Source: a virus (taxonomy: Duplodnaviria; Caudoviricetes). From it: a stretch of 64,000 nt of DNA. The DNA lies in IMG/VR virus record IMGVR_UViG_3300009185_000001, positions 138,881 to 202,880 of that record, one strand, 5' to 3'. How positions within the stretch are numbered: the stretch's first letter is position 1; the number at the start of each line of letters is the position of its first letter. A program made the position numbers and the translations under genes. The notes beneath the pieces are model-generated. The model ran no database searches, was not told the origin of the DNA, and saw nothing but the letters and a program-made list of their open reading frames with translations. This document shows positions 1 to 64,000 of the stretch, in pieces.

Positions 1-345
1 CGTTTGTTGACTATTTGTTGTGAATTGATATCTAGTTGCCCTAGCATATCCCACATCTGGAGACACTCCAAAAGTTAAATTAGAATATGCAGCTTCTTTT
101 ATTGAAAATTCTATAATAGAAGAATTTGCTCCCTCTGAATTAGTTAAAGTTACATAAGCATATCGTTTTTCAGCTTTAATCGGAGTTCCTACTAGTTCTC
201 CTGTGTTTGTTATAGAAATTCCACTCGGAAGACCAACCGCAGACCATGTAAGCGGACTTGTTCCAGAATGAGAAATAAACGCTGAAAAATAACTTCCAAC
301 AGTTAAATTAAAAGATTGTTTAGGAGTTATGTTTGGAGCAGACAT
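1..345 (-). CDS. Ig-like (He_PIG-type) domain virion protein, truncated at window edge
   Basis: ATG at 345 (minus); translates MSAPNITPKQSF...WSAVGLPSGISITNTGELVGTP, the putative-Ig 'GLPxGLS..G.ISGTP' pattern. Confidence 0.6.
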   Translation of the reverse strand, partial: MSAPNITPKQSFNLTVGSYFSAFISHSGTSPLTWSAVGLPSGISITNTGELVGTPIKAEKRYAYVTLTNSEGANSSIIEFSIKEAAYSNLTFGVSPDVGYARATRYQFTTNSQQT

Positions 346-351
346 TTTTTT

Positions 352-2154
352 TTAAAAATCAACGGCTTTTATATATCCACTTGGTTCAACAACTTCTATT
401 CTAGAACCAATATTATTAATATTATTAAACACCGCATATTGATAAAATCCTAGCGTAACGTTTTGAGTATAAACCTTCGAATCTTGATTTGGGTATAAAT
501 CATTCCACAACAATATAGAAATTCCGTTTACAGAAGTATTTGTATCATATCTATAGGTATCAACATTTGCTACTCCATCTATATTTAATATATCAGATGT
601 TAATTTATATAAATCAATTATTTGTCCTAATTTAGAAACTTTGTGATTAAAATTATTTAAAAATAAAGTTCTAATATCATTAACAATAGCCGAAGAAGCT
701 CTTCTACTATTTTTATTTTTTGTTATTCTTAACTTAGAATTTGCTAAATCGTTTACACTTGATACACCATTAATAGGTTTTGCGTAAAAATCTAAATTCA
801 TATAAACAGGGTCCATAACAACAATTTTTGATGTTATTGTTTTATTTTCATTCAATCCATTTATAATTAATTCTTTCTGCGGAGGAGCTAAAAAATCTTG
901 TAATTCATTTTTTGGAACCGCATATACATATAAATTGTTAAAATTACAACTATTAGCAAATTTTATTTGATTTAATAAAATTTGATTTTCAAGCTGTGGA
1001 TCGTTTAATCCTATTTCATATAAATATTTTATATGACCTCTCATGTAATCATCATTGCTTATTACTTTAGAATCACATAAAATATTAAAATAATTTGCTT
1101 CTATAAAAGATTCATAGTCTCTATCGGTTACTAAACGATACTGAGATCTAAAGTTTTTTGGTGCATTCAATCGAATTGAATCTACATTTTCATAATCAGA
1201 ATATGAATTGGAAGGATATTCATTAGACAGTGAAATAAAACTTAACTGTTGAGTTGAGAGTTTTTCTTCATAATTAAAACTAATATCAGATATAATTTCA
1301 TTATATCGTACAGTATTGTATTGAACAAATTTTGAACCATTTAATCCATTTGGAGCAACACCAGCAGCATTTGGATTTATTTGTAGATAATAAACAGCAA
1401 CTTGATCACCCTCGTTTAATTTTTTTCCATTGATACCATCTCCAAATTGTATTTCATATCTAAGATTTTCATTAAACCTTGTTGTAAAAACATTTTCAGT
1501 TGCAGTATATAAAAATAAGTCTGAAACATTTGTCCATTCTTGCCATTTAATTGCATTTTTTGGTTTTACATATACAAAAATATTAAAATGGTCAATTTGT
1601 ATAGTAGTATCTAATGCCAAATAAAGAACCTCATTGTCTATTCCAGCTGCACTATATAGTGGATATTCTTGAAAAGTTCCTTGATAAAGCAAATAGTTAT
1701 TATTAACGTCTTCTATCTGTGAAGCAGCATCTACTAGCTTTGAAAATGCTATATCTTTATTTGTAGAAAATTGAGTTCCGCCTACATTGATATAACTATA
1801 TCTAGAGATGAAGTAGTTGCCCCTAGAAAGCCCGTCAGTGGCTCCTAAACCAAAAGGAATGTTCTGCCCTATGCGACCAACAGGTTTATAATTTAAAAGC
1901 TTTACGATTCTATTCATGTTCTCATAAATTTGAGATTCTGAAAACATACTTTCTGAGGAAGTTTTATTCAAATAATACAAAAGAGTTGTAAATGTATAAC
2001 TGATTATATCAATAAAACCTGATAGGTTAGATCCTTGATAATTTTGATCAGTAAAAACCTTTCCTTGATTTAATCGATTTACTATGATGTCTCTTATACT
2101 GACACCATCAAAAGCTACGTAGGAATTTTTATTGAAAGGAATTAAGTCACTCAT
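352..2154 (-). CDS. gp6: Baseplate wedge subunit, T4 gp6-like
   Basis: 600 aa; N-terminal FTDQNYQGSNLSGFIDII, YEIQFGDGINGK, ENVDSIRLNAP...VTDRDYE motifs typical of gp6; adjacent to gp25. Confidence 0.85.
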   Translation of the reverse strand: MSDLIPFNKNSYVAFDGVSIRDIIVNRLNQGKVFTDQNYQGSNLSGFIDIISYTFTTLLYYLNKTSSESMFSESQIYENMNRIVKLLNYKPVGRIGQNIPFGLGATDGLSRGNYFISRYSYINVGGTQFSTNKDIAFSKLVDAASQIEDVNNNYLLYQGTFQEYPLYSAAGIDNEVLYLALDTTIQIDHFNIFVYVKPKNAIKWQEWTNVSDLFLYTATENVFTTRFNENLRYEIQFGDGINGKKLNEGDQVAVYYLQINPNAAGVAPNGLNGSKFVQYNTVRYNEIISDISFNYEEKLSTQQLSFISLSNEYPSNSYSDYENVDSIRLNAPKNFRSQYRLVTDRDYESFIEANYFNILCDSKVISNDDYMRGHIKYLYEIGLNDPQLENQILLNQIKFANSCNFNNLYVYAVPKNELQDFLAPPQKELIINGLNENKTITSKIVVMDPVYMNLDFYAKPINGVSSVNDLANSKLRITKNKNSRRASSAIVNDIRTLFLNNFNHKVSKLGQIIDLYKLTSDILNIDGVANVDTYRYDTNTSVNGISILLWNDLYPNQDSKVYTQNVTLGFYQYAVFNNINNIGSRIEVVEPSGYIKAVDF

Positions 2155-2654
2155 AAAATGTTTATATTATTTGCTTGAAAGTTTATTTGAAATCTATCAA
2201 CCTTTCCAATATTTAATAGTTTATACACAAATAAAACATAATATTGATTTTCTTCGGGCATTGGCATTACTTGTACATTTTGCACTTCTATTCTAGGTTC
2301 TTGTGCAGCGGATTCTAATATATTATTACCAAGTATTTTTGCTTTGAATTCTGTTATTCCTTCAAACAAATATTGGTCTAAAGATCCACCAAAGTTAGGA
2401 CTTAATAATTTCTGTCCCTTTTTTGTTGTGAATATATTATAAAGAGAATTTCTTATTGCATTTGAATCATAATCAGCAACAATATCGTTACTTTCAACGG
2501 TGTTCAAACCATTTCCAACATTATTATTTATAATTAAGTCCAAGTGCAAATCAGTATATACATATTGATTTTCCTTTGTTTCCTTTGAAGGATAATTAGT
2601 AGGAGAATTTACTTCTCTTGGTTTTATAAGATTATCTATGTAAATAGCAGCCAT
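2151..2654 (-). CDS. gp25: Baseplate wedge subunit, T4 gp25-like (likely start 2654)
   Basis: AIRNSLYNIFTTKKGQKLLSPNFGGSL...LFE...EPRIEVQNV is the GPW/gp25 pattern. Confidence 0.85.
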   Translation of the reverse strand: MAAIYIDNLIKPREVNSPTNYPSKETKENQYVYTDLHLDLIINNNVGNGLNTVESNDIVADYDSNAIRNSLYNIFTTKKGQKLLSPNFGGSLDQYLFEGITEFKAKILGNNILESAAQEPRIEVQNVQVMPMPEENQYYVLFVYKLLNIGKVDRFQINFQANNINIL

Positions 2655-2660
2655 GTATGG

Positions 2661-2670
2661 TAAATATTTA
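2661..2670. promoter_or_regulatory. Palindromic TAAATATTTA, candidate bidirectional late promoter
   Basis: TAAATA on both strands between divergent ATGs at 2654 and 2690; same 10-mer at 4674-4683. Confidence 0.45.
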
Positions 2671-2689
2671 TGATAAAAACCCAATATAT

Positions 2690-3313
2690 ATGAGTAAAAA
2701 ATTTAATAAATTTGAAACTTTATGCGAAAAGGCATTTACACACCATTCTAATGGTGGATTTCGTACAAATACACCAGTAAAACTTAGACCCGAATTTTTT
2801 AATTCAGATTTCTACAAGACTCGTTACCAAACAGATTCTTTATTTGATACATGGCTGAGAGGATGTATTCAACAAAATCCTAATCTATTCTTTTTTATTC
2901 ATGACATCGCAGCAAACAGCACGAATGCAAGTGCTAAAGATGCAAACGACTTAGCAGGTTCTAATTACACCATCTTAACACTGAAAATGGATCCAAGAAC
3001 ATTGCAAGCACCTACGGAATATAATGAATTCTCGGTTCCGGGTGATTTTAATCTTATTGAGGTATTAGATTTTGGTATTAATCTTCCTCCTGTACAAGGA
3101 GTTCCTAATAAGTACGAAAACTACGAAGCATATACTCAAAGCAAACCTGTACCCGCAAATCCTGATGATTTTAAAGCATTAGGAAATCAACCAATGGATA
3201 ATAAACTTCCAGTGGCACATACAGCAATTCCTGCTTCTCCTGCTATTGCTAAAAAATATTTTACAGGTCCAACTCGCTCTAAAAAGAACGGCCCTAAGAA
3301 ATTAAAAAAATAA
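2690..3313 (+). CDS. Hypothetical protein (likely start 2690)
   Basis: Long ORF divergent from gp25; TAAATA late-type motif at 2661. Confidence 0.6.
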   Translation: MSKKFNKFETLCEKAFTHHSNGGFRTNTPVKLRPEFFNSDFYKTRYQTDSLFDTWLRGCIQQNPNLFFFIHDIAANSTNASAKDANDLAGSNYTILTLKMDPRTLQAPTEYNEFSVPGDFNLIEVLDFGINLPPVQGVPNKYENYEAYTQSKPVPANPDDFKALGNQPMDNKLPVAHTAIPASPAIAKKYFTGPTRSKKNGPKKLKK

Positions 3314-3314
3314 T

Positions 3315-4253
3315 TTAGATAGAAGCTTCGATTGCCAAAATGCAACAGAAGAAATTGATTTCGTGATCTAATACGAAATTATCTCTATACATATATTCTC
3401 CAAGATTTAAGAGAAACATTTTTTTGCATTTTTCATCAATATCTGTACAATCATATACATAATTAAACATATTGATCATAAGTTTCTGATAATCATTACC
3501 AAATAACTTTTCAGATTCGATTACAGTTTTTCTAATTTCCAAAGAAGACAATTTTGAAATTGCAAGTCCTTTAATTATAAAACTAAAAAGATCACAGACT
3601 TCATTTTTTTCTGGAAATATAAGAGTTCCTGTTACAGAAAACTTCTGAAGATCATTAACAATTCTCCTCATATCAGGATATCGTTCGGTTAAAAACTCCG
3701 ATAGCTTAACTTTCATTGTATCAGAATCAAATTTAATATTTTCTTTCTGTAAAATTTCTATACAACGCTGTCCACAGGATTTTAAGGTAGGTTGAAGCTT
3801 AAAGAGTACACACCTAGAACGAATGGGTTCGATTATTTTATTTATATAATTAGCAGTCAGAATGAATCGTGTAGTATCAACATATTCTTCCATGACATTA
3901 CGAAGCATTCGCAAAGAATCTCCTGTAAGACCGTCTGCCTCCTCTAATATTACTATCTTCCTCTTACTATCAATAGAACGTGTTTGTGCAAAACTAATGA
4001 CCTTGTTGCGAATAGTATCAACACCATTTTCATCAGATGCGTTAATATACAAGTACTGGCACTTGAGAAGATCATTTACAATTATCTTTGATAAGGTACT
4101 TTTACCCGTGCCCGGTGAACCATAAAACAACAAACTAGGAACATCATCCGTAATAGTTTTGAAGTGATCCTTTACTTCAGTATCTAAAAGAATTTCGTCT
4201 AATGTTTTTGGGCGGTATTTTTCAACCCAAAGATTGTTATAGTGATTAGTCAT
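3315..4253 (-). CDS. gp44: Sliding clamp loader large subunit (RFC/gp44-like AAA+)
   Basis: LWVEKYRPKTLDE, Walker A GSPGTGKS, YINASDE, SRC motif (IRSRC). Confidence 0.93.
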   Translation of the reverse strand: MTNHYNNLWVEKYRPKTLDEILLDTEVKDHFKTITDDVPSLLFYGSPGTGKSTLSKIIVNDLLKCQYLYINASDENGVDTIRNKVISFAQTRSIDSKRKIVILEEADGLTGDSLRMLRNVMEEYVDTTRFILTANYINKIIEPIRSRCVLFKLQPTLKSCGQRCIEILQKENIKFDSDTMKVKLSEFLTERYPDMRRIVNDLQKFSVTGTLIFPEKNEVCDLFSFIIKGLAISKLSSLEIRKTVIESEKLFGNDYQKLMINMFNYVYDCTDIDEKCKKMFLLNLGEYMYRDNFVLDHEINFFCCILAIEASI

Positions 4254-4254
4254 T

Positions 4255-4638
4255 TTATTTAAATTCTGGTTCTATTGTTAAAAGAGGTAGATAAACAATT
4301 TTTGCTATCTCATCTCCAGAATTCAATAAATAATCTCTGTCGGAAGAATTGTAAAGAAGAATTTTCAACTCGCCCCTAAAAGAATTATCAATGGATTTAA
4401 AAATTGGCTGTATTCCATATTCTTTTACTAAATTTTCAAGCGGTAGAATCAATCCCCATGCTCCCTTAACAAAGTCTTCAATAATAAGACCAGTATCTAT
4501 CAAAACACTCTTATGCTCTGCTATAATCTTGCAATCGATGGATTTTAAAATATAACCAGAATCGCTTTGATTATTTCGAAATGGAAGAACTGCATCTTCG
4601 TCACTTTTTGAGAATATTATTTTTGGAACTGTAAACAT
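4255..4638 (-). CDS. dUTPase-fold protein with degenerate catalytic motifs
   Basis: DAVLPFR..SDSGYIL, IDTGL, IDNSFRGELKILLYN, GDEIAKIV follow trimeric dUTPase layout; motifs 1, 2 and 5 are eroded or absent. Confidence 0.7.
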   Translation of the reverse strand: MFTVPKIIFSKSDEDAVLPFRNNQSDSGYILKSIDCKIIAEHKSVLIDTGLIIEDFVKGAWGLILPLENLVKEYGIQPIFKSIDNSFRGELKILLYNSSDRDYLLNSGDEIAKIVYLPLLTIEPEFK

Positions 4639-4696
4639 GATCTTATTATAGTGGAATACTTGGCTTATTCAACTAAATATTTAAAATATATATAAC

Positions 4697-5170
4697 ATGG
4701 ACCCTACTAATGATATAGATAATATTATCGATCAACTTCGTGTTGATGCTGTTCCAACAGTTTCCAATCCCGTAAAAAGAAACGAAATTCAAAATTTAAA
4801 TGATGAAAATGTAAGTGATTATGTTTACAAAAAAACAGCAGAAATCATAGAGGTTGGATTGGAATCCATATCAAATTTAAAAGATATTATAACTTCTGGA
4901 CAAGATCCAAAGGAAATAACAGCACTAGCCAGTTTAATCAGCGCAACAACCAAAGCTATTGATAACCTAAATAAAATCAATTTACAATCTAAACAACATA
5001 AAAACAATTTAGAGGTTGCAAAGATAGAAGGAAATACCGCCAAACAACTTGGAATTGGCAGTCAAACAAATAACATTGTTATTGCAACAAGAGATGAAAT
5101 CTTAAAAATTCAAGACAAAGAGCCTAAAAGACAAAAAATTGAATTGATTGAAGATAACTCTCAAGAATAA
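4697..5170 (+). CDS. gp16: Terminase small subunit, T4 gp16-like
   Basis: Helical core (GQDPKEITALASLISATTKAIDNLNK) and C-terminal TNNIVIATRDEILK resemble the gp16 'TNNLFVGST.EL.K' tail. Confidence 0.6.
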   Translation: MDPTNDIDNIIDQLRVDAVPTVSNPVKRNEIQNLNDENVSDYVYKKTAEIIEVGLESISNLKDIITSGQDPKEITALASLISATTKAIDNLNKINLQSKQHKNNLEVAKIEGNTAKQLGIGSQTNNIVIATRDEILKIQDKEPKRQKIELIEDNSQE

Positions 5171-5218
5171 TTTTAAAATTTTTTGAAATTTTAAAATACG
5201 TAAATTAAAAAAGTACAA

Positions 5219-5256
5219 AAAAATACCCATCCTCTTTCAAAGATGGGTAGATTTTT
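5219..5256 (-). terminator. Intrinsic terminator after gp23 (possibly bidirectional)
   Basis: TACCCATC/GATGGGTA stem flanked by an A-run and a T-run between convergent genes. Confidence 0.6.
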
Positions 5257-5271
5257 TTGTGAGGTTTACTC

Positions 5272-6744
5272 TTAGAGATATCGCGCAGTCTGGTTAGAAG
5301 CAAAGCCTTCTCCGAGACCCTTGACGATGATTACATGGTAGTACAGAGAAGCACCAAAGATGTAATCTACAACTCCGTAGCGAGTCATAAGACCGACGCG
5401 AGGTGAGAAGTCATTTGGGCCGACTGTACGCTGAATCATGACAGGGATATACGGACAATATACGATACCTGTATCGTAGTATTCTGTGCCTTTATAACCA
5501 AGCAATGCATATTCCAATGCGGTTTGTCTTTGACCTGTTAGATACTGAGCATCTGTACGTGTGTCGCGGTAAACAGTAAATCTTCCACCCAATGTTCCAA
5601 CTTTGGCAATGCCTGTTGGTTGTGTGTTGATATTTCCGTTTACTGGCATCCACGTAAACTCAGGGAGCATTTCAAGAATCGCGCAAACGCGAGGTGTAGC
5701 AATAATAAAATTGGCTGAACCACGGCGGTTACGGATAGCAATGCGGTTAGCTTCGACGATGACCTTGGAGTAGAAATCACGATTTCTTTCTCCGAGCCAA
5801 CGTGCGTCAGCTGACTGAGCGTACCAGAATGTGTATCCATTTGGGTTACCAGCATTAAGAGCGATTTGAATCATTCTGATGACCATTTCACGGTCGATCT
5901 CAGCCTGAATTTCATATGACATAGCATTTGTTAATTCAGAGTCGATATCGAGTCCGTTCATGTTCTTCAAGTCTTGCTCAAGTTCAACAGACCAGCGAGC
6001 GGCGAGGCGGCGTGTGCCAGCTTCAACGGCTGTTTTGCTGAATTCAACAGTAACTTGAGGAATGTTTCCAGTAAGTTCGAACTGGCTAAGGATAGCAGCA
6101 ACACCTTGATCAGTAGAAGCAACGCTGAAATCAGCATTGCCTGTGAGTGAGGCGGCACTAGTACCTGTAAAGCGAGTATCGAGATACTGATAGCCAAGTT
6201 CATTCGGACCAGCAACACGGGGAACCGTGTAGTTGGTTGGGTCGTTTGAATCTTTAAATGAACCAGAAGTTGTTGATCCGGTTGCATATCCATCGATTCC
6301 ATTTGAACCTAAGCTAGCATTCTCATAGCGGTAACGAAGGGCAAATGCAAGTCCGACTGGACCACTCATAGGCTGAACACCGACGATCTCGTTAGTGATA
6401 AGCTCTGGGAATGTACGTCTGATCATCGGTATAAGAACCTTTGGTAAACGTGCATCACCATTAGCATAACCATCATTCGAGTTAACTGATCCCGGAGGAG
6501 CATAGATACCACCGATAGTACTGCCAGAGCCGAAGGCTCCACCATTACCAGCGAAGTTTCCACCCTCTTCCAAGCACCAACGCTCTTGGTTTTCCATCAG
6601 CATAGCTGTGGTAACGCGAGCATGCTCGTCTTCAATTGGGCGGACTTTATCACTTGTGTAATTAAGTACCGGGGCCCATTTTTCGAGGAGTTGATTGGCA
6701 CGGGATTTGTCGATGTAACCGGGTGCGGGTTTTACATTATTCAT
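5272..6744 (-). CDS. gp23: Major capsid protein, T4 gp23-like
   Basis: LLEKWAPVL, IVGVQPMSGPVGLAFALR, RWSVELEQDLKNMNGLD, YCPYIP...F.PRVGLMTRYG. Confidence 0.97.
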   Translation of the reverse strand: MNNVKPAPGYIDKSRANQLLEKWAPVLNYTSDKVRPIEDEHARVTTAMLMENQERWCLEEGGNFAGNGGAFGSGSTIGGIYAPPGSVNSNDGYANGDARLPKVLIPMIRRTFPELITNEIVGVQPMSGPVGLAFALRYRYENASLGSNGIDGYATGSTTSGSFKDSNDPTNYTVPRVAGPNELGYQYLDTRFTGTSAASLTGNADFSVASTDQGVAAILSQFELTGNIPQVTVEFSKTAVEAGTRRLAARWSVELEQDLKNMNGLDIDSELTNAMSYEIQAEIDREMVIRMIQIALNAGNPNGYTFWYAQSADARWLGERNRDFYSKVIVEANRIAIRNRRGSANFIIATPRVCAILEMLPEFTWMPVNGNINTQPTGIAKVGTLGGRFTVYRDTRTDAQYLTGQRQTALEYALLGYKGTEYYDTGIVYCPYIPVMIQRTVGPNDFSPRVGLMTRYGVVDYIFGASLYYHVIIVKGLGEGFASNQTARYL

Positions 6745-6810
6745 TTGTTTATTTTTTCCTTTATGGATTTTAGCGTTCGAGAATGGCGGATTGCCTTCTC
6801 CACCTTGAAA

Positions 6811-7698
6811 TTATCTTATTTCCTTTAAAGCTGTGAGATATTTGTTAACTGGTGTGTTTTCAACAGTTGTAGACTCAGAGATTACTTTTGAAGCAGGAAC
6901 TCTAGCATCTTTAGAAACCGCAGTTTTTTTGGCTTCTTCTACTAAAGTTTTTGACGTTTCGCTTTCTTCTCTTTCAAACATCTCAACAACATATTTAAAG
7001 TTCTCCTCAATGTATGAGGTAGATTTGTCATTCAACAGATTTGAAATATAACCTTTTTTAGAGGCTGACATTCCTTTTGTTTTTTGTTCTAAAATTAATG
7101 AAGATTTTACAGTTTCAAATTTTTCTTGAAGATCAATATTTTCTTTGAAAGATTCATTCAATTGATTTTCTAATTTAGTAATCTTTGCTCTTCCTTCAGA
7201 AACGATTCTTTTAACATCGCTATTCAATGATGAAGGATCAAAGGCAATGATGCTTTTGATTTGCTCTAATTGTTTGATTGCTGTTTTATTAGAAACTGCT
7301 TCTTCTAATTGTGATTGTGGAATTGCTTTTGAAAGGTAAGCATCCATGAAGTTGCTGATTTCGTTAACAACTTTTTTGCTAAATTTTTCAGCCTTTTCAT
7401 TTAAGGCTTTGCGATAAAACCCAACAAGCTGTTCGAGTTTAATTGTATGGTTTTCGTTAATAGCAGATACAACCTTTTCAAGTTTTGAGGAATGATCAGT
7501 ATCAATCGCTTCTAAAAGTTTTTCTAATTTTAAAGCATGTTCGTCGTCTTGTTTGCTGAGAGCCTTTTCAACTTGCAATTCAAGTTGATCTTCGACCTTT
7601 TCACTAACAGCTGATTCAAACGCTTCAGCAATTGCGGAAGCAGCTTCTTCATTGAGAACGTTTGTATCAATATTTGAAATGATTGATGAGATATCCAT
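6811..7698 (-). CDS. gp22: Prohead core scaffolding protein, gp22-like
   Basis: Acidic coiled-coil 295 aa directly upstream of gp23; ends PVNKYLTALK. Confidence 0.8.
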   Translation of the reverse strand: MDISSIISNIDTNVLNEEAASAIAEAFESAVSEKVEDQLELQVEKALSKQDDEHALKLEKLLEAIDTDHSSKLEKVVSAINENHTIKLEQLVGFYRKALNEKAEKFSKKVVNEISNFMDAYLSKAIPQSQLEEAVSNKTAIKQLEQIKSIIAFDPSSLNSDVKRIVSEGRAKITKLENQLNESFKENIDLQEKFETVKSSLILEQKTKGMSASKKGYISNLLNDKSTSYIEENFKYVVEMFEREESETSKTLVEEAKKTAVSKDARVPASKVISESTTVENTPVNKYLTALKEIR

Positions 7699-7719
7699 AT
7701 TATATATTACTATTTACTC

Positions 7720-7995
7720 TTACTTCTTTCCTTTTTTATTATTTTTTTTCAACTGCTTAAAATCAGCACCTGTGATTTTATTTTTTGGTTTTGCAGCACT
7801 TGCAAGTTTTTTTTGAGCAGGAGATAATTTTTTCTCGGCAATTTTCTTGACGCGAGATTTTACTTTTTCAGTAACCACTTTATCTAAAGTTGTGTTAGCA
7901 TCAGAATAATTTTTTTCGCAGATTTGAGCTACCAATTTAGAAATTAAGTTTCGAATATTCATATTAATATTATTATTTATCCTAGTGCTATACAA
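7720..7995 (-). CDS. Small prohead core protein (gp67/gp68-like position)
   Basis: Between gp21 and gp22; helical N-terminus and basic tail. Confidence 0.45.
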   Translation of the reverse strand: MYSTRINNNINMNIRNLISKLVAQICEKNYSDANTTLDKVVTEKVKSRVKKIAEKKLSPAQKKLASAAKPKNKITGADFKQLKKNNKKGKK

Positions 7996-7996
7996 A

Positions 7997-9775
7997 TTAA
8001 AGTTTCTTTAATGAATTAATAAATTTAATTATTTCTTCAGTGAGATATTTATTGCCTTCTTTTGTGGGAATATTTGAAATGGCTTTTTCAAATCTGTCAT
8101 ATGCAGGAGCAAATTTACCATCTTCATTTAATATCCATTGTTTAGATTCTAGAATACCATTTACAAAAGCAGAAGGAACCGAAGGATCAGCAACAACGTC
8201 AACGGCAACAAGTCTAAAATCAGCAACACGATTAACACCGGATTTACTTTCTTCTAATCTGCCTAATGCACGACTAGAAACACCGAGCTTAACACCATCC
8301 ATGATCAATGAACGAACGATTTGTCCCATGGGAGTAGAAAGAACTTTTGATTTTCCTTCAAAAATATTGCCATTCTGTTTCAATTCTGTAACAACATGAC
8401 AAACTCTTTCAAGGTTTATTTCTGGAGAGTTACCAGTCCAAGAACACTTGCCATTGTCCATGCAATAAAAATTTTCATTTGGAACAGAAACACAATATAC
8501 TCTGTCATCAAAATCATTTACTTCTTCTATTTTTAAAAACCTATCATCCAAACAAACATATTCTGTTTTTGCTATATTTAATTGATATAAGGGAACTTTA
8601 TTTTCTGCTTTTATTATTCGATCTGCAAATTTATAATCTGCTTCGGTAATAATAGTTGTAATATTTCCACATCCGCCAGATTTAAGGAGAATTTCATTGA
8701 AATCTAACATTAATTGTTTTGATGTAGAAAAGATATTTCTGATTTCATATTCTCCAGCTTCTTGAATAACTGTAGAAAACCTACCATCACCTAAATTAAA
8801 CCAATATATCATTTCCTCTAAAAGAGGAGCAGAAATATTTTTAAATTGCTTTGGAATTTTTTTATTGTAACAATTAGTTCCAAAATTTTCTTTTAAAAAT
8901 TGAGAAAGTCTTAAATCTCTTAAAATAAATGTGGATGTTCCACTAGAAGATATATTTTCAGACCATTTCATTTCTTCTGGAAACTTGGAAAGAAGTTCTC
9001 TTATTTGAATTTTTATTTCTTCTTTTCTTTGTGTAATTCCAATCGTTGTTTCTCTGTGGGTTACGGTATAACCTTCTGCCAACCATATACCCAAAAATTG
9101 AACAAATGTTTTATAATCAATTTTAGAATCAATTTCTGGATTTATTAAATACTTTCCTTTTTTTAAAGTATTTTTAACTCCTTTTAAAATAAAAAAATCA
9201 GGAGTTTCAGCAAACCAGTTTCCTGTTTTTGGAATTCTGTGTTTATTGTATTTTGTTCTATTATTAAAAATTTCTTCGATTGTAACAAAAACAGGATTGT
9301 TATATCTATCAATTAAAAGAAGTCTGTGAGTAGGAGTAATAAGAGTGTTTATGTTTCTTCCATTTACTCTATACATTTTTCCTTTATATTCTTGATCTAT
9401 TTTTTTTGTTATTTGATTGAGTTCTATTTCTCTGGTTTTAGGATTTAAAGTATAAACCTTTTCAGTTTCAGATATTTCGGTTATATTCTTCCAACCATCT
9501 TCGCAAAGTATTGATGCTGATGATGTTATACAGGAAGGGTGATTCAATTCCCCGGTGGCTCTTTTTGTTACAATCATTTCGTCATTATAACGATTAACTT
9601 CTTTAACCATTTCTTCTAGTGGATAAACTCTTTTATTTTTATTGGCTTCATTAGCCATTAAAAATGGTCCTTGGATATGAAGGATTGAAGGAGTATTTCT
9701 ATTACGTTCCTCGATGAGGTACTGAACATCATAGGTTGGTTGTTCTACTAAAAGACTATAAGCATTTTTTGACAT
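7997..9775 (-). CDS. gp21: Prohead protease gp21 interrupted by an intein
   Basis: IQGPFLMANEANKNKRVYP, GELNHP...INLERVCH, LGVSSRALG, DVVADPS. Confidence 0.93.
   Translation of the reverse strand: MSKNAYSLLVEQPTYDVQYLIEERNRNTPSILHIQGPFLMANEANKNKRVYPLEEMVKEVNRYNDEMIVTKRATGELNHPSCITSSASILCEDGWKNITEISETEKVYTLNPKTREIELNQITKKIDQEYKGKMYRVNGRNINTLITPTHRLLLIDRYNNPVFVTIEEIFNNRTKYNKHRIPKTGNWFAETPDFFILKGVKNTLKKGKYLINPEIDSKIDYKTFVQFLGIWLAEGYTVTHRETTIGITQRKEEIKIQIRELLSKFPEEMKWSENISSSGTSTFILRDLRLSQFLKENFGTNCYNKKIPKQFKNISAPLLEEMIYWFNLGDGRFSTVIQEAGEYEIRNIFSTSKQLMLDFNEILLKSGGCGNITTIITEADYKFADRIIKAENKVPLYQLNIAKTEYVCLDDRFLKIEEVNDFDDRVYCVSVPNENFYCMDNGKCSWTGNSPEINLERVCHVVTELKQNGNIFEGKSKVLSTPMGQIVRSLIMDGVKLGVSSRALGRLEESKSGVNRVADFRLVAVDVVADPSVPSAFVNGILESKQWILNEDGKFAPAYDRFEKAISNIPTKEGNKYLTEEIIKFINSLKKL
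8429..9532 (-). mobile_element. Intein (368 aa) with LAGLIDADG homing endonuclease
   Basis: Starts C82 (CITSSASIL), ends ...SWTGN followed by Ser; LAGLIDADG-like FLGIWLAEG and FNLGDG; removal restores GELNHPS-SPEINL. Confidence 0.9.
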
Positions 9776-9848
9776 ATGTATTCTTTTTATATATTTATCG
9801 ATATTGCTATCAACTTTGTTATTTATATTTACACTGGAAGATCACTAT

Positions 9849-10313
9849 TCAAGCATTTATATGCTTTTCAGTTAAAATTAAAAACTGATATCCTTTATTT
9901 TTAGCATATTGTTCTGCTGCTTTCCATTTGGCTTGATTTACAGCCCATTGTGTATTTTCATAAATCATTGTTTTAACTTTTTTATTCTTAGTAGCCTCTG
10001 GTTTCATGGTTTGCTTGTGAGGTTTTATTTCTATTAATAATTTTTTTATTTCACCAGATCTGTCTTTAAGAGCAGCAACAAGATCCACGAAGTATCTATG
10101 AAGTTTTCCATCTAAGGGAGATTGATATGGAACAACAACACTTTCCGATCCCCATGTAATAACATTTAAATTATTATCAAACCAACGAAAAACCTTTAAT
10201 TCTAAAGAAGAACGATATATACAAGGAAGAGAACCTTTATACTTTTCTGGATTTAATATACTATAAATTCCTTGTATATAGTTGGAATTTTTTTTACCAA
10301 TTTTAGGTTTCAT
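9849..10313 (-). CDS. gp4: Head completion protein, T4 gp4-like (TnsA-type nuclease fold)
   Basis: NPEKYKG...YRSSLE...WGSESVVVPY...HRYFVD...IEIKP...NQAKWKAA. Confidence 0.9.
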   Translation of the reverse strand: MKPKIGKKNSNYIQGIYSILNPEKYKGSLPCIYRSSLELKVFRWFDNNLNVITWGSESVVVPYQSPLDGKLHRYFVDLVAALKDRSGEIKKLLIEIKPHKQTMKPEATKNKKVKTMIYENTQWAVNQAKWKAAEQYAKNKGYQFLILTEKHINA

Positions 10314-10315
10314 TT

Positions 10316-11203
10316 TTAACCGACAAAGAAGCGGATAGGATCTCTGTCAATAGTATCTTTGGTTATTTCTTCTTCTAAAGCAGCCTTTTCCTGAGTTCCT
10401 TGTGACATCAAATCACTATAGTTTAATGTTTGTCCTCCGAATAAGTTGGTTCCAGCAAATTTTCCTCTTGTATGACCAACGGCTATTTTTGTTAAAGCCA
10501 AAGTATATCTATAAACCCACAGTTGACCTACCAAGTATTTTAAAGGCTTTAGTATTTTACAACCCAGTAATCCAAAGTATGGGGTGCTGCTTTGTTGGGA
10601 TGGTTCTGGAATAATTTTTAAAATTTGAGAATCAGGATCAAATCTAAGATAAGGCGTCAGTGCCAATAACTTATCTCTTGTATCTAACCATGTTTTAAGT
10701 GCTTGCCAAGTAACTAAATCATAACCAACATTTCCAAGCAATTGACCGAAGTATGCTTGTTGAGCAATTGTATTTTCAATAGTAAAAAGGGTATTAACTC
10801 CTGTATTATTTCCTTCTGCAAATGAGAATACGTCTACAACTCTTCTATAATCATCTAAGTCATAATCATAACAAGCACTTAACGAAGGATTGGATGTATT
10901 TGAATTATACATGTCTGGAGTAATGTTCATCAACTTTCCAATCTCAAGACCAACTCCAGATTTATATAGATCGGATCTAAAAATTAAATATTCTTCTTCC
11001 AAACCTGCAAATTTCGTGAAATATTCGATTGCAATATCAATCATTTCATAGATTTGCTCACTACTAATTTCTATTTGAATTAAAGGTTCGCCCAAGCTTC
11101 TACGAACTCTTTGTGCCAAAAGATCATAGCTTTTAATTTGAGTATTAAAAGTTGTACCGCCATGAAAAGAATTAGGTAAAACTGGTTGTGATGGATAAGG
11201 CAT
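10316..11203 (-). CDS. gp13: Neck protein, gp13-like
   Basis: RSLGEPLIQIEIS.EQI; C-terminal KFAGTNLFGGQTLN. Confidence 0.8.
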   Translation of the reverse strand: MPYPSQPVLPNSFHGGTTFNTQIKSYDLLAQRVRRSLGEPLIQIEISSEQIYEMIDIAIEYFTKFAGLEEEYLIFRSDLYKSGVGLEIGKLMNITPDMYNSNTSNPSLSACYDYDLDDYRRVVDVFSFAEGNNTGVNTLFTIENTIAQQAYFGQLLGNVGYDLVTWQALKTWLDTRDKLLALTPYLRFDPDSQILKIIPEPSQQSSTPYFGLLGCKILKPLKYLVGQLWVYRYTLALTKIAVGHTRGKFAGTNLFGGQTLNYSDLMSQGTQEKAALEEEITKDTIDRDPIRFFVG

Positions 11204-11217
11204 ATATAATATACTTA

Positions 11218-11985
11218 TTACAATGCTGTCGTAATTAACTGTCCTGAATTATCTACGGTAATTCTCCATCTATTGTTATTCGGTGATCTTAATATCACGC
11301 CTTTGTTAAAGTCCGTTACTTCTATGTCTTCTGTTATACTAGCATTACCCACAACATTTAAAGCTTCTGTAGGACTGTCTGTATTGATTCCAACCTTGTT
11401 TGATCCTACATATAAAGAAATTGTTTCTTGATTGTTATTAATTTCTAAATTATTGGTTACATATAAACTTCCCGTAGAACTTAAATTATTTACATATGTA
11501 AAATTTTCCGCATGACTTGTTAGATTAGAACCTAAAGTAAAAACATTTTCGTGTTGAATTAAATTATTTGTACCCGCAGCATTAAAAGAATTGTTAGAAT
11601 CTAATAAAATTTTATTATTATATCCTGCACCTATAAATGAAAAATTACTTTGAATTTCATTCTCTTCTCCATTTGTTATTGTAGATGCCGCACCGGAAAC
11701 TTTATTATTTATGCCATTAAAAACTGATGAAAATATTTCATCAGCTATATTATTTCCATATTGAAATGAATATGAACTTAGATTCTGATTAAATGTAAAT
11801 AAATTATGCTCAGAATTTAAAAAAGAAATTAGAGACTCGTTTTCATCATTAATTTTTTTAAAAAATATCTTACCATCAGCAAGATTCAGTGCCAATTCAC
11901 CCAATTCTAATGCAGATAAATCAGGTGTTCTATTGGAAATTGTTGATCTTTTAAATTTTATGATACTTTCGCCTAGAGATGGCAT
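11218..11985 (-). CDS. Fibre-type protein with Mtd_N-like N-terminal domain
   Basis: IIKFKRSTISNRTPDLSALELGELALNLADGKIFFK; VGINTDSPTEALNVVGN fibre repeat. Confidence 0.55.
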   Translation of the reverse strand: MPSLGESIIKFKRSTISNRTPDLSALELGELALNLADGKIFFKKINDENESLISFLNSEHNLFTFNQNLSSYSFQYGNNIADEIFSSVFNGINNKVSGAASTITNGEENEIQSNFSFIGAGYNNKILLDSNNSFNAAGTNNLIQHENVFTLGSNLTSHAENFTYVNNLSSTGSLYVTNNLEINNNQETISLYVGSNKVGINTDSPTEALNVVGNASITEDIEVTDFNKGVILRSPNNNRWRITVDNSGQLITTAL

Positions 11986-12269
11986 AATATATCACATATT
12001 TAGTAAAAAAATTGATTTTTTCAATGCTAAAATTCTTCTGCGGCTGAAAGACTTGGAATATTTGATCCGATATATAGAGTTTTATTGGTTTCGTTAAATG
12101 CCAATTCACCTTTATTAAGCATTGGTGGTGGTCCTGCTTCTCCACTAACTCTTCTTTTAATTAAAATTGTGCTGTATATTCTTTGTTCTTCCATGACTAT
12201 ACTTATACAAAAAAATAAGGAGTATGCGATTAAACATACTCCTTATTTTATATATTTTTTTAAAAAAAA

Positions 12270-12365
12270 TTATTTCTTTTTGTTCGCCCCTTTTTTGGAA
12301 GATTTAGAACCTTCTTTTTTTGGCTTTTTAACTTCTTTTTTGTGAGCGTTATTTCCTTTGGCCAT
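12270..12365 (-). CDS. 31-aa Lys-rich peptide (not in ORF track)
   Basis: MAKGNNAHKKEVKKPKKEGSKSSKKGANKKK*; fills the gap after a terminator-like hairpin. Confidence 0.5.
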   Translation of the reverse strand: MAKGNNAHKKEVKKPKKEGSKSSKKGANKKK

Positions 12366-12385
12366 GATTTTTTCTTTCTATTTTT

Positions 12386-12419
12386 AAAATCCCTGCACTG
12401 GGTTAGGACCAATGCAGGG
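12386..12419 (-). terminator. Intrinsic terminator, near copy of 13159-13193
   Basis: CCCTGCA/TGCAGGG stem with AAAA on the + strand 5' side (U-tract on minus strand). Confidence 0.6.
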
Positions 12420-12438
12420 TCTTATTTAATCGTTTATA

Positions 12439-13116
12439 TTATCCAACAAATTTAACTTTGCCGTAGAATTTAGCTTTACCTTGGATCTTGGTAAGTGTGT
12501 TTAAAGTAGGTGTTGTACCTAATTCCAGCCCAGTTCCATTGTTGTAGAGTTCGGCGACTTCTGCATCGCTCAATGCTCTGTTCCAGATACCAACTGCGTC
12601 GATTTGACCGTTGAAGTAATTAATATTGCTTCCGCTACCAATAAAAAATTGGTCAACAGTTGCTAAAGTAGATTGAGAAGTTTGAATCAAAGAACCATTA
12701 ATATAAAGGCTCATGTTTGCACCTTCAGTTTTAAAGCAAACGTGATACCAATTATTTGTAGAAACAACCCCTTCGTTGCTTGACATTTGTGGGTAAGTGT
12801 AGTCATTCAACCAAACTTGTCCGTTAGGTTGAATTGCTAAATTTACAGTAGGTGTTGGATAGTTACGAATTCCGAAGAGAGTAGATTCTCCGTCTATAGA
12901 ATTTGAATTAAACCAGAGCGAAACTGTAGCGGAATTAGAAAAAGGAATTTGGAAATTCCCATCCATTTCATTTGTTCCATCAAACACAGCAGCATTTCCA
13001 ATTTTGCCAGAAGCAAAAGAGACATTGCCGTTGTTGGTGAGGGTGCGGTTGTTGCCGGAGGAGTCGTTTGTATTGTCTAGCTTATAAAAAGCCAATAAGT
13101 TGTTTGTAAGTGCCAT
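12439..13116 (-). CDS. LamG/concanavalin-A-like domain protein
   Basis: LLAFYKLDN, GKIGNAAVFDG, TVSLWF, WYHV, FNGQIDAVGIWNRALSDAEV. Confidence 0.85.
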   Translation of the reverse strand: MALTNNLLAFYKLDNTNDSSGNNRTLTNNGNVSFASGKIGNAAVFDGTNEMDGNFQIPFSNSATVSLWFNSNSIDGESTLFGIRNYPTPTVNLAIQPNGQVWLNDYTYPQMSSNEGVVSTNNWYHVCFKTEGANMSLYINGSLIQTSQSTLATVDQFFIGSGSNINYFNGQIDAVGIWNRALSDAEVAELYNNGTGLELGTTPTLNTLTKIQGKAKFYGKVKFVG

Positions 13117-13158
13117 AATATTTTGTTTTTTTCTATTTGTTTTTTAATTGTTTTTTTT

Positions 13159-13193
13159 AAAACCCCTGCACTGGGTTAGAACCAATGCAGGGG
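13159..13193 (-). terminator. Intrinsic terminator
   Basis: CCCCTGCA/TGCAGGGG stem with A-run on the + strand. Confidence 0.6.
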
Positions 13194-13218
13194 CTTAAGT
13201 TTGATTTATTCTAATTTT

Positions 13219-15654
13219 TTAGAATGATCCACCGTCAAGAACAGAAATCATGTAATCTACATAATTTTTTGTTGTTGCGTCAGTACCTTCTACTGGTTCA
13301 CCTACGGATTTCAATGTGCGATTTCCGATAGCAAGTTTGCCTGTCTCACCCCAACTTAAAACTAAACCTTCGCCGTTAGTTCTATATATTGCACTTTCTT
13401 CAAGACTGAGCGTATTAGCCCAAGCATTTGATGAAATCATACCAGATGAAACTGTAATATCTTCTCCGTTGTTATTTACTTCAAGTCTTGATCCTGAAAT
13501 TTTAATATTTCCAACTACTTCGAGTGCTTCGGTAGGAGCTTCGGTATTAATACCTACAACACCATCACCAACAAACAATGAGGTTGATGCACCGCCACCA
13601 GAGATTTCTAAACCACCAGTAGCAGAGATAGTACCTTCAACTGTAACGTCACCAACAACTGTACCACCAGTGCGTTTGTCGAGGTAGTTACCTTCGATGT
13701 CGCTAACGCGAGTATCAAGAGCACCTTCGGCAGCTGTTGCGCGACTTGCTTCAGACGCAAGATCAACAGTAAGAACGCCTTCAGCAGCTGTTGCGCGACT
13801 TACTTCAGATGCAAGATCAGCAGTAAGAACGCCTTCAGCGGCAGTAGCGCGAGCAACTTCGTCAGCTAATGCAGAAGAAGCGGCATTTGCTAATGAGGTA
13901 ATAGCACCATTAATATCATTATCAGCATTTTGGAAAGCTGAAACGATTTCTGTTAAGGAATCAAGCGCAGCAGGGTCAACATTACTGAGAACGTTGTCAA
14001 TTTGTGATTGAAGACCACTAACTTGTGAATCAACTGATGATGACAAGCTTGCGATTGTTGTATTAAGAGTACCAACTTCTGAGGTGATTCTTGAATCAAG
14101 AATACCATCAGCTTCAATTAAAGCATCTATGTTGCCGTTTACATATGCTGTAATATCAGCTGAAACGGAAGCAACGGTTGAGTTTAATGTAGCAACTTCT
14201 GAAGCAATTGAGCTTTCGAGAGCAGCAACTTCTGAATCAATTTTAGAATCAAGAGTAGCTGAAACGGAAGCAACAGTTGAGTTCAATGTTGAAACTTCTG
14301 ATGCAATTGCTGTCTCAAGGTCTGAAACTTCTGAAGCAATTGATGCTTCAAGAGTAGCAACTTCTGAGTCGATTTTAGAATCAAGTGTTGAAGAAACAGA
14401 TTGAACAGTTGTATTCAATGTTGAAACTTCTGATGCAATTGAGCTTTCAAGTGTTGAAACCTCTGAGTTAATTTTAGAATCAAGAGCGGCTGAAACAGAA
14501 GCTAATTGTGTTGAAGCACTGTTTGCAAGGCTTGTGATTGTATTATTGAGATCACCATCAGCAGCTTGGAAAGCACTTACAATTTCAGTAAGCGAGTCAA
14601 GGGCAGCAGGATCGACATTACTAAGAACATTGTCAACACGGGTGTTAACAGCGGCTAAGTCTGAAGCAAGAATTGAAGAAACAGATTGAACAGTTGTATT
14701 CAATGTTGAAACTTCTGAAGCAATTGCGCTTTCAAGATCAGCAACTTCTGAGTCAATTTTAGAATCAAGAGTAGCAGAAGCAGATGCCATTGCTGTGCTT
14801 AAAGCACCTTCAGCGGCAGTTGCACGGCTAACTTCAGCAGCTAGATCAGAAGTAAGAACTCCTTCAGCAGCAGTAGCACGACTAACTTCAGCAGCTAAGT
14901 CTGAAGAAAGAGCGGCTGAAACTGAAGCAACTGTTGAATTTAAAGTTGAAACTTCTGAAGCAATTGCGCTTTCAAGACCAGCAACTTCTGAGTCAATTTT
15001 TGAATCAAGAGTTGAAGAAACTGAAGCAACAGTTGTGTTTAAAGTTGAAACAGAGCTATCAATTTTTGAATCAAGAGCGGCTTCAACGGCCATAGCACGG
15101 CTAACCTCATCAGAGAGGGCTTGTGCAGAATCTGCTTCGAAGGCGTCTAACTCTGATTGCAAAGAACCAGAAATTGATGACATTGTTGAGTTAACATTGT
15201 TAAGAGTATTAACAAGGTTTGATGCAAAGTTTTCGTCATCACCTAAAGCAGCAGCCAACTCGTTAAGAGTATTGAGTGCTTCTGGAGCCATGTCGATGAC
15301 AGCAGCGATTTGTGAATCGATTTTGGCATCAAGAGTGCTTGAGACTGAAGCAACAGTGCTATTTAAAGCAGCAACTTCACTATCAACTTTAGCGTCTAAA
15401 GTTCCGATTTGTGAACTAAGGTCAGATGAGATAGAACCAACAAGAGTGTTAGTAGCAAATTCACCAGTACCCCCGATAGGTATTACACCATTTTCTGAAC
15501 CATAGTATAATACTGAGTTTACTTCGTTGAATGCCAATTCACCACCAGAAAGAGATGCAGGAGCACCCGCTTCACCAGTAGTACGGCGTTTAATAAGGAT
15601 TGTGTTAATGTTTGACATATTTTTTTTTTTGTATAAAAGACCGCAAAGCGGCAT
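13219..15654 (-). CDS. Long coiled-coil fibre protein with Mtd_N-like head and internal repeats
   Basis: ILIKRRTTG..GAPASLSGGELAFNE; repeated DSKIDSEV..LE..IASEVSTLN and EVSRATAAEG units; ends LDGGSF. Confidence 0.7.
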   Translation of the reverse strand: MPLCGLLYKKKNMSNINTILIKRRTTGEAGAPASLSGGELAFNEVNSVLYYGSENGVIPIGGTGEFATNTLVGSISSDLSSQIGTLDAKVDSEVAALNSTVASVSSTLDAKIDSQIAAVIDMAPEALNTLNELAAALGDDENFASNLVNTLNNVNSTMSSISGSLQSELDAFEADSAQALSDEVSRAMAVEAALDSKIDSSVSTLNTTVASVSSTLDSKIDSEVAGLESAIASEVSTLNSTVASVSAALSSDLAAEVSRATAAEGVLTSDLAAEVSRATAAEGALSTAMASASATLDSKIDSEVADLESAIASEVSTLNTTVQSVSSILASDLAAVNTRVDNVLSNVDPAALDSLTEIVSAFQAADGDLNNTITSLANSASTQLASVSAALDSKINSEVSTLESSIASEVSTLNTTVQSVSSTLDSKIDSEVATLEASIASEVSDLETAIASEVSTLNSTVASVSATLDSKIDSEVAALESSIASEVATLNSTVASVSADITAYVNGNIDALIEADGILDSRITSEVGTLNTTIASLSSSVDSQVSGLQSQIDNVLSNVDPAALDSLTEIVSAFQNADNDINGAITSLANAASSALADEVARATAAEGVLTADLASEVSRATAAEGVLTVDLASEASRATAAEGALDTRVSDIEGNYLDKRTGGTVVGDVTVEGTISATGGLEISGGGASTSLFVGDGVVGINTEAPTEALEVVGNIKISGSRLEVNNNGEDITVSSGMISSNAWANTLSLEESAIYRTNGEGLVLSWGETGKLAIGNRTLKSVGEPVEGTDATTKNYVDYMISVLDGGSF

Positions 15655-15696
15655 TAATACTTATCCTAATCGATATGCCAATATTTTATTTTTTTT

Positions 15697-16026
15697 TTAA
15701 AAAGTTCCACCATCAACAATCGGAGTCATATTTTCATATGCTTTTTCCCAATTTGCTGAAAGTCTATCCTGTACGGTATTAACCTCATGAAACGTTTCTT
15801 GCCAATTTGCAGTCAATAATCCAACATGACTTAACATTTCTTTGTGTTCTGGATTTAAATACATCGCAGAATTTGATATAATATTAGTAGAAGCAACATC
15901 AAATTTTTCGTAATTATTTTGAATAGAATTTAATAATTTATAATAATGTAAAATATTAGGACTGCTATTGTCTATTATAACAGTAACATTATTTGATGTT
16001 TGTTCTATTGTTAATTTTTCACTCAT
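15697..16026 (-). CDS. Hypothetical virion-associated protein
   Basis: Likely start MSEKLTIEQ overlapping the upstream stop; ends VDGGTF like the neighbouring fibre. Confidence 0.5.
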   Translation of the reverse strand: MSEKLTIEQTSNNVTVIIDNSSPNILHYYKLLNSIQNNYEKFDVASTNIISNSAMYLNPEHKEMLSHVGLLTANWQETFHEVNTVQDRLSANWEKAYENMTPIVDGGTF

Positions 16027-16376
16027 CTTGTAGTTGTTGCAAGAATTTCCCATTCTCCCTTTAGATATGTTTTTATATATGCATTTGGTAAAATCGGAAA
16101 TGTAACTTGTAAATCATAATTATATCTTCCGACAGGTATATCTACTGTTCTTGGAGGTATAGATATAATTCCACTTAAAGGTTCTATAATTACTATAGTA
16201 TCATCTATAGTTGAAAATTCTATAAATGCAGGAGAAGCAACACTATTTACAGATCGAACCTGAAGAGCTATATTACAATCTGTTAAATCTATGGGCAATC
16301 CTTGAGATAAAATAGTTATTGAAGAAACACCGTCCCAAGTGTCTCCGCTTATATGAGATGGAAAATCGTATGTCAT
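16023..16376 (-). CDS. Hypothetical Ig-like/BppU-N-like protein
   Basis: GDTW..., PIDLT, YNYDLQV, TYLKGEW pattern. Confidence 0.45.
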   Translation of the reverse strand: MTYDFPSHISGDTWDGVSSITILSQGLPIDLTDCNIALQVRSVNSVASPAFIEFSTIDDTIVIIEPLSGIISIPPRTVDIPVGRYNYDLQVTFPILPNAYIKTYLKGEWEILATTTR

Positions 16377-16382
16377 AATTTA

Positions 16383-18266
16383 TTATGCAGGTGTAGGAGC
16401 TTCTGTTGGAGCAGCACTAGCAGCAGGAGCAGGAGCAGGAGCAGCACCTGCTTCTCCAGCGGCAGCTTCAGGAGTAGCTTCTGGACCACCTCCACCACCG
16501 CCTCCACCACCAAATTCAGGAATAGAAGAGGATGATACACCACCACCACCTCCAAATCCTCCACCACCGCCTCCTTCAACTCCGCTAGCGGCATTTTCAG
16601 CAGCTTCGATATGTTCTCTCCAATTTGGACCATTACCTTCGATTTGAGAAAGTTCCCATTTAAGAGCAGCTTCCTTTTTCTTCCATTCCATATTTTCTCC
16701 AATTTTTTCATCGGAAAATCCAAGATAATGTCTTTGAGCAAAAATATTTGAAATTCCCTCATTTTGACTCATATCAGAGAAATTTTTTAATTTCAATTCA
16801 AGAAGTTGTTGCTGTCTGATTGCAAAAAAGTTTGAAGGAGGAGTAAAACTTAAACTAAACTGAGATTCGTGCAATTTGTATTCTTTCCACCATCCCCTGA
16901 GTTTTAAATGAGTTATAAAAGCATCTTTAAGACCCGCTGAAATTTGATTTTGCAGTCTAACTATCATTTTTGCAAATTTTAATTCCTCTTTTAATATTTC
17001 AGATCCATCTCTAAATGGTTCATTTGGATTTAAACGAGATACAGGAACACCAAGGCTCTTATATAATTTGTTAACAAAGTACATAAGATCATCGAGTTGG
17101 CCTAAATTTGCACCACCCTGCATTAATTCAACATCGGAACCAACTTCTCCGTTTCTTTTTGCAAACCAATAGGCATCTAGCATGGATTGTGGATTGTAGA
17201 TATTTCCAGCACCGGGTGAGCTAGTATTGGAGTTATACGTCTGTTTGCTCCAATGTTGTTGCATCAATTGTTTTAAATATCCTTCTGCTTTTGCAGGAGG
17301 CATATTACCCACGTCAATCTTAAATTTAAGACGTTCGGGTGCTCTTACCATTCGATAAATAATAATAGAATCTTCTAGAAGAGAAAGTTGTTTATACGAT
17401 CTTCGACAATTTTCTATATATGGAATACGAATAGACTGGTCTTCATTCCATGATCCTGAATGAATATAGGTAATCTGATTTCCCTGTAGTGTGACTATTT
17501 GTTGTTGTAAAGCATTTATGGAACTAGTATTGCTTTGAATTTGAGAAAGTGGAGCAGATGGATCATTGGTTAGACTAATTGGTTTTTGGAAAACAAAGTT
17601 TTCTATGACATTATTTTGAATATTGTCATAGATGGGATTTATCAACTCTCCGGGAATACTAAGAACCCCAATAATTCCCTTGTCTCTATTTTCTTCGTGA
17701 ATTACATTTTCAAAGAACAATTCACCTTCGACTAACAATCTGCGAGCATACATCCATCCCTTATGCTCCAAGTCATAAATATTAATAAATTTTGTAAATT
17801 CTTTTAATAATTCATTCTTTTCTTCTTGTCCTAAGTTCGAGTATGAAGAAAAGTCTAAATGAGTTATTTTTCCATTTTCATCCTTTACAATAACTTCATC
17901 ACAGATTTCATTCAAAGCATCGGAGATTTCAGCATATGCCGCCATTCTACGATATTCTGCCAATCTACGAATTTTATCAGCATCAACATTTGCATAGATG
18001 TATTTGTGATAAGCATGATCAGAAACAAATGAACCGGGATTGTAGTAGTCTCCAAATTCATTACGCATAAACGGTCCAGTAAGAACCGATTGTTGCATTA
18101 TTTTTAATTCTTGTCTCTTTGACAAACGATCAAATAATTGATATTTAGGATTTCCAACATCAGCAGTAACAGCAGTAGCTACATATGGTAGTCTCTGCAA
18201 TAATTGAGAAACAAAATTTCTACTGGTGTCTGGTATTCTATTAGAATTTGATGTGATATCTGCCAT
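16383..18266 (-). CDS. gp20: Portal protein, T4 gp20-like
   Basis: IRRLAEYRRMA, EDSIIIYRMVRAPERLKFKIDVGNMP, SMLDAYWFAKR, LYKSLGVPVSRL; Gly/Ala/Pro-rich tail. Confidence 0.95.
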   Translation of the reverse strand: MADITSNSNRIPDTSRNFVSQLLQRLPYVATAVTADVGNPKYQLFDRLSKRQELKIMQQSVLTGPFMRNEFGDYYNPGSFVSDHAYHKYIYANVDADKIRRLAEYRRMAAYAEISDALNEICDEVIVKDENGKITHLDFSSYSNLGQEEKNELLKEFTKFINIYDLEHKGWMYARRLLVEGELFFENVIHEENRDKGIIGVLSIPGELINPIYDNIQNNVIENFVFQKPISLTNDPSAPLSQIQSNTSSINALQQQIVTLQGNQITYIHSGSWNEDQSIRIPYIENCRRSYKQLSLLEDSIIIYRMVRAPERLKFKIDVGNMPPAKAEGYLKQLMQQHWSKQTYNSNTSSPGAGNIYNPQSMLDAYWFAKRNGEVGSDVELMQGGANLGQLDDLMYFVNKLYKSLGVPVSRLNPNEPFRDGSEILKEELKFAKMIVRLQNQISAGLKDAFITHLKLRGWWKEYKLHESQFSLSFTPPSNFFAIRQQQLLELKLKNFSDMSQNEGISNIFAQRHYLGFSDEKIGENMEWKKKEAALKWELSQIEGNGPNWREHIEAAENAASGVEGGGGGGFGGGGGVSSSSIPEFGGGGGGGGGPEATPEAAAGEAGAAPAPAPAASAAPTEAPTPA

Positions 18267-18315
18267 AATAACGTATTATATTCTATTTATAGTAAAAAGT
18301 CTAGTAATCAAATTA

Positions 18316-19113
18316 TTAAACACCATCATATCCCAAAAATTCGCTCAATTCTGTTAGAATATAATAATAGTCTTCGGTTATGATACCATTTAATAATTGT
18401 GTAGGAAGATCTTTTAAAGAAATTATTTCACAATTTTCAGCATCAATTATAGCATATGGTAAAAATCCATCAACTTGGTTTATATACGGTTCATCAGTAT
18501 TAAAAACATTAACACTTATAATTCCTAATGTATTTGTTTCGTTTCTTACTATAAATGAAACATTAAATGTTTTTGTATCTGGATTATATGTTATTTTAGG
18601 ATTTTCTATTGTTAATACTTCTGGATTCCAATTTTCAGATGAAAGAAATTTTATTATAACATTATCAATCAATAATGTTTTTATCAATCCTGTAGAACAA
18701 TCAAAAACTTTAAATAGAAAAACAAAACTAAATGAATTTAAAGGAATTGTAGGATCAAGGAAATAATATAAATCAGTAAAAAATACTTTATTTTTCTTTT
18801 CATCAAACCAATAATCAACAGTTGTTGTTTTTCTTATATTGAAAAGATTTATTTGATTAAATGGTTTTATCGTATCATTGTTTATATAAAATTTTTCAAA
18901 AATACAACCATTTAAGGTTTCAACAAAAATTGTATCATAAAATACGTCAAACCTATTTATTTTATTTGCTGTTAATTCATTAAAAAATGAAGAATTTATT
19001 TCTTGATATTTAAAATATATAGAAGATAAAACATTATAAGAAGGCTCTACGCTGTTTTTTAAATCTCTAAGCCAAAGCTCGCCTGAAGTTTGTTTGTTAT
19101 AATATATACTCAT
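18316..19113 (-). CDS. Hypothetical protein
   Basis: 265-aa ORF in the structural operon. Confidence 0.6.
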   Translation of the reverse strand: MSIYYNKQTSGELWLRDLKNSVEPSYNVLSSIYFKYQEINSSFFNELTANKINRFDVFYDTIFVETLNGCIFEKFYINNDTIKPFNQINLFNIRKTTTVDYWFDEKKNKVFFTDLYYFLDPTIPLNSFSFVFLFKVFDCSTGLIKTLLIDNVIIKFLSSENWNPEVLTIENPKITYNPDTKTFNVSFIVRNETNTLGIISVNVFNTDEPYINQVDGFLPYAIIDAENCEIISLKDLPTQLLNGIITEDYYYILTELSEFLGYDGV

Positions 19114-19787
19114 TGGTACTCTCCTTCATATACAGTCATATCAGGACTTCCATCGTCAGGATTTGGACTAGCAGCAACTGGATTAATAAGGATAATATCC
19201 GTTCCGGTTTCTGCACTATTTACTAATTCATTTTCAAAAGGAGCAAGTAGTTTATAAGGACGATAATGATCTTTTATAGGAACAAACATAATTGGTTCTG
19301 GAGGTCTTGGTTTCCAGTTTACAGAAACGGGTATAAGATAATTCGGAGTTATACTTTCAAAAATATATAAAATATCATTATTAGGACCAAACATTCTAGA
19401 TCCGACCAAATGAAGTTCGCTAAAATAGTTAGAACACAATGTTTGAGATAACGTATCAATTCCTTCTAATTTTGGAACACTCAAATCTAGAGAAAAACTA
19501 TAAGAATCATATGAAGAAGTTCCTAATTTATATATGTATGTTTTTACATTAAATGCTTTAGTAAATTCTCCCGTAAGATAATAAACATTTGTGCTAATAT
19601 TTTTTAGAGGATTATTATCGGGTGATAATAAATCATGTATAATATTACCATCACCAAAATCATAGGTTATTTTATAAACCTTTGAACTTACTGAAATGCC
19701 AGAAGGAATCAGCGTTAATGTATATGGAGACGTTCCTGTAATTAAAGGACTAAAACTATTAAGATATACCTTCTGACTATTATTCAT
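19110..19787 (-). CDS. Hypothetical protein with PKD-like segment
   Basis: KITYDFGDG motif; overlaps the downstream start by 4 nt. Confidence 0.55.
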   Translation of the reverse strand: MNNSQKVYLNSFSPLITGTSPYTLTLIPSGISVSSKVYKITYDFGDGNIIHDLLSPDNNPLKNISTNVYYLTGEFTKAFNVKTYIYKLGTSSYDSYSFSLDLSVPKLEGIDTLSQTLCSNYFSELHLVGSRMFGPNNDILYIFESITPNYLIPVSVNWKPRPPEPIMFVPIKDHYRPYKLLAPFENELVNSAETGTDIILINPVAASPNPDDGSPDMTVYEGEYQ

Positions 19788-19824
19788 TAATAATATTTAA
19801 TGAAAAGTGTTAAAATTCCAACTA

Positions 19825-22800
19825 TTATAATAATTTTCTAGCAATTATATAACTACCTGCTAGAGGAACACAGGATATACCACCACCCGCAGTACCTAAA
19901 GCAAATTGCCAATTTAAAGTACCACCAACCGTTCCCGACCTTATATGCATTCTTCTTCTAACAAACCATGTGTTAGCAGTGTTACTACTTGGAGTTGTTA
20001 AATTTGTTGGAGTACTAGTATTATCAGCACCAACTCCTGCATATGTAATAGCAGTAGGAGTTCCGGTAGCAGTGAACCATGCATCATCTATCATAAAATA
20101 GTTAAATTTTAAACTTCCGTCACCAGTAAATTGATATTTAACACCCCCTAATCCTGTAGTTGTTAATATAGCAATAGCAACAACTTCATAATTTGTATTA
20201 GCATCTAAGGACACTCCATTTACTATATTTGCTAAAGTTATAGTTGCATTTGAACCTCCCAATGTGCTTCCTTTTATTAAATTTCCATATCTAGTATCGC
20301 CTAAACCTCCAGTAATTACAGAACTATCACCAAGATATGTTTGATTAGGAGCAGTTACACTTGGACTGTTTACTACTGTTACATTAGAAGCTGTATTATT
20401 ACCGATTGTCGTTGTTACTGCACCAGTACCAGTATTGATGTTGGTTGTACGAGCAGTTGTTGAGTTAATGTCAACCTGACCAGTTGTTGTCAAACCATAT
20501 GTGCTTGCAGCAGCAGTTACTACTCCTGTACTGTTTCCGATAGTTAGAGTATTAGCAGCAGTATTTGCTATTGTAGTATTTCCTGCTATTGTTGTTGTAC
20601 CATTGATTGCAACTGTTCCTGCTGCATTTCCAATAGTAGTTGTTACAGCACCAGTACCCGTATTAATATTGGTCGCTGCTGCCGTTCCATTATTAATATT
20701 GAGTGCTCTTCCTGTAGTTGTATTAATGCCTATAGTACTTGCAGTTGTAATTGTTAAAGTACTTGCTTCTAAATCTGCTGTGCCAGTTTGATTTCCAACC
20801 ACAAGAGTATTTCCTGCGGTATCTGCTATTGTCGTGTTTCCTGCTATTGTTGTTGTTCCGTTTATAGCAACTGTTCCTGCATTTCCAATCGTAGTTGTTA
20901 CAGCACCAGTACCAGTATTAATATTTGTAGTTCTTCCTGTAGTTCCATTTATTGTAAATGTACTTGCAGTTGTAATTGATCCGGTATTTCCATTTAATGT
21001 AAGAGTTCCTGAAGAATTTCCGATACTAACCGTTCCAGTAGTTGTTCCTGTTCCGATATTAGTGTTGGTTGTGGTTCCTGAATCGTTGTTAATTCCAATA
21101 GGAGCACCTTTTGCATTAATTACTGCGGAGTTATTACCAATTCTTACTGTTCCGGTAGATCCATTGATATTTATTTCAGTATCTTTAAATGATGCTGTGG
21201 TATTTCCATCATTTATTTTAACATAACCTGCAACATTTACATTGGTTCCATTGGCATTGGAATTTCCAATATTAACATTTGTTAATGTTGTATTATTTGA
21301 ATTGATGTATGTGCTTCCACTTCCATCATAATTAATTCTAGTATCTCCACCTGCTATAATCGCACCAAATGCAGATCCATAGGCAGACAATGCTGTTGTT
21401 CCATTACTATCACCAAAAATTGCTAGTTTAGCGGTTGGTGTAGCATGATTTATGCCCACATTACCATTTGATAATATGGTAACTTTTTGGGTATTGTTAG
21501 TAACAATATCAAATGGAACAGAATTTTCTGTGCCTATATATGGATTAGAAGCATTTGTACCAAAAGTACCAATTGTAATTTTATTTGTTGTTCCATCATA
21601 TATTCTAACTTGTGGTTGACCATTAGCTTCACTTGCTGTATTAGCTTTAACAATATTAAAGGGAGCAGTAGGCGTATTAACTCCAACACCAACCCAACCA
21701 TTAGTAGCACCATCAACAATTAATGACGCTTTAGAATGAGGAACATCAATGTCTTGATCAAAACATTGTAATATAGGATATGCTCCAGTTTGTATAATTG
21801 TAGTAGCAGCATCAGTTCCTTTGTTGTTTACTACAAGAGAACTAGTTATTTGAACTTTAGTATCAAGATAAGAAAATGTTCCTAGTGCTGAAAGATCTCC
21901 TGTTATAGTTGTGTTTCCATCGATTCTAACATCTCCATTAACATCAAGAACTACTTGTGATGCTTGTTGAGGATAATATGGCTGTGGTACTTTATAAATT
22001 CCTACTCTACTATTGAATACGTTTATTCCACCACCACCAGTAGAAAGAGAAATCATCGGACTATGAAAGGATGCCCCTACATTTCCCCCTTCGGCTTTAA
22101 TACCTGTTAATGCACCATAGGCAGATAATGCAACATTATTAGAATATGCACCAACACCCATTGTATTTCCATATGAATTAACACCCCAATTGGAAGAATA
22201 AGCATCCAATCCAATGTTTTTACCATAAGCACTTAATGCTCTAAATGGGCTATAAAATTCTCCACCGACAAATCCACCGAATGCTGATATGCCTCTTGAG
22301 GACGAATAAACATCTAAACCAATCTGTCCACCATAAGCAGACAATGCTCTTATGGGACTATAAAATTCTCCACCAATTCTTCCGCCAAAAGCAGATATGG
22401 CCCTTGTAGGAGAATAAACATCCAATCCTATTTCTCCACCCCAAGCACTTAATGCTCTTACAGGACTATAAAATTCTCCACTAATAAATCCACCATAAGA
22501 AGATATGCCTCTCGAAGAAGAATACACATCTAAACCAATTTGTCCACCATAAGCAGACAATGCTCTTATGGGACTATAAAATTCTCCAGCGATTCTTCCA
22601 CCAAATGCTGATATTGCTCTTGTAGGAGAATAAACATCCAATCCTATCTGTCCACCCCAAGCAGATATGGCTCTCATAGGGGAAAGGGCTTCTATTGCAA
22701 TTTTAGGAGCATTTGCAGAAATACCAATTGATTTTGTACTGATAACCTCAAGACCTAAATATCCTTCACTATGTATATATGCTCCGCGAGTTCCTGCATA

Positions 22801-23007
22801 TGCACACAAAGCTGTATTATCAGTATATAAAAATGCTGCAAATGAACTTAAAGGACAAGTAGCACTTAAAGCACCTTTTAAAACAAATTCCCCAAGAAAG
22901 GGTTGTTGTTGGCTGGCTATTGGATCATGCGATGCATCAGGATTTGTGTCATTACCATATGTATGGTGATTACGTCTATGCCATTTTGAATGAAAACGAT
23001 TACTCAT
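19825..23007 (-). CDS. Tail fibre/spike-like protein with 18-aa tandem repeats
   Basis: About 10 repeats SPxRAxSAxGGxxGx(DV/EF)Y; VGVGVNTPTAP and VGINHATPTAKL fibre motifs; T/N/G-rich beta-solenoid-like region. Confidence 0.7.
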   Translation of the reverse strand: MSNRFHSKWHRRNHHTYGNDTNPDASHDPIASQQQPFLGEFVLKGALSATCPLSSFAAFLYTDNTALCAYAGTRGAYIHSEGYLGLEVISTKSIGISANAPKIAIEALSPMRAISAWGGQIGLDVYSPTRAISAFGGRIAGEFYSPIRALSAYGGQIGLDVYSSSRGISSYGGFISGEFYSPVRALSAWGGEIGLDVYSPTRAISAFGGRIGGEFYSPIRALSAYGGQIGLDVYSSSRGISAFGGFVGGEFYSPFRALSAYGKNIGLDAYSSNWGVNSYGNTMGVGAYSNNVALSAYGALTGIKAEGGNVGASFHSPMISLSTGGGGINVFNSRVGIYKVPQPYYPQQASQVVLDVNGDVRIDGNTTITGDLSALGTFSYLDTKVQITSSLVVNNKGTDAATTIIQTGAYPILQCFDQDIDVPHSKASLIVDGATNGWVGVGVNTPTAPFNIVKANTASEANGQPQVRIYDGTTNKITIGTFGTNASNPYIGTENSVPFDIVTNNTQKVTILSNGNVGINHATPTAKLAIFGDSNGTTALSAYGSAFGAIIAGGDTRINYDGSGSTYINSNNTTLTNVNIGNSNANGTNVNVAGYVKINDGNTTASFKDTEININGSTGTVRIGNNSAVINAKGAPIGINNDSGTTTNTNIGTGTTTGTVSIGNSSGTLTLNGNTGSITTASTFTINGTTGRTTNINTGTGAVTTTIGNAGTVAINGTTTIAGNTTIADTAGNTLVVGNQTGTADLEASTLTITTASTIGINTTTGRALNINNGTAAATNINTGTGAVTTTIGNAAGTVAINGTTTIAGNTTIANTAANTLTIGNSTGVVTAAASTYGLTTTGQVDINSTTARTTNINTGTGAVTTTIGNNTASNVTVVNSPSVTAPNQTYLGDSSVITGGLGDTRYGNLIKGSTLGGSNATITLANIVNGVSLDANTNYEVVAIAILTTTGLGGVKYQFTGDGSLKFNYFMIDDAWFTATGTPTAITYAGVGADNTSTPTNLTTPSSNTANTWFVRRRMHIRSGTVGGTLNWQFALGTAGGGISCVPLAGSYIIARKLL

Positions 23008-23068
23008 ATTTTTTAGTCTCTGTTGTTAGCAGGAACCGTTCATTTCTGAAGGTTACTATTATCAATAT

Positions 23069-26000
23069 TTATACTGGAGGAATAACTTTATTACAACATT
23101 CTGAAGTAGCAGATCCCCATGTTTTACTCGGAGCATAGGATATTGGGAAACTATTTTCAAGCTCTGCATATGTTATAGGATTTATGTTACATATACGTAT
23201 TGCAGGAAAGGTTAATTTATAACAAGACATTGCCTTCCAAGACCAACAGAATACATCATTACATCCATTACTGGAATTATTTGATTGCACGTTATAATCA
23301 ACTATATTTAAAAACAAGTTTAAATCATTTAAAGCACTGCACAATTTAGACAATTCTCTATTCATTACTTGTGGTGTATGTAATTCATTTACACCAACAC
23401 CTAATGTTTCACACTCTATTGTTCCATCAAAATAAGGCAAGTCATTTACATCAACAGGAACAGATGCAAAATATTTTACTATATTCGTAGAAGTTTGTTC
23501 GGTGGCTAATACTAATTTGTAATTTAATGAACTTCTAAGGGTTTTAATATTTTGAGCCATTCGTATTAAACATCTATTATAATTGGTATCTGATGCTAAT
23601 TCATCCCTATCTATTAATAATTGATCCCTAGACCAATACTGACTAGGCAATCCTTCTCCAACTTTATATACTTCTAAAACGTCTTGAAGTTTTATTATAC
23701 ATTTCTCGGTCAATAATAATATAGAACGATTTTTATCCTTTTTAGCACCAACAAAAACAAGATTTGCTGGAAGATCAAGTTGTGATATAAAGTAACCGGA
23801 AGCAGAATATTTGTAAACATCTGTCGAAGTAACTGCATATATAAAATCGCCTACTTCATCAAATATAATTTTAATAATATTTGAAGTAATATTATTTATT
23901 TTAAATTTTGAAACATAAGAAGAACTAAATGAATCAAATATGTATATAGTTTTTGTTTCTGTTAATACATATAATAATTCAAATTCTGGATGAACTGCTA
24001 TGCTTATCGGTCTTTCATCAAAAAACTCATCGGCTTCATATGTATAAACCCAATTTAAATCGGTGTTATATCTTTTAACACAGCGATTGTTAAAATCCAA
24101 TACATACAGATTTTGTCTTTCATATGCCAATTCGGATGGAGAATTAAATTTATTAGTGTCTTTTTTAGAACCTAATCCCCCAACATTTAATGTATAATTT
24201 AATGTAGATTGCGTATTGAATTCTAAATCAAATCTATAAACTCTATTTTTTGGAGGGTCTGCTATATATGCTATGGTTCCGGTTTCATCTACCTCTAATG
24301 AAATTGGATTTAAGAAAATAGTATTTAATGAATCTGCTCCATCTAATTGTATTTCAGAAGAAATATTATCGGAAGATAAACATCTGAATAAGTTTCCATC
24401 CAATACATAAATGCGATTATTAACTTCTATAGCATCTTTTATTTTTGTAAAATAAGAAATTCCAGAAGAAACTGCTAATTCCGGATTATAATAAAATTCG
24501 GTTCCAAAATCTCTTGTATACCATCTTATTCCACTACTTAAATTAAAGGGATTACTACCCAACCAACCAAAAAATATTGTTGGTGAATTAGTATTTATTG
24601 TTTGTAAATTTGATGCCAAATAATCCAAATTATCTTGTATTCTACCTATTGAGGTATTGAATATATCAGAATCTCCCCATTCATTTGGTTGAATGAAAAC
24701 TCCTTCGTTTGTATAGGGAAGTGTTAAAACAGCTTCTTCTACAAATCTTAATGAGTTTGGATCATATGTTTGCCAATTATTTTTTACAAAAATTGGATTT
24801 GGATGTTCATACATTTTTAATGATCCATCATTATATAATGCACTATAAGAAATATAATATGTACCAGAATTTTTATATGAATAAAATAAAGAAGAATCGA
24901 ATGCGGTAATTCTATCAGAATCGTACTCACCAAAATTTACCATATATGCAATTATAGATATATTACCTGTAGAATCCGGTGTATCAAATTGTAGGAATAA
25001 ATCTTGTCCAGTAAGAACATATGCAGTTGATATAAAAATTTCTGGACTTGCAGCACTGCTGCTTGATATTAACGTTTTAGTTGGTGAAATAGAAGTTGTT
25101 ATTTGAGTAACAGTACTCCATAAATCTCTAGAACCTGTATAAGCATTATCTGGATAGTTATTAAAGGTTGATGAAAATATTTTTTTATCTATATTTGAAG
25201 AAGCATGTAAAAAAAGAGTATTCTTCTTGGTTCCCGATACTGTGAGTTCATTGGCAGGATCTCCTATTACTAATTCAAATACATCAAAACTTCCTGTTGT
25301 TGCTGGAATTTCTCTATTAACCGACCAAAAATATGTTGAAAGGGTATATGTTATTGTTCCATTGACTATTTCTACGGGAGAATTTGGAATGCTTGTGCTT
25401 ATACTTTGATATACTGATATAACACGATCATTATCAATATCTATAGCAGTTGTATCTACCATATATGTTGTTGTTATATCTGTGTAAGGAATCAATTTTA
25501 AATTTTTTTGCAATCTATTTGCACTATTATTATCAGATTTTGCGGTTATATTAAATGTATATGTATTTAAATTTAAACCACTTGGCATTTTATAATATAT
25601 TCCATTATTTTCTGGAAATAATTCATCATTAAATGCTGTTAATGTTATAGGCAATCCAGATGATGAATACATTTCAGTTGCATATGGAATATTTGTTAAT
25701 GTATAATAAGAAGAAAATTTTTCTAATTTTGTATTAAGATTTTCTCCGGTATAATATCTAAAATCATTCAGATATGATTTATTTGCAGATAGATAATATC
25801 CTTGGCTATTTGATTTTTTATTTCCATATGCAGTATTAGATGGTATTTGTGTATAGTTATTTTGATCAGAAAGCGTTAGATACTTTCCATTTTTCCAAAA
25901 GAATTCTGGAATTGTTAAAAACTGTAATGATTTATTAAATTCGGATGAATCTAAAATATTCACTACAGTATTTGCCTGAACATTATGTGCGCTTGTCCAG

Positions 26001-28756
26001 CCGGGCACAATGGCATTTAAAGCACTTAAGCTTATTATGGTTTTAGAAACATTTGATATATTAACATTTATAGGATTGTTTCCATATGTTAATGTATTAA
26101 CATTATTATTACTAGATACATTCCAAACAATTGTAGAATTTATATATGTTGGAATAACATCACCCAAAGAAGAAAATGTATAACTATTTGTTGCATTATT
26201 TGGTCTAGTAATTATATATTTTTTATCTCTTGTATTTGAAATTTCAGATGAAAGTTTTTGAAATGCTGTATAATATCCTAAGAAATTAGTATTAAAAATA
26301 GAAGGAGCAGGAAAATCATCAACATCAAATATATAACTTCCTTCTATCAATCCAGATTGAGTATCTATAGAAGCAACAATTCTAACGGTATTTATATTTG
26401 GAGTTTTAGTATTATATGGAGGAGTTACTTCTACTTTTATACTACTTAAAATAGTAGTTCCTAAGTCATATCCATATGAATATGTATTTAAAGATGGATA
26501 TAAATAAGCATTTATAGGAATTGTTTCATAATCAATATCATTATTATATGACCAAATCCAATTCAATTGAGTATCTGATGGTAGATTATACTGTCTTCCT
26601 TTATATGGAACTGCACATGTTAAATAAACACTTCTAGTTTCATTTAAATTGTTTATACCATAGGGTGCTCCAACTAATAATCTTTCTTCCGCAAAATAAT
26701 TAAAAAGTGCAGAATTTGAACTAAGGTTAGTAACTTCGTTATATTTCTGAGAAGATAAATTTATTACTGTTGTTTGCGGACCATATCCAGAAACAACTAC
26801 AGACCAAGTATTAAAACCAAAAGGAACAGCACTAAATGCAGGTATATTTTGAATAAAATTGCCGTCTATGTCTACTGAATTTATAGTAACAGAATTATTT
26901 TCTGGAGTAAAAAACCAAGATATATAAGAATCTCTAAGATCTCTTGTAGGCCAAGAACTTGTTGATATTAAAAAAGATCCATCAACTTCCATATAATCTT
27001 CGGTTTCATATATCTTAGAAAGAAATATTGGCTGACCGCCATTATATGGTAATTCACCTATTGCCAAACGTATTCTGGTTGCTTCGTATGCATCAATATA
27101 TCCAGCAATCGTACATAAAGATGGTCTCAAACTGAAATCTAATTCTCCATGAGTTGTTATTGGATATGTAATTAAAAATGAATTTGCAGAAGAAGCAGGA
27201 ATCCAACCAGAATCTACCAATGAATATGGAATGTCTAAATTATTTCCATAAAAACAATAAAGAGAAGATAGAAATACGCTATTAGAAGGAACCAATGGAG
27301 AAAATTTAATATAATCCGAACTTGATCCATACCACAAATCATAGCTAATAAAATTAAAATCCGAGGCTATGAATGAAGAAACAGTTACAGATGATGTATA
27401 ATTTTTACCAGATGTATATTTTTCAGAAACCGAAGAACATTTTAAATAAAATGTTAAATTCGCAGTTTCCATCAAACCAGTAATATTAGGTTCTGCGGAA
27501 CCAGTTAAAGATGCTTTGTAGGAATAATAATGAGGAGGATATTTTGTAGTCCAATCTATACTCTGAGAATTGGTTGTCGCAAGAGGAACTCCTAATTGTG
27601 CTCCTGTTGTGGAAATAAAAGTATCTTGCCAAAACTCATTGCTAAATTTCATCGCAGGACAATCTGCTATGTAGCTAACCGAAATAGAAGTATCGGGAAT
27701 TCCGGTTACAAGATTTATTATAGAAGTCGAGGTATTTAAAGATCCGTTATTAAAATATGAAAAATTACTATTATATAAATCAAAGACACCACTCAACACA
27801 CAATATCTAACATCTCCAAGATCTATGTCCGCAGTATCATTTTTAATCTGTACCAATTGAAATGCTTGTTTATTGGCTGGTGTTTGTGGAGTAATTATAC
27901 AAGAGGATTTTAACGTAGGAGATAGTCCTAAATTTTCATCTGGTCTTTGTTGTCCAAGGGAATACAGAGAAACGTTTCCTTGTGCATCAGATTCATAATA
28001 TTTTACATTATAAGTTATGTATGTTGTATCGGGCCTTATTCTAGAAGTTGATGTAGAATTTACAGGCGAAGGTTCTAATACTGTAGAATAAAATGTAGGA
28101 TTGTATGAATCGGTAAAAGTTATAAGCGGAAGACCTACTCTAGTACGAGAAGCACAAAGATTATAAACAATTGAATAGTTTGCATCTGATATAAGAGAAG
28201 TGGTTACTGGAGTTTTTTTTAAAAAATTTATATTTCCACTTGCAGCATCTAAATCGGTAGTAGATCCTAAATAATACGTTGCAGCTGTACTTAATAAAAC
28301 AGTTTGAGTGTTTAATCTCCAATTATTTCCATCTTTTATGGGTTTGGCAGTAGGTTTTAAAAAAAGTCTTTTTGGGTATAATAAATATGAGTAATATCTT
28401 TCACCAATTTGCTTTCCCGGAGCAATGTCTATACTCAATGAATTTAAAGTATTTCCAATATCAAATGCTCTTCTTTCAGCAGAAACATTCCAAACTAAAA
28501 GCGTATTACTTGTAGTATCTAATTCCAACAATCCCTGACTATAAAAGGTTGGAACAGAATTCAAATAATCATATTTTCCATAATTAGAAGGTAATCCATT
28601 CAAAGGAACCGTTTGATTATTCACAAATCTAAATGAATTATCAGCGGGTATAGAAGCTAATGCTGGATTTATTAACTGTCCTGCAATAGATATTTTATAC
28701 ACTTCATTCGGCCAAGTACCGGATTCGGTTATGTAATATGCCTGATTTGATGCCAT
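23069..28756 (-). CDS. Giant virion protein (1895 aa) with C-terminal NHL/beta-propeller-like region
   Basis: AYIADPPKNRV, FNSPSELAY, LYVLDFNNRCVKRY near the C-terminus; PKD-like VNFGE. Confidence 0.65.
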   Translation of the reverse strand: MASNQAYYITESGTWPNEVYKISIAGQLINPALASIPADNSFRFVNNQTVPLNGLPSNYGKYDYLNSVPTFYSQGLLELDTTSNTLLVWNVSAERRAFDIGNTLNSLSIDIAPGKQIGERYYSYLLYPKRLFLKPTAKPIKDGNNWRLNTQTVLLSTAATYYLGSTTDLDAASGNINFLKKTPVTTSLISDANYSIVYNLCASRTRVGLPLITFTDSYNPTFYSTVLEPSPVNSTSTSRIRPDTTYITYNVKYYESDAQGNVSLYSLGQQRPDENLGLSPTLKSSCIITPQTPANKQAFQLVQIKNDTADIDLGDVRYCVLSGVFDLYNSNFSYFNNGSLNTSTSIINLVTGIPDTSISVSYIADCPAMKFSNEFWQDTFISTTGAQLGVPLATTNSQSIDWTTKYPPHYYSYKASLTGSAEPNITGLMETANLTFYLKCSSVSEKYTSGKNYTSSVTVSSFIASDFNFISYDLWYGSSSDYIKFSPLVPSNSVFLSSLYCFYGNNLDIPYSLVDSGWIPASSANSFLITYPITTHGELDFSLRPSLCTIAGYIDAYEATRIRLAIGELPYNGGQPIFLSKIYETEDYMEVDGSFLISTSSWPTRDLRDSYISWFFTPENNSVTINSVDIDGNFIQNIPAFSAVPFGFNTWSVVVSGYGPQTTVINLSSQKYNEVTNLSSNSALFNYFAEERLLVGAPYGINNLNETRSVYLTCAVPYKGRQYNLPSDTQLNWIWSYNNDIDYETIPINAYLYPSLNTYSYGYDLGTTILSSIKVEVTPPYNTKTPNINTVRIVASIDTQSGLIEGSYIFDVDDFPAPSIFNTNFLGYYTAFQKLSSEISNTRDKKYIITRPNNATNSYTFSSLGDVIPTYINSTIVWNVSSNNNVNTLTYGNNPINVNISNVSKTIISLSALNAIVPGWTSAHNVQANTVVNILDSSEFNKSLQFLTIPEFFWKNGKYLTLSDQNNYTQIPSNTAYGNKKSNSQGYYLSANKSYLNDFRYYTGENLNTKLEKFSSYYTLTNIPYATEMYSSSGLPITLTAFNDELFPENNGIYYKMPSGLNLNTYTFNITAKSDNNSANRLQKNLKLIPYTDITTTYMVDTTAIDIDNDRVISVYQSISTSIPNSPVEIVNGTITYTLSTYFWSVNREIPATTGSFDVFELVIGDPANELTVSGTKKNTLFLHASSNIDKKIFSSTFNNYPDNAYTGSRDLWSTVTQITTSISPTKTLISSSSAASPEIFISTAYVLTGQDLFLQFDTPDSTGNISIIAYMVNFGEYDSDRITAFDSSLFYSYKNSGTYYISYSALYNDGSLKMYEHPNPIFVKNNWQTYDPNSLRFVEEAVLTLPYTNEGVFIQPNEWGDSDIFNTSIGRIQDNLDYLASNLQTINTNSPTIFFGWLGSNPFNLSSGIRWYTRDFGTEFYYNPELAVSSGISYFTKIKDAIEVNNRIYVLDGNLFRCLSSDNISSEIQLDGADSLNTIFLNPISLEVDETGTIAYIADPPKNRVYRFDLEFNTQSTLNYTLNVGGLGSKKDTNKFNSPSELAYERQNLYVLDFNNRCVKRYNTDLNWVYTYEADEFFDERPISIAVHPEFELLYVLTETKTIYIFDSFSSSYVSKFKINNITSNIIKIIFDEVGDFIYAVTSTDVYKYSASGYFISQLDLPANLVFVGAKKDKNRSILLLTEKCIIKLQDVLEVYKVGEGLPSQYWSRDQLLIDRDELASDTNYNRCLIRMAQNIKTLRSSLNYKLVLATEQTSTNIVKYFASVPVDVNDLPYFDGTIECETLGVGVNELHTPQVMNRELSKLCSALNDLNLFLNIVDYNVQSNNSSNGCNDVFCWSWKAMSCYKLTFPAIRICNINPITYAELENSFPISYAPSKTWGSATSECCNKVIPPV

Positions 28757-28808
28757 GTTATCTAATATTTAGACAGAACATCTAAAAATAAAGTTTTTAA
28801 ACATCATC

Positions 28809-28988
28809 TTATTCCTCATTTGGAATAAGACCAGTTGCATATTTTTCTGATATAAATTCGTTTTGTGGTGTTGTCGTTTTTGTAGTTACTAAACAATCAT
28901 TAGGATCATCGGTAGAAACTAAAAAACTTCCTCTAATAACGGATCTTCCCTTAGTATATGAATTAAGTTTTATTATATTTGACATTTT
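28809..28988 (-). CDS. Small hypothetical protein
   Basis: MSNIIKLNSYTKG... ORF between large genes. Confidence 0.4.
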   Translation of the reverse strand, partial: KMSNIIKLNSYTKGRSVIRGSFLVSTDDPNDCLVTTKTTTPQNEFISEKYATGLIPNEE

Positions 28989-28995
28989 ATTATAT

Positions 28996-29907
28996 TTATG
29001 AAACAATAAGATAATCTTTTAAATCTATAGAATATGATATAGAAGGATTCAATGGCTTAGTATTTAAATCAGAACTATATATTTTTAAAACTCCATTTAT
29101 ATAGTCTACCCAATTATAGATATATTTATTGGTTCCTGTTGTGCCACACAAATCAAATGATGGTGTAAATGTTATTAATGAGCTTGAGACACTTCCATTT
29201 ACATCTATTTCTATGTGATTATTGTTAGGATCAAAATAATTTTGATAAGAATCATATCCAACAGCTATACTATCAGGAATTCCATCGTATGCCAGTCCAC
29301 CACCATAACCACCCGCAATGTTGGAATAACTTTGTAAAATAAATGTGATGCCATCAGCCCTGCTGCCTCCACCCATTGAAAATACATAGTAACAAGACCA
29401 ATTTAATAAATTTGAATTGCTATCTATAAAATATAAAGGATTTTTATAAAAAATATTTCCGGTTTGGTTTCCTCCTGCTTCTGTAAATCTAATAGAATTT
29501 CCTATTTTTGTTGCATTGTTTAAATAATTAGAGGTATTTAAAACATCTGAATGACTTAAAGAATTTAAGGAAGAATTCCATGTTACATTGTGTAGCCAAT
29601 GCTCATTAGTTGAAGCTCCAGTAGATCCACCAAATCCCATATAAAAAGAATTTTTGCCTATTATTGGAGGATTAATTGTATTAATACATTTAATCGGTGG
29701 AAGCGGAACGTCTAAAGAAGGATTTGGAGGACGATTTCCAACAATACCATCTATGCTTGTAGAATAAGTCGAAGGGCTGCTGGAAACTATATATGGATTT
29801 CCATGACCTAAATCACAACCACAATCTGATGTAGTAGTGACTGGTTCATTTTGAGTTTTTGAAACTGTTATATCATATGATTTTCCAAATCCAATGTAAT
29901 TTACCAT
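28996..29907 (-). CDS. L-type (legume) lectin domain protein
   Basis: YMGFGGSTGA, ADGITF, GGYGGGLAY, AVGYDSYQN...NNHIEID; own TATAAATA promoter at 29917-29924. Confidence 0.7.
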   Translation of the reverse strand: MVNYIGFGKSYDITVSKTQNEPVTTTSDCGCDLGHGNPYIVSSSPSTYSTSIDGIVGNRPPNPSLDVPLPPIKCINTINPPIIGKNSFYMGFGGSTGASTNEHWLHNVTWNSSLNSLSHSDVLNTSNYLNNATKIGNSIRFTEAGGNQTGNIFYKNPLYFIDSNSNLLNWSCYYVFSMGGGSRADGITFILQSYSNIAGGYGGGLAYDGIPDSIAVGYDSYQNYFDPNNNHIEIDVNGSVSSSLITFTPSFDLCGTTGTNKYIYNWVDYINGVLKIYSSDLNTKPLNPSISYSIDLKDYLIVS

Positions 29908-30134
29908 ACTATGTAATATTTATAGTTACATGCTTAGTAAATTTGTATTTATTTTAAAGTTTGACCCTGCCAACATATTTCGTATATTATATTCAGTATA
30001 TTACATTTACTATATTATATTTAAATATTATCTTTCCTATATTATATTGATGCATATTATATTTGGTATTTTATATTTGTATATTATATTTCGTATATTA
30101 TATTTACTATATTATGTTTACTATATTAAAACAG

Positions 30135-30419
30135 CTTTATGTTATCACGATAGTTCTTTATCTATCGTTTCTAACTATTCCTAGTTAGATCAGACTATAT
30201 CTTCACTCTATTTTTTTTATAAAAGAGTGTCAGGCGTTCTTGGGAAGAATTACTGTCCGTTTTGGACTCGCTTCCTAGTCGTTGCACCTTCAAATGCATT
30301 CCTGCATATGCTTGGTTCAGGATTGTCCGTTCTGGAGTTTCCCTGAGTTAACCTGATATGGGCCTATTTTTATGTCAAAGAGCTATTTCCATTAAAGGAA
30401 TTGTTTATACTTATTTATT
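30135..30419 (-). ncRNA. Group I intron/ribozyme core (3' end uncertain)
   Basis: On the minus strand in order: P AACUCAGGGAAA, Q AAUCCUGAACCAAG, R GAAGGUGCAACGACUA, S AAGAUAUAGUCUGA; P3 UCAGG/CCUGA, P8 CACUCU/AGAGUG, P9 CUAACUA/UAGUUAG; P1 with U.G pair at 30420. Confidence 0.85.
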
Positions 30420-30430
30420 ATATACAATTT

Positions 30431-33400
30431 TTAATTGCAACCGTAAATATTATATTTAGTATCACTTGAATACCAACCAGCAGGAGTCAATAAATTACCA
30501 GAATTATCATACGTTCCTCTTTTTCTCCATCCAAAAAATTCAAATGCAAATGTATATATTCCAACAATTAATGAAATTAAATTATTTGTTTGAAGAATTT
30601 CTACTAAATTTAAATTATTTGTGGAATTTCCGGATTGGCTTTGATTTATTATATTTCCAAATTGATCAATTTCTATCGTAACTGTTATGAAACATGCTTT
30701 ATGCCTGCTAAAACCTTCTTCGGGTGTAGATTCTAAAGAATCATAACTATAAATTAACGTTCCATTATTTGTGCAATTATCTGTTGATGGAGGAGTCGGT
30801 GGATCGGTTGCTAATGGTGCGGTTGCCGTTAGCTTTGAATAAGGATCTTTAAACAAACCATAATCATTTCCATATATATCATTCTTCCAATCGGTCATTG
30901 TTCCTTTGTTTACAAGAAGTTCTTTTATTCTATTTTCATAAGAAGATGCTAAAACTTCTCTTCTTAATGTTATTGGATATTTTTCCGCGTAATCCCATGT
31001 AGATGGTAAAGGAAATTTCCAAAAATCAAAATCATCATTTTGTCTACAAAGACCTAAATTATTTCTTTTAATTATTTCGTATTTAGATTGATAAGGAGTA
31101 AATTTTTGATTGTTTAATGTATCTGTTATTCTACCAGCAGCATCCGAAGAACTATAAGATTCCATCATCCAGCGATTATCAATGTCAGTAATCATGGAAG
31201 GAGAGTATTGATCTTTTTTTGTCAACCCTCTCTGTCTTCCGCTAAATTTATTTGTATTTAGAAACAATCTTTCTGCACTTATACTGTCTATAAATGTAAG
31301 AGTATCCTTACTAACTTCCATGGAATATCCTCTTCCTCTCCAATATGAAACTCCTAGATTTTCAGGAAGCATATATTCTCCTAATTGCTTTTCTGATTTA
31401 GCTAAAGATGGTAATGAAATAGTGGCTACTGTAGGATAGAACACATTATTCATGTTTGCATACGGATGAAAAGCTTCTACAGCAACCGCAGTATTAAAAA
31501 CCGCAAAGGTATTTAAACACTTGTTTCTTAGATAAAAATCTTGTGTGTATGTAAAAGCATTACGAGCATAATAGTTATACTTGGTTGGTATAAACGAAGA
31601 ATAGCTTTCTAGTATAATATCACTTGGTTCCTCTGAACTATAGGCAATTAAATCTAAAGTATTACCGTTTCTAAAAATGTCTTGTAAATTTGAAAAATCT
31701 TTATAAAATACTATTTTATTCCATTGATAAGAAGATAGCAAAACATTTAAAGTTAAAGGTTGTGTCCATAATAAATTTGTAATCCCTCTTCTTTGATATG
31801 TCATGAAACTTCCATTGGATAGTGTCATATAAGATATTTCTGGTTGATGAACAGGTAGATATCCATCTATAAATCTTACTTGACCACCGAAGTACATTAA
31901 TTGTTTTTCAAAGTGTTGATCTAAATTTTCTTCTGGTTTTGTATATGATTTAGCCCAAAATGGTTTTCCCCCATATCCTAAACCAACTCCAGTAAGTTGA
32001 AACGAATTTGTAGAATAGTCCCATCCATTCAATTTCATATTTATTGTAAATGATATTGAAGGAGTAGTAAAAGAAGTATTATTTGATCCTTCATAGGAAA
32101 CTTCTGATCTGTGTATGTAAGTCAAATAATCACCAGAACGCAATACCATATCAGAAATATCGTTTGTTGCAATCCATTCTCCAAAAGTATTTCTAATTGC
32201 TTTATACCAAGTCGGTACAATCGATAGTTTAGAATAACTAAACAATGAAGCCAGATATTGAATAAAATTATTTAAATTTCCTTCTCCATCATACAAATAT
32301 TTTTGTAAATTAAAGTACCCATTTCTACTAGCAATTTGTTGCATATTTTCATTGAAATATGTATTAGGACCAATATCTACCGCATATATTTGTGTTCCTT
32401 TGTTTTTTAATTCAAGAGAATATGGAACGGCACTTCCAACATTTATTGTTTCATAACCATCGCTCAATATGATTATATTCTTTATAGCATTACTTCTTGG
32501 TACGTTTCTATTTGTTTTAAATTCTGCCTTTTTCTGAATAATTGCATTTAAAGAATTACAAATTTCAAAAAGACTGTCTGGTTCATTATTATCATATATT
32601 GTAGTATTTAAAATATAATCTGAAAGATACAGTGCATTGTATATGTCAGTCTGAGCAGTGTCTTTTATTGATTGTGATAAAATATCCTGAATAGCAAAAT
32701 TAATTACATTCAAATCATTAGTTAAATAAGTGGCAACTAAAGCATTTTCATTGAAAGAAATTATTGAAATCTGTACATTTACATTTCCATTGATTAAGCT
32801 AGAAGCAAATTCTTTAACTATTTCTATTGTTTTTTGTATGTCTTTGTTTTGTGAATAGCTTTTATCTATGACTATTGATATGTCAAAAACATTATCAGAA
32901 GTATTTGTGGTTATTCCTCTAATGTTTTTATATGGATAATTTACTATTAAATAAGGAGATGCATTATTTTCTTGCTCTGTTGTGCTTGCTACTAAATCAC
33001 TTCTGAAAGATGTTCTATAATATGTATATCTTCTTCCAGTTTTTAAAACCATTCTAGAACCATTTCCTGTTTTCCAAATACCACTACCCCAACCAACTTG
33101 TTTATCTCCAAATATTTCATCTAATTTATAATAAGAAAATTGAGGACTTTGTAAAGGATTTAAACCTCTTGTATCCAACCAAGTATTAAAAGCAAAATCG
33201 GCTCCTAACCCCTGTGGATCAGCAAATAAATAATCTGCCATTCCGTTATAATCAGTTACCACTTCTCCTGAATGTCCTATTGGAGAATATTTTGTAGATT
33301 TACATCTACACTTTGTCCATGCAGGTTTAGCATCAAATGGATCCGGATTTTGATAGTTTTGATTTGTATAATAATTATGAGGAGAACGTTTTACATACGG

Positions 33401-35350
33401 ACAATCCGCAGAGTGTTCCCTATAAAAGAAAACATCATCCGCTATAGTATCCTCATCCATCCAAACAAACGAAACTTTTTGCTTTGGATTTATTTTAGCA
33501 CATAATCCTCCCTGAACGACACCATCTATATGAGAAGCACAGTATATAGCATTGGTATCATATATAGAAATAGGATTCCCTCCATCTCTATTTAATAATT
33601 GAATAGACCCTGCTCCTAGCCATGCGGCTTCAATCGGATCTTCTGTTTTTGTATTTAATTTATATATTAAATCCGCATTATTAAAAGAATTTCCTGCAAC
33701 AGCACCCGTCATTATTTTCGTAGCATCTACTTCAGAAAGATTAATCGGTAAGCAAGTATCATCTAAAACAGTAATTGGAAGATTTTCATTTAAGGCATCA
33801 TATTTTAAAATAGGCCATGCAATATCATTGGTTCCCTCTGATATAGGAAGGTCTGTCTTTTCAAATTTATATAAATATGCTTGTTCTGTTTCACCAGAAA
33901 GAGCATCGCTATATGTAGGATTTATTCCAGATCCAAAAGATCTTTTTGTCAACGTATCGGCTTCATCTGAAAATTTTTCTGAAAATGCATTGCTATAAAC
34001 TAAATTCGAATCATTTATGTATATAGGAGAGGCAGCAGAGTTTGGAAGAGTATTTGTATAATATTGAGTTAGAATTTCTTTCTTTTGCTCATCCAATAGC
34101 TTTAAGTATAAAAAATAATCATCATCGTTTAAACTATATCCATCCCAAAGACTTCCTTTTGATGTCAATTTAAATCCAGGATACGGATATATAAATTCTC
34201 TCGATGTTTGTGCATTAATCGTAAACTGCATTTTATCTTCTGCTTTTATTATATTCGGACCTTTAAGCCATGCACCCTCAAGATTTCCTGATTTGTCTGT
34301 AAAAAATAAATCAGAATTAGTATAATCATCACCACCCGCTGCACCAGATTTTACAAACGAGGAATCATTAATAAGAATTGGATTGTATACATTATTAAAA
34401 ACCGTTTCATCAACAATTCTGTCACCAGAAGGCCAGTAGAACCAATTATTTCCTTGCTCTAAATCTATATTCATAGTGAAATCTGGTTGATTTATTTCAC
34501 TTGCCCTAATTGCCGTTAACCCATATACAGTTTCACCTAAATATTGTTGTGTTGCAATAATTTCATTATATATTAAATTGCTTGCATTGGCAGACAATGC
34601 AGCAGTTGAAAGAGTAGGAATTTCTAAAAGATATTGATTAAATAATCTAGACAATGGAGTATCCGCAACTCTTGAAAGATATCTAGTCGAAAGCAATTCC
34701 AACACTTCGTTTTCTTCTAAACCTTGAAATGGTATTTCATTAACAACCTGTTCTAAATCAACATACTGATTTATTGAAATAGAAGGATCAGAGTCATGAT
34801 AATTCTGAGAATCGTGCAATTCTTCTAATTCTACGAAAAAATTTCCACTAACTGATGAAAGATCAGGAAAATAATTTGATAAAGAAGATATAGGAACCTG
34901 TGTAATATAATTCTCGTCTTTAGTAAATCCTTTTAAAATATATTCATACATCAATGCTTCTAGTCCCATGTTAGAACCTGCCAGATTATAACGAAGCTTT
35001 GCATTTTTTACAGACTCTCTTTTATATGATAATACTTTGCAAACTTCCTTTAGCTTTTTAACGAAATATGGAATTGCAAATATTAATTCTTCATCATTTT
35101 TATAATCCAAATCTGCTAGAAATAAATCTTTTTCTTGCGTACCAAAAAGAAAATTTAAATCTTTTAATAATTGTATGTAATTTTCTTTAATAGCATTGCT
35201 ATTATTAGAAGTTAATAAAGTATTACTCCTATACCATTCGCGTAAATATTCTGAATAATATTCCTGTGCGGTATCTGGTTTTAAATTTTTCTGATACTTC
35301 AACCAAGTAGGATAAGTTAAAGGAGATACTGTATTTAATGGTGCTGACAT
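30431..35350 (-). CDS. Giant protein (1639 aa) with von Willebrand A domain
   Basis: ISIVIDKSYS, QISIISFNE, TDIYNAL, IIILSDGYE, IYAVDIG form a VWA/MIDAS pattern. Confidence 0.75.
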   Translation of the reverse strand: MSAPLNTVSPLTYPTWLKYQKNLKPDTAQEYYSEYLREWYRSNTLLTSNNSNAIKENYIQLLKDLNFLFGTQEKDLFLADLDYKNDEELIFAIPYFVKKLKEVCKVLSYKRESVKNAKLRYNLAGSNMGLEALMYEYILKGFTKDENYITQVPISSLSNYFPDLSSVSGNFFVELEELHDSQNYHDSDPSISINQYVDLEQVVNEIPFQGLEENEVLELLSTRYLSRVADTPLSRLFNQYLLEIPTLSTAALSANASNLIYNEIIATQQYLGETVYGLTAIRASEINQPDFTMNIDLEQGNNWFYWPSGDRIVDETVFNNVYNPILINDSSFVKSGAAGGDDYTNSDLFFTDKSGNLEGAWLKGPNIIKAEDKMQFTINAQTSREFIYPYPGFKLTSKGSLWDGYSLNDDDYFLYLKLLDEQKKEILTQYYTNTLPNSAASPIYINDSNLVYSNAFSEKFSDEADTLTKRSFGSGINPTYSDALSGETEQAYLYKFEKTDLPISEGTNDIAWPILKYDALNENLPITVLDDTCLPINLSEVDATKIMTGAVAGNSFNNADLIYKLNTKTEDPIEAAWLGAGSIQLLNRDGGNPISIYDTNAIYCASHIDGVVQGGLCAKINPKQKVSFVWMDEDTIADDVFFYREHSADCPYVKRSPHNYYTNQNYQNPDPFDAKPAWTKCRCKSTKYSPIGHSGEVVTDYNGMADYLFADPQGLGADFAFNTWLDTRGLNPLQSPQFSYYKLDEIFGDKQVGWGSGIWKTGNGSRMVLKTGRRYTYYRTSFRSDLVASTTEQENNASPYLIVNYPYKNIRGITTNTSDNVFDISIVIDKSYSQNKDIQKTIEIVKEFASSLINGNVNVQISIISFNENALVATYLTNDLNVINFAIQDILSQSIKDTAQTDIYNALYLSDYILNTTIYDNNEPDSLFEICNSLNAIIQKKAEFKTNRNVPRSNAIKNIIILSDGYETINVGSAVPYSLELKNKGTQIYAVDIGPNTYFNENMQQIASRNGYFNLQKYLYDGEGNLNNFIQYLASLFSYSKLSIVPTWYKAIRNTFGEWIATNDISDMVLRSGDYLTYIHRSEVSYEGSNNTSFTTPSISFTINMKLNGWDYSTNSFQLTGVGLGYGGKPFWAKSYTKPEENLDQHFEKQLMYFGGQVRFIDGYLPVHQPEISYMTLSNGSFMTYQRRGITNLLWTQPLTLNVLLSSYQWNKIVFYKDFSNLQDIFRNGNTLDLIAYSSEEPSDIILESYSSFIPTKYNYYARNAFTYTQDFYLRNKCLNTFAVFNTAVAVEAFHPYANMNNVFYPTVATISLPSLAKSEKQLGEYMLPENLGVSYWRGRGYSMEVSKDTLTFIDSISAERLFLNTNKFSGRQRGLTKKDQYSPSMITDIDNRWMMESYSSSDAAGRITDTLNNQKFTPYQSKYEIIKRNNLGLCRQNDDFDFWKFPLPSTWDYAEKYPITLRREVLASSYENRIKELLVNKGTMTDWKNDIYGNDYGLFKDPYSKLTATAPLATDPPTPPSTDNCTNNGTLIYSYDSLESTPEEGFSRHKACFITVTIEIDQFGNIINQSQSGNSTNNLNLVEILQTNNLISLIVGIYTFAFEFFGWRKRGTYDNSGNLLTPAGWYSSDTKYNIYGCN

Positions 35351-35404
35351 TTATAATATTTAGATTGAAAGATAATAATTTCAGCGAATAAGTACAAATA
35401 TAAC

Positions 35405-35596
35405 ATGGACACATTCACTTCAGACTATTCTTCTAATATTCCAACTGGAATAACTTCTAATCTTGTTAAAAGCGTTTCAAGAACCGTTAAAAAACCTATT
35501 AAGGTTTTAGAATATTCTTCCAAACATAAACAGGAAATAAAAAATATACAAAATATTTTATTAAAACTTGCGGAAATGTTATCAAAAGTAGATTGA
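35405..35596 (+). CDS. Small hypothetical protein
   Basis: 63-aa ORF divergent from the VWA gene. Confidence 0.4.
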   Translation: MDTFTSDYSSNIPTGITSNLVKSVSRTVKKPIKVLEYSSKHKQEIKNIQNILLKLAEMLSKVD

Positions 35597-35626
35597 CATT
35601 TATATTTTTTGCTGTATCTTTGAGGG

Positions 35627-36373
35627 ATGGGTAAAGTAATAGAGTTTATAGCAAACACAAAAGAAATGTTGGAGGTTATTGAAAAACCATATCCAGCAAT
35701 AACAAAACTTCCTGATTGGATTAGTAATACTCCTTCGTATATCAATTGTAAAAAATCTGTGGATGAATTTGGTGATCCTACCAGCACCATTAAAAAATGT
35801 CTACCCGTAGTAGATGCTATGACTGCGGGATATCATATTCCACTTCATTGCGATGTTTGGGTAGAAAATGCAGGACCAAGTGATATTAATATAAAATGGT
35901 CTTGGGATACCCTACAAGTAATTGATATGCAGAAGCAAGAACAAATGCAAACATATCCCGTTCCAGAAGGATTTTATCCTACATCATTTAAATTTATAAA
36001 TCCTTGGATTGTAAAGACTCCTGCGGGGTGGTCTTGTTTGTTTACACATCCACTCCACTATGATGATCTTCCATATAAATGCCTTCCAGCAATTGTAGAT
36101 ACCGATAAGCATCCAATTCCTGTTAATTTTTTATTCTTTTTAAATAAAAATTTTTCCGGATTGATAGAAAAGGGAACACCGATGATACAAGTCATTCCAT
36201 TTAAACGAGAAGATTTTAAATCTCAATTTTCATTTGATACAGGAAGCTTTAAGCAAAAATGGGAAAAGGCTCATCAAGTATTTTTTGATAGATATAAAAG
36301 ATTTTTCAGATCTCCCAAGAAATATGAACAAGGGGATATTAAAAATTGTCCGTTTGCATTTTTACATAAATAA
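35627..36373 (+). CDS. Conserved phage hypothetical protein (possible dUTPase-like beta fold)
   Basis: TIKKCLPVVDAMTAGY, FINPW.VKTP.GWSCLF, AIVDTD, KGTPMIQVIPFKR; TTGACA promoter at 35595. Confidence 0.55.
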   Translation: MGKVIEFIANTKEMLEVIEKPYPAITKLPDWISNTPSYINCKKSVDEFGDPTSTIKKCLPVVDAMTAGYHIPLHCDVWVENAGPSDINIKWSWDTLQVIDMQKQEQMQTYPVPEGFYPTSFKFINPWIVKTPAGWSCLFTHPLHYDDLPYKCLPAIVDTDKHPIPVNFLFFLNKNFSGLIEKGTPMIQVIPFKREDFKSQFSFDTGSFKQKWEKAHQVFFDRYKRFFRSPKKYEQGDIKNCPFAFLHK

Positions 36374-36385
36374 CTAAATATTAAT

Positions 36386-36580
36386 ATGAACCTAACATTA
36401 ACACATAAAACTGAGTTTAAACCCAATTCAAGCTTCATGGAGCGTGAATCTTTGATCAATACCGAAACTCTTAAGATAATGGATACTCTTAGACAAAAAG
36501 GGTTCTATCCACTGGAACATACAGTTACAAACAAAAACGATAAGACAGCAACGATCACAGTTGCTTATAGAGCACAATAA
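36386..36580 (+). CDS. Small hypothetical protein
   Basis: TAAATA motif at 36374 just upstream. Confidence 0.5.
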   Translation: MNLTLTHKTEFKPNSSFMERESLINTETLKIMDTLRQKGFYPLEHTVTNKNDKTATITVAYRAQ

Positions 36581-36712
36581 ATGAGTGCAGGAAAGGGAGA
36601 TAAACCTAGAAGTTGCTTTTCAAAGCAGTTTAAAGATAACTATGATTCTATAAAATGGAAGAGCAAAGAATCAGAACATAATCAAAATAATAAAACCAGC
36701 AAGAAAAAATAA
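36581..36712 (+). CDS. 43-aa basic protein (not in ORF track)
   Basis: MSAGKGDKPRSCFSKQFKDNYDSIKWK...; ATG abuts the upstream stop. Confidence 0.55.
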   Translation: MSAGKGDKPRSCFSKQFKDNYDSIKWKSKESEHNQNNKTSKKK

Positions 36713-37245
36713 TTTTCAATGTTAAAAGATTTTATTTATACTATAAAGTTTTTCTTTTGGTATGTTTTTTTTATAATAAAGAAACTTCCGACATTGACAT
36801 ACCTGTTCTTGTATAAAGAATATCTTTATATTAGAGTAATGTTTTTAGAAATTTTTAAATAATCATGTACAAAATTAAATATAAAATCGCAGAGTTTATT
36901 GTTAATATTCAATTGTTTTTCAGTAAGAAATATTCTTATCAATATTATCAGAATTTGTATCTTTTGGAAGACATAGTGAAAGAAGGATATATAGAAAAAA
37001 TTTCTAAACAAACAAAAACCGATTGGACTAATTTTTACAATTAGGTAAAAACAGGTACAAAGTTGATCTAAAAAGTACTTTAAAATAGGAAAAAAGTTCC
37101 TAAAACTGGCATAAAACTTGCTATAGGTACATATTTTTTTCAATTTTTTAAAACCACTTTTGTTTATAATCAGGGACTTATATAATTTAATATAAAATTG
37201 AATTAAAATAAGAGACTTTTCTTTGTTTTAAATATAAATAGATAT

Positions 37246-37524
37246 ATGAAATTTGATTTACTTGTAGAAAGTTTGCTAAACGAAGCCGCTCGTTGTAAGG
37301 GTCCAACTAAAAAAACCCAATCTGACCGAAAGGGTAAGAAATACATGCAGTGTGTAAAAAATCCAAAAGGCAAGGGATATAAAAGAGTTCATTTTGGACA
37401 AGCAGGAGTAAAGGTAACAGGAAAGTCTGGAAACACAAAACGAAAAAAATCATTTCGTGCAAGACACAAATGCTCCACTGCAAAACCGGGCACGGCCAAA
37501 TATTTAAGTTGTAAAAATTGGTAG
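37246..37524 (+). CDS. Small basic Cys-containing protein with likely processed N-terminus
   Basis: TATAAATA at 37233-37240; MKFDLLVESLLNE|A leader; KRKKSFRARHKC...YLSCKNW. Confidence 0.7.
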   Translation: MKFDLLVESLLNEAARCKGPTKKTQSDRKGKKYMQCVKNPKGKGYKRVHFGQAGVKVTGKSGNTKRKKSFRARHKCSTAKPGTAKYLSCKNW

Positions 37525-37554
37525 GTTAAAAATGAATGAAAACAAAAAGGCTTA

Positions 37555-38237
37555 TAAAAGAAGAAATTCTTCATATAAAAAACCGTTTAAATGCTATAAG
37601 CCTGAAATGTGAGAGTTCAAGCGATATATGTAGTTTTTTTGATTATGAAATAAGCCCTAAATTGAAAAAAGCATGTAATTCCGACTCTAGTTTTTTAGAT
37701 TATTATGCTACTTCCAAATCACTTTTAGAAATTTTTGGCCAGCTTGCAGTCCTTCGACCAGAAAAATCATATGTTTTAGATGTAATGCAAAATGTTGAAA
37801 AAAGATTAGATGATATTATAGAAAATAATGTAGAAAGAAATTATCTTATGAATTATTCTTTATTTTTTAATTATATTTTATCTCGTAGAATTTTGTATAG
37901 TCTAGATACATTAATGAATAGTGATAAATTTAAAGAAACTTTTTTAAATATAGAAAAAATAGAAAAAATGATTACTCCAAGAAATTTTGACAGTTTTAAA
38001 ACAATTATGTGGTATAATTTGTTGATATTATTTGGTATTTATGATGATAAAGATCCTGCTGGTTCTTTCAAAAAATCTGTTGAAAACTTTTTAACTTGTT
38101 TAGAATCTTTCGGTCCTTCTATTCAAAATAATACAAGGGATTATTATAAAATGCTCAGAAATGAAGAGGAATACCACATACCACCTGATAAAAAAGAATT
38201 GTATAAAAGACATGATGGTAATGATGATATGTTTTAA
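37555..38237 (+). CDS. Hypothetical protein
   Basis: Long ORF, MKTKRLIKEE start. Confidence 0.55.
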
Positions 38238-38281
38238 AATTTTTTAATTGACATACTACGTTTTTATTATATCATATTGTT

Positions 38282-39157
38282 ATGAGCAAAGTATTAATTT
38301 TAGGAAAAGGTTTCGTTGGTAACTATTTAAACAAACGACTGTCGGTTAAAAATAAACTTCACATCTCTAAAAAAGATGTGGACTACTCTGATTATAATAC
38401 ATTTTTTAATTTCTTAAAAAAGCATAAATATCCAGCACCAGAAGAACAAAGAATTGAGCATGTTATAAACTGTTCTGGATATACGGGATCTCCAAACGTA
38501 GATGCCTGTGAAGATAACAAAGAATCTTGTTATCACTACAATGTAACAATTCCATTATACATCACAGAAGCATGTAATCGTTTAAGCATTCCAATAACAC
38601 ATATCGGAAGTGGATGTATATATGATGGGTATGAAAAATTTTATAGCGAAGAAGACATTCCGAACTTTGGAGCAGATTGTCATTATTCTTCGTTTTACTC
38701 AAAGACAAAAGATGCCTTTGAAAAACTTTCTGCTCGCTTTGATAGGTCTGTGTTGAGAATTAGGATGCCATTCTGCGAAGAAGTTAATCCTAAAAATTAT
38801 ATAAACAAACTCCTCAATTATGATACTTTGATATCTAAACCAAATTCATTAACATCTTTATATGATTTGAGTTTATTTGTTAATAAGTTTATATCAAGCG
38901 GATTAAGTGGAGTTTATAATATTGTAAATGATGGATCCATCGACTCCATAGAAATTACAAGAATTCTTAAGACACATGGAGTTGATAATCCTAATTGGAA
39001 ATTCGTTTCAATTAAAGATTTATCAACTAAAACACAAAGAAGTAACTGTATTCTCTCTACAGAAAAAATTGAAAAGAATTTTGGAAAGCTTCCAAATGTC
39101 ACAGAAAGCCTAGAATGGGCAGTAAAATATTTTGCGGAAAATTTAAAAAAACAATGA
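38282..39157 (+). CDS. NAD-dependent sugar epimerase/reductase (RmlD / NRS-ER-like)
   Basis: LILGKGFVG, INCSGYTGSPNVDACE, GSGCIYDG, catalytic YSKTK. Confidence 0.85.
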   Translation: MSKVLILGKGFVGNYLNKRLSVKNKLHISKKDVDYSDYNTFFNFLKKHKYPAPEEQRIEHVINCSGYTGSPNVDACEDNKESCYHYNVTIPLYITEACNRLSIPITHIGSGCIYDGYEKFYSEEDIPNFGADCHYSSFYSKTKDAFEKLSARFDRSVLRIRMPFCEEVNPKNYINKLLNYDTLISKPNSLTSLYDLSLFVNKFISSGLSGVYNIVNDGSIDSIEITRILKTHGVDNPNWKFVSIKDLSTKTQRSNCILSTEKIEKNFGKLPNVTESLEWAVKYFAENLKKQ

Positions 39158-39483
39158 AATTTAACAATCTTTTTAAAAAATATCTGAAAGAAACTCAATT
39201 AGAATTTGATTTCAAATATCCCTCGAAAGAAGAAAAATCAGAAGAGAAGAAAAAACTTCCAGAACCTTCCTTGAAGGATAAGTCTTTGTCAGATTCAAAA
39301 TTAAGAACCTTCACCGTATTTTGGGATAGAAATACATATGAAACAACTGCCATTTCAAGGCAAGAAGCAATTTCTCATATTGCTGCTAGATTGTCAAAAG
39401 GGTCAACCAAACCTATCGGAGTTCTAAAAAATGAAATGGCAAATTCATTAGTAAGAGACGAAAAGTGGAATGTAAAATATTAA
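39154..39483 (+). CDS. Hypothetical protein
   Basis: MKFNNLFKKYLKE|T leader. Confidence 0.55.
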   Translation: MKFNNLFKKYLKETQLEFDFKYPSKEEKSEEKKKLPEPSLKDKSLSDSKLRTFTVFWDRNTYETTAISRQEAISHIAARLSKGSTKPIGVLKNEMANSLVRDEKWNVKY

Positions 39484-39528
39484 AAGATTTTTCTTGATAT
39501 TTCCAGAAATATCTCATACAGTAAATCC

Positions 39529-39672
39529 ATGTTCACATTCATGGTAATTGCCACTTCAGAAGAAGAACCGTTTCTAGTAGAAGCAAACACTCAAGAAGAA
39601 GCACAGACAAAAGCATTAGAACTCTTGGGCTGGCACGTAATCAAAACAGAAGATGATTCAGAATCTGAATAA
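39529..39672 (+). CDS. 47-aa acidic protein (not in ORF track), leaderless
   Basis: TTGATA-N17-TACAGT promoter 6 nt before ATG; MFTFMVIATSEEEPF... Confidence 0.55.
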   Translation: MFTFMVIATSEEEPFLVEANTQEEAQTKALELLGWHVIKTEDDSESE

Positions 39673-39715
39673 GATTTTTATTGACAGTAACAAAACCTTT
39701 TAATACTATATAAAA

Positions 39716-40075
39716 ATGCCAAGAGGTAGACCAAGAAAAAACATTTCTACAAAGAATCTAATTGATAAAAGTATTGTGGGTGTACGCAAGAAACGTACCA
39801 AGTCTATTGTTCCAAGTATTGTGAAAAGACCAGTGGAAGAATTGACTACTAAAGAACGCGAAGAAAGAGAAAAATGGTTGGATAGCTTCTTGCCCAAGAT
39901 TGATCTCAATAAGAAAACTGTTGTCCTTGATTTGAATAAGAATGTAGAAGCATGTAAAGAACATACCAAAGGTGCTTGCGTTCGCCCTGACATATATCTA
40001 GACTATGGATGTAATCACTGCTCGCTATTTGAGAATTGTGCATGTCGCCTAAAAAAAGTTAAAAAAAATTATTGA
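39716..40075 (+). CDS. Basic protein with Cys cluster
   Basis: MPRGRPRK (AT-hook-like) and C..C...C..C...C.C tail. Confidence 0.6.
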   Translation: MPRGRPRKNISTKNLIDKSIVGVRKKRTKSIVPSIVKRPVEELTTKEREEREKWLDSFLPKIDLNKKTVVLDLNKNVEACKEHTKGACVRPDIYLDYGCNHCSLFENCACRLKKVKKNY

Positions 40076-40100
40076 CTTTACCGGAAATTTGAAATATAGT
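40072..40100 (+). promoter_or_regulatory. sigma70-type promoter driving the RNA island
   Basis: TTGACT-ttaccggaaatttgaaa(17)-TATAGT. Confidence 0.7.
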
Positions 40101-40136
40101 CCTATACATGATTTCGAATGACAAAGCTTGGTTGGT

Positions 40137-40262
40137 AAATAATAAGAGTTTCTGTGGTGGTTACTCTTATTATTTCGGAAGTCCTACCTTCTGTGGTGGT
40201 AGGTAGGACTTCCTTAAATTTGTGAGTTGGTTCCCGATGAGCCAATGGGACTGGGAATACTC
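40137..40262 (+). ncRNA. Candidate sRNA: two perfect 13-bp hairpins with an identical loop motif plus possible pseudoknot
   Basis: AAATAATAAGAGT/ACTCTTATTATTT and GGAAGTCCTACCT/AGGTAGGACTTCC, both carrying TTCTGTGGTGGT. Confidence 0.6.
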
Positions 40263-40634
40263 GGTCGAAACCAAAATCGGAAATTGATATTTGACATTTT
40301 AATTTTTTGGTAGATAGAGTAGTAATACCTATCCCTGTGGACTCGAAAGAGGAGTGATATCTGAAAAGAAGCGTTTCGAGAGTATTCGCACTCACTTACC
40401 AAATAATATTTTAAACCCGCCATGCCTCTGCTTGCAAGAGTAGTTTCTGAAGGCCAAGGCAACTAAGCAAGTCATGCATAATTTGGCGGGTGTTTTTATC
40501 AAGCGCAGATGCTATTTAAAAAGCTCTACCGCGACAGATGACAATGCAATGTTTCCGGAAACAACATTTAATCTGTAGGGAACTTCTCCTTAATAATCAA
40601 AAAAGAATGAGAAGTCTTGGTAATAAATTTAAAT

Positions 40635-40721
40635 GGGTTACTATACCGTTAAAGAGGCGGTCCAGACTGTAAATCTGGCGTGTTCTGCACTCACTAGGAG
40701 CATTACCTAGGTAGCCCACCA
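40635..40721 (+). tRNA. tRNA-Tyr(GUA), type II, non-canonical T loop
   Basis: GGGTTAC/GTAGCCC acceptor, CCAGA-CTGTAAA-TCTGG, variable arm, CTAGG-AGCATTA-CCTAG, encoded ACCA. Confidence 0.8.
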
Positions 40722-41135
40722 TTTTAATATAGAAAGAATAGATAGTGTTAGTAATAAATTTTGACTGGGATGTTGGTCTAGAAAATCATCATCTAAGGAG
40801 TGGAACTGGACGTGGAGAACTGGTAATTAGTAGGGACACAATTCATATAAGCCCTACATCCTATTTATAGGTACGGAGATGACCGTGAATTGCGTTTCAC
40901 AGGATAGAGAAATCTATAACCCCTTTAGCTTTAAAAAGCACACCAGTTTATTTTTGATAAGTCGGACGGGGAATGTGTGCTGTGCATTCTTAAAAAGCTC
41001 ACCGTTGCAGACGTATCACCAGACCCGATTAGGCAGGGGGTAACAAGTAACCTTCGTCCAACGTGTTAAAAACACGGTAGCCAATGAAGAGCTTTCTGGA
41101 ATTGATATTTAAAATTATATTGTAAATAGTTTATA

Positions 41136-41208
41136 TGCGGGTTACAGTTCTGGCGAACTGAGGGGTTTCATAAGCCTCTTTAGGTGGATTCGATTTCCAC
41201 ACCCGCAA
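41136..41208 (+). tRNA. tRNA-Met/Ile2 (CAU)
   Basis: TGCGGGT/ACCCGCA acceptor, loop TTCATAA, GTGGA-TTCGATT-TCCAC; no encoded CCA. Confidence 0.85.
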
Positions 41209-41216
41209 TTTTTAAT

Positions 41217-41349
41217 TCCTCATTAGACGAATTGGTAAAGTCACGGGACTGTGGGAGAAGCAGGTTAGCGTAATATGAGTTCGATTCTCATAACTCCAAG
41301 TCTAATCCCGCGCAGCAATGCATTCTTCGTTCAAGTCGAAGATGAGGAG
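41217..41349 (+). tRNA. tRNA-Ser(GCU)-like with ~50-nt insertion in the anticodon
   Basis: TCCTCAT/ATGAGGA acceptor, G73, D arm GAC/GTC, CGGGA/TCCCG anticodon stem, GCA-GCAA-TGC variable arm, CTTCG-TTCAAGT-CGAAG. Confidence 0.75.
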
Positions 41350-41513
41350 CATTTTAGAATAGATAAAAAGGTTCTCGATGATCCAGATAAAAAAAATCGA
41401 AAATACTTCTTGACCTTTTCAGAAAAAATTGTTAGAGTATTTGAAGATTAGTAAAGGTTATCTGAACCTTGTAAAAAAATCAGAAAAGATTTTTGATAGA
41501 ATAGAATTTATAT

Positions 41514-41856
41514 GGTCGAGTGGTGGAATGGCAGACACAACGGACTTAGAGAAATTTGAGCTTTGATTGGGAAACCTTTCAAATGTAACTTGTCAAATTC
41601 GGTGAAGGGTTTAAACTCCTAATACCGAGCCAAGCATCGAAAGATGAAGGTGTAGAGACTTGACGGCAAGAACCTAAAGCGAAAGCAATGGTTAAGGTAA
41701 AGTCCAGACTACAAACAGATTGAGAAAAGTAAATCCCGAAAGGATTGAACAGAGCGGTAAATACGCTGACTGACGAATCTGGTAACGAAAGTTATAGTAG
41801 TAAGAAAATCCGTTGCCAGTAATGGCGTGAGGATTCGAGTTCCTCCTCGACTACCA
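41514..41856 (+). tRNA. tRNA-Leu(UAA) split by a group I intron
   Basis: Exons 41514-41547 (…ACGGACTT) and 41805-41856 (AAAATCCGT…CTCGACTACCA) join to give a type II cloverleaf with loop CUUAAAA. Confidence 0.92.
41548..41804 (+). ncRNA. Group I intron (trnL-UAA / IC3-type position), 257 nt, no ORF
   Basis: P AAATTCGGTGAA, Q AATACCGAGCCAAG, R GGTGTAGAGACT, S AAGGTAAAGTCC; follows U34; ends in G; ACTAC/GTAGT P9.0. Confidence 0.92.
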
Positions 41857-41864
41857 ATTTAAAA

Positions 41865-41958
41865 GCAAGGTTAGTGTAACTGGAAGCACCGACAGACTTA
41901 TAATCTGTGTATCCTAGATTTGGATCGAGCGTGGGTTCAATTCCCACACCTTGCACCA
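41865..41958 (+). tRNA. tRNA-Ile(UAU)-like with long variable arm
   Basis: GCAAGGT/ACCTTGC, ACAGA-CTTATAA-TCTGT, 22-nt extra arm (ATCC/GGAT), GTGGG-TTCAATT-CCCAC, ACCA. Confidence 0.75.
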
Positions 41959-41981
41959 TTTTGTAAGTAGTTGATTTAGAT

Positions 41982-42053
41982 AGGGGTGAAGCATATTGGT
42001 CATGCGCTCTGCTCATAACGGAAGGAAAGTGGGTTCGATCCCCATCGCCCCTA
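41982..42053 (+). tRNA. tRNA-Met(CAU), elongator-like
   Basis: AGGGGTG/CGCCCCT, loop CTCATAA, GTGGG-TTCGATC-CCCAT. Confidence 0.85.
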
Positions 42054-42065
42054 CATTTTTCATAA

Positions 42066-42150
42066 GCACTTGTAACTCAACGCTCTTCTAAAGCGTCCTT
42101 TAACGAGTAATTGGATATAAGGTCTGTTGGTTCGAATCCAACCAAGTGCG
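42066..42150 (+). tRNA. Atypical tRNA-Arg(UCU)-like RNA with rearranged D/anticodon region
   Basis: Perfect acceptor GCACTTG/CAAGTGC, T arm GTTGG-TTCGAAT-CCAAC and anticodon arm ACGCT-CTTCTAA-AGCGT; D elements out of order. Confidence 0.7.
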
Positions 42151-42324
42151 CTTAATAAACAAAATACAGGTTCAAATCTCATTTCAATACAATGCCCCAC
42201 AAAAAACCCAAACCCTCCCACAAAGAAATTCTAAAATATCTGGAATTTCTTTCCTCAATCAAAAAAGTAAAGCCTTCTAAAACTCTCTTGACACCCAAGA
42301 AAAACTAACATACCATCTAACATC

Positions 42325-42633
42325 ATGGATATACTAAGAATCCTCCCAAAGGGAGAAAACATTGAAAACATAATAGAATCATTTAGAAGTACTTTAATCA
42401 ATTCTAAATGTGAACATTCTGCCAAGGTGTCGGTTTTCGTAGTAACAAAAGAAAAGTTTGAAAGGTCATGGAATTTAATATATCCAAACAATGAAGATGC
42501 CTTGTTGGAATCCTTGAAGAAAGAATATTTGGAATTGATTAACCAGAGACGAGTAACCGTAACAGTGGCAGAGGAAGAGAATTATTTTTTAAAAAACATT
42601 AAAAAAAATATTGACGAGAACGATATTTTTTAA
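42325..42633 (+). CDS. Hypothetical protein
   Basis: 102-aa ORF. Confidence 0.5.
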   Translation: MDILRILPKGENIENIIESFRSTLINSKCEHSAKVSVFVVTKEKFERSWNLIYPNNEDALLESLKKEYLELINQRRVTVTVAEEENYFLKNIKKNIDENDIF

Positions 42634-42645
42634 TACATTCAAATT

Positions 42646-42810
42646 ATGGAAGAAAACTACATCAAACTAATAAGCAAATACGGAAATCAAAAAGTGGAAT
42701 TCACAATTGATCCCGACATTGACATGACAGTAATGGTATCAACTCTGGAATGCTTCTTGAAAGCTATTGGATACCAATTCAATACACTGGAGGAATGGAT
42801 TAACGAATAA
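42646..42810 (+). CDS. 54-aa protein (not in ORF track)
   Basis: MEENYIKLISKYGNQKVEF...; fills the gap between co-oriented ORFs. Confidence 0.5.
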   Translation: MEENYIKLISKYGNQKVEFTIDPDIDMTVMVSTLECFLKAIGYQFNTLEEWINE

Positions 42811-42811
42811 T

Positions 42812-43170
42812 ATGAAACTAAAAGACATTGAAATACCAGATGGGCCAGTACTGGCAATTTTAGGATTTGGCTGCATATATTTTGGTGCTTGTTTGTTGGG
42901 CCTGACAATGACAATCGTCAAAGCAATTGCACTATACTTCTTTAACTATACTATTACAATCGGAGGAATACCACTATGAAAAGTAATGATATGCTTTTTA
43001 CCGGATTCGGATTAATTCTATTTGGAATCGGACTTCTTCTTATCAGTCCCTTCCTCTTGATATGGTCGGTGAATGGATTGTTTGGATTGACAATTCCTTT
43101 CACATGGACAAATTGGTTCTATGCCTTCATCATTATTATGTTGCTCCGAGGAAGTATTAGTAGCAAGTGA
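42812..43170 (+). CDS. Two small overlapping membrane proteins (42812-42979, 42976-43170)
   Basis: Hydrophobic helices; ATGA overlap. Confidence 0.55.
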
Positions 43171-43172
43171 TT

Positions 43173-43460
43173 ATGAATTACGATAAAGTTGATACTAAAA
43201 AGGCAAATGGAACTTCCTTTCAGGGAAAGATTAAAACAAACTTCTATAGGTTGGAAGAAGTATTCGGAGAACCCTTGTATCCAAATAGCGGAGACGGAAA
43301 GGTTATCTGTGAATGGGTATTGGAATTTGAAGACGAAACAATTGCAACGATCTATTGTTGGAAAGTTTCATCAATTCCTGTAGAAGAATATGATTGGCAC
43401 ATTGGCGGACATTCACAAAAAGCAGTTGAATATATTAAAACCTGTTTGAAAGAAAATTAA
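43173..43460 (+). CDS. Conserved phage hypothetical protein
   Basis: GTSFQG...FGEP...DGKVICEW...ATIYCWK...WHIGG. Confidence 0.6.
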   Translation: MNYDKVDTKKANGTSFQGKIKTNFYRLEEVFGEPLYPNSGDGKVICEWVLEFEDETIATIYCWKVSSIPVEEYDWHIGGHSQKAVEYIKTCLKEN

Positions 43461-43462
43461 TA

Positions 43463-43702
43463 ATGAATACAAAACAATATAGAATCAGTCTGGATAACCA
43501 AAAGAACTTCATTCTCAATACCTGCCCGATTGATGAACTAACAGAAGGATTCATCAGGGATGTTGTCATTGCATATAGGCTCCGACATATTAACCTGTTG
43601 AAGGCTCTGGAACATTTCTCAAAGAAAGATATAGAACAGGTTCTAGAAGCAATGGCGAATCTTAATCATACTATTGAAGAATTTATCAAAGAAGAAGATT
43701 AA
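43463..43702 (+). CDS. Hypothetical protein
   Basis: 79-aa ORF. Confidence 0.5.
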   Translation: MNTKQYRISLDNQKNFILNTCPIDELTEGFIRDVVIAYRLRHINLLKALEHFSKKDIEQVLEAMANLNHTIEEFIKEED

Positions 43703-43730
43703 AGAAGTATAAGTAATTTACAATTCAAAT

Positions 43731-44429
43731 ATGAAAACCAAAGATCAAATATTATTAGAAGATTTATATATATCTATATATAACGAAAACAATCAACAGG
43801 ATGCATTAGCAAAACTTTCTCCGCACTTACAACAAATTGCTAATGATCTTTTATCATATCTTTCAAAGGGAGCAAGAAAGGCTAGTTTTTATTACCGATC
43901 TAAAATAAGCGGAAGAGAAGGAAAATATTACGTGGATCTTGGAGTTGATTATGGAACTGCAAAAAGAGAAAGCCATGAAACCATAAGAAACTATATCGAC
44001 ATGCTAAAGGAAAGCGATCCGGAAAATCCGGATATAGCAGTTGGAGAAAAAATTTTAAATCCATCAGAATCCACAAGAAAACCTTCGGTAGATAGAAAAA
44101 TAAATCTTGGACATGGAATATCAATTCAAGATACTGTAAAAGAACCAGAAGTATATCGCCTATATATCTATGCATATGCTCAAAATGACATAGAAAAGGA
44201 TGAAGAGGGAAAGGCCATAAAAAACTTTGAAGGCAATTATGTTCGATCTTCTGCGGGAAAGGTAGATGAAGTTATTCCTGCATCAAAACCAAAATCTTTC
44301 AGCAGTGCAGAACAACTTAATTATAAATTAAAAACAAAACTTTCTAGATTTCGAAGATTCATTCTCGATCCGGAAAACATTTCAGGAATTACATACAAAG
44401 GCGGAATAATAGAATTCCAAAATCAATAA
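43731..44429 (+). CDS. MKTKD-tag family protein; paralog of 61106-61645
   Basis: MKTKDQILLEDLY leader; TATAAGTA at 43708. Confidence 0.7.
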   Translation: MKTKDQILLEDLYISIYNENNQQDALAKLSPHLQQIANDLLSYLSKGARKASFYYRSKISGREGKYYVDLGVDYGTAKRESHETIRNYIDMLKESDPENPDIAVGEKILNPSESTRKPSVDRKINLGHGISIQDTVKEPEVYRLYIYAYAQNDIEKDEEGKAIKNFEGNYVRSSAGKVDEVIPASKPKSFSSAEQLNYKLKTKLSRFRRFILDPENISGITYKGGIIEFQNQ

Positions 44430-44495
44430 TAAAAAGAAATTTTAAATAAAGTTTTTTTTTATATTTTGGCATACCGTGATATAAATATTATTATT

Positions 44496-44840
44496 ATGAA
44501 AACAAAAGATACAATACTATTAGAGAAAGCCTATAAAAAAGTTTTGAAGGAAGCCGAAGTAGGATCTTATGGAGAACGTATGAATGCACAGGGAACACTT
44601 TCTAATGCTAATCCTGCGGAAGTTTATGCAAAATTTGAAGAACTTACAGATAACTTTTACGCCAGTTTAAAAAAGGTAAAAACCCTTTTAGATAGTGAGG
44701 TTTGGAAAAAATTAGCGAACAATGGAGGGTTTAATGATATTTTGGATCATGAAGAGGGTGACGATTATGGTTCAGGTTCACATCCATTCGATTTTGACGA
44801 CTGGGTAAGCCAAGTTGACGTTAAAGGTTATTATTTCTAA
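44496..44840 (+). CDS. MKTKD-tag family protein (start 44496)
   Basis: TATAAATA at 44480-44487; MKTKDTILLEKAYKKVLKE. Confidence 0.7.
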   Translation: MKTKDTILLEKAYKKVLKEAEVGSYGERMNAQGTLSNANPAEVYAKFEELTDNFYASLKKVKTLLDSEVWKKLANNGGFNDILDHEEGDDYGSGSHPFDFDDWVSQVDVKGYYF

Positions 44841-44863
44841 GTTGTAAATATTTTATTTTAAAT

Positions 44864-44904
44864 TAATACCACACCTTGTAAAAATACAACAGGGTGTGGT
44901 ATTA
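44864..44904. terminator. Hairpin between convergent genes
   Basis: TAATACCACACC/GGTGTGGTATTA stem. Confidence 0.5.
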
Positions 44905-44910
44905 TAGCAT

Positions 44911-45663
44911 TTAAATAAAAGTAAAATATTCTTTAAATTTAATACTACTAATTCCCTCTTCGTATTTGTGTAGAGGTTCTTTCATAAGTTCTTTATCCTC
45001 TTGTTCCTCTTTTAATTTATAAGTCAAATTCAAAAGTTCTTTGCTACTTTTAATCCTTCCAAATTCTTGCGGAGATATTATTTCAATGTTTGGATTTAAT
45101 TGCTTTAAGGTTTTAATTATATTAACATACTTCTGACTATTACTCGGCGGGGGCGTACCCCTTCCAATCCATTCTTGATTGGTTGTCTTGGGAACACTGG
45201 CAAAGACAACCTCGGCAGTATTAAAATCCATAATACCTTCATCATAATGAAGAGATTCATCATATCCATTGAAGTCTTTATCAATGCCATGCAATCTTTC
45301 GTCCTTCAATCGCGGACTTGTTGCAATTCGAGAACCATCTGGAAGTTGCTTGGTATATGCATCAAAGTCATATAATTCTTTTATTTTACCAAATCCAACT
45401 ATTATTATACTATTGTTTTCGTCTCTATATACCGAATTGCTTCTTATGGTTGAAACACAGATTTCAGCCTTTTTTCCGATTTGTTTCAAATTAACCAAAT
45501 CATTTGCATTCTCTTCTGTCCAATAAAAGGAATGGATGAATATTCCATGATACAGACGATTATATTCCTCTGCCTTTTTTTGGCCTACTTTCATCATGTT
45601 TGAATTCGGTTGAATGTTTTCTTTATAAAGATTTTCTAAAAATACTTGATCTTTTCCGCGCAT
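44911..45663 (-). CDS. MKTKD-tag family protein, possible ADP-ribosyltransferase fold
   Basis: MRGKDQVFLENLY leader; TATAAATA at 45670-45677; FIH...CVST...YDE order. Confidence 0.55.
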   Translation of the reverse strand: MRGKDQVFLENLYKENIQPNSNMMKVGQKKAEEYNRLYHGIFIHSFYWTEENANDLVNLKQIGKKAEICVSTIRSNSVYRDENNSIIIVGFGKIKELYDFDAYTKQLPDGSRIATSPRLKDERLHGIDKDFNGYDESLHYDEGIMDFNTAEVVFASVPKTTNQEWIGRGTPPPSNSQKYVNIIKTLKQLNPNIEIISPQEFGRIKSSKELLNLTYKLKEEQEDKELMKEPLHKYEEGISSIKFKEYFTFI

Positions 45664-45687
45664 ATGATATATTTATAAAAAAAAGTT

Positions 45688-46563
45688 ATGGAACAATTAG
45701 ATTTTTTTGTAAAGTTGGAAGAGAAGAAACCAATTTGTCGTGTTTGTGGTAATGATTTTGAAAAAACTAGAAGATGGCAAAAATATTGTTCTAAAAGTTG
45801 TAAACACAGAAAGTTGAGAATTAAAAAAAAACTATCTAATTTTGTAAAATTAGAAGAAAATAAACCAATTTGTTCTATTTGTGGGAATAGTTTTGAAAAA
45901 ACTAAACATAATAAAATATACTGTTCTAAAAGTTGTAAACATAGACAGGGGTGGATTAAAAACAAAAAAACAAAATCTATATCTAATAAAAAATATCGTT
46001 TAATTAATAAGAAAAAAATAAAAGAAAGAAGAATAGAAACATCTAAAATATATAGAGAGAAAAATAAAGAAGAAATAAAAAAAAAGCAATTAGAATTTTA
46101 TAAAAAAAATAAAAAACGTCTGTGTGAGATTCAAAAAGAATATCGTAAAAATAACAAAAATTCTATATCAGAAACTAAAAAATTATATAGAAAAAATAAT
46201 AGAACAAAAATAAATCAAAATTTAAAGGAAAAATATTGTACTGATTTTTCCTTTAAACTTTCACAAATTTTAAGAAAAAGATTAAGAAACGGATTACGAG
46301 CACAAAAAACAACAAAAACAAATAAAACAGTTGATTTAATAGGATGCTCCTTTGATTTTGTTAAAATTCATTTAGAAAAACAATTCAAAGAAGGAATGAC
46401 ATGGGAGAATCATGGTTTATATGGATGGCACATTGATCATATTATACCTTGTGCATCTTTTGATCTAACAGACCCTGAACAACAAAAGAAATGCTTTCAC
46501 TACACAAACCTTCAACCCCTATGGGCAGCAGAGAATATGTCCAAAGGAGCAAAGATATTATAA
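45688..46563 (+). CDS. Free-standing HNH endonuclease with N-terminal Cys repeats
   Basis: Two C..C...KYCSKSCK units; MTWENHG..GWHIDHIIPCASF...FHYTNLQPLWA.EN.SKG. Confidence 0.8.
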   Translation: MEQLDFFVKLEEKKPICRVCGNDFEKTRRWQKYCSKSCKHRKLRIKKKLSNFVKLEENKPICSICGNSFEKTKHNKIYCSKSCKHRQGWIKNKKTKSISNKKYRLINKKKIKERRIETSKIYREKNKEEIKKKQLEFYKKNKKRLCEIQKEYRKNNKNSISETKKLYRKNNRTKINQNLKEKYCTDFSFKLSQILRKRLRNGLRAQKTTKTNKTVDLIGCSFDFVKIHLEKQFKEGMTWENHGLYGWHIDHIIPCASFDLTDPEQQKKCFHYTNLQPLWAAENMSKGAKIL

Positions 46564-46938
46564 ACCAAATGATCGGTAGTTTGTTTCTATGAAATTAATA
46601 AAATTTTGAATATTTGTATTATCAAAATCTTTTATATTCTCGACATTTTGTAGCATACTCATCAAATTATTAAGAGTCTGCTTTAATTCATTATTATTAT
46701 TAAAACTTTCAAATCTTCCACTATTAGCCATGTCCTGTAAAATTCTAAAAAAGTGATTAAATAAATCCCCTTCTCTAGAACTCCCTAAGTTTTTTGATTT
46801 GATTTCATTTAATATGGGTTCTAAAACATCCATAAGTTCCATAAACAATCTTTGAAGATCTTGAATACCACTTCCATAAAAATTTTCAAAAACTTTTTCG
46901 TAGGCTTGTTCTAATAATATAGTATCGTTTGTTTTCAT
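46558..46938 (-). CDS. MKTKD-tag family protein
   Basis: MKTNDTILLEQAYEKV; TATAAATA at 46947-46954. Confidence 0.7.
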   Translation of the reverse strand: MKTNDTILLEQAYEKVFENFYGSGIQDLQRLFMELMDVLEPILNEIKSKNLGSSREGDLFNHFFRILQDMANSGRFESFNNNNELKQTLNNLMSMLQNVENIKDFDNTNIQNFINFIETNYRSFGL

Positions 46939-46987
46939 ATTTTATATATTTATATTAAAAATAACCAAATTCCTCTTATTCTTTATA

Positions 46988-47542
46988 TTAATCTAAAGGA
47001 GCATTCGGTTTATCTTTAAAATAAGAAGCCATGCCCTTACTTCTATTTGCCAACATATCAATGTATCTTTCAACATTGTATATTGTTTCCTCATCCTCAA
47101 TCGGCCCTGTAATAATATCATTAGGACGAATATCCAAACCACCCCTATAAGAACCCTCTTCCCCTTCTGAATTATAAATTTTATACTTAATTCCGGTTCT
47201 GGTATCAACATCATTAGTAGCAGGTGCTATTTCCTTCTGACCCATATCCCTTTGCTCATCCTCTACAAATATTTTACCCGCAGATAAGTCTGCAATTTTA
47301 TATAACCTTGGATTATATCCATCTTGTTTAGAATGAATATACCAAGAACCTTCTTTTAAATTTTCATTCTCAATAGCATCATAAAAATTTTGCTTCGGTA
47401 AGGAAGATACATTATCTCCCAATGCTTTTTTCAAAGGAGAACTAAAATCTGCACCCTTAAAGAATTCTTCAGAAGTTGAATTATCTTTCCCAAGAACCTT
47501 TTCATAGGCTTGCTCTAATAGTATTGTATCTTTTGTTCTCAT
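46988..47542 (-). CDS. MKTKD-tag family protein
   Basis: MRTKDTILLEQAYEKV; TATAAATA at 47551-47558. Confidence 0.7.
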   Translation of the reverse strand: MRTKDTILLEQAYEKVLGKDNSTSEEFFKGADFSSPLKKALGDNVSSLPKQNFYDAIENENLKEGSWYIHSKQDGYNPRLYKIADLSAGKIFVEDEQRDMGQKEIAPATNDVDTRTGIKYKIYNSEGEEGSYRGGLDIRPNDIITGPIEDEETIYNVERYIDMLANRSKGMASYFKDKPNAPLD

Positions 47543-47619
47543 ATTTTATATATTTATATTAAAAATAACCAAATTCCTCTTATTCTTCATATAAGATATA
47601 AGAAGTATTGGGGAAAGCT

Positions 47620-47745
47620 TTTGAAGATTAAGAAAATTTTTGAAGACTTTTTTATATTAAGAAAACTTTTGAAGATTACGGAGAATTTTGAAGATTAAGA
47701 AAACTTTTGAAGATTAGGGAGAATTTTGAAGACTTTTTTATATTA
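47620..47745. repeat. Degenerate ~19-bp tandem repeats (TTTGAAGAYT core)
   Basis: About 6 copies of ttt(t)gaaga(tt/ct) in non-coding DNA. Confidence 0.6.
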
Positions 47746-48126
47746 CACTCGGTTTTTTTTAAAAATTTTGCAAAAAAAATTTTACCAGAAATTTTTAAAA
47801 ATGTCAAGAATAATCTTCAAAATCTTTAACTCTTTAATATCCAAAATTTTACACAATATTCCCAATACTCCCAAGCCTTCCCAAGTATCCCCCAAGGGGT
47901 ATAGGGGGTATAAGATTCTTAATATTATATCAAATAGGGTATAGTGTTTTTATATCAACCTCTGTTTTAATAGAACATGGTGTAGCATTACAGCAGGATT
48001 TAAAATGACATTAGGTGTTGATGCAGGTTTCTAGCATTTGTAATATTAAGCATATTAGTATAAATTTCCTCTAGGGGGAAAATTACTAATTGATATATAA
48101 TATTAAGAATACTTCCCAATGCTTTT

Positions 48127-48420
48127 TAATATTACCGGAAATTTCTCCTAGGGGGAAAATTGAATATTACTGGAAATTTCTCCTAGGGGATTTTTAATAT
48201 TACTGGAAATAATATTATGAAGAATTTTTAATATTACTGGGAATATTATTATGGGAAATTTTTAATATTACTGGGAATAATATTACGAAGAATTTTTAAT
48301 ATTACTGGAAATTTCTCCTAGGGGGATTTTTAATATTACTGGAAATTTCTTCTAGGGAATTATTGATAATATTAGGAAGGGTATTGGGGGAGGGATGATT
48401 GAGTATTACTGGGAATTTTT
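48127..48420. repeat. ~34-bp tandem repeats, TAATATTACTGG(G)AA core; candidate iterons
   Basis: Unit starts at 48127, 48162, 48195, 48229, 48263, 48297, 48331, 48367, 48401. Confidence 0.75.
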
Positions 48421-48757
48421 GAGGATTTTTGATATTATTTTTATTGGGAAAATTTTTTTTGGTGTGAGTATGATTGTGCATATATTTATGCGTATATGAT
48501 GGGGGAGGGGAGGGGTAGGCAGATTTTGCCTATCAAAAGTTTTTGGAGGTGTCGAAAAATAAAAATTTGACACCTCCAAAACTTTGAAATTTTTGATGCG
48601 GAAATTTTTGCCTATCAAAAGTTTTTGGAGGTGTCGAAAAATAAAAATTTGACACCTCCAAAACTTTCCATGCTGTGGTTGCTCTCCCAAACTTTTTTTC
48701 ATGTTTCCAAAAATAGTTCTTGCTTTTACCAGAAATAAAAACTATTCTATTTGCCTT

Positions 48758-50725
48758 ATGAAATTGCAAACCGCCACAACAACAATCGAACAAATCGGAA
48801 ACATATCACAAGAGGCTCAATTCACGATGAAGACATCGAGAAAAGCCTTTCAGATTCTTTCTGACTTGTATAGTGATAAACCCCTCGCAATCGTTCGTGA
48901 ACTTGGAGCAAATGCCAAGGACGCAATGGTTGCTGCTGGTAAAGGAGATCAACCATTCCATGTTAAACTTCCCAATGCTCTGGAGCCTTGGATTGTTATT
49001 GAAGATATGGGAACTGGTATTTCCCATGAAGACATATACAATGTCTATACGAAATACTTTGAATCTACCAAGTCAGAATCAAATGATTTTGTGGGATGCC
49101 TCGGCTTGGGCAGCAAAAGCCCTTTCTGCTACTCGGATAACTTTTTGATCACTTCTACCCACCAAGGAGTCAAACGCATCTACAATGCCTTTTTCAGCCA
49201 AACTGGAACTCCTGCCATTTCTTTGATGTCCACAGAGAATACAGATCAAGGCAATGGATTGGCAATTCAAATTCCTGTTAAGCTCGCAGATGTTGTCACC
49301 TTCTGCAATGCGGTTGCAAAAGCCTTTCGCTTCTTCAAGATCAAGCCTTCTATTAGTGGTGGGACTATTGATTGGAAGATCAACAAGATTATGTTTGAGG
49401 GTGAAGGATGGGAAGCTCACGAAGGTTTCACCTATGGGGAATGCTATGCAATCATGGGTGGCGTTACCTATCCTGTGGATCGTTACAAACTTTCACATGA
49501 GGCTCAAAACTTTTGTGCCAAGGGTGGAGTTGTCATGTATTTTGAGATCGGAGAATTGGATGTAACTCCTTCCCGCGAATCTCTTTCTTATGACGATGCA
49601 ACAATCAAATCACTTGAAAGCAAATTTGCCTTTATCAAGAAAGATTTTGAGGAAAAGCTGACCAATACTATCGAAGGCAAATCAAACCTTCTGGATGCAC
49701 TTCGTTCACATTGGAATCTTTCTCACACCTTTGCTCATCTTACTACCAATTTTGACAATGTGAAATGGAGGGGCATTGAGCTTTCAAATCCTGCTCAACT
49801 CATTTCAAAAATATCAAAGGGTGATGTTATGACTCATTCCTTTACAAAGTATTCTCGTTCCAAGTATCGGGAATCGGTTTTTGTTTCGATTGATACAAAA
49901 GCCAAGTGGTATGTCGATGACCTTGCAAAAGGAACAACAGCAAGGGTTAAACAACACCTTCGCAGCAACAACGACGATATGCTTTGCGTATTCAGCAAAG
50001 AAACATTCGATACTCTTGTCAATCATAAGGATGTAAACTATCGCTTCGATGCTTCGATGTTCATTCCAACTTCTACCCTGCCCAAGGTTGTCAATACTCC
50101 CAAGGGTGGAACGAGGACTCCCAAGGTTGGTTTCAATGTTTATACCTTTGGAACATCTTGGCACTCCCGATGGGATTCTGAAACCTTCAACCCTGCCAAT
50201 GCTCCCAAATACTATATCGTAAAAGAGGGAAGCACATGGGATATTTCAATCAAAACAAACTTTGGAAAAATCAGCGGAAAGTCTGACTTGCGTTCTTTGC
50301 TTGGATATTTGAATCTCAAGGAATCTGATATTGTCATGGTATCCCCTCAAAACGAAAAGCATCTTGCCCCATTCTCAAAGAATATCAAAGATGCTGCCAA
50401 TGATATTAAAATTGACTTGGATGAAGATACGATTGCAACCGCACAGCATTATGCTAATGATACTTATCAAGATATTAAAAAGCATCCCACATTCAAGAAA
50501 CTGAAACAAGATTCTGATTTTGTGGTGTTTGTGAACAAAGTCTGTGCGGCTCATAATAGTGTGAAGAAATATAAAAACCTTTTGGGAATGTTTACTATGT
50601 CAAAGGGAAAGCCAGCAGTCCTTGATTCCCAATGCCCTATCACAAATCTTGTGTCAAAGCGTATGGGAAGATATGGATGGGAAGCAGAAGACATTCTAAC
50701 CATCCTCGAAAATTTCCAAAAATAA
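48758..50725 (+). CDS. rIIA: rIIA-like protein (HSP90/GHKL ATPase domain); true start likely 48758
   Basis: AFQILSDLYSDKPLAIVRELGANAKDA, DMGTGIS, YFESTK, GCLGLGSKSPFCYSD. Confidence 0.9.
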   Translation: MKLQTATTTIEQIGNISQEAQFTMKTSRKAFQILSDLYSDKPLAIVRELGANAKDAMVAAGKGDQPFHVKLPNALEPWIVIEDMGTGISHEDIYNVYTKYFESTKSESNDFVGCLGLGSKSPFCYSDNFLITSTHQGVKRIYNAFFSQTGTPAISLMSTENTDQGNGLAIQIPVKLADVVTFCNAVAKAFRFFKIKPSISGGTIDWKINKIMFEGEGWEAHEGFTYGECYAIMGGVTYPVDRYKLSHEAQNFCAKGGVVMYFEIGELDVTPSRESLSYDDATIKSLESKFAFIKKDFEEKLTNTIEGKSNLLDALRSHWNLSHTFAHLTTNFDNVKWRGIELSNPAQLISKISKGDVMTHSFTKYSRSKYRESVFVSIDTKAKWYVDDLAKGTTARVKQHLRSNNDDMLCVFSKETFDTLVNHKDVNYRFDASMFIPTSTLPKVVNTPKGGTRTPKVGFNVYTFGTSWHSRWDSETFNPANAPKYYIVKEGSTWDISIKTNFGKISGKSDLRSLLGYLNLKESDIVMVSPQNEKHLAPFSKNIKDAANDIKIDLDEDTIATAQHYANDTYQDIKKHPTFKKLKQDSDFVVFVNKVCAAHNSVKKYKNLLGMFTMSKGKPAVLDSQCPITNLVSKRMGRYGWEAEDILTILENFQK

Positions 50726-50767
50726 ATCTTGCAATTACCAGAAATAATCTCTACTATTATCAGCCTT

Positions 50768-51814
50768 ATGAACACTACAAACAATGCAGTCACAATCACA
50801 GGAACAGGAAAAATCGCAGCGGTCGTCAATGGCAGACCATACTCGATTGCTTCTGATCATCCAAACTACAATCAAATCATTGGGGCTATCAAATCCCAAG
50901 ACTGGACTTCGTTCGTAACTCTTGCCGATGTTACAAGCCAAGTGAAACAATACACGACAACCGATGGAGTTGAGATCGTGGATGGAGCAGTCATCTATAA
51001 GGGTGAAGCAATTCACAATACTCTCACCAATCGAATCGTGAAGTTCATGGGTGAAGGTCTGCCCTTCCAACCCCTCGTAAGGTTCTTGGAAAATCTGATG
51101 AACAATCCAAGCAAGCGAGCAGTGGATGAACTCTACACATTCTTGGAAGTCGGGGAACTTCCAATCACAGAGGATGGATGCTTTCTGGCATACAAGAATG
51201 TTCGTGCGGATTACATGGACATTCATTCGGGAACATTCAGCAACAAGATTGGTGATGTTTGCGAAATGCCTCGCAATCGGGTTTGCGATGATAGCGAACG
51301 CACTTGCTCTGCGGGTCTTCACTTCTGTTCAATCGCATACCTTCCCCACTTCTCCGATAGTGATGGAGGACATACAATGATTGTGAAGATCAATCCTGCG
51401 GATGTTGTTTCAATTCCAAAGGATTACAACAATACTAAAGGTCGGGCTTGCAAGTATGAAGTCATTGCAGAATACACCGAGGATTGGCGTTCCAAGCTCA
51501 ACAAAGGTGAAAGCGGATGGGATGCAGGTCTTTACACTTCTGATGGTGAAGACTATGAGCTTGATGAACTCGATGAGCTTGACGAAAATGAAAACGAAAA
51601 CGATTGCACCTACTCTCATCCAGATTGCGATGATTACCATTGCTTCTGCGAGGACAAGGATTATGGTTACAAACCCAATGGTCACAAGTTCCACAATGTT
51701 CGTGGAGCCGATGGAAAGTTTGTAAAGAAAGAAGAAGAAGGTTTAGGTAAGGTGGTTGGTGGATTGGTGAAGGCATTCAGCGATGCTCTCAACAAAGCAG
51801 GATATATTCACTAA
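50768..51814 (+). CDS. rIIB: rIIB-like protein; true start likely 50768
   Basis: FLENLMNNPSKRAVDELYTFL, LPITEDGCFLAYK, MPRNRV.DD, CSAGLHFCS, VKINPADVVSIPKDY. Confidence 0.92.
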   Translation: MNTTNNAVTITGTGKIAAVVNGRPYSIASDHPNYNQIIGAIKSQDWTSFVTLADVTSQVKQYTTTDGVEIVDGAVIYKGEAIHNTLTNRIVKFMGEGLPFQPLVRFLENLMNNPSKRAVDELYTFLEVGELPITEDGCFLAYKNVRADYMDIHSGTFSNKIGDVCEMPRNRVCDDSERTCSAGLHFCSIAYLPHFSDSDGGHTMIVKINPADVVSIPKDYNNTKGRACKYEVIAEYTEDWRSKLNKGESGWDAGLYTSDGEDYELDELDELDENENENDCTYSHPDCDDYHCFCEDKDYGYKPNGHKFHNVRGADGKFVKKEEEGLGKVVGGLVKAFSDALNKAGYIH

Positions 51815-51830
51815 TCGTTTCATAGGGAAA

Positions 51831-51864
51831 AATCCCCACTCTCAAAAGGAGTGGGGATTTTTTT
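51831..51864 (+). terminator. Intrinsic terminator
   Basis: AATCCCCACTC/GAGTGGGGATT plus T7. Confidence 0.85.
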
Positions 51865-52045
51865 GTGCCTTGAAAAGTTTACCATTTCAAAAAACCCTTC
51901 CCGTAAAACTTTTTTGGAGGTGTCGAAAAATAAAAATTTGACACCTCCAAAACTTTCCGCACTGGATGAGTGCTGCGGTTGCGTTTTTCAAACCATCGAA
52001 AAAAGTTCTTGACCTTACCAGAAATTTCTGAGAGAATTATTGTCT

Positions 52046-52600
52046 ATGAAATCTTATATGCAACAAATCAGCGACTTTGGTAGAGTAGTATCAGAGTATG
52101 ATGAGAATAAGCATATCCTTTCAAAAACAAAATCAATAAACGAAAAGGTAGATGCTCTGTGCAAAGCCATTGAGTATCTTAAACAAAGAGAAGAAGAAGA
52201 ATACGAAGAAGACGAAGAAGACGAAGAAGACGAAGAAGACGAAGAAGAAACACCATCAATAACATCAAGAATAATCAAATCTATGAAAATGCCTGTAATA
52301 ATAGTAGTAGCCGCACATCTGGCAGTGATCGGAGGAATAATGATTACTTCATCAAATTCCGCAAAAGCCAAGCAAATTTCTTCTGATAAAAAAGCATTGG
52401 AAGAATCATATAGTTATGCGAGTGTCGAAGACAAAGGAGAAAACGATTGGCCTAAACCAAAATTCCATGTAGTAACTTCCAAGGATACTTTTTATGGATT
52501 GGTAAAAAAGTATAAAGTCGATGCCAATAAATTCAAAGAAATAAACAAAATCAAAGACATCAATGTTCTGATTGATGGTAAAAAGCTAATCATACCATGA
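52046..52600 (+). CDS. Membrane-anchored protein with acidic tract and C-terminal LysM domain
   Basis: (EED)n tract, TM helix PVIIVVAAHLAVIGGIMI, HVVTSKDTFYGLVKKY...NKIKDINVLIDGKKLIIP. Confidence 0.75.
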   Translation: MKSYMQQISDFGRVVSEYDENKHILSKTKSINEKVDALCKAIEYLKQREEEEYEEDEEDEEDEEDEEETPSITSRIIKSMKMPVIIVVAAHLAVIGGIMITSSNSAKAKQISSDKKALEESYSYASVEDKGENDWPKPKFHVVTSKDTFYGLVKKYKVDANKFKEINKIKDINVLIDGKKLIIP

Positions 52601-52840
52601 CACTCCAAGAAGTTCGCCAACGCAAGAAAGAGAGTAAGAAGACTTTAAGACATTTCTGGACAGCAGTATGCTTGGGAAATATTATATTACTCACAATGCT
52701 TGCGATTATTTCCTATAATCTTTGAAAAATAGTTCTTGACTTTACCAGAAATTTCTGGAATAATATCGCCTCAATCAAACCACAACGAGCAAAGGAACGG
52801 ATGTTCTATCTTGCAAACTATCAACCCTAAAACAAATCAA

Positions 52841-53143
52841 ATGAAATATAAAACCTTCCCATTCACCATCACTATTGACGATGGTTTCAACGAACCTAAA
52901 AATTTCAAAATGGAATTTGATGGTAGTGTTAGTATGCTCGATCTCATCAAAACCTTGGAAGAAAAATTCCAAGCTAAACCATCCATCGAGGAACTTCTTT
53001 CAGAAGCTATGGAACTGGCGAGCAAATCAATCACGCTTGCGGAGGATTATAGTGAATCCGAAAAGGTGAAATGCCTCGCAAAGAAGTTTGAAGAACTGGA
53101 ATGCAAAGTATGGGATATGGAAGAATCTATCTCCCAAAAATAG
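52841..53143 (+). CDS. Hypothetical protein (likely start MKYKTF)
   Basis: ORF downstream of the promoter at 52736. Confidence 0.5.
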   Translation: MKYKTFPFTITIDDGFNEPKNFKMEFDGSVSMLDLIKTLEEKFQAKPSIEELLSEAMELASKSITLAEDYSESEKVKCLAKKFEELECKVWDMEESISQK

Positions 53144-53180
53144 TAAAATCAACCAACAAAAAAAACAAACCAAAAACCAA

Positions 53181-53645
53181 ATGAAAACTAATATGTCATT
53201 CACAGGAGATTTAGGACACAATCCTAAAATCATTGAAAAGTATAATCGAATTGCAAAAAGATTCGATGTAACCGAACTTCCAATCCTTTTAGAATCTTGG
53301 ATGGACGAAACCGATATGCACGATTTCGCAACTCATCTGGAAAATAGATACTATGCTAATTTCAATGAGTATGTGATCGAATACAACATTCGTTCTCTCT
53401 GTGGAACGAAAGCATATTCAGCAGTCATCATCGACAAGAAAGAGTTTGGATCAGATTTCGAGGATATGGTTTCTTACCACATAGCCCATGAGGTGAAAGA
53501 AGATGGTTCTGTATATTATCTGGAACACGACTTGGAAGGAAGACGAGCAGATAAAGGGAATCAAAATGTTTTATATGATCGTGCATGGGTTCGATCACCC
53601 AAGGAAGGAAAAGAATTTCTTCGATACCTTGAGGCAAATCTTTAA
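53181..53645 (+). CDS. Hypothetical protein (likely start MKTNMS)
   Basis: A/C-rich leader precedes the ATG. Confidence 0.5.
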   Translation: MKTNMSFTGDLGHNPKIIEKYNRIAKRFDVTELPILLESWMDETDMHDFATHLENRYYANFNEYVIEYNIRSLCGTKAYSAVIIDKKEFGSDFEDMVSYHIAHEVKEDGSVYYLEHDLEGRRADKGNQNVLYDRAWVRSPKEGKEFLRYLEANL

Positions 53646-53748
53646 AATAATTCTTGACATATTTTCAAGAATAAAAGAATATATCGACTTCATTGATGGT
53701 AAAACATCATATATAACCAAAACAAAAACCAAATAGAAAGAAAAGCAA

Positions 53749-54225
53749 ATGCCAAACCATTGCAACAACCAACTCACACTCGCAAGCGGAGAAGACCTTT
53801 TGAGTGTATTGAATCCCTACATAACATTAAAGGGAGATGACATTATCGGATGCCAAGAATACCACTTCGATTTCAACAAGATCATTCCAGAACCAAAACC
53901 AGAAGTAGAAGACTGGTATGGATGGAGAGTAGAAAATTGGGGAACGAAATGGGAAGGATATGAGGGTCGATTCAATCAGGATCAATCCGAATTCTCATTT
54001 TGCACAGCATGGAGTCCTCCACTTCCAATCATAAAGAAACTCGCAGAAATTACTGGACAGACTTTTGTTCTTGGGTATATTGAAGAAGGAATGTTCTTCT
54101 GTGGAAAATATACAGCAGGACGAGAATTTGACCATGATGAGTATTACGATGACATCAAAGCAGCACCACAGGAACTTCAAGATGAACTCGGATATGAGGA
54201 ATGGGAAGAAGTAGAAACAGAATAA
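53749..54225 (+). CDS. DUF1281/YubB ferredoxin-like family protein
   Basis: MPNHC.N.L, FDFNKIIPEP, WYGWRVENWGTKW, F.TAWSPP. Confidence 0.75.
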   Translation: MPNHCNNQLTLASGEDLLSVLNPYITLKGDDIIGCQEYHFDFNKIIPEPKPEVEDWYGWRVENWGTKWEGYEGRFNQDQSEFSFCTAWSPPLPIIKKLAEITGQTFVLGYIEEGMFFCGKYTAGREFDHDEYYDDIKAAPQELQDELGYEEWEEVETE

Positions 54226-54260
54226 CCAACCAACCAACCAACCAACCAAACAAACAATAC

Positions 54261-55661
54261 TATGAAATTCACAAGAACAGAATATGTAAGGCGTTATCCA
54301 GAAATGAACAAGATGCGGAAGAATGATCCAATACAATTCAGCGTTTTATTCAATGAGTGGGTTAGAAAAAATAAAAAATAAAAACAACCAACCAATAAAA
54401 ACCAAATGAGAAAAATATATGTAGATGTAAAAGTTCGATTGATTATGAACCTTGAAGAAGGAGTATCGGTCGATGATGCAATCAGCGAAATGGATTATGT
54501 TTTTAATCTTGAAAATGAACATGGAGAGATGGTGGATACAGAGATAATGGATTACAATGTGGAGGATTCAAAATGAAAACAATTACATTGACAGAAGCGC
54601 ATCGAATCCTTGAAGATGCAAGTGCCATAATCATTGACAATGATGTTGTGCTGTATCCATCATTGTCAGAATTGAAAGAAGACGATACAAACGAGTTCAT
54701 GTATCTATCATGGGGTTATGAAGGAGAAGGTTATAGTCTCAGATTTGAAGAGTGGAGAAACCAAGAAGTAGAAGTTGTAGGTTCTTCAATGTTTCTTTAT
54801 GCAAAAGGAGACAGTGACCATACCCAAATTACAATCCTAATAACAAAAGAATTAGAATAATATGAACATCAACAAACTCATCAAACGACTCGAAAAGATT
54901 AAAGACTTGGGAGTCAAAGAAGTAAGTGTAATCGACTGCAACTGGAACGACTGGGACATTGAAACAATCGAACCAGATACAAGCGGAGGATTCGCAATGA
55001 TTCAAATCTCACAATCAGAATCATTCGGACAAGATGAAGAGGATAGTGAAATCTATCCAGAAGAAATTGAAGATTAAAAATATGAAAATACTAACAGACA
55101 ACCGATACATTGGAACCCTCGAACGAAAAATTGCAGTAACCCTAAACCAAAATCTAATTCCCGATGAAGAAGGAAAATACCTTTCTATGGCAAAATCTAT
55201 GGATGCTTTGACAGAAGAAATTTCTCGATCCGTCCGCAGGTTTCAGAATGAAAGTATTCCAGAGAGTATCTGATGAAGGTTAAACCTCAACTATATCAAA
55301 CTGCTGTGTCAAATCAACTTAAAAAGAAAATGACAATAGTCATGGAAGGCGGACTCATTCAAGATATTGTAAAGGAAAATATCTCAGATGTTCTAATAGA
55401 AGTCCACGACTATGATGTTGATGGTATTGATCCCTCAACGCTTAAAAAAGATAACAACAACAAACAATTCCACAAAACAACCTTAGATTGATATGTCAAG
55501 CAAAGAAGCCAAAATTATTGCATTCGCCCTTCAACATCTTCTGATTGATTGGAACGATAACATTGAAAACCAACTCGATGATATTGCAATCGACAAGGAC
55601 ATTGAATACCTCCAAAAGAAATACGAAGGCAAAAGCCAAACATACATAGCACACGAACTCT
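54261..55661 (+). CDS. Run of seven tightly packed small ORFs (54261, 54406, 54573, 54862, 55082, 55273, 55493)
   Basis: Abutting or overlapping starts and stops; acidic small proteins with no recognised family. Confidence 0.5.
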
Positions 55662-56635
55662 AATAGTGTTTTTATAGAACAGCGTGTCAGAATGTAACAT
55701 AGTGTTACATTGCAACAAAAAATCAAACACTTTATTTTTTTTCACACGCACATACGTAACGCATACGTGAGAGGACTTGACAAATTTTTTTCCAGAGGTA
55801 TGTATATTAAGAATACTTCTTAAATTATGAATTCTTCAGAATATATTAAGAATATATAATTATATATTAGTAAATTAACAATTCTTTATAATATTAACAA
55901 TATATAAAATATATAATAATATTAAGAAAATATAATAATACTAAGAATAGGCAAGATGGAAAGTAATTTAGGAAAAGAATTTGATTTGACCTTTGACGGA
56001 ATATTAGATAGGTGGGTAGTCATTGGAATCTTTGAAGAGAATAATGACTATCAATACATCATTCAAAACAAAAAGGAAGATTGTAAAATTATTAACAAAG
56101 AAGAAATAGAATAAACCACATACAAAAAATAAATAGGGATTTCCCCAAGAGATTAAAAACTCTTGGGGTTTTTTTATGCGTATGGAATGGTTTTTTATAT
56201 TTATACGCATAAATTTAGGTAGGCAAAATTTGCCCACTCCTGCAAGTTTTTGGAGGTATTAAAAAATAAAAATTTGACACCTCCAAAAACCTCAAAGCCC
56301 ATTGACGGAAAATTTTCAAGTTTTGGAGGTGTCAAAAAATAAAAATTTGACACCTCCAAAACTTTCCAGTTCGGCGTTTAAAAATAAAAATTATTCTTGC
56401 TTTTATCAGAAAAAAATTATAGTCTTCTCAACCTTATGAAAAATCTATTCTCATTCCTATTCCCTGCAAAGAAACCTTCATTGCTTGCCTTGAGCATTGC
56501 CACCTTCACGAATGAAAGCCACCTTTCCCAAATTTTCCGACAAGGGAGAATATGGGAATACTCTATAAAATAATTTTCCCGATTGGAAAAATAATTCTTG
56601 CTATTACCAGAAATATCTGAGAAACTATCTGCCTT

Positions 56636-57313
56636 ATGAAGCTACTATCCACCACAAACACGAAAATCAAAAAGGGCGAAAAATTCGGATGGACTACCTT
56701 CGGGCTTTCCCTCGCTCCTGCAAACCTTTCAGGCAAACAGCTTTGCCCTCATCGCAGCAAAGGCTGTGAATTGGCTTGTCTCAACACCGCTGGCATGGGT
56801 GTCTTTTCAAATGTTCAAGAGGCTCGTATCGCCAAATCAAAATATCTGATTGAGGAAAAAAATTCTTTTGTTGCTCAACTGAAAAAAGAATTGATTGCTG
56901 CCGAAAAGAAATCCAAGAAACTTGGCATGAAAATTGCGGTTCGTTTGAATGTCCTTTCCGATCTTCCGTGGTATAACATGATTGAGATGTCTGAATATCC
57001 TAACATCCAATTTTATGATTATACTCCAAATGTTTCACGCATGATTCAATTCTTGCGTGGGGAATTGCCAGAAAATTATCACCTCACTTTTTCCCGTAAA
57101 GAAAATAATCAAAGCAAAGTCGAATTGATTGCTTCTATGGGGGGAAACATTGCTGCCGTATTTGATACGCTTCCTGATACCTATCTTGGAAAGAAAGTTA
57201 TTGATGGGGATGAAACCGATCTCCGCTTCATGGATGATAAGAATGTCATTGTCGGATTGAAAGCAAAAGGAAAAGGAAAGAAAGATACTTCGGGCTTCGT
57301 GATTAAAGCCTAA
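56636..57313 (+). CDS. GP88-like phage protein
   Basis: LSLAPA...LCP.RS.GC..ACL..AG.G, VRLNVLSDLPW, FYDYT, NYHLTFS, DGDETDLRF. Confidence 0.7.
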   Translation: MKLLSTTNTKIKKGEKFGWTTFGLSLAPANLSGKQLCPHRSKGCELACLNTAGMGVFSNVQEARIAKSKYLIEEKNSFVAQLKKELIAAEKKSKKLGMKIAVRLNVLSDLPWYNMIEMSEYPNIQFYDYTPNVSRMIQFLRGELPENYHLTFSRKENNQSKVELIASMGGNIAAVFDTLPDTYLGKKVIDGDETDLRFMDDKNVIVGLKAKGKGKKDTSGFVIKA

Positions 57314-57330
57314 AAACTTTCCTCCATAAA

Positions 57331-57365
57331 AACTCCACACTCTGAAAGGGGTGTGGAGTTTTTTT
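57331..57365 (+). terminator. Intrinsic terminator
   Basis: AACTCCACAC/GTGTGGAGTT plus T-run. Confidence 0.85.
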
Positions 57366-57735
57366 ATATCTTGGCACGATCCTTGCTTGTAAGCAAAATC
57401 TGTGCCAACTATAAAATCTCCTCCCCCGTGAAACTTTTTTTGGAGGTGTCAAAAAATAAAAATTTGACACCTCCAAAAAACCCCTATCGCTGGGGTGTTC
57501 ACCTGCCTATTACTTTTTGAAAATTGGTTATGTTTTCCTCCTATGAAAACTCGAATCACTCTGCATCTTCGTTGTATGATCAATAATCCTAAGAATTGGA
57601 AATTCTATGCCAAGGGAATCCTTCGTGAATTCCATGAAGTCTTTCTCACCTTCATGGATTGCTTCTGAAACTATTTTTCCAATTAGAAAAAAAGTTCTTG
57701 ACTTTACCAGAAATATCTGAGAAACTTTCTGCCTT

Positions 57736-58146
57736 ATGAAACTTAAATTCCAATACACCGATGGAGGACGCTCACTCGCTGGCTACTCAGGAAAGACTGG
57801 GGATTGCGTAGTTCGTGCGCTTGCACTTGCCACAGGCTCATCATATATGAATATGTATCAGTTCGTCAATGCAACCTCAAAGGCATTTGAATCTCATCGC
57901 AGAGTCAAATCCAATAATGTTCATGGAGTATATGAAGCATCCGTTCGCGGAATTATGAGGGTCATGAAATTCAAGTGGACGGCAAAGAAAGTCGGAGCTA
58001 TGCTAAAAATTCCAACAAAGGGAAGTTATATCGTTTCCATCCAAGGTCATGTTTGCGCTGTCGTCAATGGAATTATCTTGGACACTCACAATTCCCTCAC
58101 CCCCGACAATCTTCGTTACTCCTACGGATACTGGAAAGTAAAGTAA
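57736..58146 (+). CDS. Conserved phage hypothetical protein, leaderless
   Basis: GDCVVRALA.A.G..Y, YIVSIQGHV.AV.NG...DT. Confidence 0.6.
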   Translation: MKLKFQYTDGGRSLAGYSGKTGDCVVRALALATGSSYMNMYQFVNATSKAFESHRRVKSNNVHGVYEASVRGIMRVMKFKWTAKKVGAMLKIPTKGSYIVSIQGHVCAVVNGIILDTHNSLTPDNLRYSYGYWKVK

Positions 58147-58153
58147 AAATCTT

Positions 58154-58387
58154 ATGAACACACTAACAGACAAAACAAAACCTTGGGGAAAAATAACCTT
58201 TATCCATCACAAGACAGGCAAAGAACATTCTTTCTATTCATGCGTAAATAAACTATCAAATAGCCGCTTGTCTGCATTTGATAATGAAGCTCCTTCTATC
58301 GGAGACAACATGGCATGGGTAAAAAGCGTTTTTAGAAAAATCAATGGAAAGTGCAAAGTTTTATCATTTGAGGGAAACATAAAATAA
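58154..58387 (+). CDS. Hypothetical protein
   Basis: 77-aa ORF. Confidence 0.5.
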   Translation: MNTLTDKTKPWGKITFIHHKTGKEHSFYSCVNKLSNSRLSAFDNEAPSIGDNMAWVKSVFRKINGKCKVLSFEGNIK

Positions 58388-58560
58388 AAACATTAACCAC
58401 ACTCCTCGCTACTATCACAGATACTAATATGAAATACCTAAACGACTCTCTAACCTTTGCAATCTTTATGGCTGTGTTCTTCTATTCCATGATGGGACTT
58501 ATCCTTGCTCTTGGAAAGTTTGTAGAGACTCACGGACTATAAGCAAACATCGTTCCTCAG

Positions 58561-58596
58561 AATCCCATCACTCGAAAGGGTGGTGGGATTTTTTTT
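58561..58596 (+). terminator. Intrinsic terminator (identical copy at 60851-60887)
   Basis: AATCCCATCAC..GTGGTGGGATT plus T-run. Confidence 0.85.
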
Positions 58597-58834
58597 GTTC
58601 AACAATATTCAAGTTCAACCTTTTTTTGGAGGTGTTAAAAACTAAAAAATTGACACCTCCAAAAACCCTCGCCCCTGCCCTCGTTGGCGTGTCGCCAAAA
58701 CTTGGCACAGGATATGCTTCTGAAATTATTTTCCCGATTCTAAAAATAATTCTTGCTATTACCAGAAATTCCAATTACTATTTTAAACATGATGAACAAT
58801 TCATCATACCTAACAACAAACCAAATATAATACT

Positions 58835-59869
58835 ATGGCATCAGGAATCACACTCGTAGATCGCATTTACTCCGTCGAAGGCACAGAATGGCACAGAATG
58901 GCTATTCCAAAAGCAAAAATCCTTCGGGAAGAAATCAAAGACATTCTTTGGCCTATCATTCAATCTCCTGCAATGATCCAAGTGGATGGCAACAATATCG
59001 AACTCCCAAACTATAAAGTCCTCTGTGCAGACATGCGTGGACTTCGGGATGACTTGGAAACCGAAATCGTTCCTCTCCATATTCCAAAGTCGGGTTATCA
59101 AGTCATTGACAATCCCCAAGTATGGGAAGTCATGGAGAAGGCACTGAAAGACTTGGATGCTACTATCACAAGCGTCGGAACTTTGGAGGGTGGTAAAAAG
59201 TTTTTTATCTCCTGCGTCATTGGTGACTCAGAAATGGTCATCAATAAAGATAAATTCAAGTTTTATATCAACTTCGTCACTTCCCATGATGGGACTATCA
59301 CGATGTTTGTTTATGACTCTTCCATGCGGATTGTCTGCATGAATACTCTTCGCTGGTCAATGCAAAAGGCAGGAGAAATGGGTTTCCGAATCATGCACAC
59401 TAAGAATGCTTCTCTGGCATTGGAGAATCTTCCTCAACTTGTGAATGCAATTCTCACAGGTCGTTCGGACTTGAAACAAGTCATGGAATACCTCTATAAC
59501 CACAAGTGCGATAAGAATGATGCGCTTGCGATGGCAGCAGGATACTTTGTGGAAACTACTGGAAACAAAGAACTCACCACAAGGTCATGGAAAGCAGCAG
59601 AGCAAATCGGAGGACTCTTTTATTGCGGAATCGAGTGCAATGGGGAGACTCTTTATGACTTGGCAAACGCCGCTACCGAATACTGGACAACAGGACTCGG
59701 AACAGGAATGAAAGGAACCTCACAAAGCGCAAGGCTTTACAAGTCTGCAATGGGTGGAGCAGCAGAACATAAAGAGCAGTTTATCGGAATGCTCTCGGAT
59801 GAGACTCAGCGGACGATCATGCTGGATAAGGGTCGTTCAGCAGTCAAGACTGCCCTTGCGAACGCATAA
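58835..59869 (+). CDS. DUF932 family phage/plasmid protein
   Basis: WH.M, YQVIDN.Q, SVGTLEGGKKFF, TSHDGT, RIVCMNTL, RIMHTKNA. Confidence 0.8.
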   Translation: MASGITLVDRIYSVEGTEWHRMAIPKAKILREEIKDILWPIIQSPAMIQVDGNNIELPNYKVLCADMRGLRDDLETEIVPLHIPKSGYQVIDNPQVWEVMEKALKDLDATITSVGTLEGGKKFFISCVIGDSEMVINKDKFKFYINFVTSHDGTITMFVYDSSMRIVCMNTLRWSMQKAGEMGFRIMHTKNASLALENLPQLVNAILTGRSDLKQVMEYLYNHKCDKNDALAMAAGYFVETTGNKELTTRSWKAAEQIGGLFYCGIECNGETLYDLANAATEYWTTGLGTGMKGTSQSARLYKSAMGGAAEHKEQFIGMLSDETQRTIMLDKGRSAVKTALANA

Positions 59870-59889
59870 GGGAATAACCTCATAAGAAG

Positions 59890-59920
59890 ACCCCACTCTC
59901 AAAAGAGGGTGGGGTTTTTT
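59890..59920 (+). terminator. Intrinsic terminator
   Basis: ACCCCAC/GTGGGGT stem plus T-run. Confidence 0.85.
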
Positions 59921-60125
59921 TATCAATGCGTGTTGAAATGTAACATGGTGTCGCATTACAGCAAGAATTCTACCCATGCGTTTTAAGTCATAGAAAAAAC
60001 TGCGGATATGTATCATTTATATCATTTGAATTTTTTCTTGTAAAAAGTTATTGCAATTACCAGAAATTATTGCTATACTATTTGCTCAATAAAATTCCAT
60101 ACTCAACCAACCAAAAATCCCTAAC

Positions 60126-60311
60126 ATGAAAGAAAACACCGCACTCATCCTCACCGATAAAAAGACCAATAACATTGCTCATATTATCGTCTGCAAAGAT
60201 GAAGAAGAAATAAGCAAATACATAATGAAGGACGATCCCAAGATCAACTATCAAATCGTCCCAAACTGGAATATCGTTTGCAAAGCAGTTGAAAAGTTTC
60301 AAATCAAATAA
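60126..60311 (+). CDS. Small hypothetical protein
   Basis: Downstream of the promoter at 60051. Confidence 0.5.
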   Translation: MKENTALILTDKKTNNIAHIIVCKDEEEISKYIMKDDPKINYQIVPNWNIVCKAVEKFQIK

Positions 60312-60662
60312 TAACCCCAAACCAATAACACCATTGCTATGAAATACTATCCTTAAAAATTTTAATCAATAGTCAAAAACTAAACAAACACCCCATAGGC
60401 AGATTTTGCCTATGGGGTTTTTTATGCGTATAAAAGTTAAGATAGGCAAAAATTGCCCATAGGCAAAAATTGCCTACCTCGGCGGAATTCCTGAAGTTTT
60501 TGGAGGTGTTAAAAACTAAAAAATTGACACCTCCAAAACCTTTGCCCCCTGCCCTCGTTGGCGTGTCGCCAAAATTTGGCATGGTTTGTGCTTCAAATTA
60601 TTTTACCGATTAGAAAAATAGTTCTTGCAATTACCAGAAATAAATTATACTCTATCTGCCTT

Positions 60663-60836
60663 ATGAAATCAAAAGTCATCACCTACGCAGAGTTTGAGAG
60701 AATTGCTGAAAAATTCCCCAAATGCCCCAAGGCAGAATTTCAAGCCTCCATCGAAGAATACTTCGTGGTTGAGTGGGAGGATGGGAAAAATTATCCCTCG
60801 CGCTTGGTTCACTATTTCAAGCCAATATTCGGTTGA
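60663..60836 (+). CDS. 57-aa protein, leaderless single-gene unit
   Basis: Promoter -10 TACTCT 9 nt before ATG; terminator follows. Confidence 0.6.
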   Translation: MKSKVITYAEFERIAEKFPKCPKAEFQASIEEYFVVEWEDGKNYPSRLVHYFKPIFG

Positions 60837-61105
60837 TTAAAAAATCAATCAATCCCATCACTCGAAAGGGTGGTGGGATTTTTTTTTGTCCAAAAATATC
60901 CGAGGGGACAGGGAGAGTTTTGGAGGTGTTAAAAACTAAAAAATTGACACCTCCAAAACCTCCGTCCCCTCCGCTCGTGCGTGAACTGCGGTTAGAATTA
61001 TTTTTCGGAATTCAAAAATAATTCTTGCTATTACCAGAAATAAATGCGATACTTCTTGGCGTGATGAATGAATCATCACAAAACCAAAATCAAAAATAGC
61101 CAAAT

Positions 61106-61645
61106 ATGAACATCAAAATCAGCGCAATCGACAGCCTCCGCGAGGCCACTAAAAGGGGATGCAAGTTTATGACATTCCTCTACACCAGCAAGGGAACAGG
61201 AGAAACCTCCAAGTATCAGATCAACTTCGGTATCAGCAACAAGTCCGCTTGCGAACATGACCGAGAAGCACTTCTTGCCTATGTCCCTCAATCAGAGCTT
61301 GAGGAAACCGCTAAAGCGGAATTGCTCAAGTCCCTCACCGAGACAATCGAAGAGGGTGTCAGCAAGTCCTACACGCAAGCCGATACATATGACTACATCG
61401 GCAAGGGCATCCGTCAGCATAAAGAGACTGGGGAAATCTACATTGACGGCTTCATTCAGTCCAAGGAACAGGTTGAGCCTCCGACCAATCCAAAGAAACC
61501 AGTCAACAGCCGACCCCTCACGCTTGCCAAGAATGCAATCAAAGAGACTTGCAACTTCAAGCGTAACAAGTTCGGCAGCTTCATTCTCAACCCCTCCAAT
61601 ATCGGCGGCATCGTTGTCTGTGGGGATGTCGTAGAGATTCACTAA
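61106..61645 (+). CDS. Hypothetical protein; untagged paralog of 43731-44429
   Basis: Shared F.Y.SK..G...KY....G and FIL.P.NI.GI blocks. Confidence 0.7.
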   Translation: MNIKISAIDSLREATKRGCKFMTFLYTSKGTGETSKYQINFGISNKSACEHDREALLAYVPQSELEETAKAELLKSLTETIEEGVSKSYTQADTYDYIGKGIRQHKETGEIYIDGFIQSKEQVEPPTNPKKPVNSRPLTLAKNAIKETCNFKRNKFGSFILNPSNIGGIVVCGDVVEIH

Positions 61646-61661
61646 AGCACAACGCTCAACC

Positions 61662-61693
61662 AACCCCACTCTTGAAAGAGGGTGGGGTTTTTT
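61662..61693 (+). terminator. Intrinsic terminator
   Basis: AACCCCAC/GTGGGGTT plus T-run. Confidence 0.85.
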
Positions 61694-61999
61694 GTTGCAC
61701 TTAATTAACTATTTAATTAACTATTTAATTAACTATTAACTATCACTTAATTAACACTTAATTAAGGTAGGCAAAAATTGCCTACCTCGGCGGAACTGCG
61801 GAAGTTTTTGGAGGTGTTAAAAACTAAAAAATTGACACCTCCAAAAACCTTTGCCCCCTGCGCGGGTGCGCGAACCTTGGCATGGTTTGTGTTTCAAACT
61901 ATTTTCCCGATTAGAAAAATAGTTCTTGCAATTACCAGAAATATGAATTACTATTTTAACCATGATGAACAACAATCATCATATCTAACAATAACCACT

Positions 62000-62266
62000 A
62001 TGCTAATGCAAACACCAAAGGTAGGGGATCTTGTCCTCTACAGATTCCAAGGAACACGAACTGACATTCCATTCCGAGTCACGCAGGTCGATGAGGCTAA
62101 GGGAACTATCGTGGCTTATGACGAGGCCACAGGGGGTTACGGCTCCGAAACTCATGGGTTCGATATGTGCGAGAAGGGATTGACCAACTTCCCCACGGAC
62201 AAGGCATCTCAAGACCTTGTCTGGAAGAAACTTCGGGCTTACGCGAAACGCGCAGGAGCGATTTAA
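62000..62266 (+). CDS. Small SH3/KOW-like hypothetical protein (likely start 62000)
   Basis: TPKVGDLVLY...FRVTQVD...GTI. Confidence 0.5.
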   Translation: MLMQTPKVGDLVLYRFQGTRTDIPFRVTQVDEAKGTIVAYDEATGGYGSETHGFDMCEKGLTNFPTDKASQDLVWKKLRAYAKRAGAI

Positions 62267-62281
62267 CTCCTCGACCCCACC

Positions 62282-62315
62282 AAACCCTATCCTCGAAAGA
62301 GGGTAGGGTTTTTTT
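62282..62315 (+). terminator. Intrinsic terminator (identical copy at 63121-63153)
   Basis: AACCCTATC/GGTAGGGTT plus T-run. Confidence 0.85.
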
Positions 62316-62553
62316 GTATCTTGGCACGATCCTTGCTTGTAAGCAAAATCTGTGCCAACTATAAAATCTCCTCCCCCGTGAAACTTTTTTTGGAGGTGTC
62401 AAAAAATAAAAATTTGACACCTCCAAAAACTTCCGCCCCCTGCCCTCGTTGGCGTGTCGCCAAAACTTGGCACAGGATATGCTTCAAATTATTTTTCGGA
62501 ATTCAAAAATAATTCTTGCTATTACCAGAAATAAATGCGATACTATTTGTCCT

Positions 62554-63096
62554 ATGGTAAAAAATCCACCAGTCAGTATCGTCCTAACAAATAACGGCGA
62601 TCTCATCGCCACCAACGAAATCAAAGAGGGGGAAGTCCTAAAGCTAACAATTACGGAATACCCTGTCATTCGCGTTCCAGAAAAATTCCTATACGATCAT
62701 ATGATAGGTAGAGAATGTCCTTCTCCATTCATCGTGAGAGAAACCAAACAGCACTATTTCATTGCCGCTATCGACTGTGATGGCTGGAGGGATTTAGTGA
62801 GTGATGCAGAGTTCTACACTGATCCCTATGGCCCTGACGCTGAATACCTCCACGGCATCAAGAAGTCTGCAAAGGCTACTCTGAAGGCAATGAGTGCAGT
62901 TACTCCGGTGACGCTTGAGCGAACCTACAAGATCGAGATGTTCGCCCATCACATCCCTGCGTGGGGATGGTTTGAGTTTGCCTTGGACAAGATTACTCCT
63001 CTTGTTCCGTTCCTTACCAGAAAATCAGCGAGAGAGTATATCAAGGATCGAAGCCTCGAAGGAAACGGCTTCGACTTCCGAGTAGTACCTTGCTGA
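62554..63096 (+). CDS. Hypothetical protein, leaderless (start 62554)
   Basis: -10 GATACT 9 nt before ATG. Confidence 0.55.
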   Translation: MVKNPPVSIVLTNNGDLIATNEIKEGEVLKLTITEYPVIRVPEKFLYDHMIGRECPSPFIVRETKQHYFIAAIDCDGWRDLVSDAEFYTDPYGPDAEYLHGIKKSAKATLKAMSAVTPVTLERTYKIEMFAHHIPAWGWFEFALDKITPLVPFLTRKSAREYIKDRSLEGNGFDFRVVPC

Positions 63097-63621
63097 TAGC
63101 CGTCCGGTCTCGACCCCACCAAACCCTATCCTCGAAAGAGGGTAGGGTTTTTTTGTAGCAGTCTGCAATAACGTAACACTCTGCTACACCATCACACTTA
63201 ATTAACTATTAACTATAATTTAATTGAGACTTAATTAACTATTAACTATAATTTAATTGAGACTTAATTAAATACTCCCTCCGGTTTTTGGAGGTGTTGA
63301 AAAATAAAAGTTTGACACCTCCAAAAACTCGTTTCTTTACAAAACTGATTTGATATAAAATGCGGTAATGAAACAAACATAGTATTAACCGAGGGTGGCT
63401 GTTAAAAAATCTTAATAGACAATTTAAAAGGGATGGGGGTAGGGGAGGCAATGCCCCTCCCCTACCCCCTATATAATCCTCCCAATCTTCCCAATATAAA
63501 CAAGGTTCCTGCTAATCCTCTTAATATCAACAATTTTTGTATAATATTCGTAATATCCTTAATATTAATAATATAATAAAAAATCCCCCTGCGAAGCCTT
63601 TATTTAAGAGGGGTTCTTACT

Positions 63622-63894
63622 ATGCACAAAATAAGTATTAGTATTATGCCACGCAAGAAGACAGATTGGAATAGTAGGATAAAACCTACTAATGACGATA
63701 AACCCATTAAGAAAAAGAATCAGGGGTTTACTGTTAAAAAAGTATTGATTGAAGAAGTATTAGATGAAAGTGGCGAAGTATTGGAAGATACTGTTATGCG
63801 ATTTTCATTTGATGGGATATTGATATATCTGAGTATAGCGGATTCTATTAAAATGAATGTGGAATTAGGAAAGCTTTTAAATTTTAAGAAGTAG
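63622..63894 (+). CDS. Hypothetical protein
   Basis: 90-aa ORF; may start at MPRKK. Confidence 0.45.
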   Translation: MHKISISIMPRKKTDWNSRIKPTNDDKPIKKKNQGFTVKKVLIEEVLDESGEVLEDTVMRFSFDGILIYLSIADSIKMNVELGKLLNFKK

Positions 63895-64000
63895 TTATTG
63901 TTCTATTATTTGTTCTATTTTACGAGTATTAAATAATTCGTCCAGTCTTTCCATTGGGTATAATTTGTCTTTTGGAAGATAGTAGTTATTAATATTCAGA

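Follow-up and report, generated by a model that had tools for sequence, protein, structure and literature searches.

Five open reading frames (ORFs) in the window, the 64,000-nucleotide stretch of phage DNA analysed here, and two more elsewhere in the 202,880-bp genome encode proteins with a common N-terminus, M(K/R)xKD(Q/T)ILLExxY. We propose that this shared N-terminus is probably a T4-type capsid-targeting propeptide, a reading based on analogy with the internal proteins of T4. The phage is a deep-branching T4-like virus, uncultured and from freshwater, with a head module of the T4 type. The N-termini of the five window proteins, at 43731, 44496, 45663, 46938 and 47542, are exactly as quoted in the initial annotation of this DNA. 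The tagged genes, together with a hairpin that lies among them, are as follows:

43731..44429, (+): tagged ORF, 232 aa, MKTKDQILLEDLY..., body without known family or fold
44496..44840, (+): tagged ORF, 114 aa, MKTKDTILLEKAY..., acidic orphan in which L-x-E recurs at residues 17-19
44868..44900, no strand: GC-rich, terminator-like hairpin between convergent 44496(+) and 45663(-), read from the sequence alone
44911..45663, (-): tagged ORF, 250 aa, MRGKDQVFLENLY..., with a domain at residues ~22-248
46558..46938, (-): tagged ORF, 126 aa, MKTNDTILLEQAY..., acidic orphan
46988..47542, (-): tagged ORF, 184 aa, MRTKDTILLEQAY..., acidic orphan
genome 1618, (+): tagged ORF outside the window, 125 aa
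genome 5150, (-): tagged ORF outside the window, 444 aa

A single tag on unrelated proteins

When all six frames of the 202,880-bp genome were scanned with the pattern M[KR]..D..[LFIV]LE, seven matches were returned, all of which head ORFs of real length (7/7) while none is internal to an ORF (0/7), and there are 0-21 open codons upstream of the tag start. An HMM of the tag, a check that had been suggested with the initial annotation, likewise sets the seven tagged ORFs apart from the rest of the genome, with scores of 21-36 bits compared with 9.3 bits for the next best match. Six of the seven genome tags have both Leu8 and Glu10, the exception being the tag at 45663 with Phe at position 8, and about half of the tags have a second L/I-x-E near residue 19. 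Weak variants of the tag at genome 3775, 15102, 18955 and 21145 scored 2.5-8.2 bits. A MoxR-type ATPase and a phrog_1314 protein start with weak variant leaders scoring 7-8 bits, and the MoxR-ATPase set in this genome carries only weak variant leaders. The propeptide of the major capsid protein (...NQLLEKW...) was considered as a mimic of the tag, which it resembles, but the tag HMM passes over it.

The bodies behind the tag are unrelated, as had been claimed. Their best pairwise BLASTP E-value is 0.02, and at 1e-5 they fall into five separate clusters. Pfam and PHROGs searches with the five window cargos gave nothing meaningful, Atlas feature searches gave no usable match for the 184-aa and 444-aa tagged proteins, and a phage database yielded no match for the region (nucleotide search) or for the 184-aa cargo (protein search).

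The tag is also portable across a wider set of phages. A scan of IMG/VR gave 218 tagged ORFs (182 distinct) with bodies of 54-774 aa that form 93 clusters; roughly 4 to 11 tagged genes occur per genome, and nearly all tags stand at ORF starts. Among the tagged proteins of these relatives are ART-PolyVal, GNAT and PolyA_pol+HD proteins. Residues D5, I7, L8, L9, E10 and Y13 were fixed by the DNA search pattern, and their invariance in the relatives is in part ascertainment.

T4-type head machinery and the proposed address

The head module includes the following genes:

7997..9775, (-): gp21-type prohead protease (Peptidase_S77), N-terminus MSKNAYSLLVEQPTY, presumed tag remover
7723..7962, (-): small core protein at the gp68 position between gp21 and gp22, N-terminus ending ...AQICEKNY
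6811..7698, (-): gp22-like scaffolding protein rich in (L/I)-x-E sites, presumed docking platform
5272..6744, (-): gp23 major capsid protein with an N-terminal propeptide

The protease gene is interrupted by an intein of ~350 aa. Peptidase_S77 was found in five of the five large tag-bearing contigs tested, and a gp21-type protease, a gp22-like ORF and gp23 are all present in the five large tag-bearing relatives tested. A motif related to the tag is carried by core proteins themselves. The N-terminus of the phage's own gp21 resembles the tag, the gp21 proteins of relatives begin with MSNVYNLLVETPNY, and the gp68-like N-terminus, ...ICEKNY or ...LVEQNY, fits the pattern [LIV][LIVC]E..Y. Within the first 22 residues this pattern occurs in 8 of 238 crude genes of this genome, compared with 0.83 expected.

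Earlier studies of T4 showed that IPII, IPIII (MKTYQEFIAE) and IPI carry a capsid-targeting sequence (CTS) that is removed by gp21 (Mullaney and Black 1996, reviewed in PMC9026906 and PMC3012670). For packaging, IPIII needs no more than its first 10 residues, and residues 8 and 10 govern processing (PMC9026906). The T4 sequences that we fetched for comparison show that ipII and ipIII both begin with MKTYQEFIAE. Like the CTS of IPII and IPIII, the tag of this phage sits at the extreme N-terminus of unrelated proteins and has a ten-residue core, an M-K-T start, hydrophobic residues at 7-8, Glu10 and an L/I-x-E site. Both phages have a gp21-class protease and a gp22 scaffold, in both the tagged genes adjoin a tRNA cluster, and in both a block of upstream-plus-tag DNA has been duplicated. 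The tag differs from the T4 CTS in reading K-D-Q-I-L-L-E rather than Y-Q-E-F-I-A-E, and in being conserved for 6-10 residues past the proposed cut, often with a second L/I-x-E near 19. Its repertoire differs as well, with at least 93 body clusters in the lineage as opposed to three IPs plus Alt in T4 and with many cargos that are acidic rather than basic. The sequence similarity between tag and CTS is too short to establish homology.

Two other sets of leaders bear comparison. T4 gp21, gp22, gp24, gp67 and gp68 have start peptides of 6-13 residues ending in (L/I)-x-E, with gp21 starting MNEPQLLIE. These are short leaders comparable to the tag-like N-termini of gp21 and the gp68-like protein in this phage, but they sit on essential structural or enzymatic core components and not on variable cargo. 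In giant phages of the phiKZ/SPN3US type, the propeptides of ejection proteins are cut at (S/A/G)-x-E (PMC5694885). There too, paralogous head proteins have identical N-terminal leaders that are removed after Glu by a T4-related prohead protease, whereas the P3 residue is small and not Leu/Ile, the propeptides are often long and the phages belong to another lineage. The principle of a head-loading tag is thus already known from T4. A full-text literature search retrieved papers on the T4 CTS and, in the collection searched, none describing this tag or large tagged repertoires in uncultured T4-like phages.

The initial annotation had suggested a capsid-targeting address label, and this suggestion fits all tests that were run: the head module is of the T4 type, residues 8 and 10 match those of the T4 CTS, the tag is found on bodies from at least 93 clusters, and the phage's own protease and core protein carry a related motif. 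Late-type boxes are present, as is a gp55 homologue (43% identity, E 5e-10). We envisage that a short free amphipathic helix, M-K/R-x-K-D-Q/T-I-L-L-E, often followed by x-A/L-Y-x-x-I/V, would constitute the address. The helix would dock the newly made late protein on the scaffolding core (gp22, the gp68-like protein and gp21) during prohead assembly, after which the gp21-type serine protease would cut behind Glu10 of L-L-E and, in about half of the tags, may cut a second time after the L/I-x-E near residue 19. The mature cargo would then stay in the head and exit with the DNA at the next infection. A complex prediction with the gp22 scaffold and tag residues 1-36 gave a score of 0.00, which is no answer and counts neither for nor against binding.

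Conservation of the tag extends beyond the proposed cut, through x-A/L-Y-x-x-I/V, to about residue 17-20. The 10-residue T4 CTS does not need such an extension, and because of it the helix could serve some other interaction, or the cut could lie elsewhere. An explanation that builds on this extension is that the helix serves docking or regulation away from the capsid, for instance by binding a common chaperone, a membrane or a host factor, or as a degron or oligomerisation handle, and that it may be kept on the protein. The range of the tagged proteins, 54-774 aa and including ATPases and enzymes that are not necessarily virion proteins, would be compatible with such a role. However, the fact that tag and T4 CTS agree in length, in position and at residues 8 and 10 (PMC9026906) would then be a coincidence, the related motif occurs on the prohead protease and the small core protein, both of which are obliged to enter the prohead, and all tag-bearing genomes tested have a gp21-type protease. 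We consider a function away from the capsid unlikely.

Upstream DNA and the level of selection

The boxes and repeated blocks upstream of the five window genes are listed below:

43708..43715, (+): TATAAGTA, T4-late-promoter-like box, 15 nt before ATG 43731
44480..44487, (+): TATAAATA box, 8 nt before ATG 44496
45670..45677, (-): TATAAATA box, 6 nt before ATG 45663
46939..46983, (-): 45-nt upstream block including TATAAATA at 46947-46954, 100% identical to 47543-47587
47543..47587, (-): repeat of the 45-nt block; TATAAATA lies at 47551-47558

All five genes had been described as having a late promoter box shortly upstream. Four of them carry TATAAATA 8, 6, 8 and 8 nt before the ATG, and the fifth (43731) has TATAAGTA at a distance of 15 nt. 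In three lake RNA libraries we found contigs that overlap tagged genes, although contigs cannot show start, strand, timing or true transcription. One such contig starts at 43722, 7 nt past the TATAAGTA box; contig ends do not show transcript starts.

It had further been claimed that promoter and tag travel as one DNA module, and we weighed this together with the more general explanation that the conserved unit is a recombination cassette of promoter plus 5' coding stub, akin to PeSL or regulatory-cassette shuffling in T4-type phages, with the peptide as a by-product. At 46938/47542, a recently duplicated pair, the 45 upstream nucleotides are 100% identical, and the tag codons come close to this without reaching it, as expected for such a cassette. 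The upstream regions of T4 ipII and ipIII are also alike. In addition, related-strain contigs skip 43704-44862 and 45583-46542, and therefore whole cassettes come and go. Beyond the duplicated pair, however, the module claim does not hold. The 40 nt upstream of 180 tagged genes in relatives contain no conserved motif or position (relative entropy at most 0.2), only ~14% of the relatives' tagged genes have TATAARTA within 45 nt upstream, and the tag also occurs on operon genes that lack a box, such as the one at genome 1618, which lies inside an operon without any box. The comparison of tag codons shows, at the level of sequence, that selection acts on the tag protein and not on the DNA. Conservation is far lower at third codon positions than at first and second positions, all six Leu codons are in use at positions 8 and 9, where Phe is almost absent though the pattern allowed it, and the codons vary synonymously with the amino acids kept. 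A cassette maintained for its DNA is accordingly quite improbable as the source of the shared N-terminus.

Still less credible, to the point of being nearly discounted, is the explanation that A-rich first codons enhance translation initiation on leaderless or very short-leader mRNAs: codons 2-4 are indeed rich in AAA/ACA/AAC, no Shine-Dalgarno is visible before the tagged window genes, and boxes ending 6-8 nt before the ATG would, by the spacing rule for T4 late starts, give a 5' leader of ~1-3 nt, but this leaves unexplained the conservation of Asp5, Gln/Thr6, Ile7, Leu8, Leu9, Glu10 and Tyr13 under free synonymous change as well as the motif's position farther from the start in gp21 and the gp68-like protein.

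Cargos and their possible role

Returning to capsid targeting, the 232-aa cargo belongs to a family whose members mostly carry the tag, with three homologues missing precisely the tag region. An untagged paralogue is also encoded in this phage:

61106..61645, (+): untagged paralogue of the 232-aa protein, 179 aa, in the early-gene cassette region

This natural portability, with one family occurring both with and without the tag, is no more than suggestive as to whether the tag by itself could package a foreign protein. In an AF2 model of the 232-aa protein, residues 1-19 have a pLDDT <40, with a helix at 4-13, compared with ~80 for the body, and because of this difference the tag is, in the model, a detached leader. 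The cargo fold has no PDB match at E <=0.001, and its sole Atlas shape match is an unnamed viral cluster.

The 250-aa cargo, modelled by AF2 with a pLDDT of 84.6, weakly resembles ADP-ribosyltransferases, whose fold is a split beta-sandwich. Its best fold matches by VIA-align are CteC (Z 6.3), DarT (Z 5.2 and 4.9) and Tpt1 (Z 4.9), all weak with Z <8; the Foldseek list features many PARP, DarT and CteC entries, with every E-value >0.1; and Atlas feature matches to DarT and OspC reach 0.86, under the 0.9 lead threshold. The cargo has no Pfam match, and a profile of its domain found nothing significant among PDB sequences. For comparison with the catalytic triad of ADP-ribosyltransferases, H-Y-E or R-S-E, the domain has the conserved blocks Y-H-G-x-F-x-H, S-T-x-R-S and Y-Y-D-E-G. 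Its residues R74, D141 and E142 do not vary, while His39, the putative catalytic residue, is replaced in several homologues. The domain (~22-248) recurs inside multidomain proteins of 300-1200 aa; a classification of these large homologues as 'polyvalent proteins' was not confirmed, as Pfam found no families in them.

The closest parallel for such a cargo is T4 Alt, a packaged and injected ADP-ribosyltransferase whose N-terminal propeptide is cut at ITE-6 (PMC5694885). As with Alt, an enzyme-sized cargo here follows a short N-terminal L/I-x-E leader, its best folds are, weakly, ADP-ribosyltransferases, and a relative has a tagged ART-PolyVal protein. The 250-aa cargo has no detectable sequence similarity to Alt.

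Proteins injected with phage DNA act ahead of any phage gene expression, with T4 IPI* and Alt as the classic examples, and because of this early activity they are prime candidates for counter-defence. The initial annotation inferred that the tagged cargos are candidate anti-defence effectors. That role is conjectural, as four of the five window cargos are without recognisable family or fold and the fifth is the weakly ADP-ribosyltransferase-like protein. We give about even chances to a broader proposal, in which this freshwater T4-like lineage would load dozens of unrelated families into the head by one 16-20-residue address helix, with cargos that include ADP-ribosyltransferase-like, GNAT and nucleotidyltransferase enzymes, and in which the part conserved past the cut would be a recognition code particular to the lineage, one that the phage's own core proteins and protease have in common with the cargos.

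To our knowledge, there is almost no way to recognise an injected protein from its sequence. If the capsid-targeting reading is true, the tag would serve as a marker, readable from sequence alone, by which the injected repertoire of a widespread lineage of lake phages could be listed from metagenomes, and it would put forward at least 93 unexplored protein families as candidate early-acting effectors. It would also provide a second, divergent targeting peptide for protein-packaging tools like those built on T4.

Tagged genes and their surroundings

The virus record, whose final 64 kb form the window, is complete (202,880 bp, terminal repeats, 32% GC), with run labels pointing to freshwater or lake water, and represents a T4-like virus that is far from any cultured phage. 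The initial annotation described five unrelated window proteins sharing an N-terminal tag, here written M(K/R)xKD(Q/T)ILLExxY with residues counted from Met1. All five quoted N-termini were exact when we re-read the window ORFs, and comparison of the bodies upheld their unrelatedness. A regex scan of the whole genome in all six frames gave 7 matches, 7/7 at real ORF starts and none internal to an ORF, and revealed two tagged ORFs beyond the window.

Tagged ORFs, by start
window 43731 (+), 232 aa
window 44496 (+), 114 aa
window 45663 (-), 250 aa
window 46938 (-), 126 aa
window 47542 (-), 184 aa
genome 1618 (+)
genome 5150 (-)

A genome-wide tag HMM, the check originally proposed, cleanly separated these seven (21-36 bits) from all else (≤9.3 bits). 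Weak variants lie at genome 3775, 15102, 18955 and 21145, and the proteins at the last two of these sites are a MoxR-type ATPase and a member of phrog_1314.

The tagged region is plastic, as related-strain contigs join 43703 to 44863 and 45582 to 46543. The first junction, with 13 other letters between, occurs in one contig from an RNA library and removes both plus-strand tagged genes, so that the two are either both there or both missing, as a unit bounded by the upstream stop codon and the hairpin. Between tagged genes lies a 291-aa ORF (window 45688-46563, +) with an N-terminal CxxC...CxxC zinc finger that is duplicated (DNA repeats D7 and D9) and, by eye, an HNH-like C-terminus; Pfam matches the zinc finger only. 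Because a related-strain contig skips 45583-46542, this ORF has the look of an inserted mobile endonuclease. The 1.1-kb gap from the last tagged gene to rIIA holds dense 19-nt and 34-nt tandem repeats (window 47600-48450), followed at 48524-48667 by a 62-nt unit in two perfect copies, both of which include a palindrome of 41 nt.

Selection on the tag and its upstream DNA

Scanning IMG/VR with a degenerate DNA pattern (at least 115 loci) returned at least 218 tagged ORFs, of 54-774 aa among the matches listed; in those matches at least 182 distinct ORFs fall into at least 93 body clusters (BLASTP 1e-5). The pattern preset several tag positions, whose invariance is thus partly ascertainment, but Gln/Thr at 6, Ala/Leu at 12 and Ile/Val at 16 are conserved though not preset. 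Each of the six Leu codons is used for Leu8 and Leu9, and Phe is nearly absent even though the pattern permits it; conservation is far lower at third codon positions than at first and second. Among the matches listed, the 40 nt upstream contain no conserved base. Free synonymous change and an unconserved upstream region together indicate that selection acts on the peptide rather than on DNA or RNA, which speaks against the possibility that the tag is a translation-initiation signal.

The same selection argues against the tag being part of a DNA recombination cassette, a possibility favored by the 45 identical nt preceding the ATGs at 46938 and 47542. This identity bears out the near-identical upstream DNA reported initially, and for this pair promoter and tag do form one DNA module. 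As a general rule the module fails, since a late-type box is near only ∼14% of relatives' tagged genes (IMG/VR matches listed). Within the window every tagged ATG is indeed preceded at 6-15 nt by a late-type box, TATAAATA or TATAAGTA; the tagged gene at genome 1618 lies inside an operon without one. The TATAAATA boxes end 6-8 nt before the ATG (window 44480-44495, 45664-45677, 46939-46954 and 47543-47558), and no Shine-Dalgarno is visible. If they are T4-type late promoters, mRNA leaders would be ∼1-3 nt, i.e. nearly leaderless. Several other genes of the genome have the same short spacing.

At the protein level the tag is a portable element. In two complete relatives, about nine and about four tagged genes, respectively, are scattered along the genome. 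Among 36 homologues of the 232-aa protein the majority are tagged, some show an L-Q-E variant that is shifted, and P0030, P0032 and P0033 start exactly after the tag region. An untagged 179-aa paralogue (22% identity, E 2e-7) lies in an early-gene cassette block at window 61106-61645. In the AF2 model of the 232-aa protein, residues 1-19 form a free helix of low confidence and the body is well folded.

Comparison with T4 head proteins

Head-module and other landmark genes
window 5272-6744 (-), gp23 major capsid protein, ≤35% identity to cyanophage capsid proteins
window 6811-7698 (-), gp22-like scaffold
window 7723-7962 (-), small core protein between gp21 and gp22
window 7997-9775 (-), Peptidase_S77 (gp21-type) prohead protease
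window 48701-51814, rIIA and rIIB-like ORF
genome 106696-106911, gp55 late-sigma homologue

In the T4 genes that we retrieved, ipII and ipIII start MKTYQEFIAE, and ipI starts MKTFKEF... with I-T-E at residues 17-19. The first ten residues of IPIII are enough for packaging, and the T4 capsid-targeting sequence acts mainly through residues 4 and 7 in targeting and 8 and 10 in processing (PMC9026906). The tag matches this sequence in length, hydrophobic residue 7, Leu8 and Glu10, with M-K-T at 1-3 in several copies; unlike it, the tag has a different, longer consensus and a large repertoire. T4 ipII and ipIII also parallel the upstream-plus-tag module of 46938/47542, and T4 ipIII/ipII and ipI flank a tRNA cluster much as the tagged genes adjoin tRNAs here, possibly by coincidence; the phage tRNA genes (window 41136-42054) lie just upstream of the tagged cluster (43731-47542).

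T4 gp21, gp22, gp24, gp67 and gp68 have leaders of 6-13 residues ending L/I-x-E (MNEPQLLIE in gp21). Here gp21 starts MSKNAYSLLVEQPTY, and MSNVYNLLVETPNY or close variants in five relatives, while the small core protein has ...ICEKNY or ...LVEQNY. Proteins bound to enter the prohead therefore carry a tag-like signal, and of the internal arguments for head targeting this is the strongest. Of 238 crude genes, 8 have the shared pattern [LIV][LIVC]E..Y within their first 22 residues, against 0.83 expected.

We consider it fairly probable that the tag is a T4-type capsid-targeting propeptide. It would dock on the scaffolding core and be cut off by the gp21-type protease after Glu10; a second cut, around residue 19, is possible. 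Alternatively, the tag may be a helix with a docking or regulatory role away from the capsid, a reading that would have to account for the tag-like signals on gp21 and the core protein.

A 92-aa ORF (window 37246-37524, +) has a leader-like start, MKFDLLVESLLNEA, with TATAAATA 5 nt upstream, and a 248-aa ORF (window 35627-36370, +; weak DUF6065 match) has ...EVIEKPY inside its first 22 residues; these may be two more head-targeted proteins, whose leaders diverge. ORFs at genome 1346-1618 (+) and 2625-3110 (-) start MKTFNETFE... and MKFKEFFYLE.... A second leader class may exist, because the main tag of this genome resembles these two less closely than the IPI and IPIII leaders of T4 do.

The protease itself is interrupted by an insert of ∼350 aa that matches Intein_splicing (E 9e-9, 0.1 bit below the Pfam cut-off) and, weakly, LAGLIDADG_3; uninterrupted proteases in 5 relatives examined have 222-233 aa (open frames 223-273 aa). 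Protein splicing would be needed here for the head to mature.

Tagged cargo

Of the five cargos in the window, four are orphans, with no Pfam or PHROGs family found. The 250-aa cargo consists of a domain also present within multidomain proteins of 300-1200 aa. Its confident model (pLDDT 84.6) has ADP-ribosyltransferases as top fold matches by two methods, all weak (CteC Z 6.3; DarT Z 5.2 and 4.9; Tpt1 Z 4.9). PARP and DarT entries appear in its Foldseek list with weak scores, and protein-language features point the same way below threshold. As a lead from modeling, this cargo may be ADP-ribosyltransferase-like. This tentative fold behind the tag echoes T4 Alt, an ADP-ribosyltransferase that is packaged and has a leader at its N-terminus (PMC5694885). 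Pfam recognized GNAT acetyltransferases, PolyA_pol + HD, ART-PolyVal, GP88 and a few DUFs among 76 representatives of relatives' tagged ORFs, and no family in the remainder.

Within the literature searched we found no published description of the tag or its repertoire. The capsid-targeting principle is known from T4; what is new is a consensus that differs and is longer, and how large a repertoire is tagged in an uncultured lineage. Tagged cargo would be packaged and ejected, and we infer that it may serve in anti-defence.

Follow-up and report, generated by a model that had tools for sequence, protein, structure and literature searches.

Within the final 15 kb of the complete 202,880-bp genome of an uncultured freshwater T4-like phage lie twelve copies of a 41-bp palindrome, TTTTGGAGGTGT-N17-ACACCTCCAAAA, in an array that begins directly 5′ of rIIA. 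They start at positions 48541, 48623, 51912, 56248, 56321, 57438, 58624, 60498, 60918, 61806, 62388 and 63286 of the 64-kb window (the whole stretch of DNA that was analysed). These are exactly the coordinates given in a preliminary description of this DNA; against these twelve copies chance predicts 0, and 0 of 100 shuffles contained a match. All twelve copies are intergenic, as had been claimed, and a search of the whole genome allowing up to two mismatches found the palindrome only at these places. The arms are unchanged at 287 of 288 positions, the single substitution being a G>A in the left arm of the 56248 copy, while spacers and flanks vary. The spacer, already described as constant, measures 17 nt and is A-rich on the + strand in 12/12 copies, with five sequence variants; the dyad extended to 16-9-16 is present at 56321, 57438 and 62388, and as single-stranded DNA these three copies fold at −13 to −20 kcal/mol (z-scores −5 to −8). 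At the variable inner positions 13/29 and 14/28 the window copies keep G:T pairs on the + strand, and AAAAC, not a T run, stands directly 3′ of the hairpin. An Rfam search gave no match, and a search of this genome for lone half-sites gave none that was convincing.

The copies separate successive early units, standing after the terminator of the first and before the conserved early promoter of the second. Each of the nine + strand terminators has a palindrome copy 32-136 nt downstream, and the conserved promoter TTCTTGnnnTTACCAGAAA comes 33-217 nt after nine copies or copy pairs, in agreement with the order of inverted repeat, promoter, gene(s), terminator and inverted repeat proposed previously. 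The palindrome is absent from the internal promoters that have no terminator upstream (50726, 52733, 56595 and 60048). The features are listed below in window coordinates (a point stands in place of + where no strand is given).

45688..46563, +, gene for a 291-aa Zn-ribbon/basic-repeat/HNH-like nuclease (PHROG 'endonuclease VII'), adjoining the array
48516..48532,., second palindrome, TAGGCA-N5-TGCCTA, directly upstream of copy 1
48541..48581, +, palindrome copy 1, spacer type a, in tandem with copy 2 5′ of rIIA
48623..48663, +, palindrome copy 2, type a, rIIA promoter 54 nt downstream
48717..48735, +, conserved early promoter of rIIA (−35 TTGCTT, 17 nt, −10 TATTCT; ATG ~10 nt past the −10)
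48758..50725, +, rIIA, 655 aa
50726..50744, +, early promoter motif for rIIB, within the rIIA 3′ end, palindrome absent
50768..51814, +, rIIB (PF26926 matched on orthologues)
51828..51864, +, intrinsic terminator 3′ of rIIB (GC stem and T run, read directly; shared by L005 and L006)
51912..51952, +, palindrome copy 3, type a, 3′ of the rIIB terminator
52006..52024, +, early promoter motif
52733..52751, +, internal early promoter motif, terminator and palindrome absent upstream
56143..56175, +, intrinsic terminator
56220..56236,., TAGGCA-N5-TGCCCA directly upstream of copy 4
56248..56288, +, palindrome copy 4, left arm G>A, in tandem with copy 5 at a distance of 73 nt
56321..56361, +, palindrome copy 5, type c, 16-9-16 dyad
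56394..56412, +, early promoter motif
56595..56613, +, early promoter motif of the GP88-family gene
56636..57313, +, GP88-family gene (PF17338), cassette A
57328..57370, +, intrinsic terminator
57438..57478, +, palindrome copy 6, type c
57695..57713, +, early promoter motif of cassette D
57736..58387, +, cassette D, 136-aa and 77-aa ORFs
58559..58600, +, intrinsic terminator
58624..58664, +, palindrome copy 7, type d
58750..58768, +, early promoter motif of the DUF932 gene
58835..59869, +, DUF932 gene, cassette B
60048..60066, +, internal early promoter motif
60126..60836, +, pair of small ORFan units, of 61 aa and 57 aa, counterpart absent in L005 and L006
60390..60425, +, intrinsic terminator whose stem doubles as a TAGGCA..TGCCTA palindrome
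60443..60476,., two adjoining TAGGCA-N5-TGCC(C/T)A palindromes upstream of copy 8
60498..60538, +, palindrome copy 8, type d
60622..60640, +, early promoter motif
60851..60887, +, intrinsic terminator
60918..60958, +, palindrome copy 9, type d
61022..61040, +, early promoter motif
61106..61645, +, 179-aa ORFan, cassette C
61662..61695, +, intrinsic terminator
61768..61784,., TAGGCA-N5-TGCCTA upstream of copy 10
61806..61846, +, palindrome copy 10, type d
61923..61941, +, early promoter motif
61943..63096, +, pair of ORFan units, one of about 90-107 aa and one of 180 aa, counterpart absent in L005 and L006
62282..62317, +, intrinsic terminator
62388..62428, +, palindrome copy 11, type c, recombinant junction by flank matches
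62513..62531, +, early promoter motif
63121..63156, +, intrinsic terminator
63286..63326, +, palindrome copy 12, type e, final boundary, without downstream promoter

Palindromes of related phages

The comparison with relatives that the preliminary description had proposed showed that the promoter motif and the terminator-palindrome-promoter layout are retained in phages at 41-92% rIIA identity, with arms that differ by lineage. The commonest arm type is GTAAGAT-N17-ATCTTAC, and its core, GTAAGAT..ATCTTAC, is kept as sequence, beyond mere pairing, down to ~51% rIIA identity. The palindrome of L005, L006, L152 and L153 is TTGTAAGAT-N17-ATCTTACAA, the arm type of L007, L012, L009 and L010 is CCGTAAGAT..ATCTTACGG, GTAAGAC-type arms are found in L025, L026 and L030, and L015-L024 have still other dyads. 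In strain X4 (~97% rIIA identity) two copies carry the arm variant GACACCTAC, with one base changed. The outer parts of the arms vary between copies within one genome, yet they remain complementary; L031, with 14 copies in 14 kb, has perfect arms of 13-18 nt.

Half-site spacing is fixed across the relatives (17 ± 1 nt) and spacer sequence is variable: it can be T-rich, A-rich or mixed inside one genome, so the uniform spacer polarity noted earlier holds for the studied genome but is not a conserved property. L005 and L006 also contain lone half-sites at fixed offsets (R-48-L-24-R), and L010 has five direct half-site repeats with a 45-bp period directly 5′ of rIIA, where ~1 kb of non-coding, repeat-rich DNA is found in all relatives. 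A T run stands 3′ of many copies in L005 and L006. Mismatches of the G:T and A:C kinds are mixed over all lineages without strand bias, so nothing singles out one transcribed strand.

Cassette order, break-points and recombination genes

Gene order had been predicted to change at the palindromes between strains, and it does. Homology blocks shared with L005 and L006 stop within ~50 nt of palindromes, and cassettes A, B, C and D are arranged differently in the three assemblies (the studied genome, L005 and L006), although these orders were read from metagenome assemblies across a repeat-rich region and some may be artefacts. Cassette D precedes the DUF932 gene here but follows it in L005, and in L006 it follows the 179-aa gene. 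Joints in strain X4 lie 8 nt from palindrome borders; they come from contigs at 92% likeness, two of them with short sides, and some may be artefacts. Comparing flanks within the window gave different nearest relatives for the left and the right side of copies. The left flank of the 62388 copy resembles that of 57438 (copy 6) and its right flank those of 58624 and 60498 (copies 7 and 8), which marks copy 11 as a recombinant junction. Many cassette break-points fall at promoter or terminator borders, outside the palindrome core.

The preliminary description saw no recombinase in the window. Searches of the complete genome (rated 100% complete) for a tyrosine integrase (PF00589), a serine recombinase (PF00239) and a Y1 transposase (PF01797) agree with this, as none gave a match. 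The phage does encode a UvsX/RecA homologue. The nuclease matching PHROG 'endonuclease VII' adjoins the array here and in L005, L007, L010, L011, L152, L153 and G002, whereas two complete relatives in which palindromes are few or lacking do not have it. Its family is, however, very large (>7,800 matches, also in unrelated phages) and its N-terminus does not track palindrome type; we regard it as a weak candidate for a partner of the palindrome.

Comparison with known systems and interpretation

The closest parallels are the PeSL (promoter-early stem-loop) cassettes of the T4-type phages RB49/phi1, PST/T4 and nt-1/KVP40, which are believed to recombine homologously (Arbiol et al. 2010, PMC2839356; Comeau et al. 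2014, PMC4122927). Both are composite modules of terminator and strong early promoter that separate small ORFan genes where T4-like genomes are hyperplastic, and both recur many times, at the break-points where close relatives differ by an insertion, deletion or replacement. The PeSL stem-loop is itself the terminator, directly 5′ of the promoter, whereas here a canonical terminator is accompanied by a separate third module, a palindrome without T run, with a 17-nt AT-rich centre and sequence-invariant arms, that in relatives takes lineage-specific forms and occurs as lone half-sites and direct half-site arrays. The stoperators of Cluster A mycobacteriophages, whose sites change with the repressor genome-wide (Mavrich and Hatfull 2019, PMC6550527; PMC9283540), are likewise tens of copies of one short, lineage-specific motif in short intergenic regions over a gene block. 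Stoperators, though, are asymmetric, 13-14 bp long, oriented with transcription and bound by the monomeric immunity repressor of temperate phages, while the sites described here are palindromic and belong to a T4-like, presumably lytic phage. By analogy only, the array also recalls the hrs of baculoviruses. These are dispersed imperfect palindromes of ~30 bp bound by IE-1, uniform within a genome and different between viruses, and tied to early-gene expression, replication and sites of gene-content variation; they differ in belonging to eukaryotic viruses, in forming tandem clusters instead of one per unit, and in having IE-1 as a known reader.

Several other explanations have to be weighed. 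The palindrome, perfect and AT-centred, could be a purely structural element without a dedicated reader, extruding as a cruciform or single-stranded hairpin at which a structure-specific nuclease cuts or stalls, so that breaks seed recombination-dependent replication and shuffling, with copies kept uniform by gene conversion between copies and between arms. We regard this as unlikely, though it is in keeping with the stability of the hairpins, the complementarity of the variable outer arms, the break-points at palindrome borders and the distribution of the adjoining nuclease among relatives. Drift and homogenisation would not preserve the GTAAGAT..ATCTTAC core over deep divergence, a constant 17-nt spacer makes an unfavourable hairpin loop, and lone half-sites and direct-repeat arrays, which cannot fold into such structures, cannot be explained by a hairpin; the size of the nuclease family and its N-terminus weaken the link further. 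That the hairpin works as RNA in read-through transcripts, as a back-up terminator, a processing site (compare the RNase III sites of T7 early RNA) or a 3′ stabiliser, is improbable: the position of every copy directly downstream of a terminator, the T runs of L005 and L006 and the + strand G:T pairs of the window speak for it, but the AAAAC after the window hairpins, the lack of an Rfam match and the mixed mismatches over all lineages speak against it, and a conserved stem sequence, lone half-sites and direct arrays are not what an RNA stem would lead us to expect.

The direct half-site array of L010, the repeat-rich DNA 5′ of rIIA and the AT-rich palindrome centres would also suit iteron-like initiator sites, with monomers on the direct repeats, dimers on the palindromes, unwinding at the centres and several early-region origins. 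Twelve copies dispersed over every operon boundary are not origin-like, however, no initiator was found and GC skew gave no specific signal, leaving this reading distinctly improbable. Highly improbable, too, is an integron- or lox-like platform in which a tyrosine recombinase binds the arms and exchanges strands in the asymmetric core while cassettes move as circles. As with attC and loxP/dif, cassettes of variable order are flanked by inverted repeats that have an asymmetric centre, and the copies are co-oriented in the studied genome, with cassettes gained, lost and reordered at them and discordant left and right flanks. Yet the complete genome has no site-specific recombinase gene, the arms are 17 nt apart (9 at best) instead of 6-8, core polarity is mixed in relatives, half-sites also occur there alone and in direct arrays, every cassette brings a promoter and a terminator of its own, and several break-points coincide with the borders of promoters or terminators. 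The recombined copies moreover differ in core (type c versus type d), and since core heterology blocks Cre- or Xer-type exchange, such exchange is disfavoured. Finally, it is hardly credible that a sigma-54 enhancer-binding protein uses the palindrome as its upstream activating sequence, ~85 nt 5′ of a TGGCAC-N5-TTGCT promoter. The motif TTGGCA(C/T)-N5-(A/G)TGCTT does occur 40-45 nt past the copies at 58624, 60498 and 62388, with a degenerate version past 61806, and in L005 and L006 it keeps GG and GC with a varying spacer. But it accompanies only 3-4 of the 12 copies, is absent from all other palindrome-bearing lineages, also forms face-to-face palindromes (57372-57407 and 62322-62357) that resemble a protein site rather than a promoter, and is found in a phage without a PF00158 match, where a conserved sigma-70-type promoter lies downstream anyway.

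The reading we favour, with about an even chance of being right, is that the palindrome is a lineage-specific site for a putative dimeric DNA-binding protein within PeSL-like cassettes, its identical copies serving as crossover and gene-conversion points. Of the two earlier interpretations, this retains the repeated operator for a dimeric phage protein, while the loxP/dif/attC platform is unsupported. The protein would bind the double-stranded palindrome at two half-sites of 7-8 bp separated by the 17-bp AT-rich spacer, and its effect on the early units might be, for instance, that of a shut-off operator, of a roadblock or insulator, or of an activator; with unfixed distances to promoter and terminator, a simple operator geometry does not apply. 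Some observations count against a protein site. The half-sites are ~25 bp apart centre to centre, a distance that does not correspond to an integral number of helical turns; the complementary, variable outer arms fit a hairpin, cruciform or arm-to-arm conversion better than dimer binding; and a search of the genome for HTH_3 gave no match, the ORFs of the array being acidic ORFans or members of function-unknown families.

Regarding shuffling, the copies may act as preferred points of crossover and gene conversion because they are identical direct repeats in a phage with its own UvsX; we infer that such recombination is homologous. Promoter-gene-terminator cassettes would be gained, lost and reordered by crossover at the copies, as in PeSL cassettes. 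In its 41-bp palindrome the phage has its own form of a cis element common to a whole clade of uncultured freshwater T4-like jumbo phages, in which each boundary of early units on the rIIA side runs from terminator through palindrome to early promoter. Gene conversion would keep the palindrome copies uniform within a genome while lineages diverge.

Position and form of the 41-bp palindrome

A pattern scan of the window for TTTTGGAGGTGT-N17-ACACCTCCAAAA gave 12 matches, against none in 100 shuffles. These are exactly the copies and coordinates of the preliminary description, which had also rightly recorded a single arm substitution among them, a G>A in copy 56248 (copies are named by their start). 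The 202,880-bp record has a 123-bp terminal overlap and is rated 100% complete; the window is its final 64 kb and holds all 12 copies, palindromes of this type being absent from the rest of the genome, and essentially no lone half-sites were found in this phage. The palindrome has 12-bp arms and a 17-nt spacer, extending at best, in 3 copies, to a 16-9-16 dyad, and spacer polarity is uniform among the 12 copies.

The early promoter TTCTTGnnnTTACCAGAAA is present in 16 copies, from 39491 to 62513, on the + strand without exception. As read from the sequence, each contains a -35 TTGnnn, a 17-nt spacer and a -10 (T/G)AnnnT, with an ATG ~10 nt 3' of the -10. Nine canonical + strand terminators each have a palindrome 32-136 nt downstream, nine palindromes or palindrome pairs have a promoter 33-217 nt downstream, and the promoters that lack an upstream terminator (50726, 52733, 56595 and 60048) also lack a palindrome. 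The palindrome thus marks the boundaries, in the order terminator, palindrome, promoter. Since copies 1 and 2 lie upstream of rIIA (48758-50725) and copy 3 downstream of rIIB, the array occupies the hyperplastic early region of this T4-like jumbo phage. The ORFs between boundaries are mostly ORFans, the only family matches being LysM, DUF1281_C, GP88 and DUF932.

There is no Shine-Dalgarno signal in this phage, GGAG preceding only 5 of 141 long ORFs in the whole genome, and both early and late (TAAATA-type) promoter boxes are found ~6-12 nt from the ATG. Taken together, these features imply that the mRNAs would be leaderless or nearly so, at least mostly, and that the host would be SD-independent. 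GGAGGTG pairs with CACCTCC at the 16S 3' end; we rejected an SD/anti-SD mimic as the role of the GGAGGTG arms, given a phage without SD use and relatives whose equivalent arms show no such likeness. Two promoters are followed by ATGATGAAC.. (58790-58834; 61960 onwards), out of frame with a long ORF ~45 nt further on (DUF932), which may mean that a short ORF lies upstream or that the start was set wrongly.

Folded as single-stranded DNA, the copies have energies of -13 to -20 kcal/mol. The hairpin loop measures 9-17 nt and AAAAC (A4C) follows directly 3' of the palindrome. An intrinsic terminator would need a GC-rich stem, a short loop and a T run, and the palindrome is not one because it lacks the T run. 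G:T and A:C mismatches in the stems are without strand bias and an Rfam scan returned only tRNAs, with nothing at the palindrome, so that an RNA role is possible but not favoured. The contigs listed from an RNA run lie inside gene bodies and none covers a palindrome, but such contigs break at 41-nt repeats and the missing cover is no evidence.

The region holds further repeats, listed here in window coordinates:

48516-48532: TAGGCA-N5-TGCCTA
56220-56236: TAGGCA-N5-TGCCCA
60396-60412: TAGGCA-N5-TGCCTA
60443-60476: two adjacent TAGGCA-N5-TGCC(C/T)A
61768-61784: TAGGCA-N5-TGCCTA
48123-48368: ~7 tandem 34-bp repeats, upstream of rIIA
57372-57407 and 62322-62357: TTGGCAC-N5-TTGCTT motifs face to face, a 36-bp palindrome directly 3' of terminators
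61699-61765 and 63196-63271: AT-rich ACTTAATTAAC tandem repeats, between terminator and palindrome at two boundaries

The second palindrome, TAGGCA-N5-TGCCTA, has 6 copies against 0.12 expected, each just upstream of a 41-bp palindrome. Whereas the 41-mer differs in the related loci L006 and L031, this second palindrome is unchanged there and so is probably bound by another, conserved protein. Each 34-bp repeat holds TATTACTGGAAAT, a version of the promoter spacer motif TATTACCAGAAAT in which CTGG replaces CCAG. The repeats, also present in L005 (3251-3546) and L006 (463-791), may form an array that binds or decoys the reader of the promoter spacer, or they may belong to an origin. In L005 and L006 the corresponding cassette end also carries ACTTAATTAAC repeats (about 11690-11800 in L006).

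A sigma-54-like motif lies downstream of 3-4 of the 12 palindromes and is absent from other lineages. Given this small number of copies and the lack of any match to the sigma-54 activator family PF00158 in the phage genome, we rejected a sigma-54 enhancer (UAS). TTGGCAC-N5-TTGCTT motifs also occur at 58703, 60577 and 62468, and are confined to the subclade of the window, L005 and L006.

Arms and cassette order in related phages

The closest relatives, identified through their rIIA homologues, are L005 (89% identity, a 210-kb contig) and L006 (92%); later searches added L152, L153 and ~25 more distant loci. The promoter motif is kept in all of them. The window's own palindrome has no match in these relatives, even with up to 4 mismatches allowed, and other palindromes occupy the same places. 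Exact scans of viral and metagenome contigs for the window's arms also gave no match; relaxation to a 16-base pattern yielded only solitary chance hairpins (>118) in unrelated contigs, never an array.

Palindrome arms in related loci
L005, L006, L152, L153: AAAGTTGTAAGAT-N17-ATCTTACAACTTT
L031: TTGTAAGAT-N17-ATCTTACAA, 14 copies in 14 kb
L007, L012, L009, L010, L011: CCGTAAGAT..ATCTTACGG
L025, L026, L030: GTAAGAC types
L015-L024: unrelated dyads

A core of GTAAGAT..ATCTTAC with a spacing of 17 +/- 1 nt is kept down to ~51% rIIA identity. Spacer sequence and polarity vary among relatives, polarity being mixed even within L005, L006, L031 and L012, and the outer arm flanks vary between copies with their complementarity kept. 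A complete 210-kb relative has 3 copies, all near rIIA. Lone half-sites are found in relatives with recurring offsets (R-48-L-24-R), and L010 has, just upstream of rIIA (9547-9770), five direct repeats that recur every 45 bp and each carry the half-site TATCTTACGGA; this last arrangement is iteron-like. In a 2025 lake-water strain ~97% identical in rIIA (run X4), GACACCTAC replaces GACACCTCC at 2 copies (near window 48660 and 56380) and the inner stem is perfected (TTCGAC). Judged from its sequence, this variant is a step between the common arm type and that of the window. The element is real, non-random and clade-wide.

Shuffling of gene order at the palindromes, as suggested earlier from the window, is supported by cassette orders, block ends and discordant flanks. 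BLASTN aligns the window with L005 or L006 in blocks of 90-96% identity that end within ~50 nt of palindromes, and the spacers between blocks are replaced. The order in the window is GP88, D (136-aa and 77-aa ORFs, 57736-58387), DUF932, ..., C (a 179-aa ORFan); in L006 it is GP88, DUF932, C, D, and in L005 GP88, X (a unit of that locus), DUF932, D, while L152 has an additional 181-aa unit. All these orders were read from assembled metagenomes in a region rich in repeats, the 41-nt repeats being nevertheless shorter than the reads. Left and right flanks of the window copies have different nearest partners; for instance, the left flank of copy 62388 matches 57438 and its right flank matches 58624/60498. 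The X4 strain has had several cassettes replaced between promoter and terminator borders. Some joints in its contigs fall 8 nt short of two palindromes (60910>62380), further ones at promoter/terminator borders, but these were matched to the window at a likeness of 92% and two other joints are short-sided, so that all X4 joints are supporting evidence only. Contigs of the source sample, which drop rare variants, contain no deletion or circle joints.

Recombinase sites, known cassette systems and a neighbouring nuclease

The preliminary description compared the palindrome with tyrosine-recombinase sites, and this mechanism is not supported. Such sites (loxP, dif, attC) have 11-13-bp arms and a 6-8-bp crossover region whose core polarity gives directionality; the palindrome, with 12-bp arms and a 17-nt spacer, or 16-9-16 in the best copies, misses that crossover length and does not conserve core polarity, which is mixed in relatives. 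Its cores differ between recombined copies, and relatives carry lone half-sites. Integron cassettes are promoterless and share a common promoter, whereas here every unit is self-sufficient, with its own promoter and terminator. In the complete phage genome we found no match to tyrosine integrases (PF00589; a host enzyme could still be involved), to serine recombinases or to the Y1 transposase PF01797; the palindrome thus lacks the associated Y1 (HUH) transposase of REP/RAYT or IS200-type hairpin elements. The phage does encode a UvsX/RecA homologue.

Two known phage systems come closer. Like PeSL cassettes, whose copies serve as crossover points (PMC2839356, PMC4122927), the array repeats a strong sigma-70-like early promoter before small genes, in 16 copies, in a hyperplastic region with indel and replacement break-points between close relatives. 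The PeSL stem-loop, however, is a terminator just upstream of the promoter, while the palindrome is without a T run, lies 33-217 nt from the promoter and has a separate canonical terminator 32-136 nt upstream; the whole boundary is still terminator plus promoter. With stoperators, many of which change in concert with their reader (PMC6550527), it shares numerous intergenic copies and a lineage-specific motif. Stoperators, though, are asymmetric sites that point along transcription and bind a known repressor, whereas the palindrome is symmetric and no repressor was found in the phage genome. The element is best filed as a PeSL-type regulatory cassette that has, in addition, a palindromic site specific to the lineage.

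Among ~40 neighbouring ORFs, neither Pfam nor PHROG scans revealed a DNA-binding domain. A nuclease gene lies beside the array, and its homologues adjoin arrays in L005, L007, L010, L011, L152, L153 and G002:

45688-46563: 291-aa nuclease gene (P0122), two Zn ribbons, basic YRxxNK repeats, C-terminal HNH-like motif
L005 993-2752: nuclease homologue
L152 4967-5704: nuclease homologue
L150 1489-2097: nuclease homologue

The protein matches PHROG 'endonuclease VII' and no Pfam family, and a PDB sequence search with it found nothing. Its N-terminus, MEQLDFFVKLEE, resembles capsid-targeting-like leaders. The synteny with arrays is suggestive, and two complete relatives in which palindromes are few or absent lack a homologue. 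On the other hand, the family has >7,800 metagenomic relatives and occurs also in unrelated phages, and its N-terminus does not follow arm type: the Zn ribbon is near-identical in the window and L152, whose arms differ, and L005 and L152 have common arms and different nucleases. As reader of the palindrome the nuclease is a weak lead.

A proposed dimeric reader and a possible identity system in T4-like phages

Because the half-site sequence (7-8 bp) is conserved, the spacing fixed, single and direct half-sites used and every unit boundary marked, the best reading is that the palindrome is recognised as double-stranded DNA by a dimeric sequence-specific protein. The outer flanks, variable yet complementary, fit this dimer less well and suggest that hairpin or cruciform formation or arm-to-arm conversion may also be involved. 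Uniformity within a genome, with stepwise change of all copies between lineages, would need gene conversion among copies, which a recombination-proficient T4-like phage could supply, and identical copies would be natural crossover points, as in PeSL cassettes.

We regard as improbable the broader proposal that T4-like phages have, in the palindromes and a putative reader, a rapidly evolving identity system that doubles as a cassette-exchange platform. Under such a system every early-unit boundary would be tagged with the lineage's own site, and the reader, a regulator or the adjoining Zn-ribbon/HNH nuclease, would act only on matching or only on non-matching genomes, controlling them or, in mixed infection, cutting or silencing them. 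The arms would change in concert, from GTAAGAT to GTAGGTG to GGAGGTG, and the sites would be a recombinase-free functional analogue of the integron in a lytic phage.

In T4-like phages, genes for host takeover and anti-defence are held and swapped in the hyperplastic early regions. In the present case a discrete element, clade-conserved, lineage-specific and traceable across metagenomes, marks the junction of exchange. It offers a handle for finding a new family of DNA-reading proteins, for quantifying concerted evolution and the flux of cassettes among uncultured phages, and for predicting insertion points of foreign genes that bring their own promoter and terminator. Should the arms prove to be identity tags read by a nuclease or repressor, they would reveal a new layer of phage-phage competition.

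Follow-up and report, generated by a model that had tools for sequence, protein, structure and literature searches.

Do the TGGCAC-N5-TTGC boxes between the early genes of a T4-like phage represent sites for the bacterial sigma factor sigma-54 (RpoN), and what would the phage do with pairs of such boxes that face each other? Among the sigma factors of bacteria, sigma-54 alone forms a stable complex with DNA without firing, and it needs an ATP-driven activator. IMGVR_UViG_3300009185_000001 is a large T4-like lake phage of 202,880 bp (203 kb) with T4-type gene content (head, portal, baseplate and rIIA/rIIB genes), and its sigma-54-type boxes sit in non-coding spacers between early gene cassettes. 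All coordinates given for this phage are positions in the window, the stretch of 64,000 nucleotides analysed here (138,881 to 202,880 of the record).

Cassette architecture and box inventory

Every cassette unit ends in a terminator, and 13 cores of a sigma-70-type cassette promoter lie between 48720 and 62544, including those at 57698, 60051, 60625, 61025, 61926 and 62516. A 41-bp inverted repeat, which the earlier note had proposed as the enhancer of the boxes, occurs in 12 copies of the same orientation between 48541 and 63326. Each of the 12 cassettes has it, whether boxes are present or not, and where there is a pair the repeat follows downstream, which indicates a general cassette part and speaks against an enhancer. 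A dedicated enhancer was also rejected on the evidence of relatives, which carry another inverted repeat at the equivalent cassette position. The spacers are mosaics whose modules are duplicated among cassettes; for example, 57346-57479 and 62296-62429 form a 134-nt repeat with 96% identity.

The boxes reported earlier at 57371, 58702, 60576, 62321 and 62467 were all found at these positions (Table 1). Two head-to-head units of 38 bp (57371-57408 and 62321-62358) have 6 nt between TTGC and GCAA; the gap between the 17-mers is 4 nt, not 3 nt as first described. The GG-N10-GC core was said to be kept throughout, which is true for all of those boxes but not for a further plus-strand copy at 61877, in which GC has become GT. 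Within TGGCAC-N5-TTGCW, the core is present in four perfect boxes, two boxes with one mismatch and one with two, and all boxes in the window match the extended consensus (T before and G/A after TGGCAC, T after GC). Single boxes, like the plus arms of the pairs, are upstream of genes and co-oriented with them, while the minus arms face the terminator of the previous cassette.

Table 1. Sigma-54-type boxes and associated cassette elements (window coordinates; predicted starts, placed about 12 nt past the GC, apply if the box fires)
Feature	Position	Strand	Remarks
Intrinsic terminator of preceding cassette	57328..57370	+	A-run, hairpin, T-run; immediately before pair 1
Pair 1 left arm, perfect box	57371..57387	+	Predicted start ~57398
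Pair 1 right arm, perfect box	57392..57408	-	Predicted start ~57381, aimed into preceding terminator
41-bp inverted repeat	57438..57478	+	Other copies: 58624, 60498, 60918, 61806, 62388
Perfect 15-bp palindrome TTGGCG-TGT-CGCCAA	58684..58698		Also 60558-60572, 62449-62463; 3 nt upstream of single boxes
Single box, 1 mismatch (ATGC for TTGC)	58702..58718	+	Predicted start ~58729; 37 nt past inverted repeat, 3 nt past palindrome, 34 nt ahead of cassette -35
Sigma-70-type cassette promoter	58753..58781	+	-35 TTGCWA, conserved spacer TTACCAGAAAT, -10 TAnnnT
Single box, 2 mismatches (TGGCAT, GTGC)	60576..60592	+	Predicted start 60603
Decayed copy of 60576 box	61877..61893	+	Invariant GC changed to GT
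Twin of terminator 57328..57370	62282-62318		Precedes pair 2
Pair 2 left arm	62321..62337	+	Identical to pair 1, within 134-nt repeat; predicted start 62348
Pair 2 right arm, perfect box	62342..62358	-	Predicted start 62331
Single box, copy of 58702 box in duplicated spacer module	62467..62483	+	Predicted start 62494

Enrichment of the boxes in the phage genome

The comparison with background that the earlier note proposed was made by a consensus scan of the whole genome (202,880 bp) demanding GG-N10-GC, with first-order Markov simulations (40 simulated genomes) as background. Four matches to TGGCAC-N5-TTGCW were perfect, and the two pairs account for all of them; five others had one mismatch, two of these in the cassette region (15.65 kb). 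In this region, the perfect matches compare with an expectation of 0.02 and the one-mismatch matches with 0.25, and no perfect match occurred in the 40 simulated genomes. Because cassette modules are duplicated, the box copies are not independent; the independent variants are two perfect arms, one box with one mismatch, one with two mismatches and one broken box. At the level of sequence, the match to the RpoN consensus stands far above chance.

Single boxes and the cassette promoter

The single boxes 58702, 60576 and 62467 face their genes 34 nt upstream of the sigma-70-like -35, and they may supply a conditional sigma-54 promoter in tandem with the cassette promoter; dual sigma-54/sigma-70 control, as raised in the earlier note, is possible for them. 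From their sequence they can be taken equally well for TTGGCA -35 elements of a second sigma-70-like promoter, likewise in tandem; on this somewhat less likely alternative, the TGC spacing is a coincidence inherited via duplication. In a consensus scan, the TTGGCA of 60576, 61877 and 62467 was paired with a TATTTT 17 nt downstream and that of 58702 with AATTAT at 16 nt, but TATTTT is part of an A+T-rich stretch present in every cassette, even without TTGGCA. The 61877 copy retains TTGGCA and TATTTT while its GC is lost, and the TGC-bearing segment is common to both variants, indicating one event rather than two; on the other hand, the single boxes have TTGGCAY in common with the perfect pairs, at a distance of a few hundred bases, and a second sigma-70-like promoter leaves the pairs unexplained. 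Moreover, the deviations from TTGC are known from proven sigma-54 promoters: ATGC and GTGC occur in the Salmonella hycA and glmZ promoters (PMC3844500 Table 3), and both variants of the 60576 box are found in real Salmonella promoters (PMC3844500).

Head-to-head pairs in other phages

The two units belong to a class in which a pair of boxes stands inverted, TTGC and GCAA being 3-7 nt apart. The strict pair is estimated to occur in 250-330 IMG/VR contigs and was listed in at least 120 IMG/VR stretches (76 for the 4-nt centre alone), compared with one contig for the same pattern read backwards. By DNA similarity, the 161 loci sampled form 60 groups, and their flanks carry phage genes (terminase, portal, capsid, sheath). 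In bacterial genomes (596 Gb), only 53 matches were found, mostly true hairpins. This distribution, with hundreds of unrelated phage contigs and near absence from bacteria, suggests that the pair is a phage-specific element.

The free positions of the boxes fit the sigma-54 consensus as well. In 246 half-sites, Y precedes TGGCAC in 75%, R follows it in 100%, and W follows TTGC in 84%; by our own count, all 29 intergenic ChIP sites of Salmonella (PMC3844500) have R, and 27 of them have W. The length of the centre varies between 3 and 7 nt across the class (6 nt in both window copies), which favours two boxes read separately rather than a rigid dimer.

Candidate readers of the boxes

The earlier note suggested a search for an activator of the bEBP/AAA+ type, and no PF00158 (Sigma54_activat) match was found in the phage genome; in this phage and five other records (six in total), there is no gene with Sigma54_activat or with Sigma54_DBD. 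Nor is there a recognisable upstream activator site, which would be expected some 80-150 bp away, the only upstream repeat being the 41-bp one common to all cassettes; an activator may still come from the host. At BLASTP level, five carrier genomes have no protein family common to all, and the ORFs flanking the pairs show no recurrent gene family (of 109, no more than 2 belong to the same one). With neither a phage sigma-54 nor an activator, shared protein or recurrent neighbour, host sigma-54, alone or within RNA polymerase, is most likely the reader of the boxes. The carrier phages range from 28% to 68% G+C and from 9% to 78% in Shine-Dalgarno use, and such different translation signals point to diverse host groups, which would suit a conserved host factor. 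The phage studied here has no Shine-Dalgarno sites, like Bacteroidota phage phi14:2, and rpoN (Sigma54_DBD domain) is present in the three Bacteroidota genomes tested.

It is unlikely that another phage or host DNA-binding protein reads TGGCAC-N5-TTGC and resembles sigma-54 by convergence. Operators, iterons and packaging sites typically show such inverted pairs and dense arrays, and in two lineages, the arrays directly precede terminase genes, in blocks that hold no genes and have divergent promoters on either side. However, the sigma-54 consensus is reproduced down to the free positions, the centre varies by 4 bp, which is ill suited to a fixed dimer, and the lack of a common protein or neighbouring family and the range of G+C and translation signals also weigh against it. 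The spacing within arrays (3-7 nt head to head and 6-10 nt tail to tail) is in its favour, since it is too tight for a full polymerase on every box, and to that extent it counts against docking of sigma-54 polymerase.

Proposed role of the pairs

We tentatively propose that the boxes are genuine sigma-54-type sites, with the pairs serving as docks for host sigma-54 and the single boxes possibly adding a conditional promoter in tandem. In the two 38-bp units, sigma-54 would be kept at the entrance to two early cassettes as a closed complex that does not transcribe. The pair would be read as double-stranded DNA, not as a hairpin, with 6 bp separating the -12 ends. Any firing would require a host activator, and the two predicted starts of pair 1 would be 17 bp apart and diverging. 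For the pairs, docking seems to us more plausible than a conventional promoter, since ordinary promoters would be expected in bacteria too, where the pairs are nearly absent. Several observations count against this proposal: activator genes and activator sites were not recognised, the minus arm of each pair is aimed into a terminator, the single boxes overlap a sigma-70-like reading, the 61877 copy has lost the invariant GC, and relatives with the same cassette promoter have no boxes over 82 kb, so that the boxes are dispensable. A role of bound RpoN as a roadblock, raised in the earlier note, is not supported, since bound sigma-54 polymerase gave no such effect in E. coli (PMC4591121) and the pairs of the class do not generally adjoin a terminator.

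Sequestration, which the earlier note also raised, is a conceivable but rather unlikely role: in many unrelated phages, the pairs, often arranged in arrays, would be a dedicated virus-specific element that captures scarce host sigma-54 without transcription and, as a sponge or parking site multiplying with the phage DNA, silences sigma-54-dependent responses of the host or frees core polymerase; the two units of this phage would then be a small instance.

Action by structure, either as an RNA hairpin with which the preceding transcript ends or as a DNA cruciform favouring recombination between cassettes, is very improbable. Both strands of the 38-bp unit fold (-15.7 and -17.6 kcal/mol, z ~ -5), and the units lie at cassette borders within the 134-nt repeat, in a cassette type (PeSL) known to recombine (PMC2839356). 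However, the stem is interrupted by a 5x5 internal mismatch, no T-run follows, and Rfam gave no match at gathering score. Across the class, the N5 spacers of facing arms have a mean complementarity of 1.57/5 (1.82 for shuffled partners; 0/5 in the window pairs), indicating selection on the duplex sequence and not on a fold; a selected fold would show the opposite of these invariant stems around an unpaired inner N5. Bacterial hairpin-type versions, moreover, often break the purine rule, e.g. with T/C directly after TGGCAC.

Least probable of all is a chance match multiplied through cassette duplication, for although there are merely four or five independent variants here, relatives lack boxes and one copy has already decayed, two different perfect arms in one unit (expectation ~0.02) and an architecture recurring in hundreds of unrelated phage contigs (one for the control) count against it.

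Comparison with known systems

Bacterial RpoN promoters such as glnAp2, pspA and hycA/hypA likewise have the GG-N10-GC core and the extended consensus, which is also given as TGGCAC-N5-7-TTGCT (PMC12316311); they differ from the phage boxes, for which neither an activator gene nor an upstream activator site could be recognised. The bacterial divergent pairs hycA/hypA and zraP/hydH are back to back, ~110-170 bp apart by their coordinates (PMC3844500), whereas the phage boxes face each other 3-7 bp apart. Inactive or intragenic sigma-54 sites of E. coli and Salmonella have high affinity and hold polymerase without firing, and decoy roles were discussed (PMC4591121, PMC3844500); these sites are single and inside host genes, while the phage boxes stand in non-coding parts of viral DNA, as inverted pairs or as arrays. 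If the pair is a sigma-54 site, its host must have rpoN, and the pair thus hints at host range. In bacterial divergent sigma-54 pairs, the activator sites are located between the promoters.

The cassettes resemble the PeSL (promoter-early stem-loop) cassettes of T4-type phages, described as a sigma-70-like promoter with a stem-loop (Arbiol et al. 2010, PMC2839356). Here too, small accessory genes in a T4-type genome lie between a strong early promoter of sigma-70-like type and a terminator formed by a stem-loop, and the modules are repeated and suited to shuffling; the mosaic spacers and the 134-nt repeat would be indirect signs of recombination between cassettes. As far as the definition in that source goes, PeSLs include neither sigma-54-type boxes nor the 41-bp inverted repeat, both of which are present here.

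Use of host sigma-54 by phages through facing pairs appears to be undescribed in the literature we searched. The inverted perfect pair is ~100 times commoner in viral contigs than its matched control, which would point to a phage-specific engagement of sigma-54; a conditional promoter, a dock and a sink are all conceivable roles of the pair, which would also provide a new marker for interpreting the regulatory regions of phages. Phage use of sigma-54 in general is hardly documented; we found one published case, Pseudomonas phage YuA (AM749441), with '-24/-12 consensus' promoters claimed on a promoter-trap basis, as cited in PMC10914365. The annotated YuA sites match the consensus poorly; our scan of this genome found no box with fewer than two mismatches and no pair, and the promoters are in the late structural region.

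Clusters of sigma-54-type boxes also occur in other phages, among them phage V22 of Alteromonas, a host genus that belongs to the gammaproteobacteria. The main text of the V22 paper does not contain the word 'promoter', and the facing boxes of this cultured phage (MN877442) are 30 nt apart, not 3-7. It carries one perfect and three one-mismatch boxes in non-coding DNA, and three of its boxes lie in its largest gene-free block (69888-70263).

Sigma-54-type boxes in the cassette region

The boxes quoted in the earlier note (TGGCAC-N5-TTGCW in perfect form) are all present where it placed them, among the small early gene units (cassettes), and one additional copy, which has lost its GC, was found (Table). 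The head-to-head arrangement stands as well, but the facing 17-mers lie 4 nt apart, not 3 nt as claimed. In the whole genome of 202,880 bp there are only four perfect boxes, which are the two arms of pair 1 and the two arms of pair 2. Markov simulations of the cassette region predict 0.02 perfect and 0.25 one-mismatch boxes, while 4 and 2 are observed, so the boxes are enriched there over background when scored by consensus counts with mismatches rather than by a weight matrix from published promoters. Outside the cassettes, close matches are near background: no perfect box and three one-mismatch boxes (the expectation for the full genome is about 2) were counted, and two-mismatch boxes are somewhat above expectation (21 vs. 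about 13 genome-wide). The copies are not independent: the 134-nt segment around pair 1 is repeated around pair 2, the 62467 box is a duplicate of the 58702 box, and 60576 and 61877 hold sister boxes. The box observation is real and chance is excluded as its source; judged by sequence, the likeness to sigma-54 sites is strong.

Each pair directly follows the T-run of the preceding unit's terminator, 30 nt before the 41-bp inverted repeat (IR). Sigma-54-dependent transcription starts 12 nt after the GC. If the arms are sigma-54 promoters, those of pair 1 would by this rule start at about 57398 (+) and 57381 (-), 17 bp apart and diverging, and the minus-strand transcript would enter the symmetric terminator at once. 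The sole cassette with a 200-nt spacer has a 41-codon ORF between the IR and the cassette promoter that follows; this ORF lacks a sigma-70-like cassette promoter of its own, and the closest start signal ahead of it would be pair 1's plus arm.

Table. Features of the cassette region and related loci (window coordinates unless a locus is named)
Feature	Position	Description
Pair 1	57371-57408	Facing boxes, centre 6 nt
Pair 2	62321-62358	Facing boxes, centre 6 nt
Single boxes (+)	58702, 60576, 62467
Decayed single box (+)	61877	GC lost
Palindrome TTGGCG-TGT-CGCCAA	58684-58698, 60558-60572, 62449-62463	15 bp, perfect; 3 nt upstream of the three single boxes
41-codon ORF	57543-57668
rIIA/rIIB	48701-51814
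Cassette part 1		Intrinsic terminator
Cassette part 2	48541-63326	41-bp IR; 12 co-oriented copies, absent from the rest of the genome
Cassette part 3		G+C-rich spacer holding a small palindrome
Cassette part 4		A+T-rich stretch
Cassette part 5		Sigma-70-like promoter: TTGCWA, invariant spacer TTACCAGAAAT, TAnnnT
Cassette part 6		ATG, nearly leaderless
Hairpin ATGATGAA, loop, TTCATCAT	58789-58807, 61058-61078, 61960-61980	Short
TAGGCA-N5-TGCCTA-type palindromes	60443-60476, 61768-61784, 48495-48530	At cassette borders
TAGGCA-N5-TGCCTA palindrome as terminator stem	60390-60418
19-bp and 34-bp tandem repeat arrays	47608-47760, 48120-48420
11-bp repeats built on TTAATTAAC	61700-61765, 63190-63272	AT only
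Repeat of the relative	L017:3900-3945, 4700-4745	Shaped like the IR, different sequence
TTAATTAAC-like repeats of the relative	L017:4600-4690
Ten perfect boxes within 500 bp	G002 (L299-L301) 20238-20731	Carrier phage, 44-kb genome
Box arrays at both contig ends	G003 (L302, L305) 16-204, 61534-61675	Carrier phage

Facing pairs in other phages

Searching IMG/VR with the full palindrome recovered an unrelated phage with an identical unit, there too just after a T-run. With a strict pattern (TGGCAC-N5-TTGC, 2-12 nt, GCAA-N5-GTGCCA), more than 120 stretches at least were matched; the 4-nt centre alone accounts for 76, and scaling from this count gives a total of about 250-330. The reversed pattern, which has equal composition and is still palindromic, matched one stretch. 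The 161 fetched loci fall into 60 DNA-similarity groups with a G+C content from 28% to 68%, and the genes flanking their pairs encode terminase, portal, capsid, protease, sheath and primase. By crude ORF calling, 73 of 113 pairs are located outside any ORF of at least 100 aa; a looser set of ORFs showed no clear pattern. The centre of the pair measures 3 to 7 nt, rarely beyond. This class of facing pairs is large and apparently new to the literature, in which searches found no phage described with arrays or inverted pairs of sigma-54 boxes.

Bacterial genomes (596 Gb) contain the strict pattern 53 times, with about 6 expected by chance (arithmetic with equal base frequencies). Of 55 bacterial matches, 30 are true hairpins, whose N5 segments can pair at 4 or all 5 positions and in which TGGCAC is often followed by a pyrimidine; they include matches from Actinomycetota and a cyanobacterium. 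In phages, N5 complementarity is 1.57 of 5 vs. 1.82 of 5 in shuffled partners, and 0 of 5 in the window pairs. Pairing between the N5 segments of phages thus does not exceed that of shuffled partners, and what phages keep is, as far as base complementarity tells, the duplex sequence of two boxes and not a fold.

Other carriers of the pair are far richer in boxes than this phage (Table). Two of them have several perfect single boxes placed 11-180 nt ahead of ORFs, which makes promoter use in some phages plausible. Two further candidate features of the class were rejected. About 7 of 41 whole-contig loci among the matches listed have a pair within 300 nt of a contig end, a weak excess that may stem from assembly breaks. 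Adjacency to terminators is a trait of this and a few other phages, since only 4% of pairs are beside a T-run, vs. 8.5% in background.

Candidate reader of the boxes

Three positions left free by the pattern were summarized over the half-sites of the class: a pyrimidine precedes TGGCAC in 75%, a purine follows it in 246 of 246, and A or T follows TTGC in 84%. These positions behave like those of sigma-54 promoters. Counted from the published list, intergenic ChIP-supported sites of Salmonella have the purine in 29 of 29 and A/T in 27 of 29 (PMC3844500); they include ATGC and GTGC variants, which resemble the single boxes here. A rigid dimer could not accommodate a centre varying from 3 to 7 nt, so the arms of a pair are probably read separately, one at a time.

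The host is likely a member of Bacteroidota, because Shine-Dalgarno (SD) sequences are absent as in the Bacteroidota phage phi14:2. Before 141 long ORFs of the whole genome, whose upstream regions are A-rich, SD was detected at 9% vs. 7% background, which is no signal; by the identical measure it reaches 30% in a T4-like cyanophage, 57% in Alteromonas phage V22 and 7% in phi14:2. All three tested Bacteroidota genomes carry rpoN. Flavobacteriia have sigma-54 regulons, and rpoN is almost missing from Actinomycetota and Cyanobacteria (PMC12316311).

The AAA+ activator that the earlier note proposed to look for was not found in this genome. Searches divided between the families Sigma54_DBD and Sigma54_activat were negative for this phage and six other carrier records, four of which are at least 90% complete. 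No cognate gene is seen beside the pairs either, as the 109 flanking ORFs in the 60 groups contain no recurring family, and five carrier genomes have no protein family in common at BLASTP sensitivity. In the literature, phage phi1422 is said to encode a sigma-54-type regulator (PMC3391216). The nearest published case is the phage YuA record, which annotates three '-24/-12' promoters; it was rejected as a model, these promoters containing no good box.

Possible roles of the facing pairs

What remains for the pairs is a docking or sink role, or a conditional two-way promoter, because the readings as plain promoters and as roadblocks are disfavoured. When the centre measures 3-7 nt, and only then, each arm has its predicted start within the N5 spacer of its partner, so that opening one box would disrupt the other. 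This geometry may matter; it is treated as a coincidence and is not counted as evidence.

Several points argue against the pairs being plain promoters. Neither an activator nor an activator site was found, and the minus arm is directed at a terminator. Bacteria lack the facing arrangement; their divergent sigma-54 promoters are placed back to back with more than 100 bp between them (PMC3844500). Within arrays, the spacing of the boxes (3-7 nt where they are head to head, 6-10 nt where they are tail to tail) leaves too little room to seat a polymerase on every one. The roadblock suggested earlier does not hold up either, as bound sigma-54 polymerase showed no such effect in E. coli cells (PMC4591121) and only 4% of pairs are beside a T-run.

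Single boxes and the inverted repeat

All single boxes are oriented towards their gene, with the IR 37 nt and a perfect palindrome 3 nt upstream, and the cassette -35 located 34 nt downstream. Other cassettes have different small G+C-rich palindromes at the place of TTGGCG-TGT-CGCCAA, so this place may be a conserved position for a hairpin or an operator. For these boxes a sigma-70 promoter is a real rival: TTGGCA differs by one step from the -35 consensus, TATTTT is found 17 nt downstream, and the decayed copy at 61877 retains both though its GC is lost. The sigma-54 and sigma-70 readings are not exclusive, since overlapping sites of the two are reported to compete (PMC4591121). In relatives that share the cassette promoter the boxes are wholly absent, indicating that in this lineage they are a recent, dispensable addition.

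The IR had been considered a possible enhancer, and its centre does fall within enhancer range, about 84 nt ahead of where the single boxes are predicted to start transcription. However, all 12 units have it, its place is downstream of the pairs, and no specific tie to the boxes is seen; it is found in this phage only, and one relative shows another repeat of similar shape at the equivalent cassette place. The enhancer reading was dropped on these grounds, and the IR is a general cassette part. Its arms read GGAGGTG and CACCTCC, an SD sequence and its anti-sequence, in a phage without SD use.

Phage and cassette layout

The window is the final 64 kb of the IMG/VR record, which has 123-bp terminal repeats. 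The phage is T4-like, with genes for a gp23-type capsid, portal, prohead protease and baseplate wedge; the capsid protein is about 35% identical to cyanophage capsid proteins, and no closer. From about 47.7 to 63.3 kb runs a series of small plus-strand transcription units, each made up of cassette parts 1 to 6 of the Table in that sequence. The same type of organisation is known from T4-type phages as promoter-early stem-loops (PeSL; PMC2839356). By DNA similarity, isolate phages gave no match for the cassette region or for two array loci, and an Rfam scan of 47-64 kb returned only sub-threshold hairpin look-alikes.

Several smaller repeats were also recorded. The ATGATGAA/TTCATCAT hairpin coincides with the exact predicted transcript start in three cassettes and is followed by an A/C-rich leader. 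One of the TAGGCA-N5-TGCCTA palindromes also serves as a terminator stem. The 19-bp and 34-bp arrays, located where the cassette region begins and just ahead of rIIA, are iteron-like and could mark an origin or serve a regulator as its binding array. Repeats resembling those built on TTAATTAAC are present in the relative.
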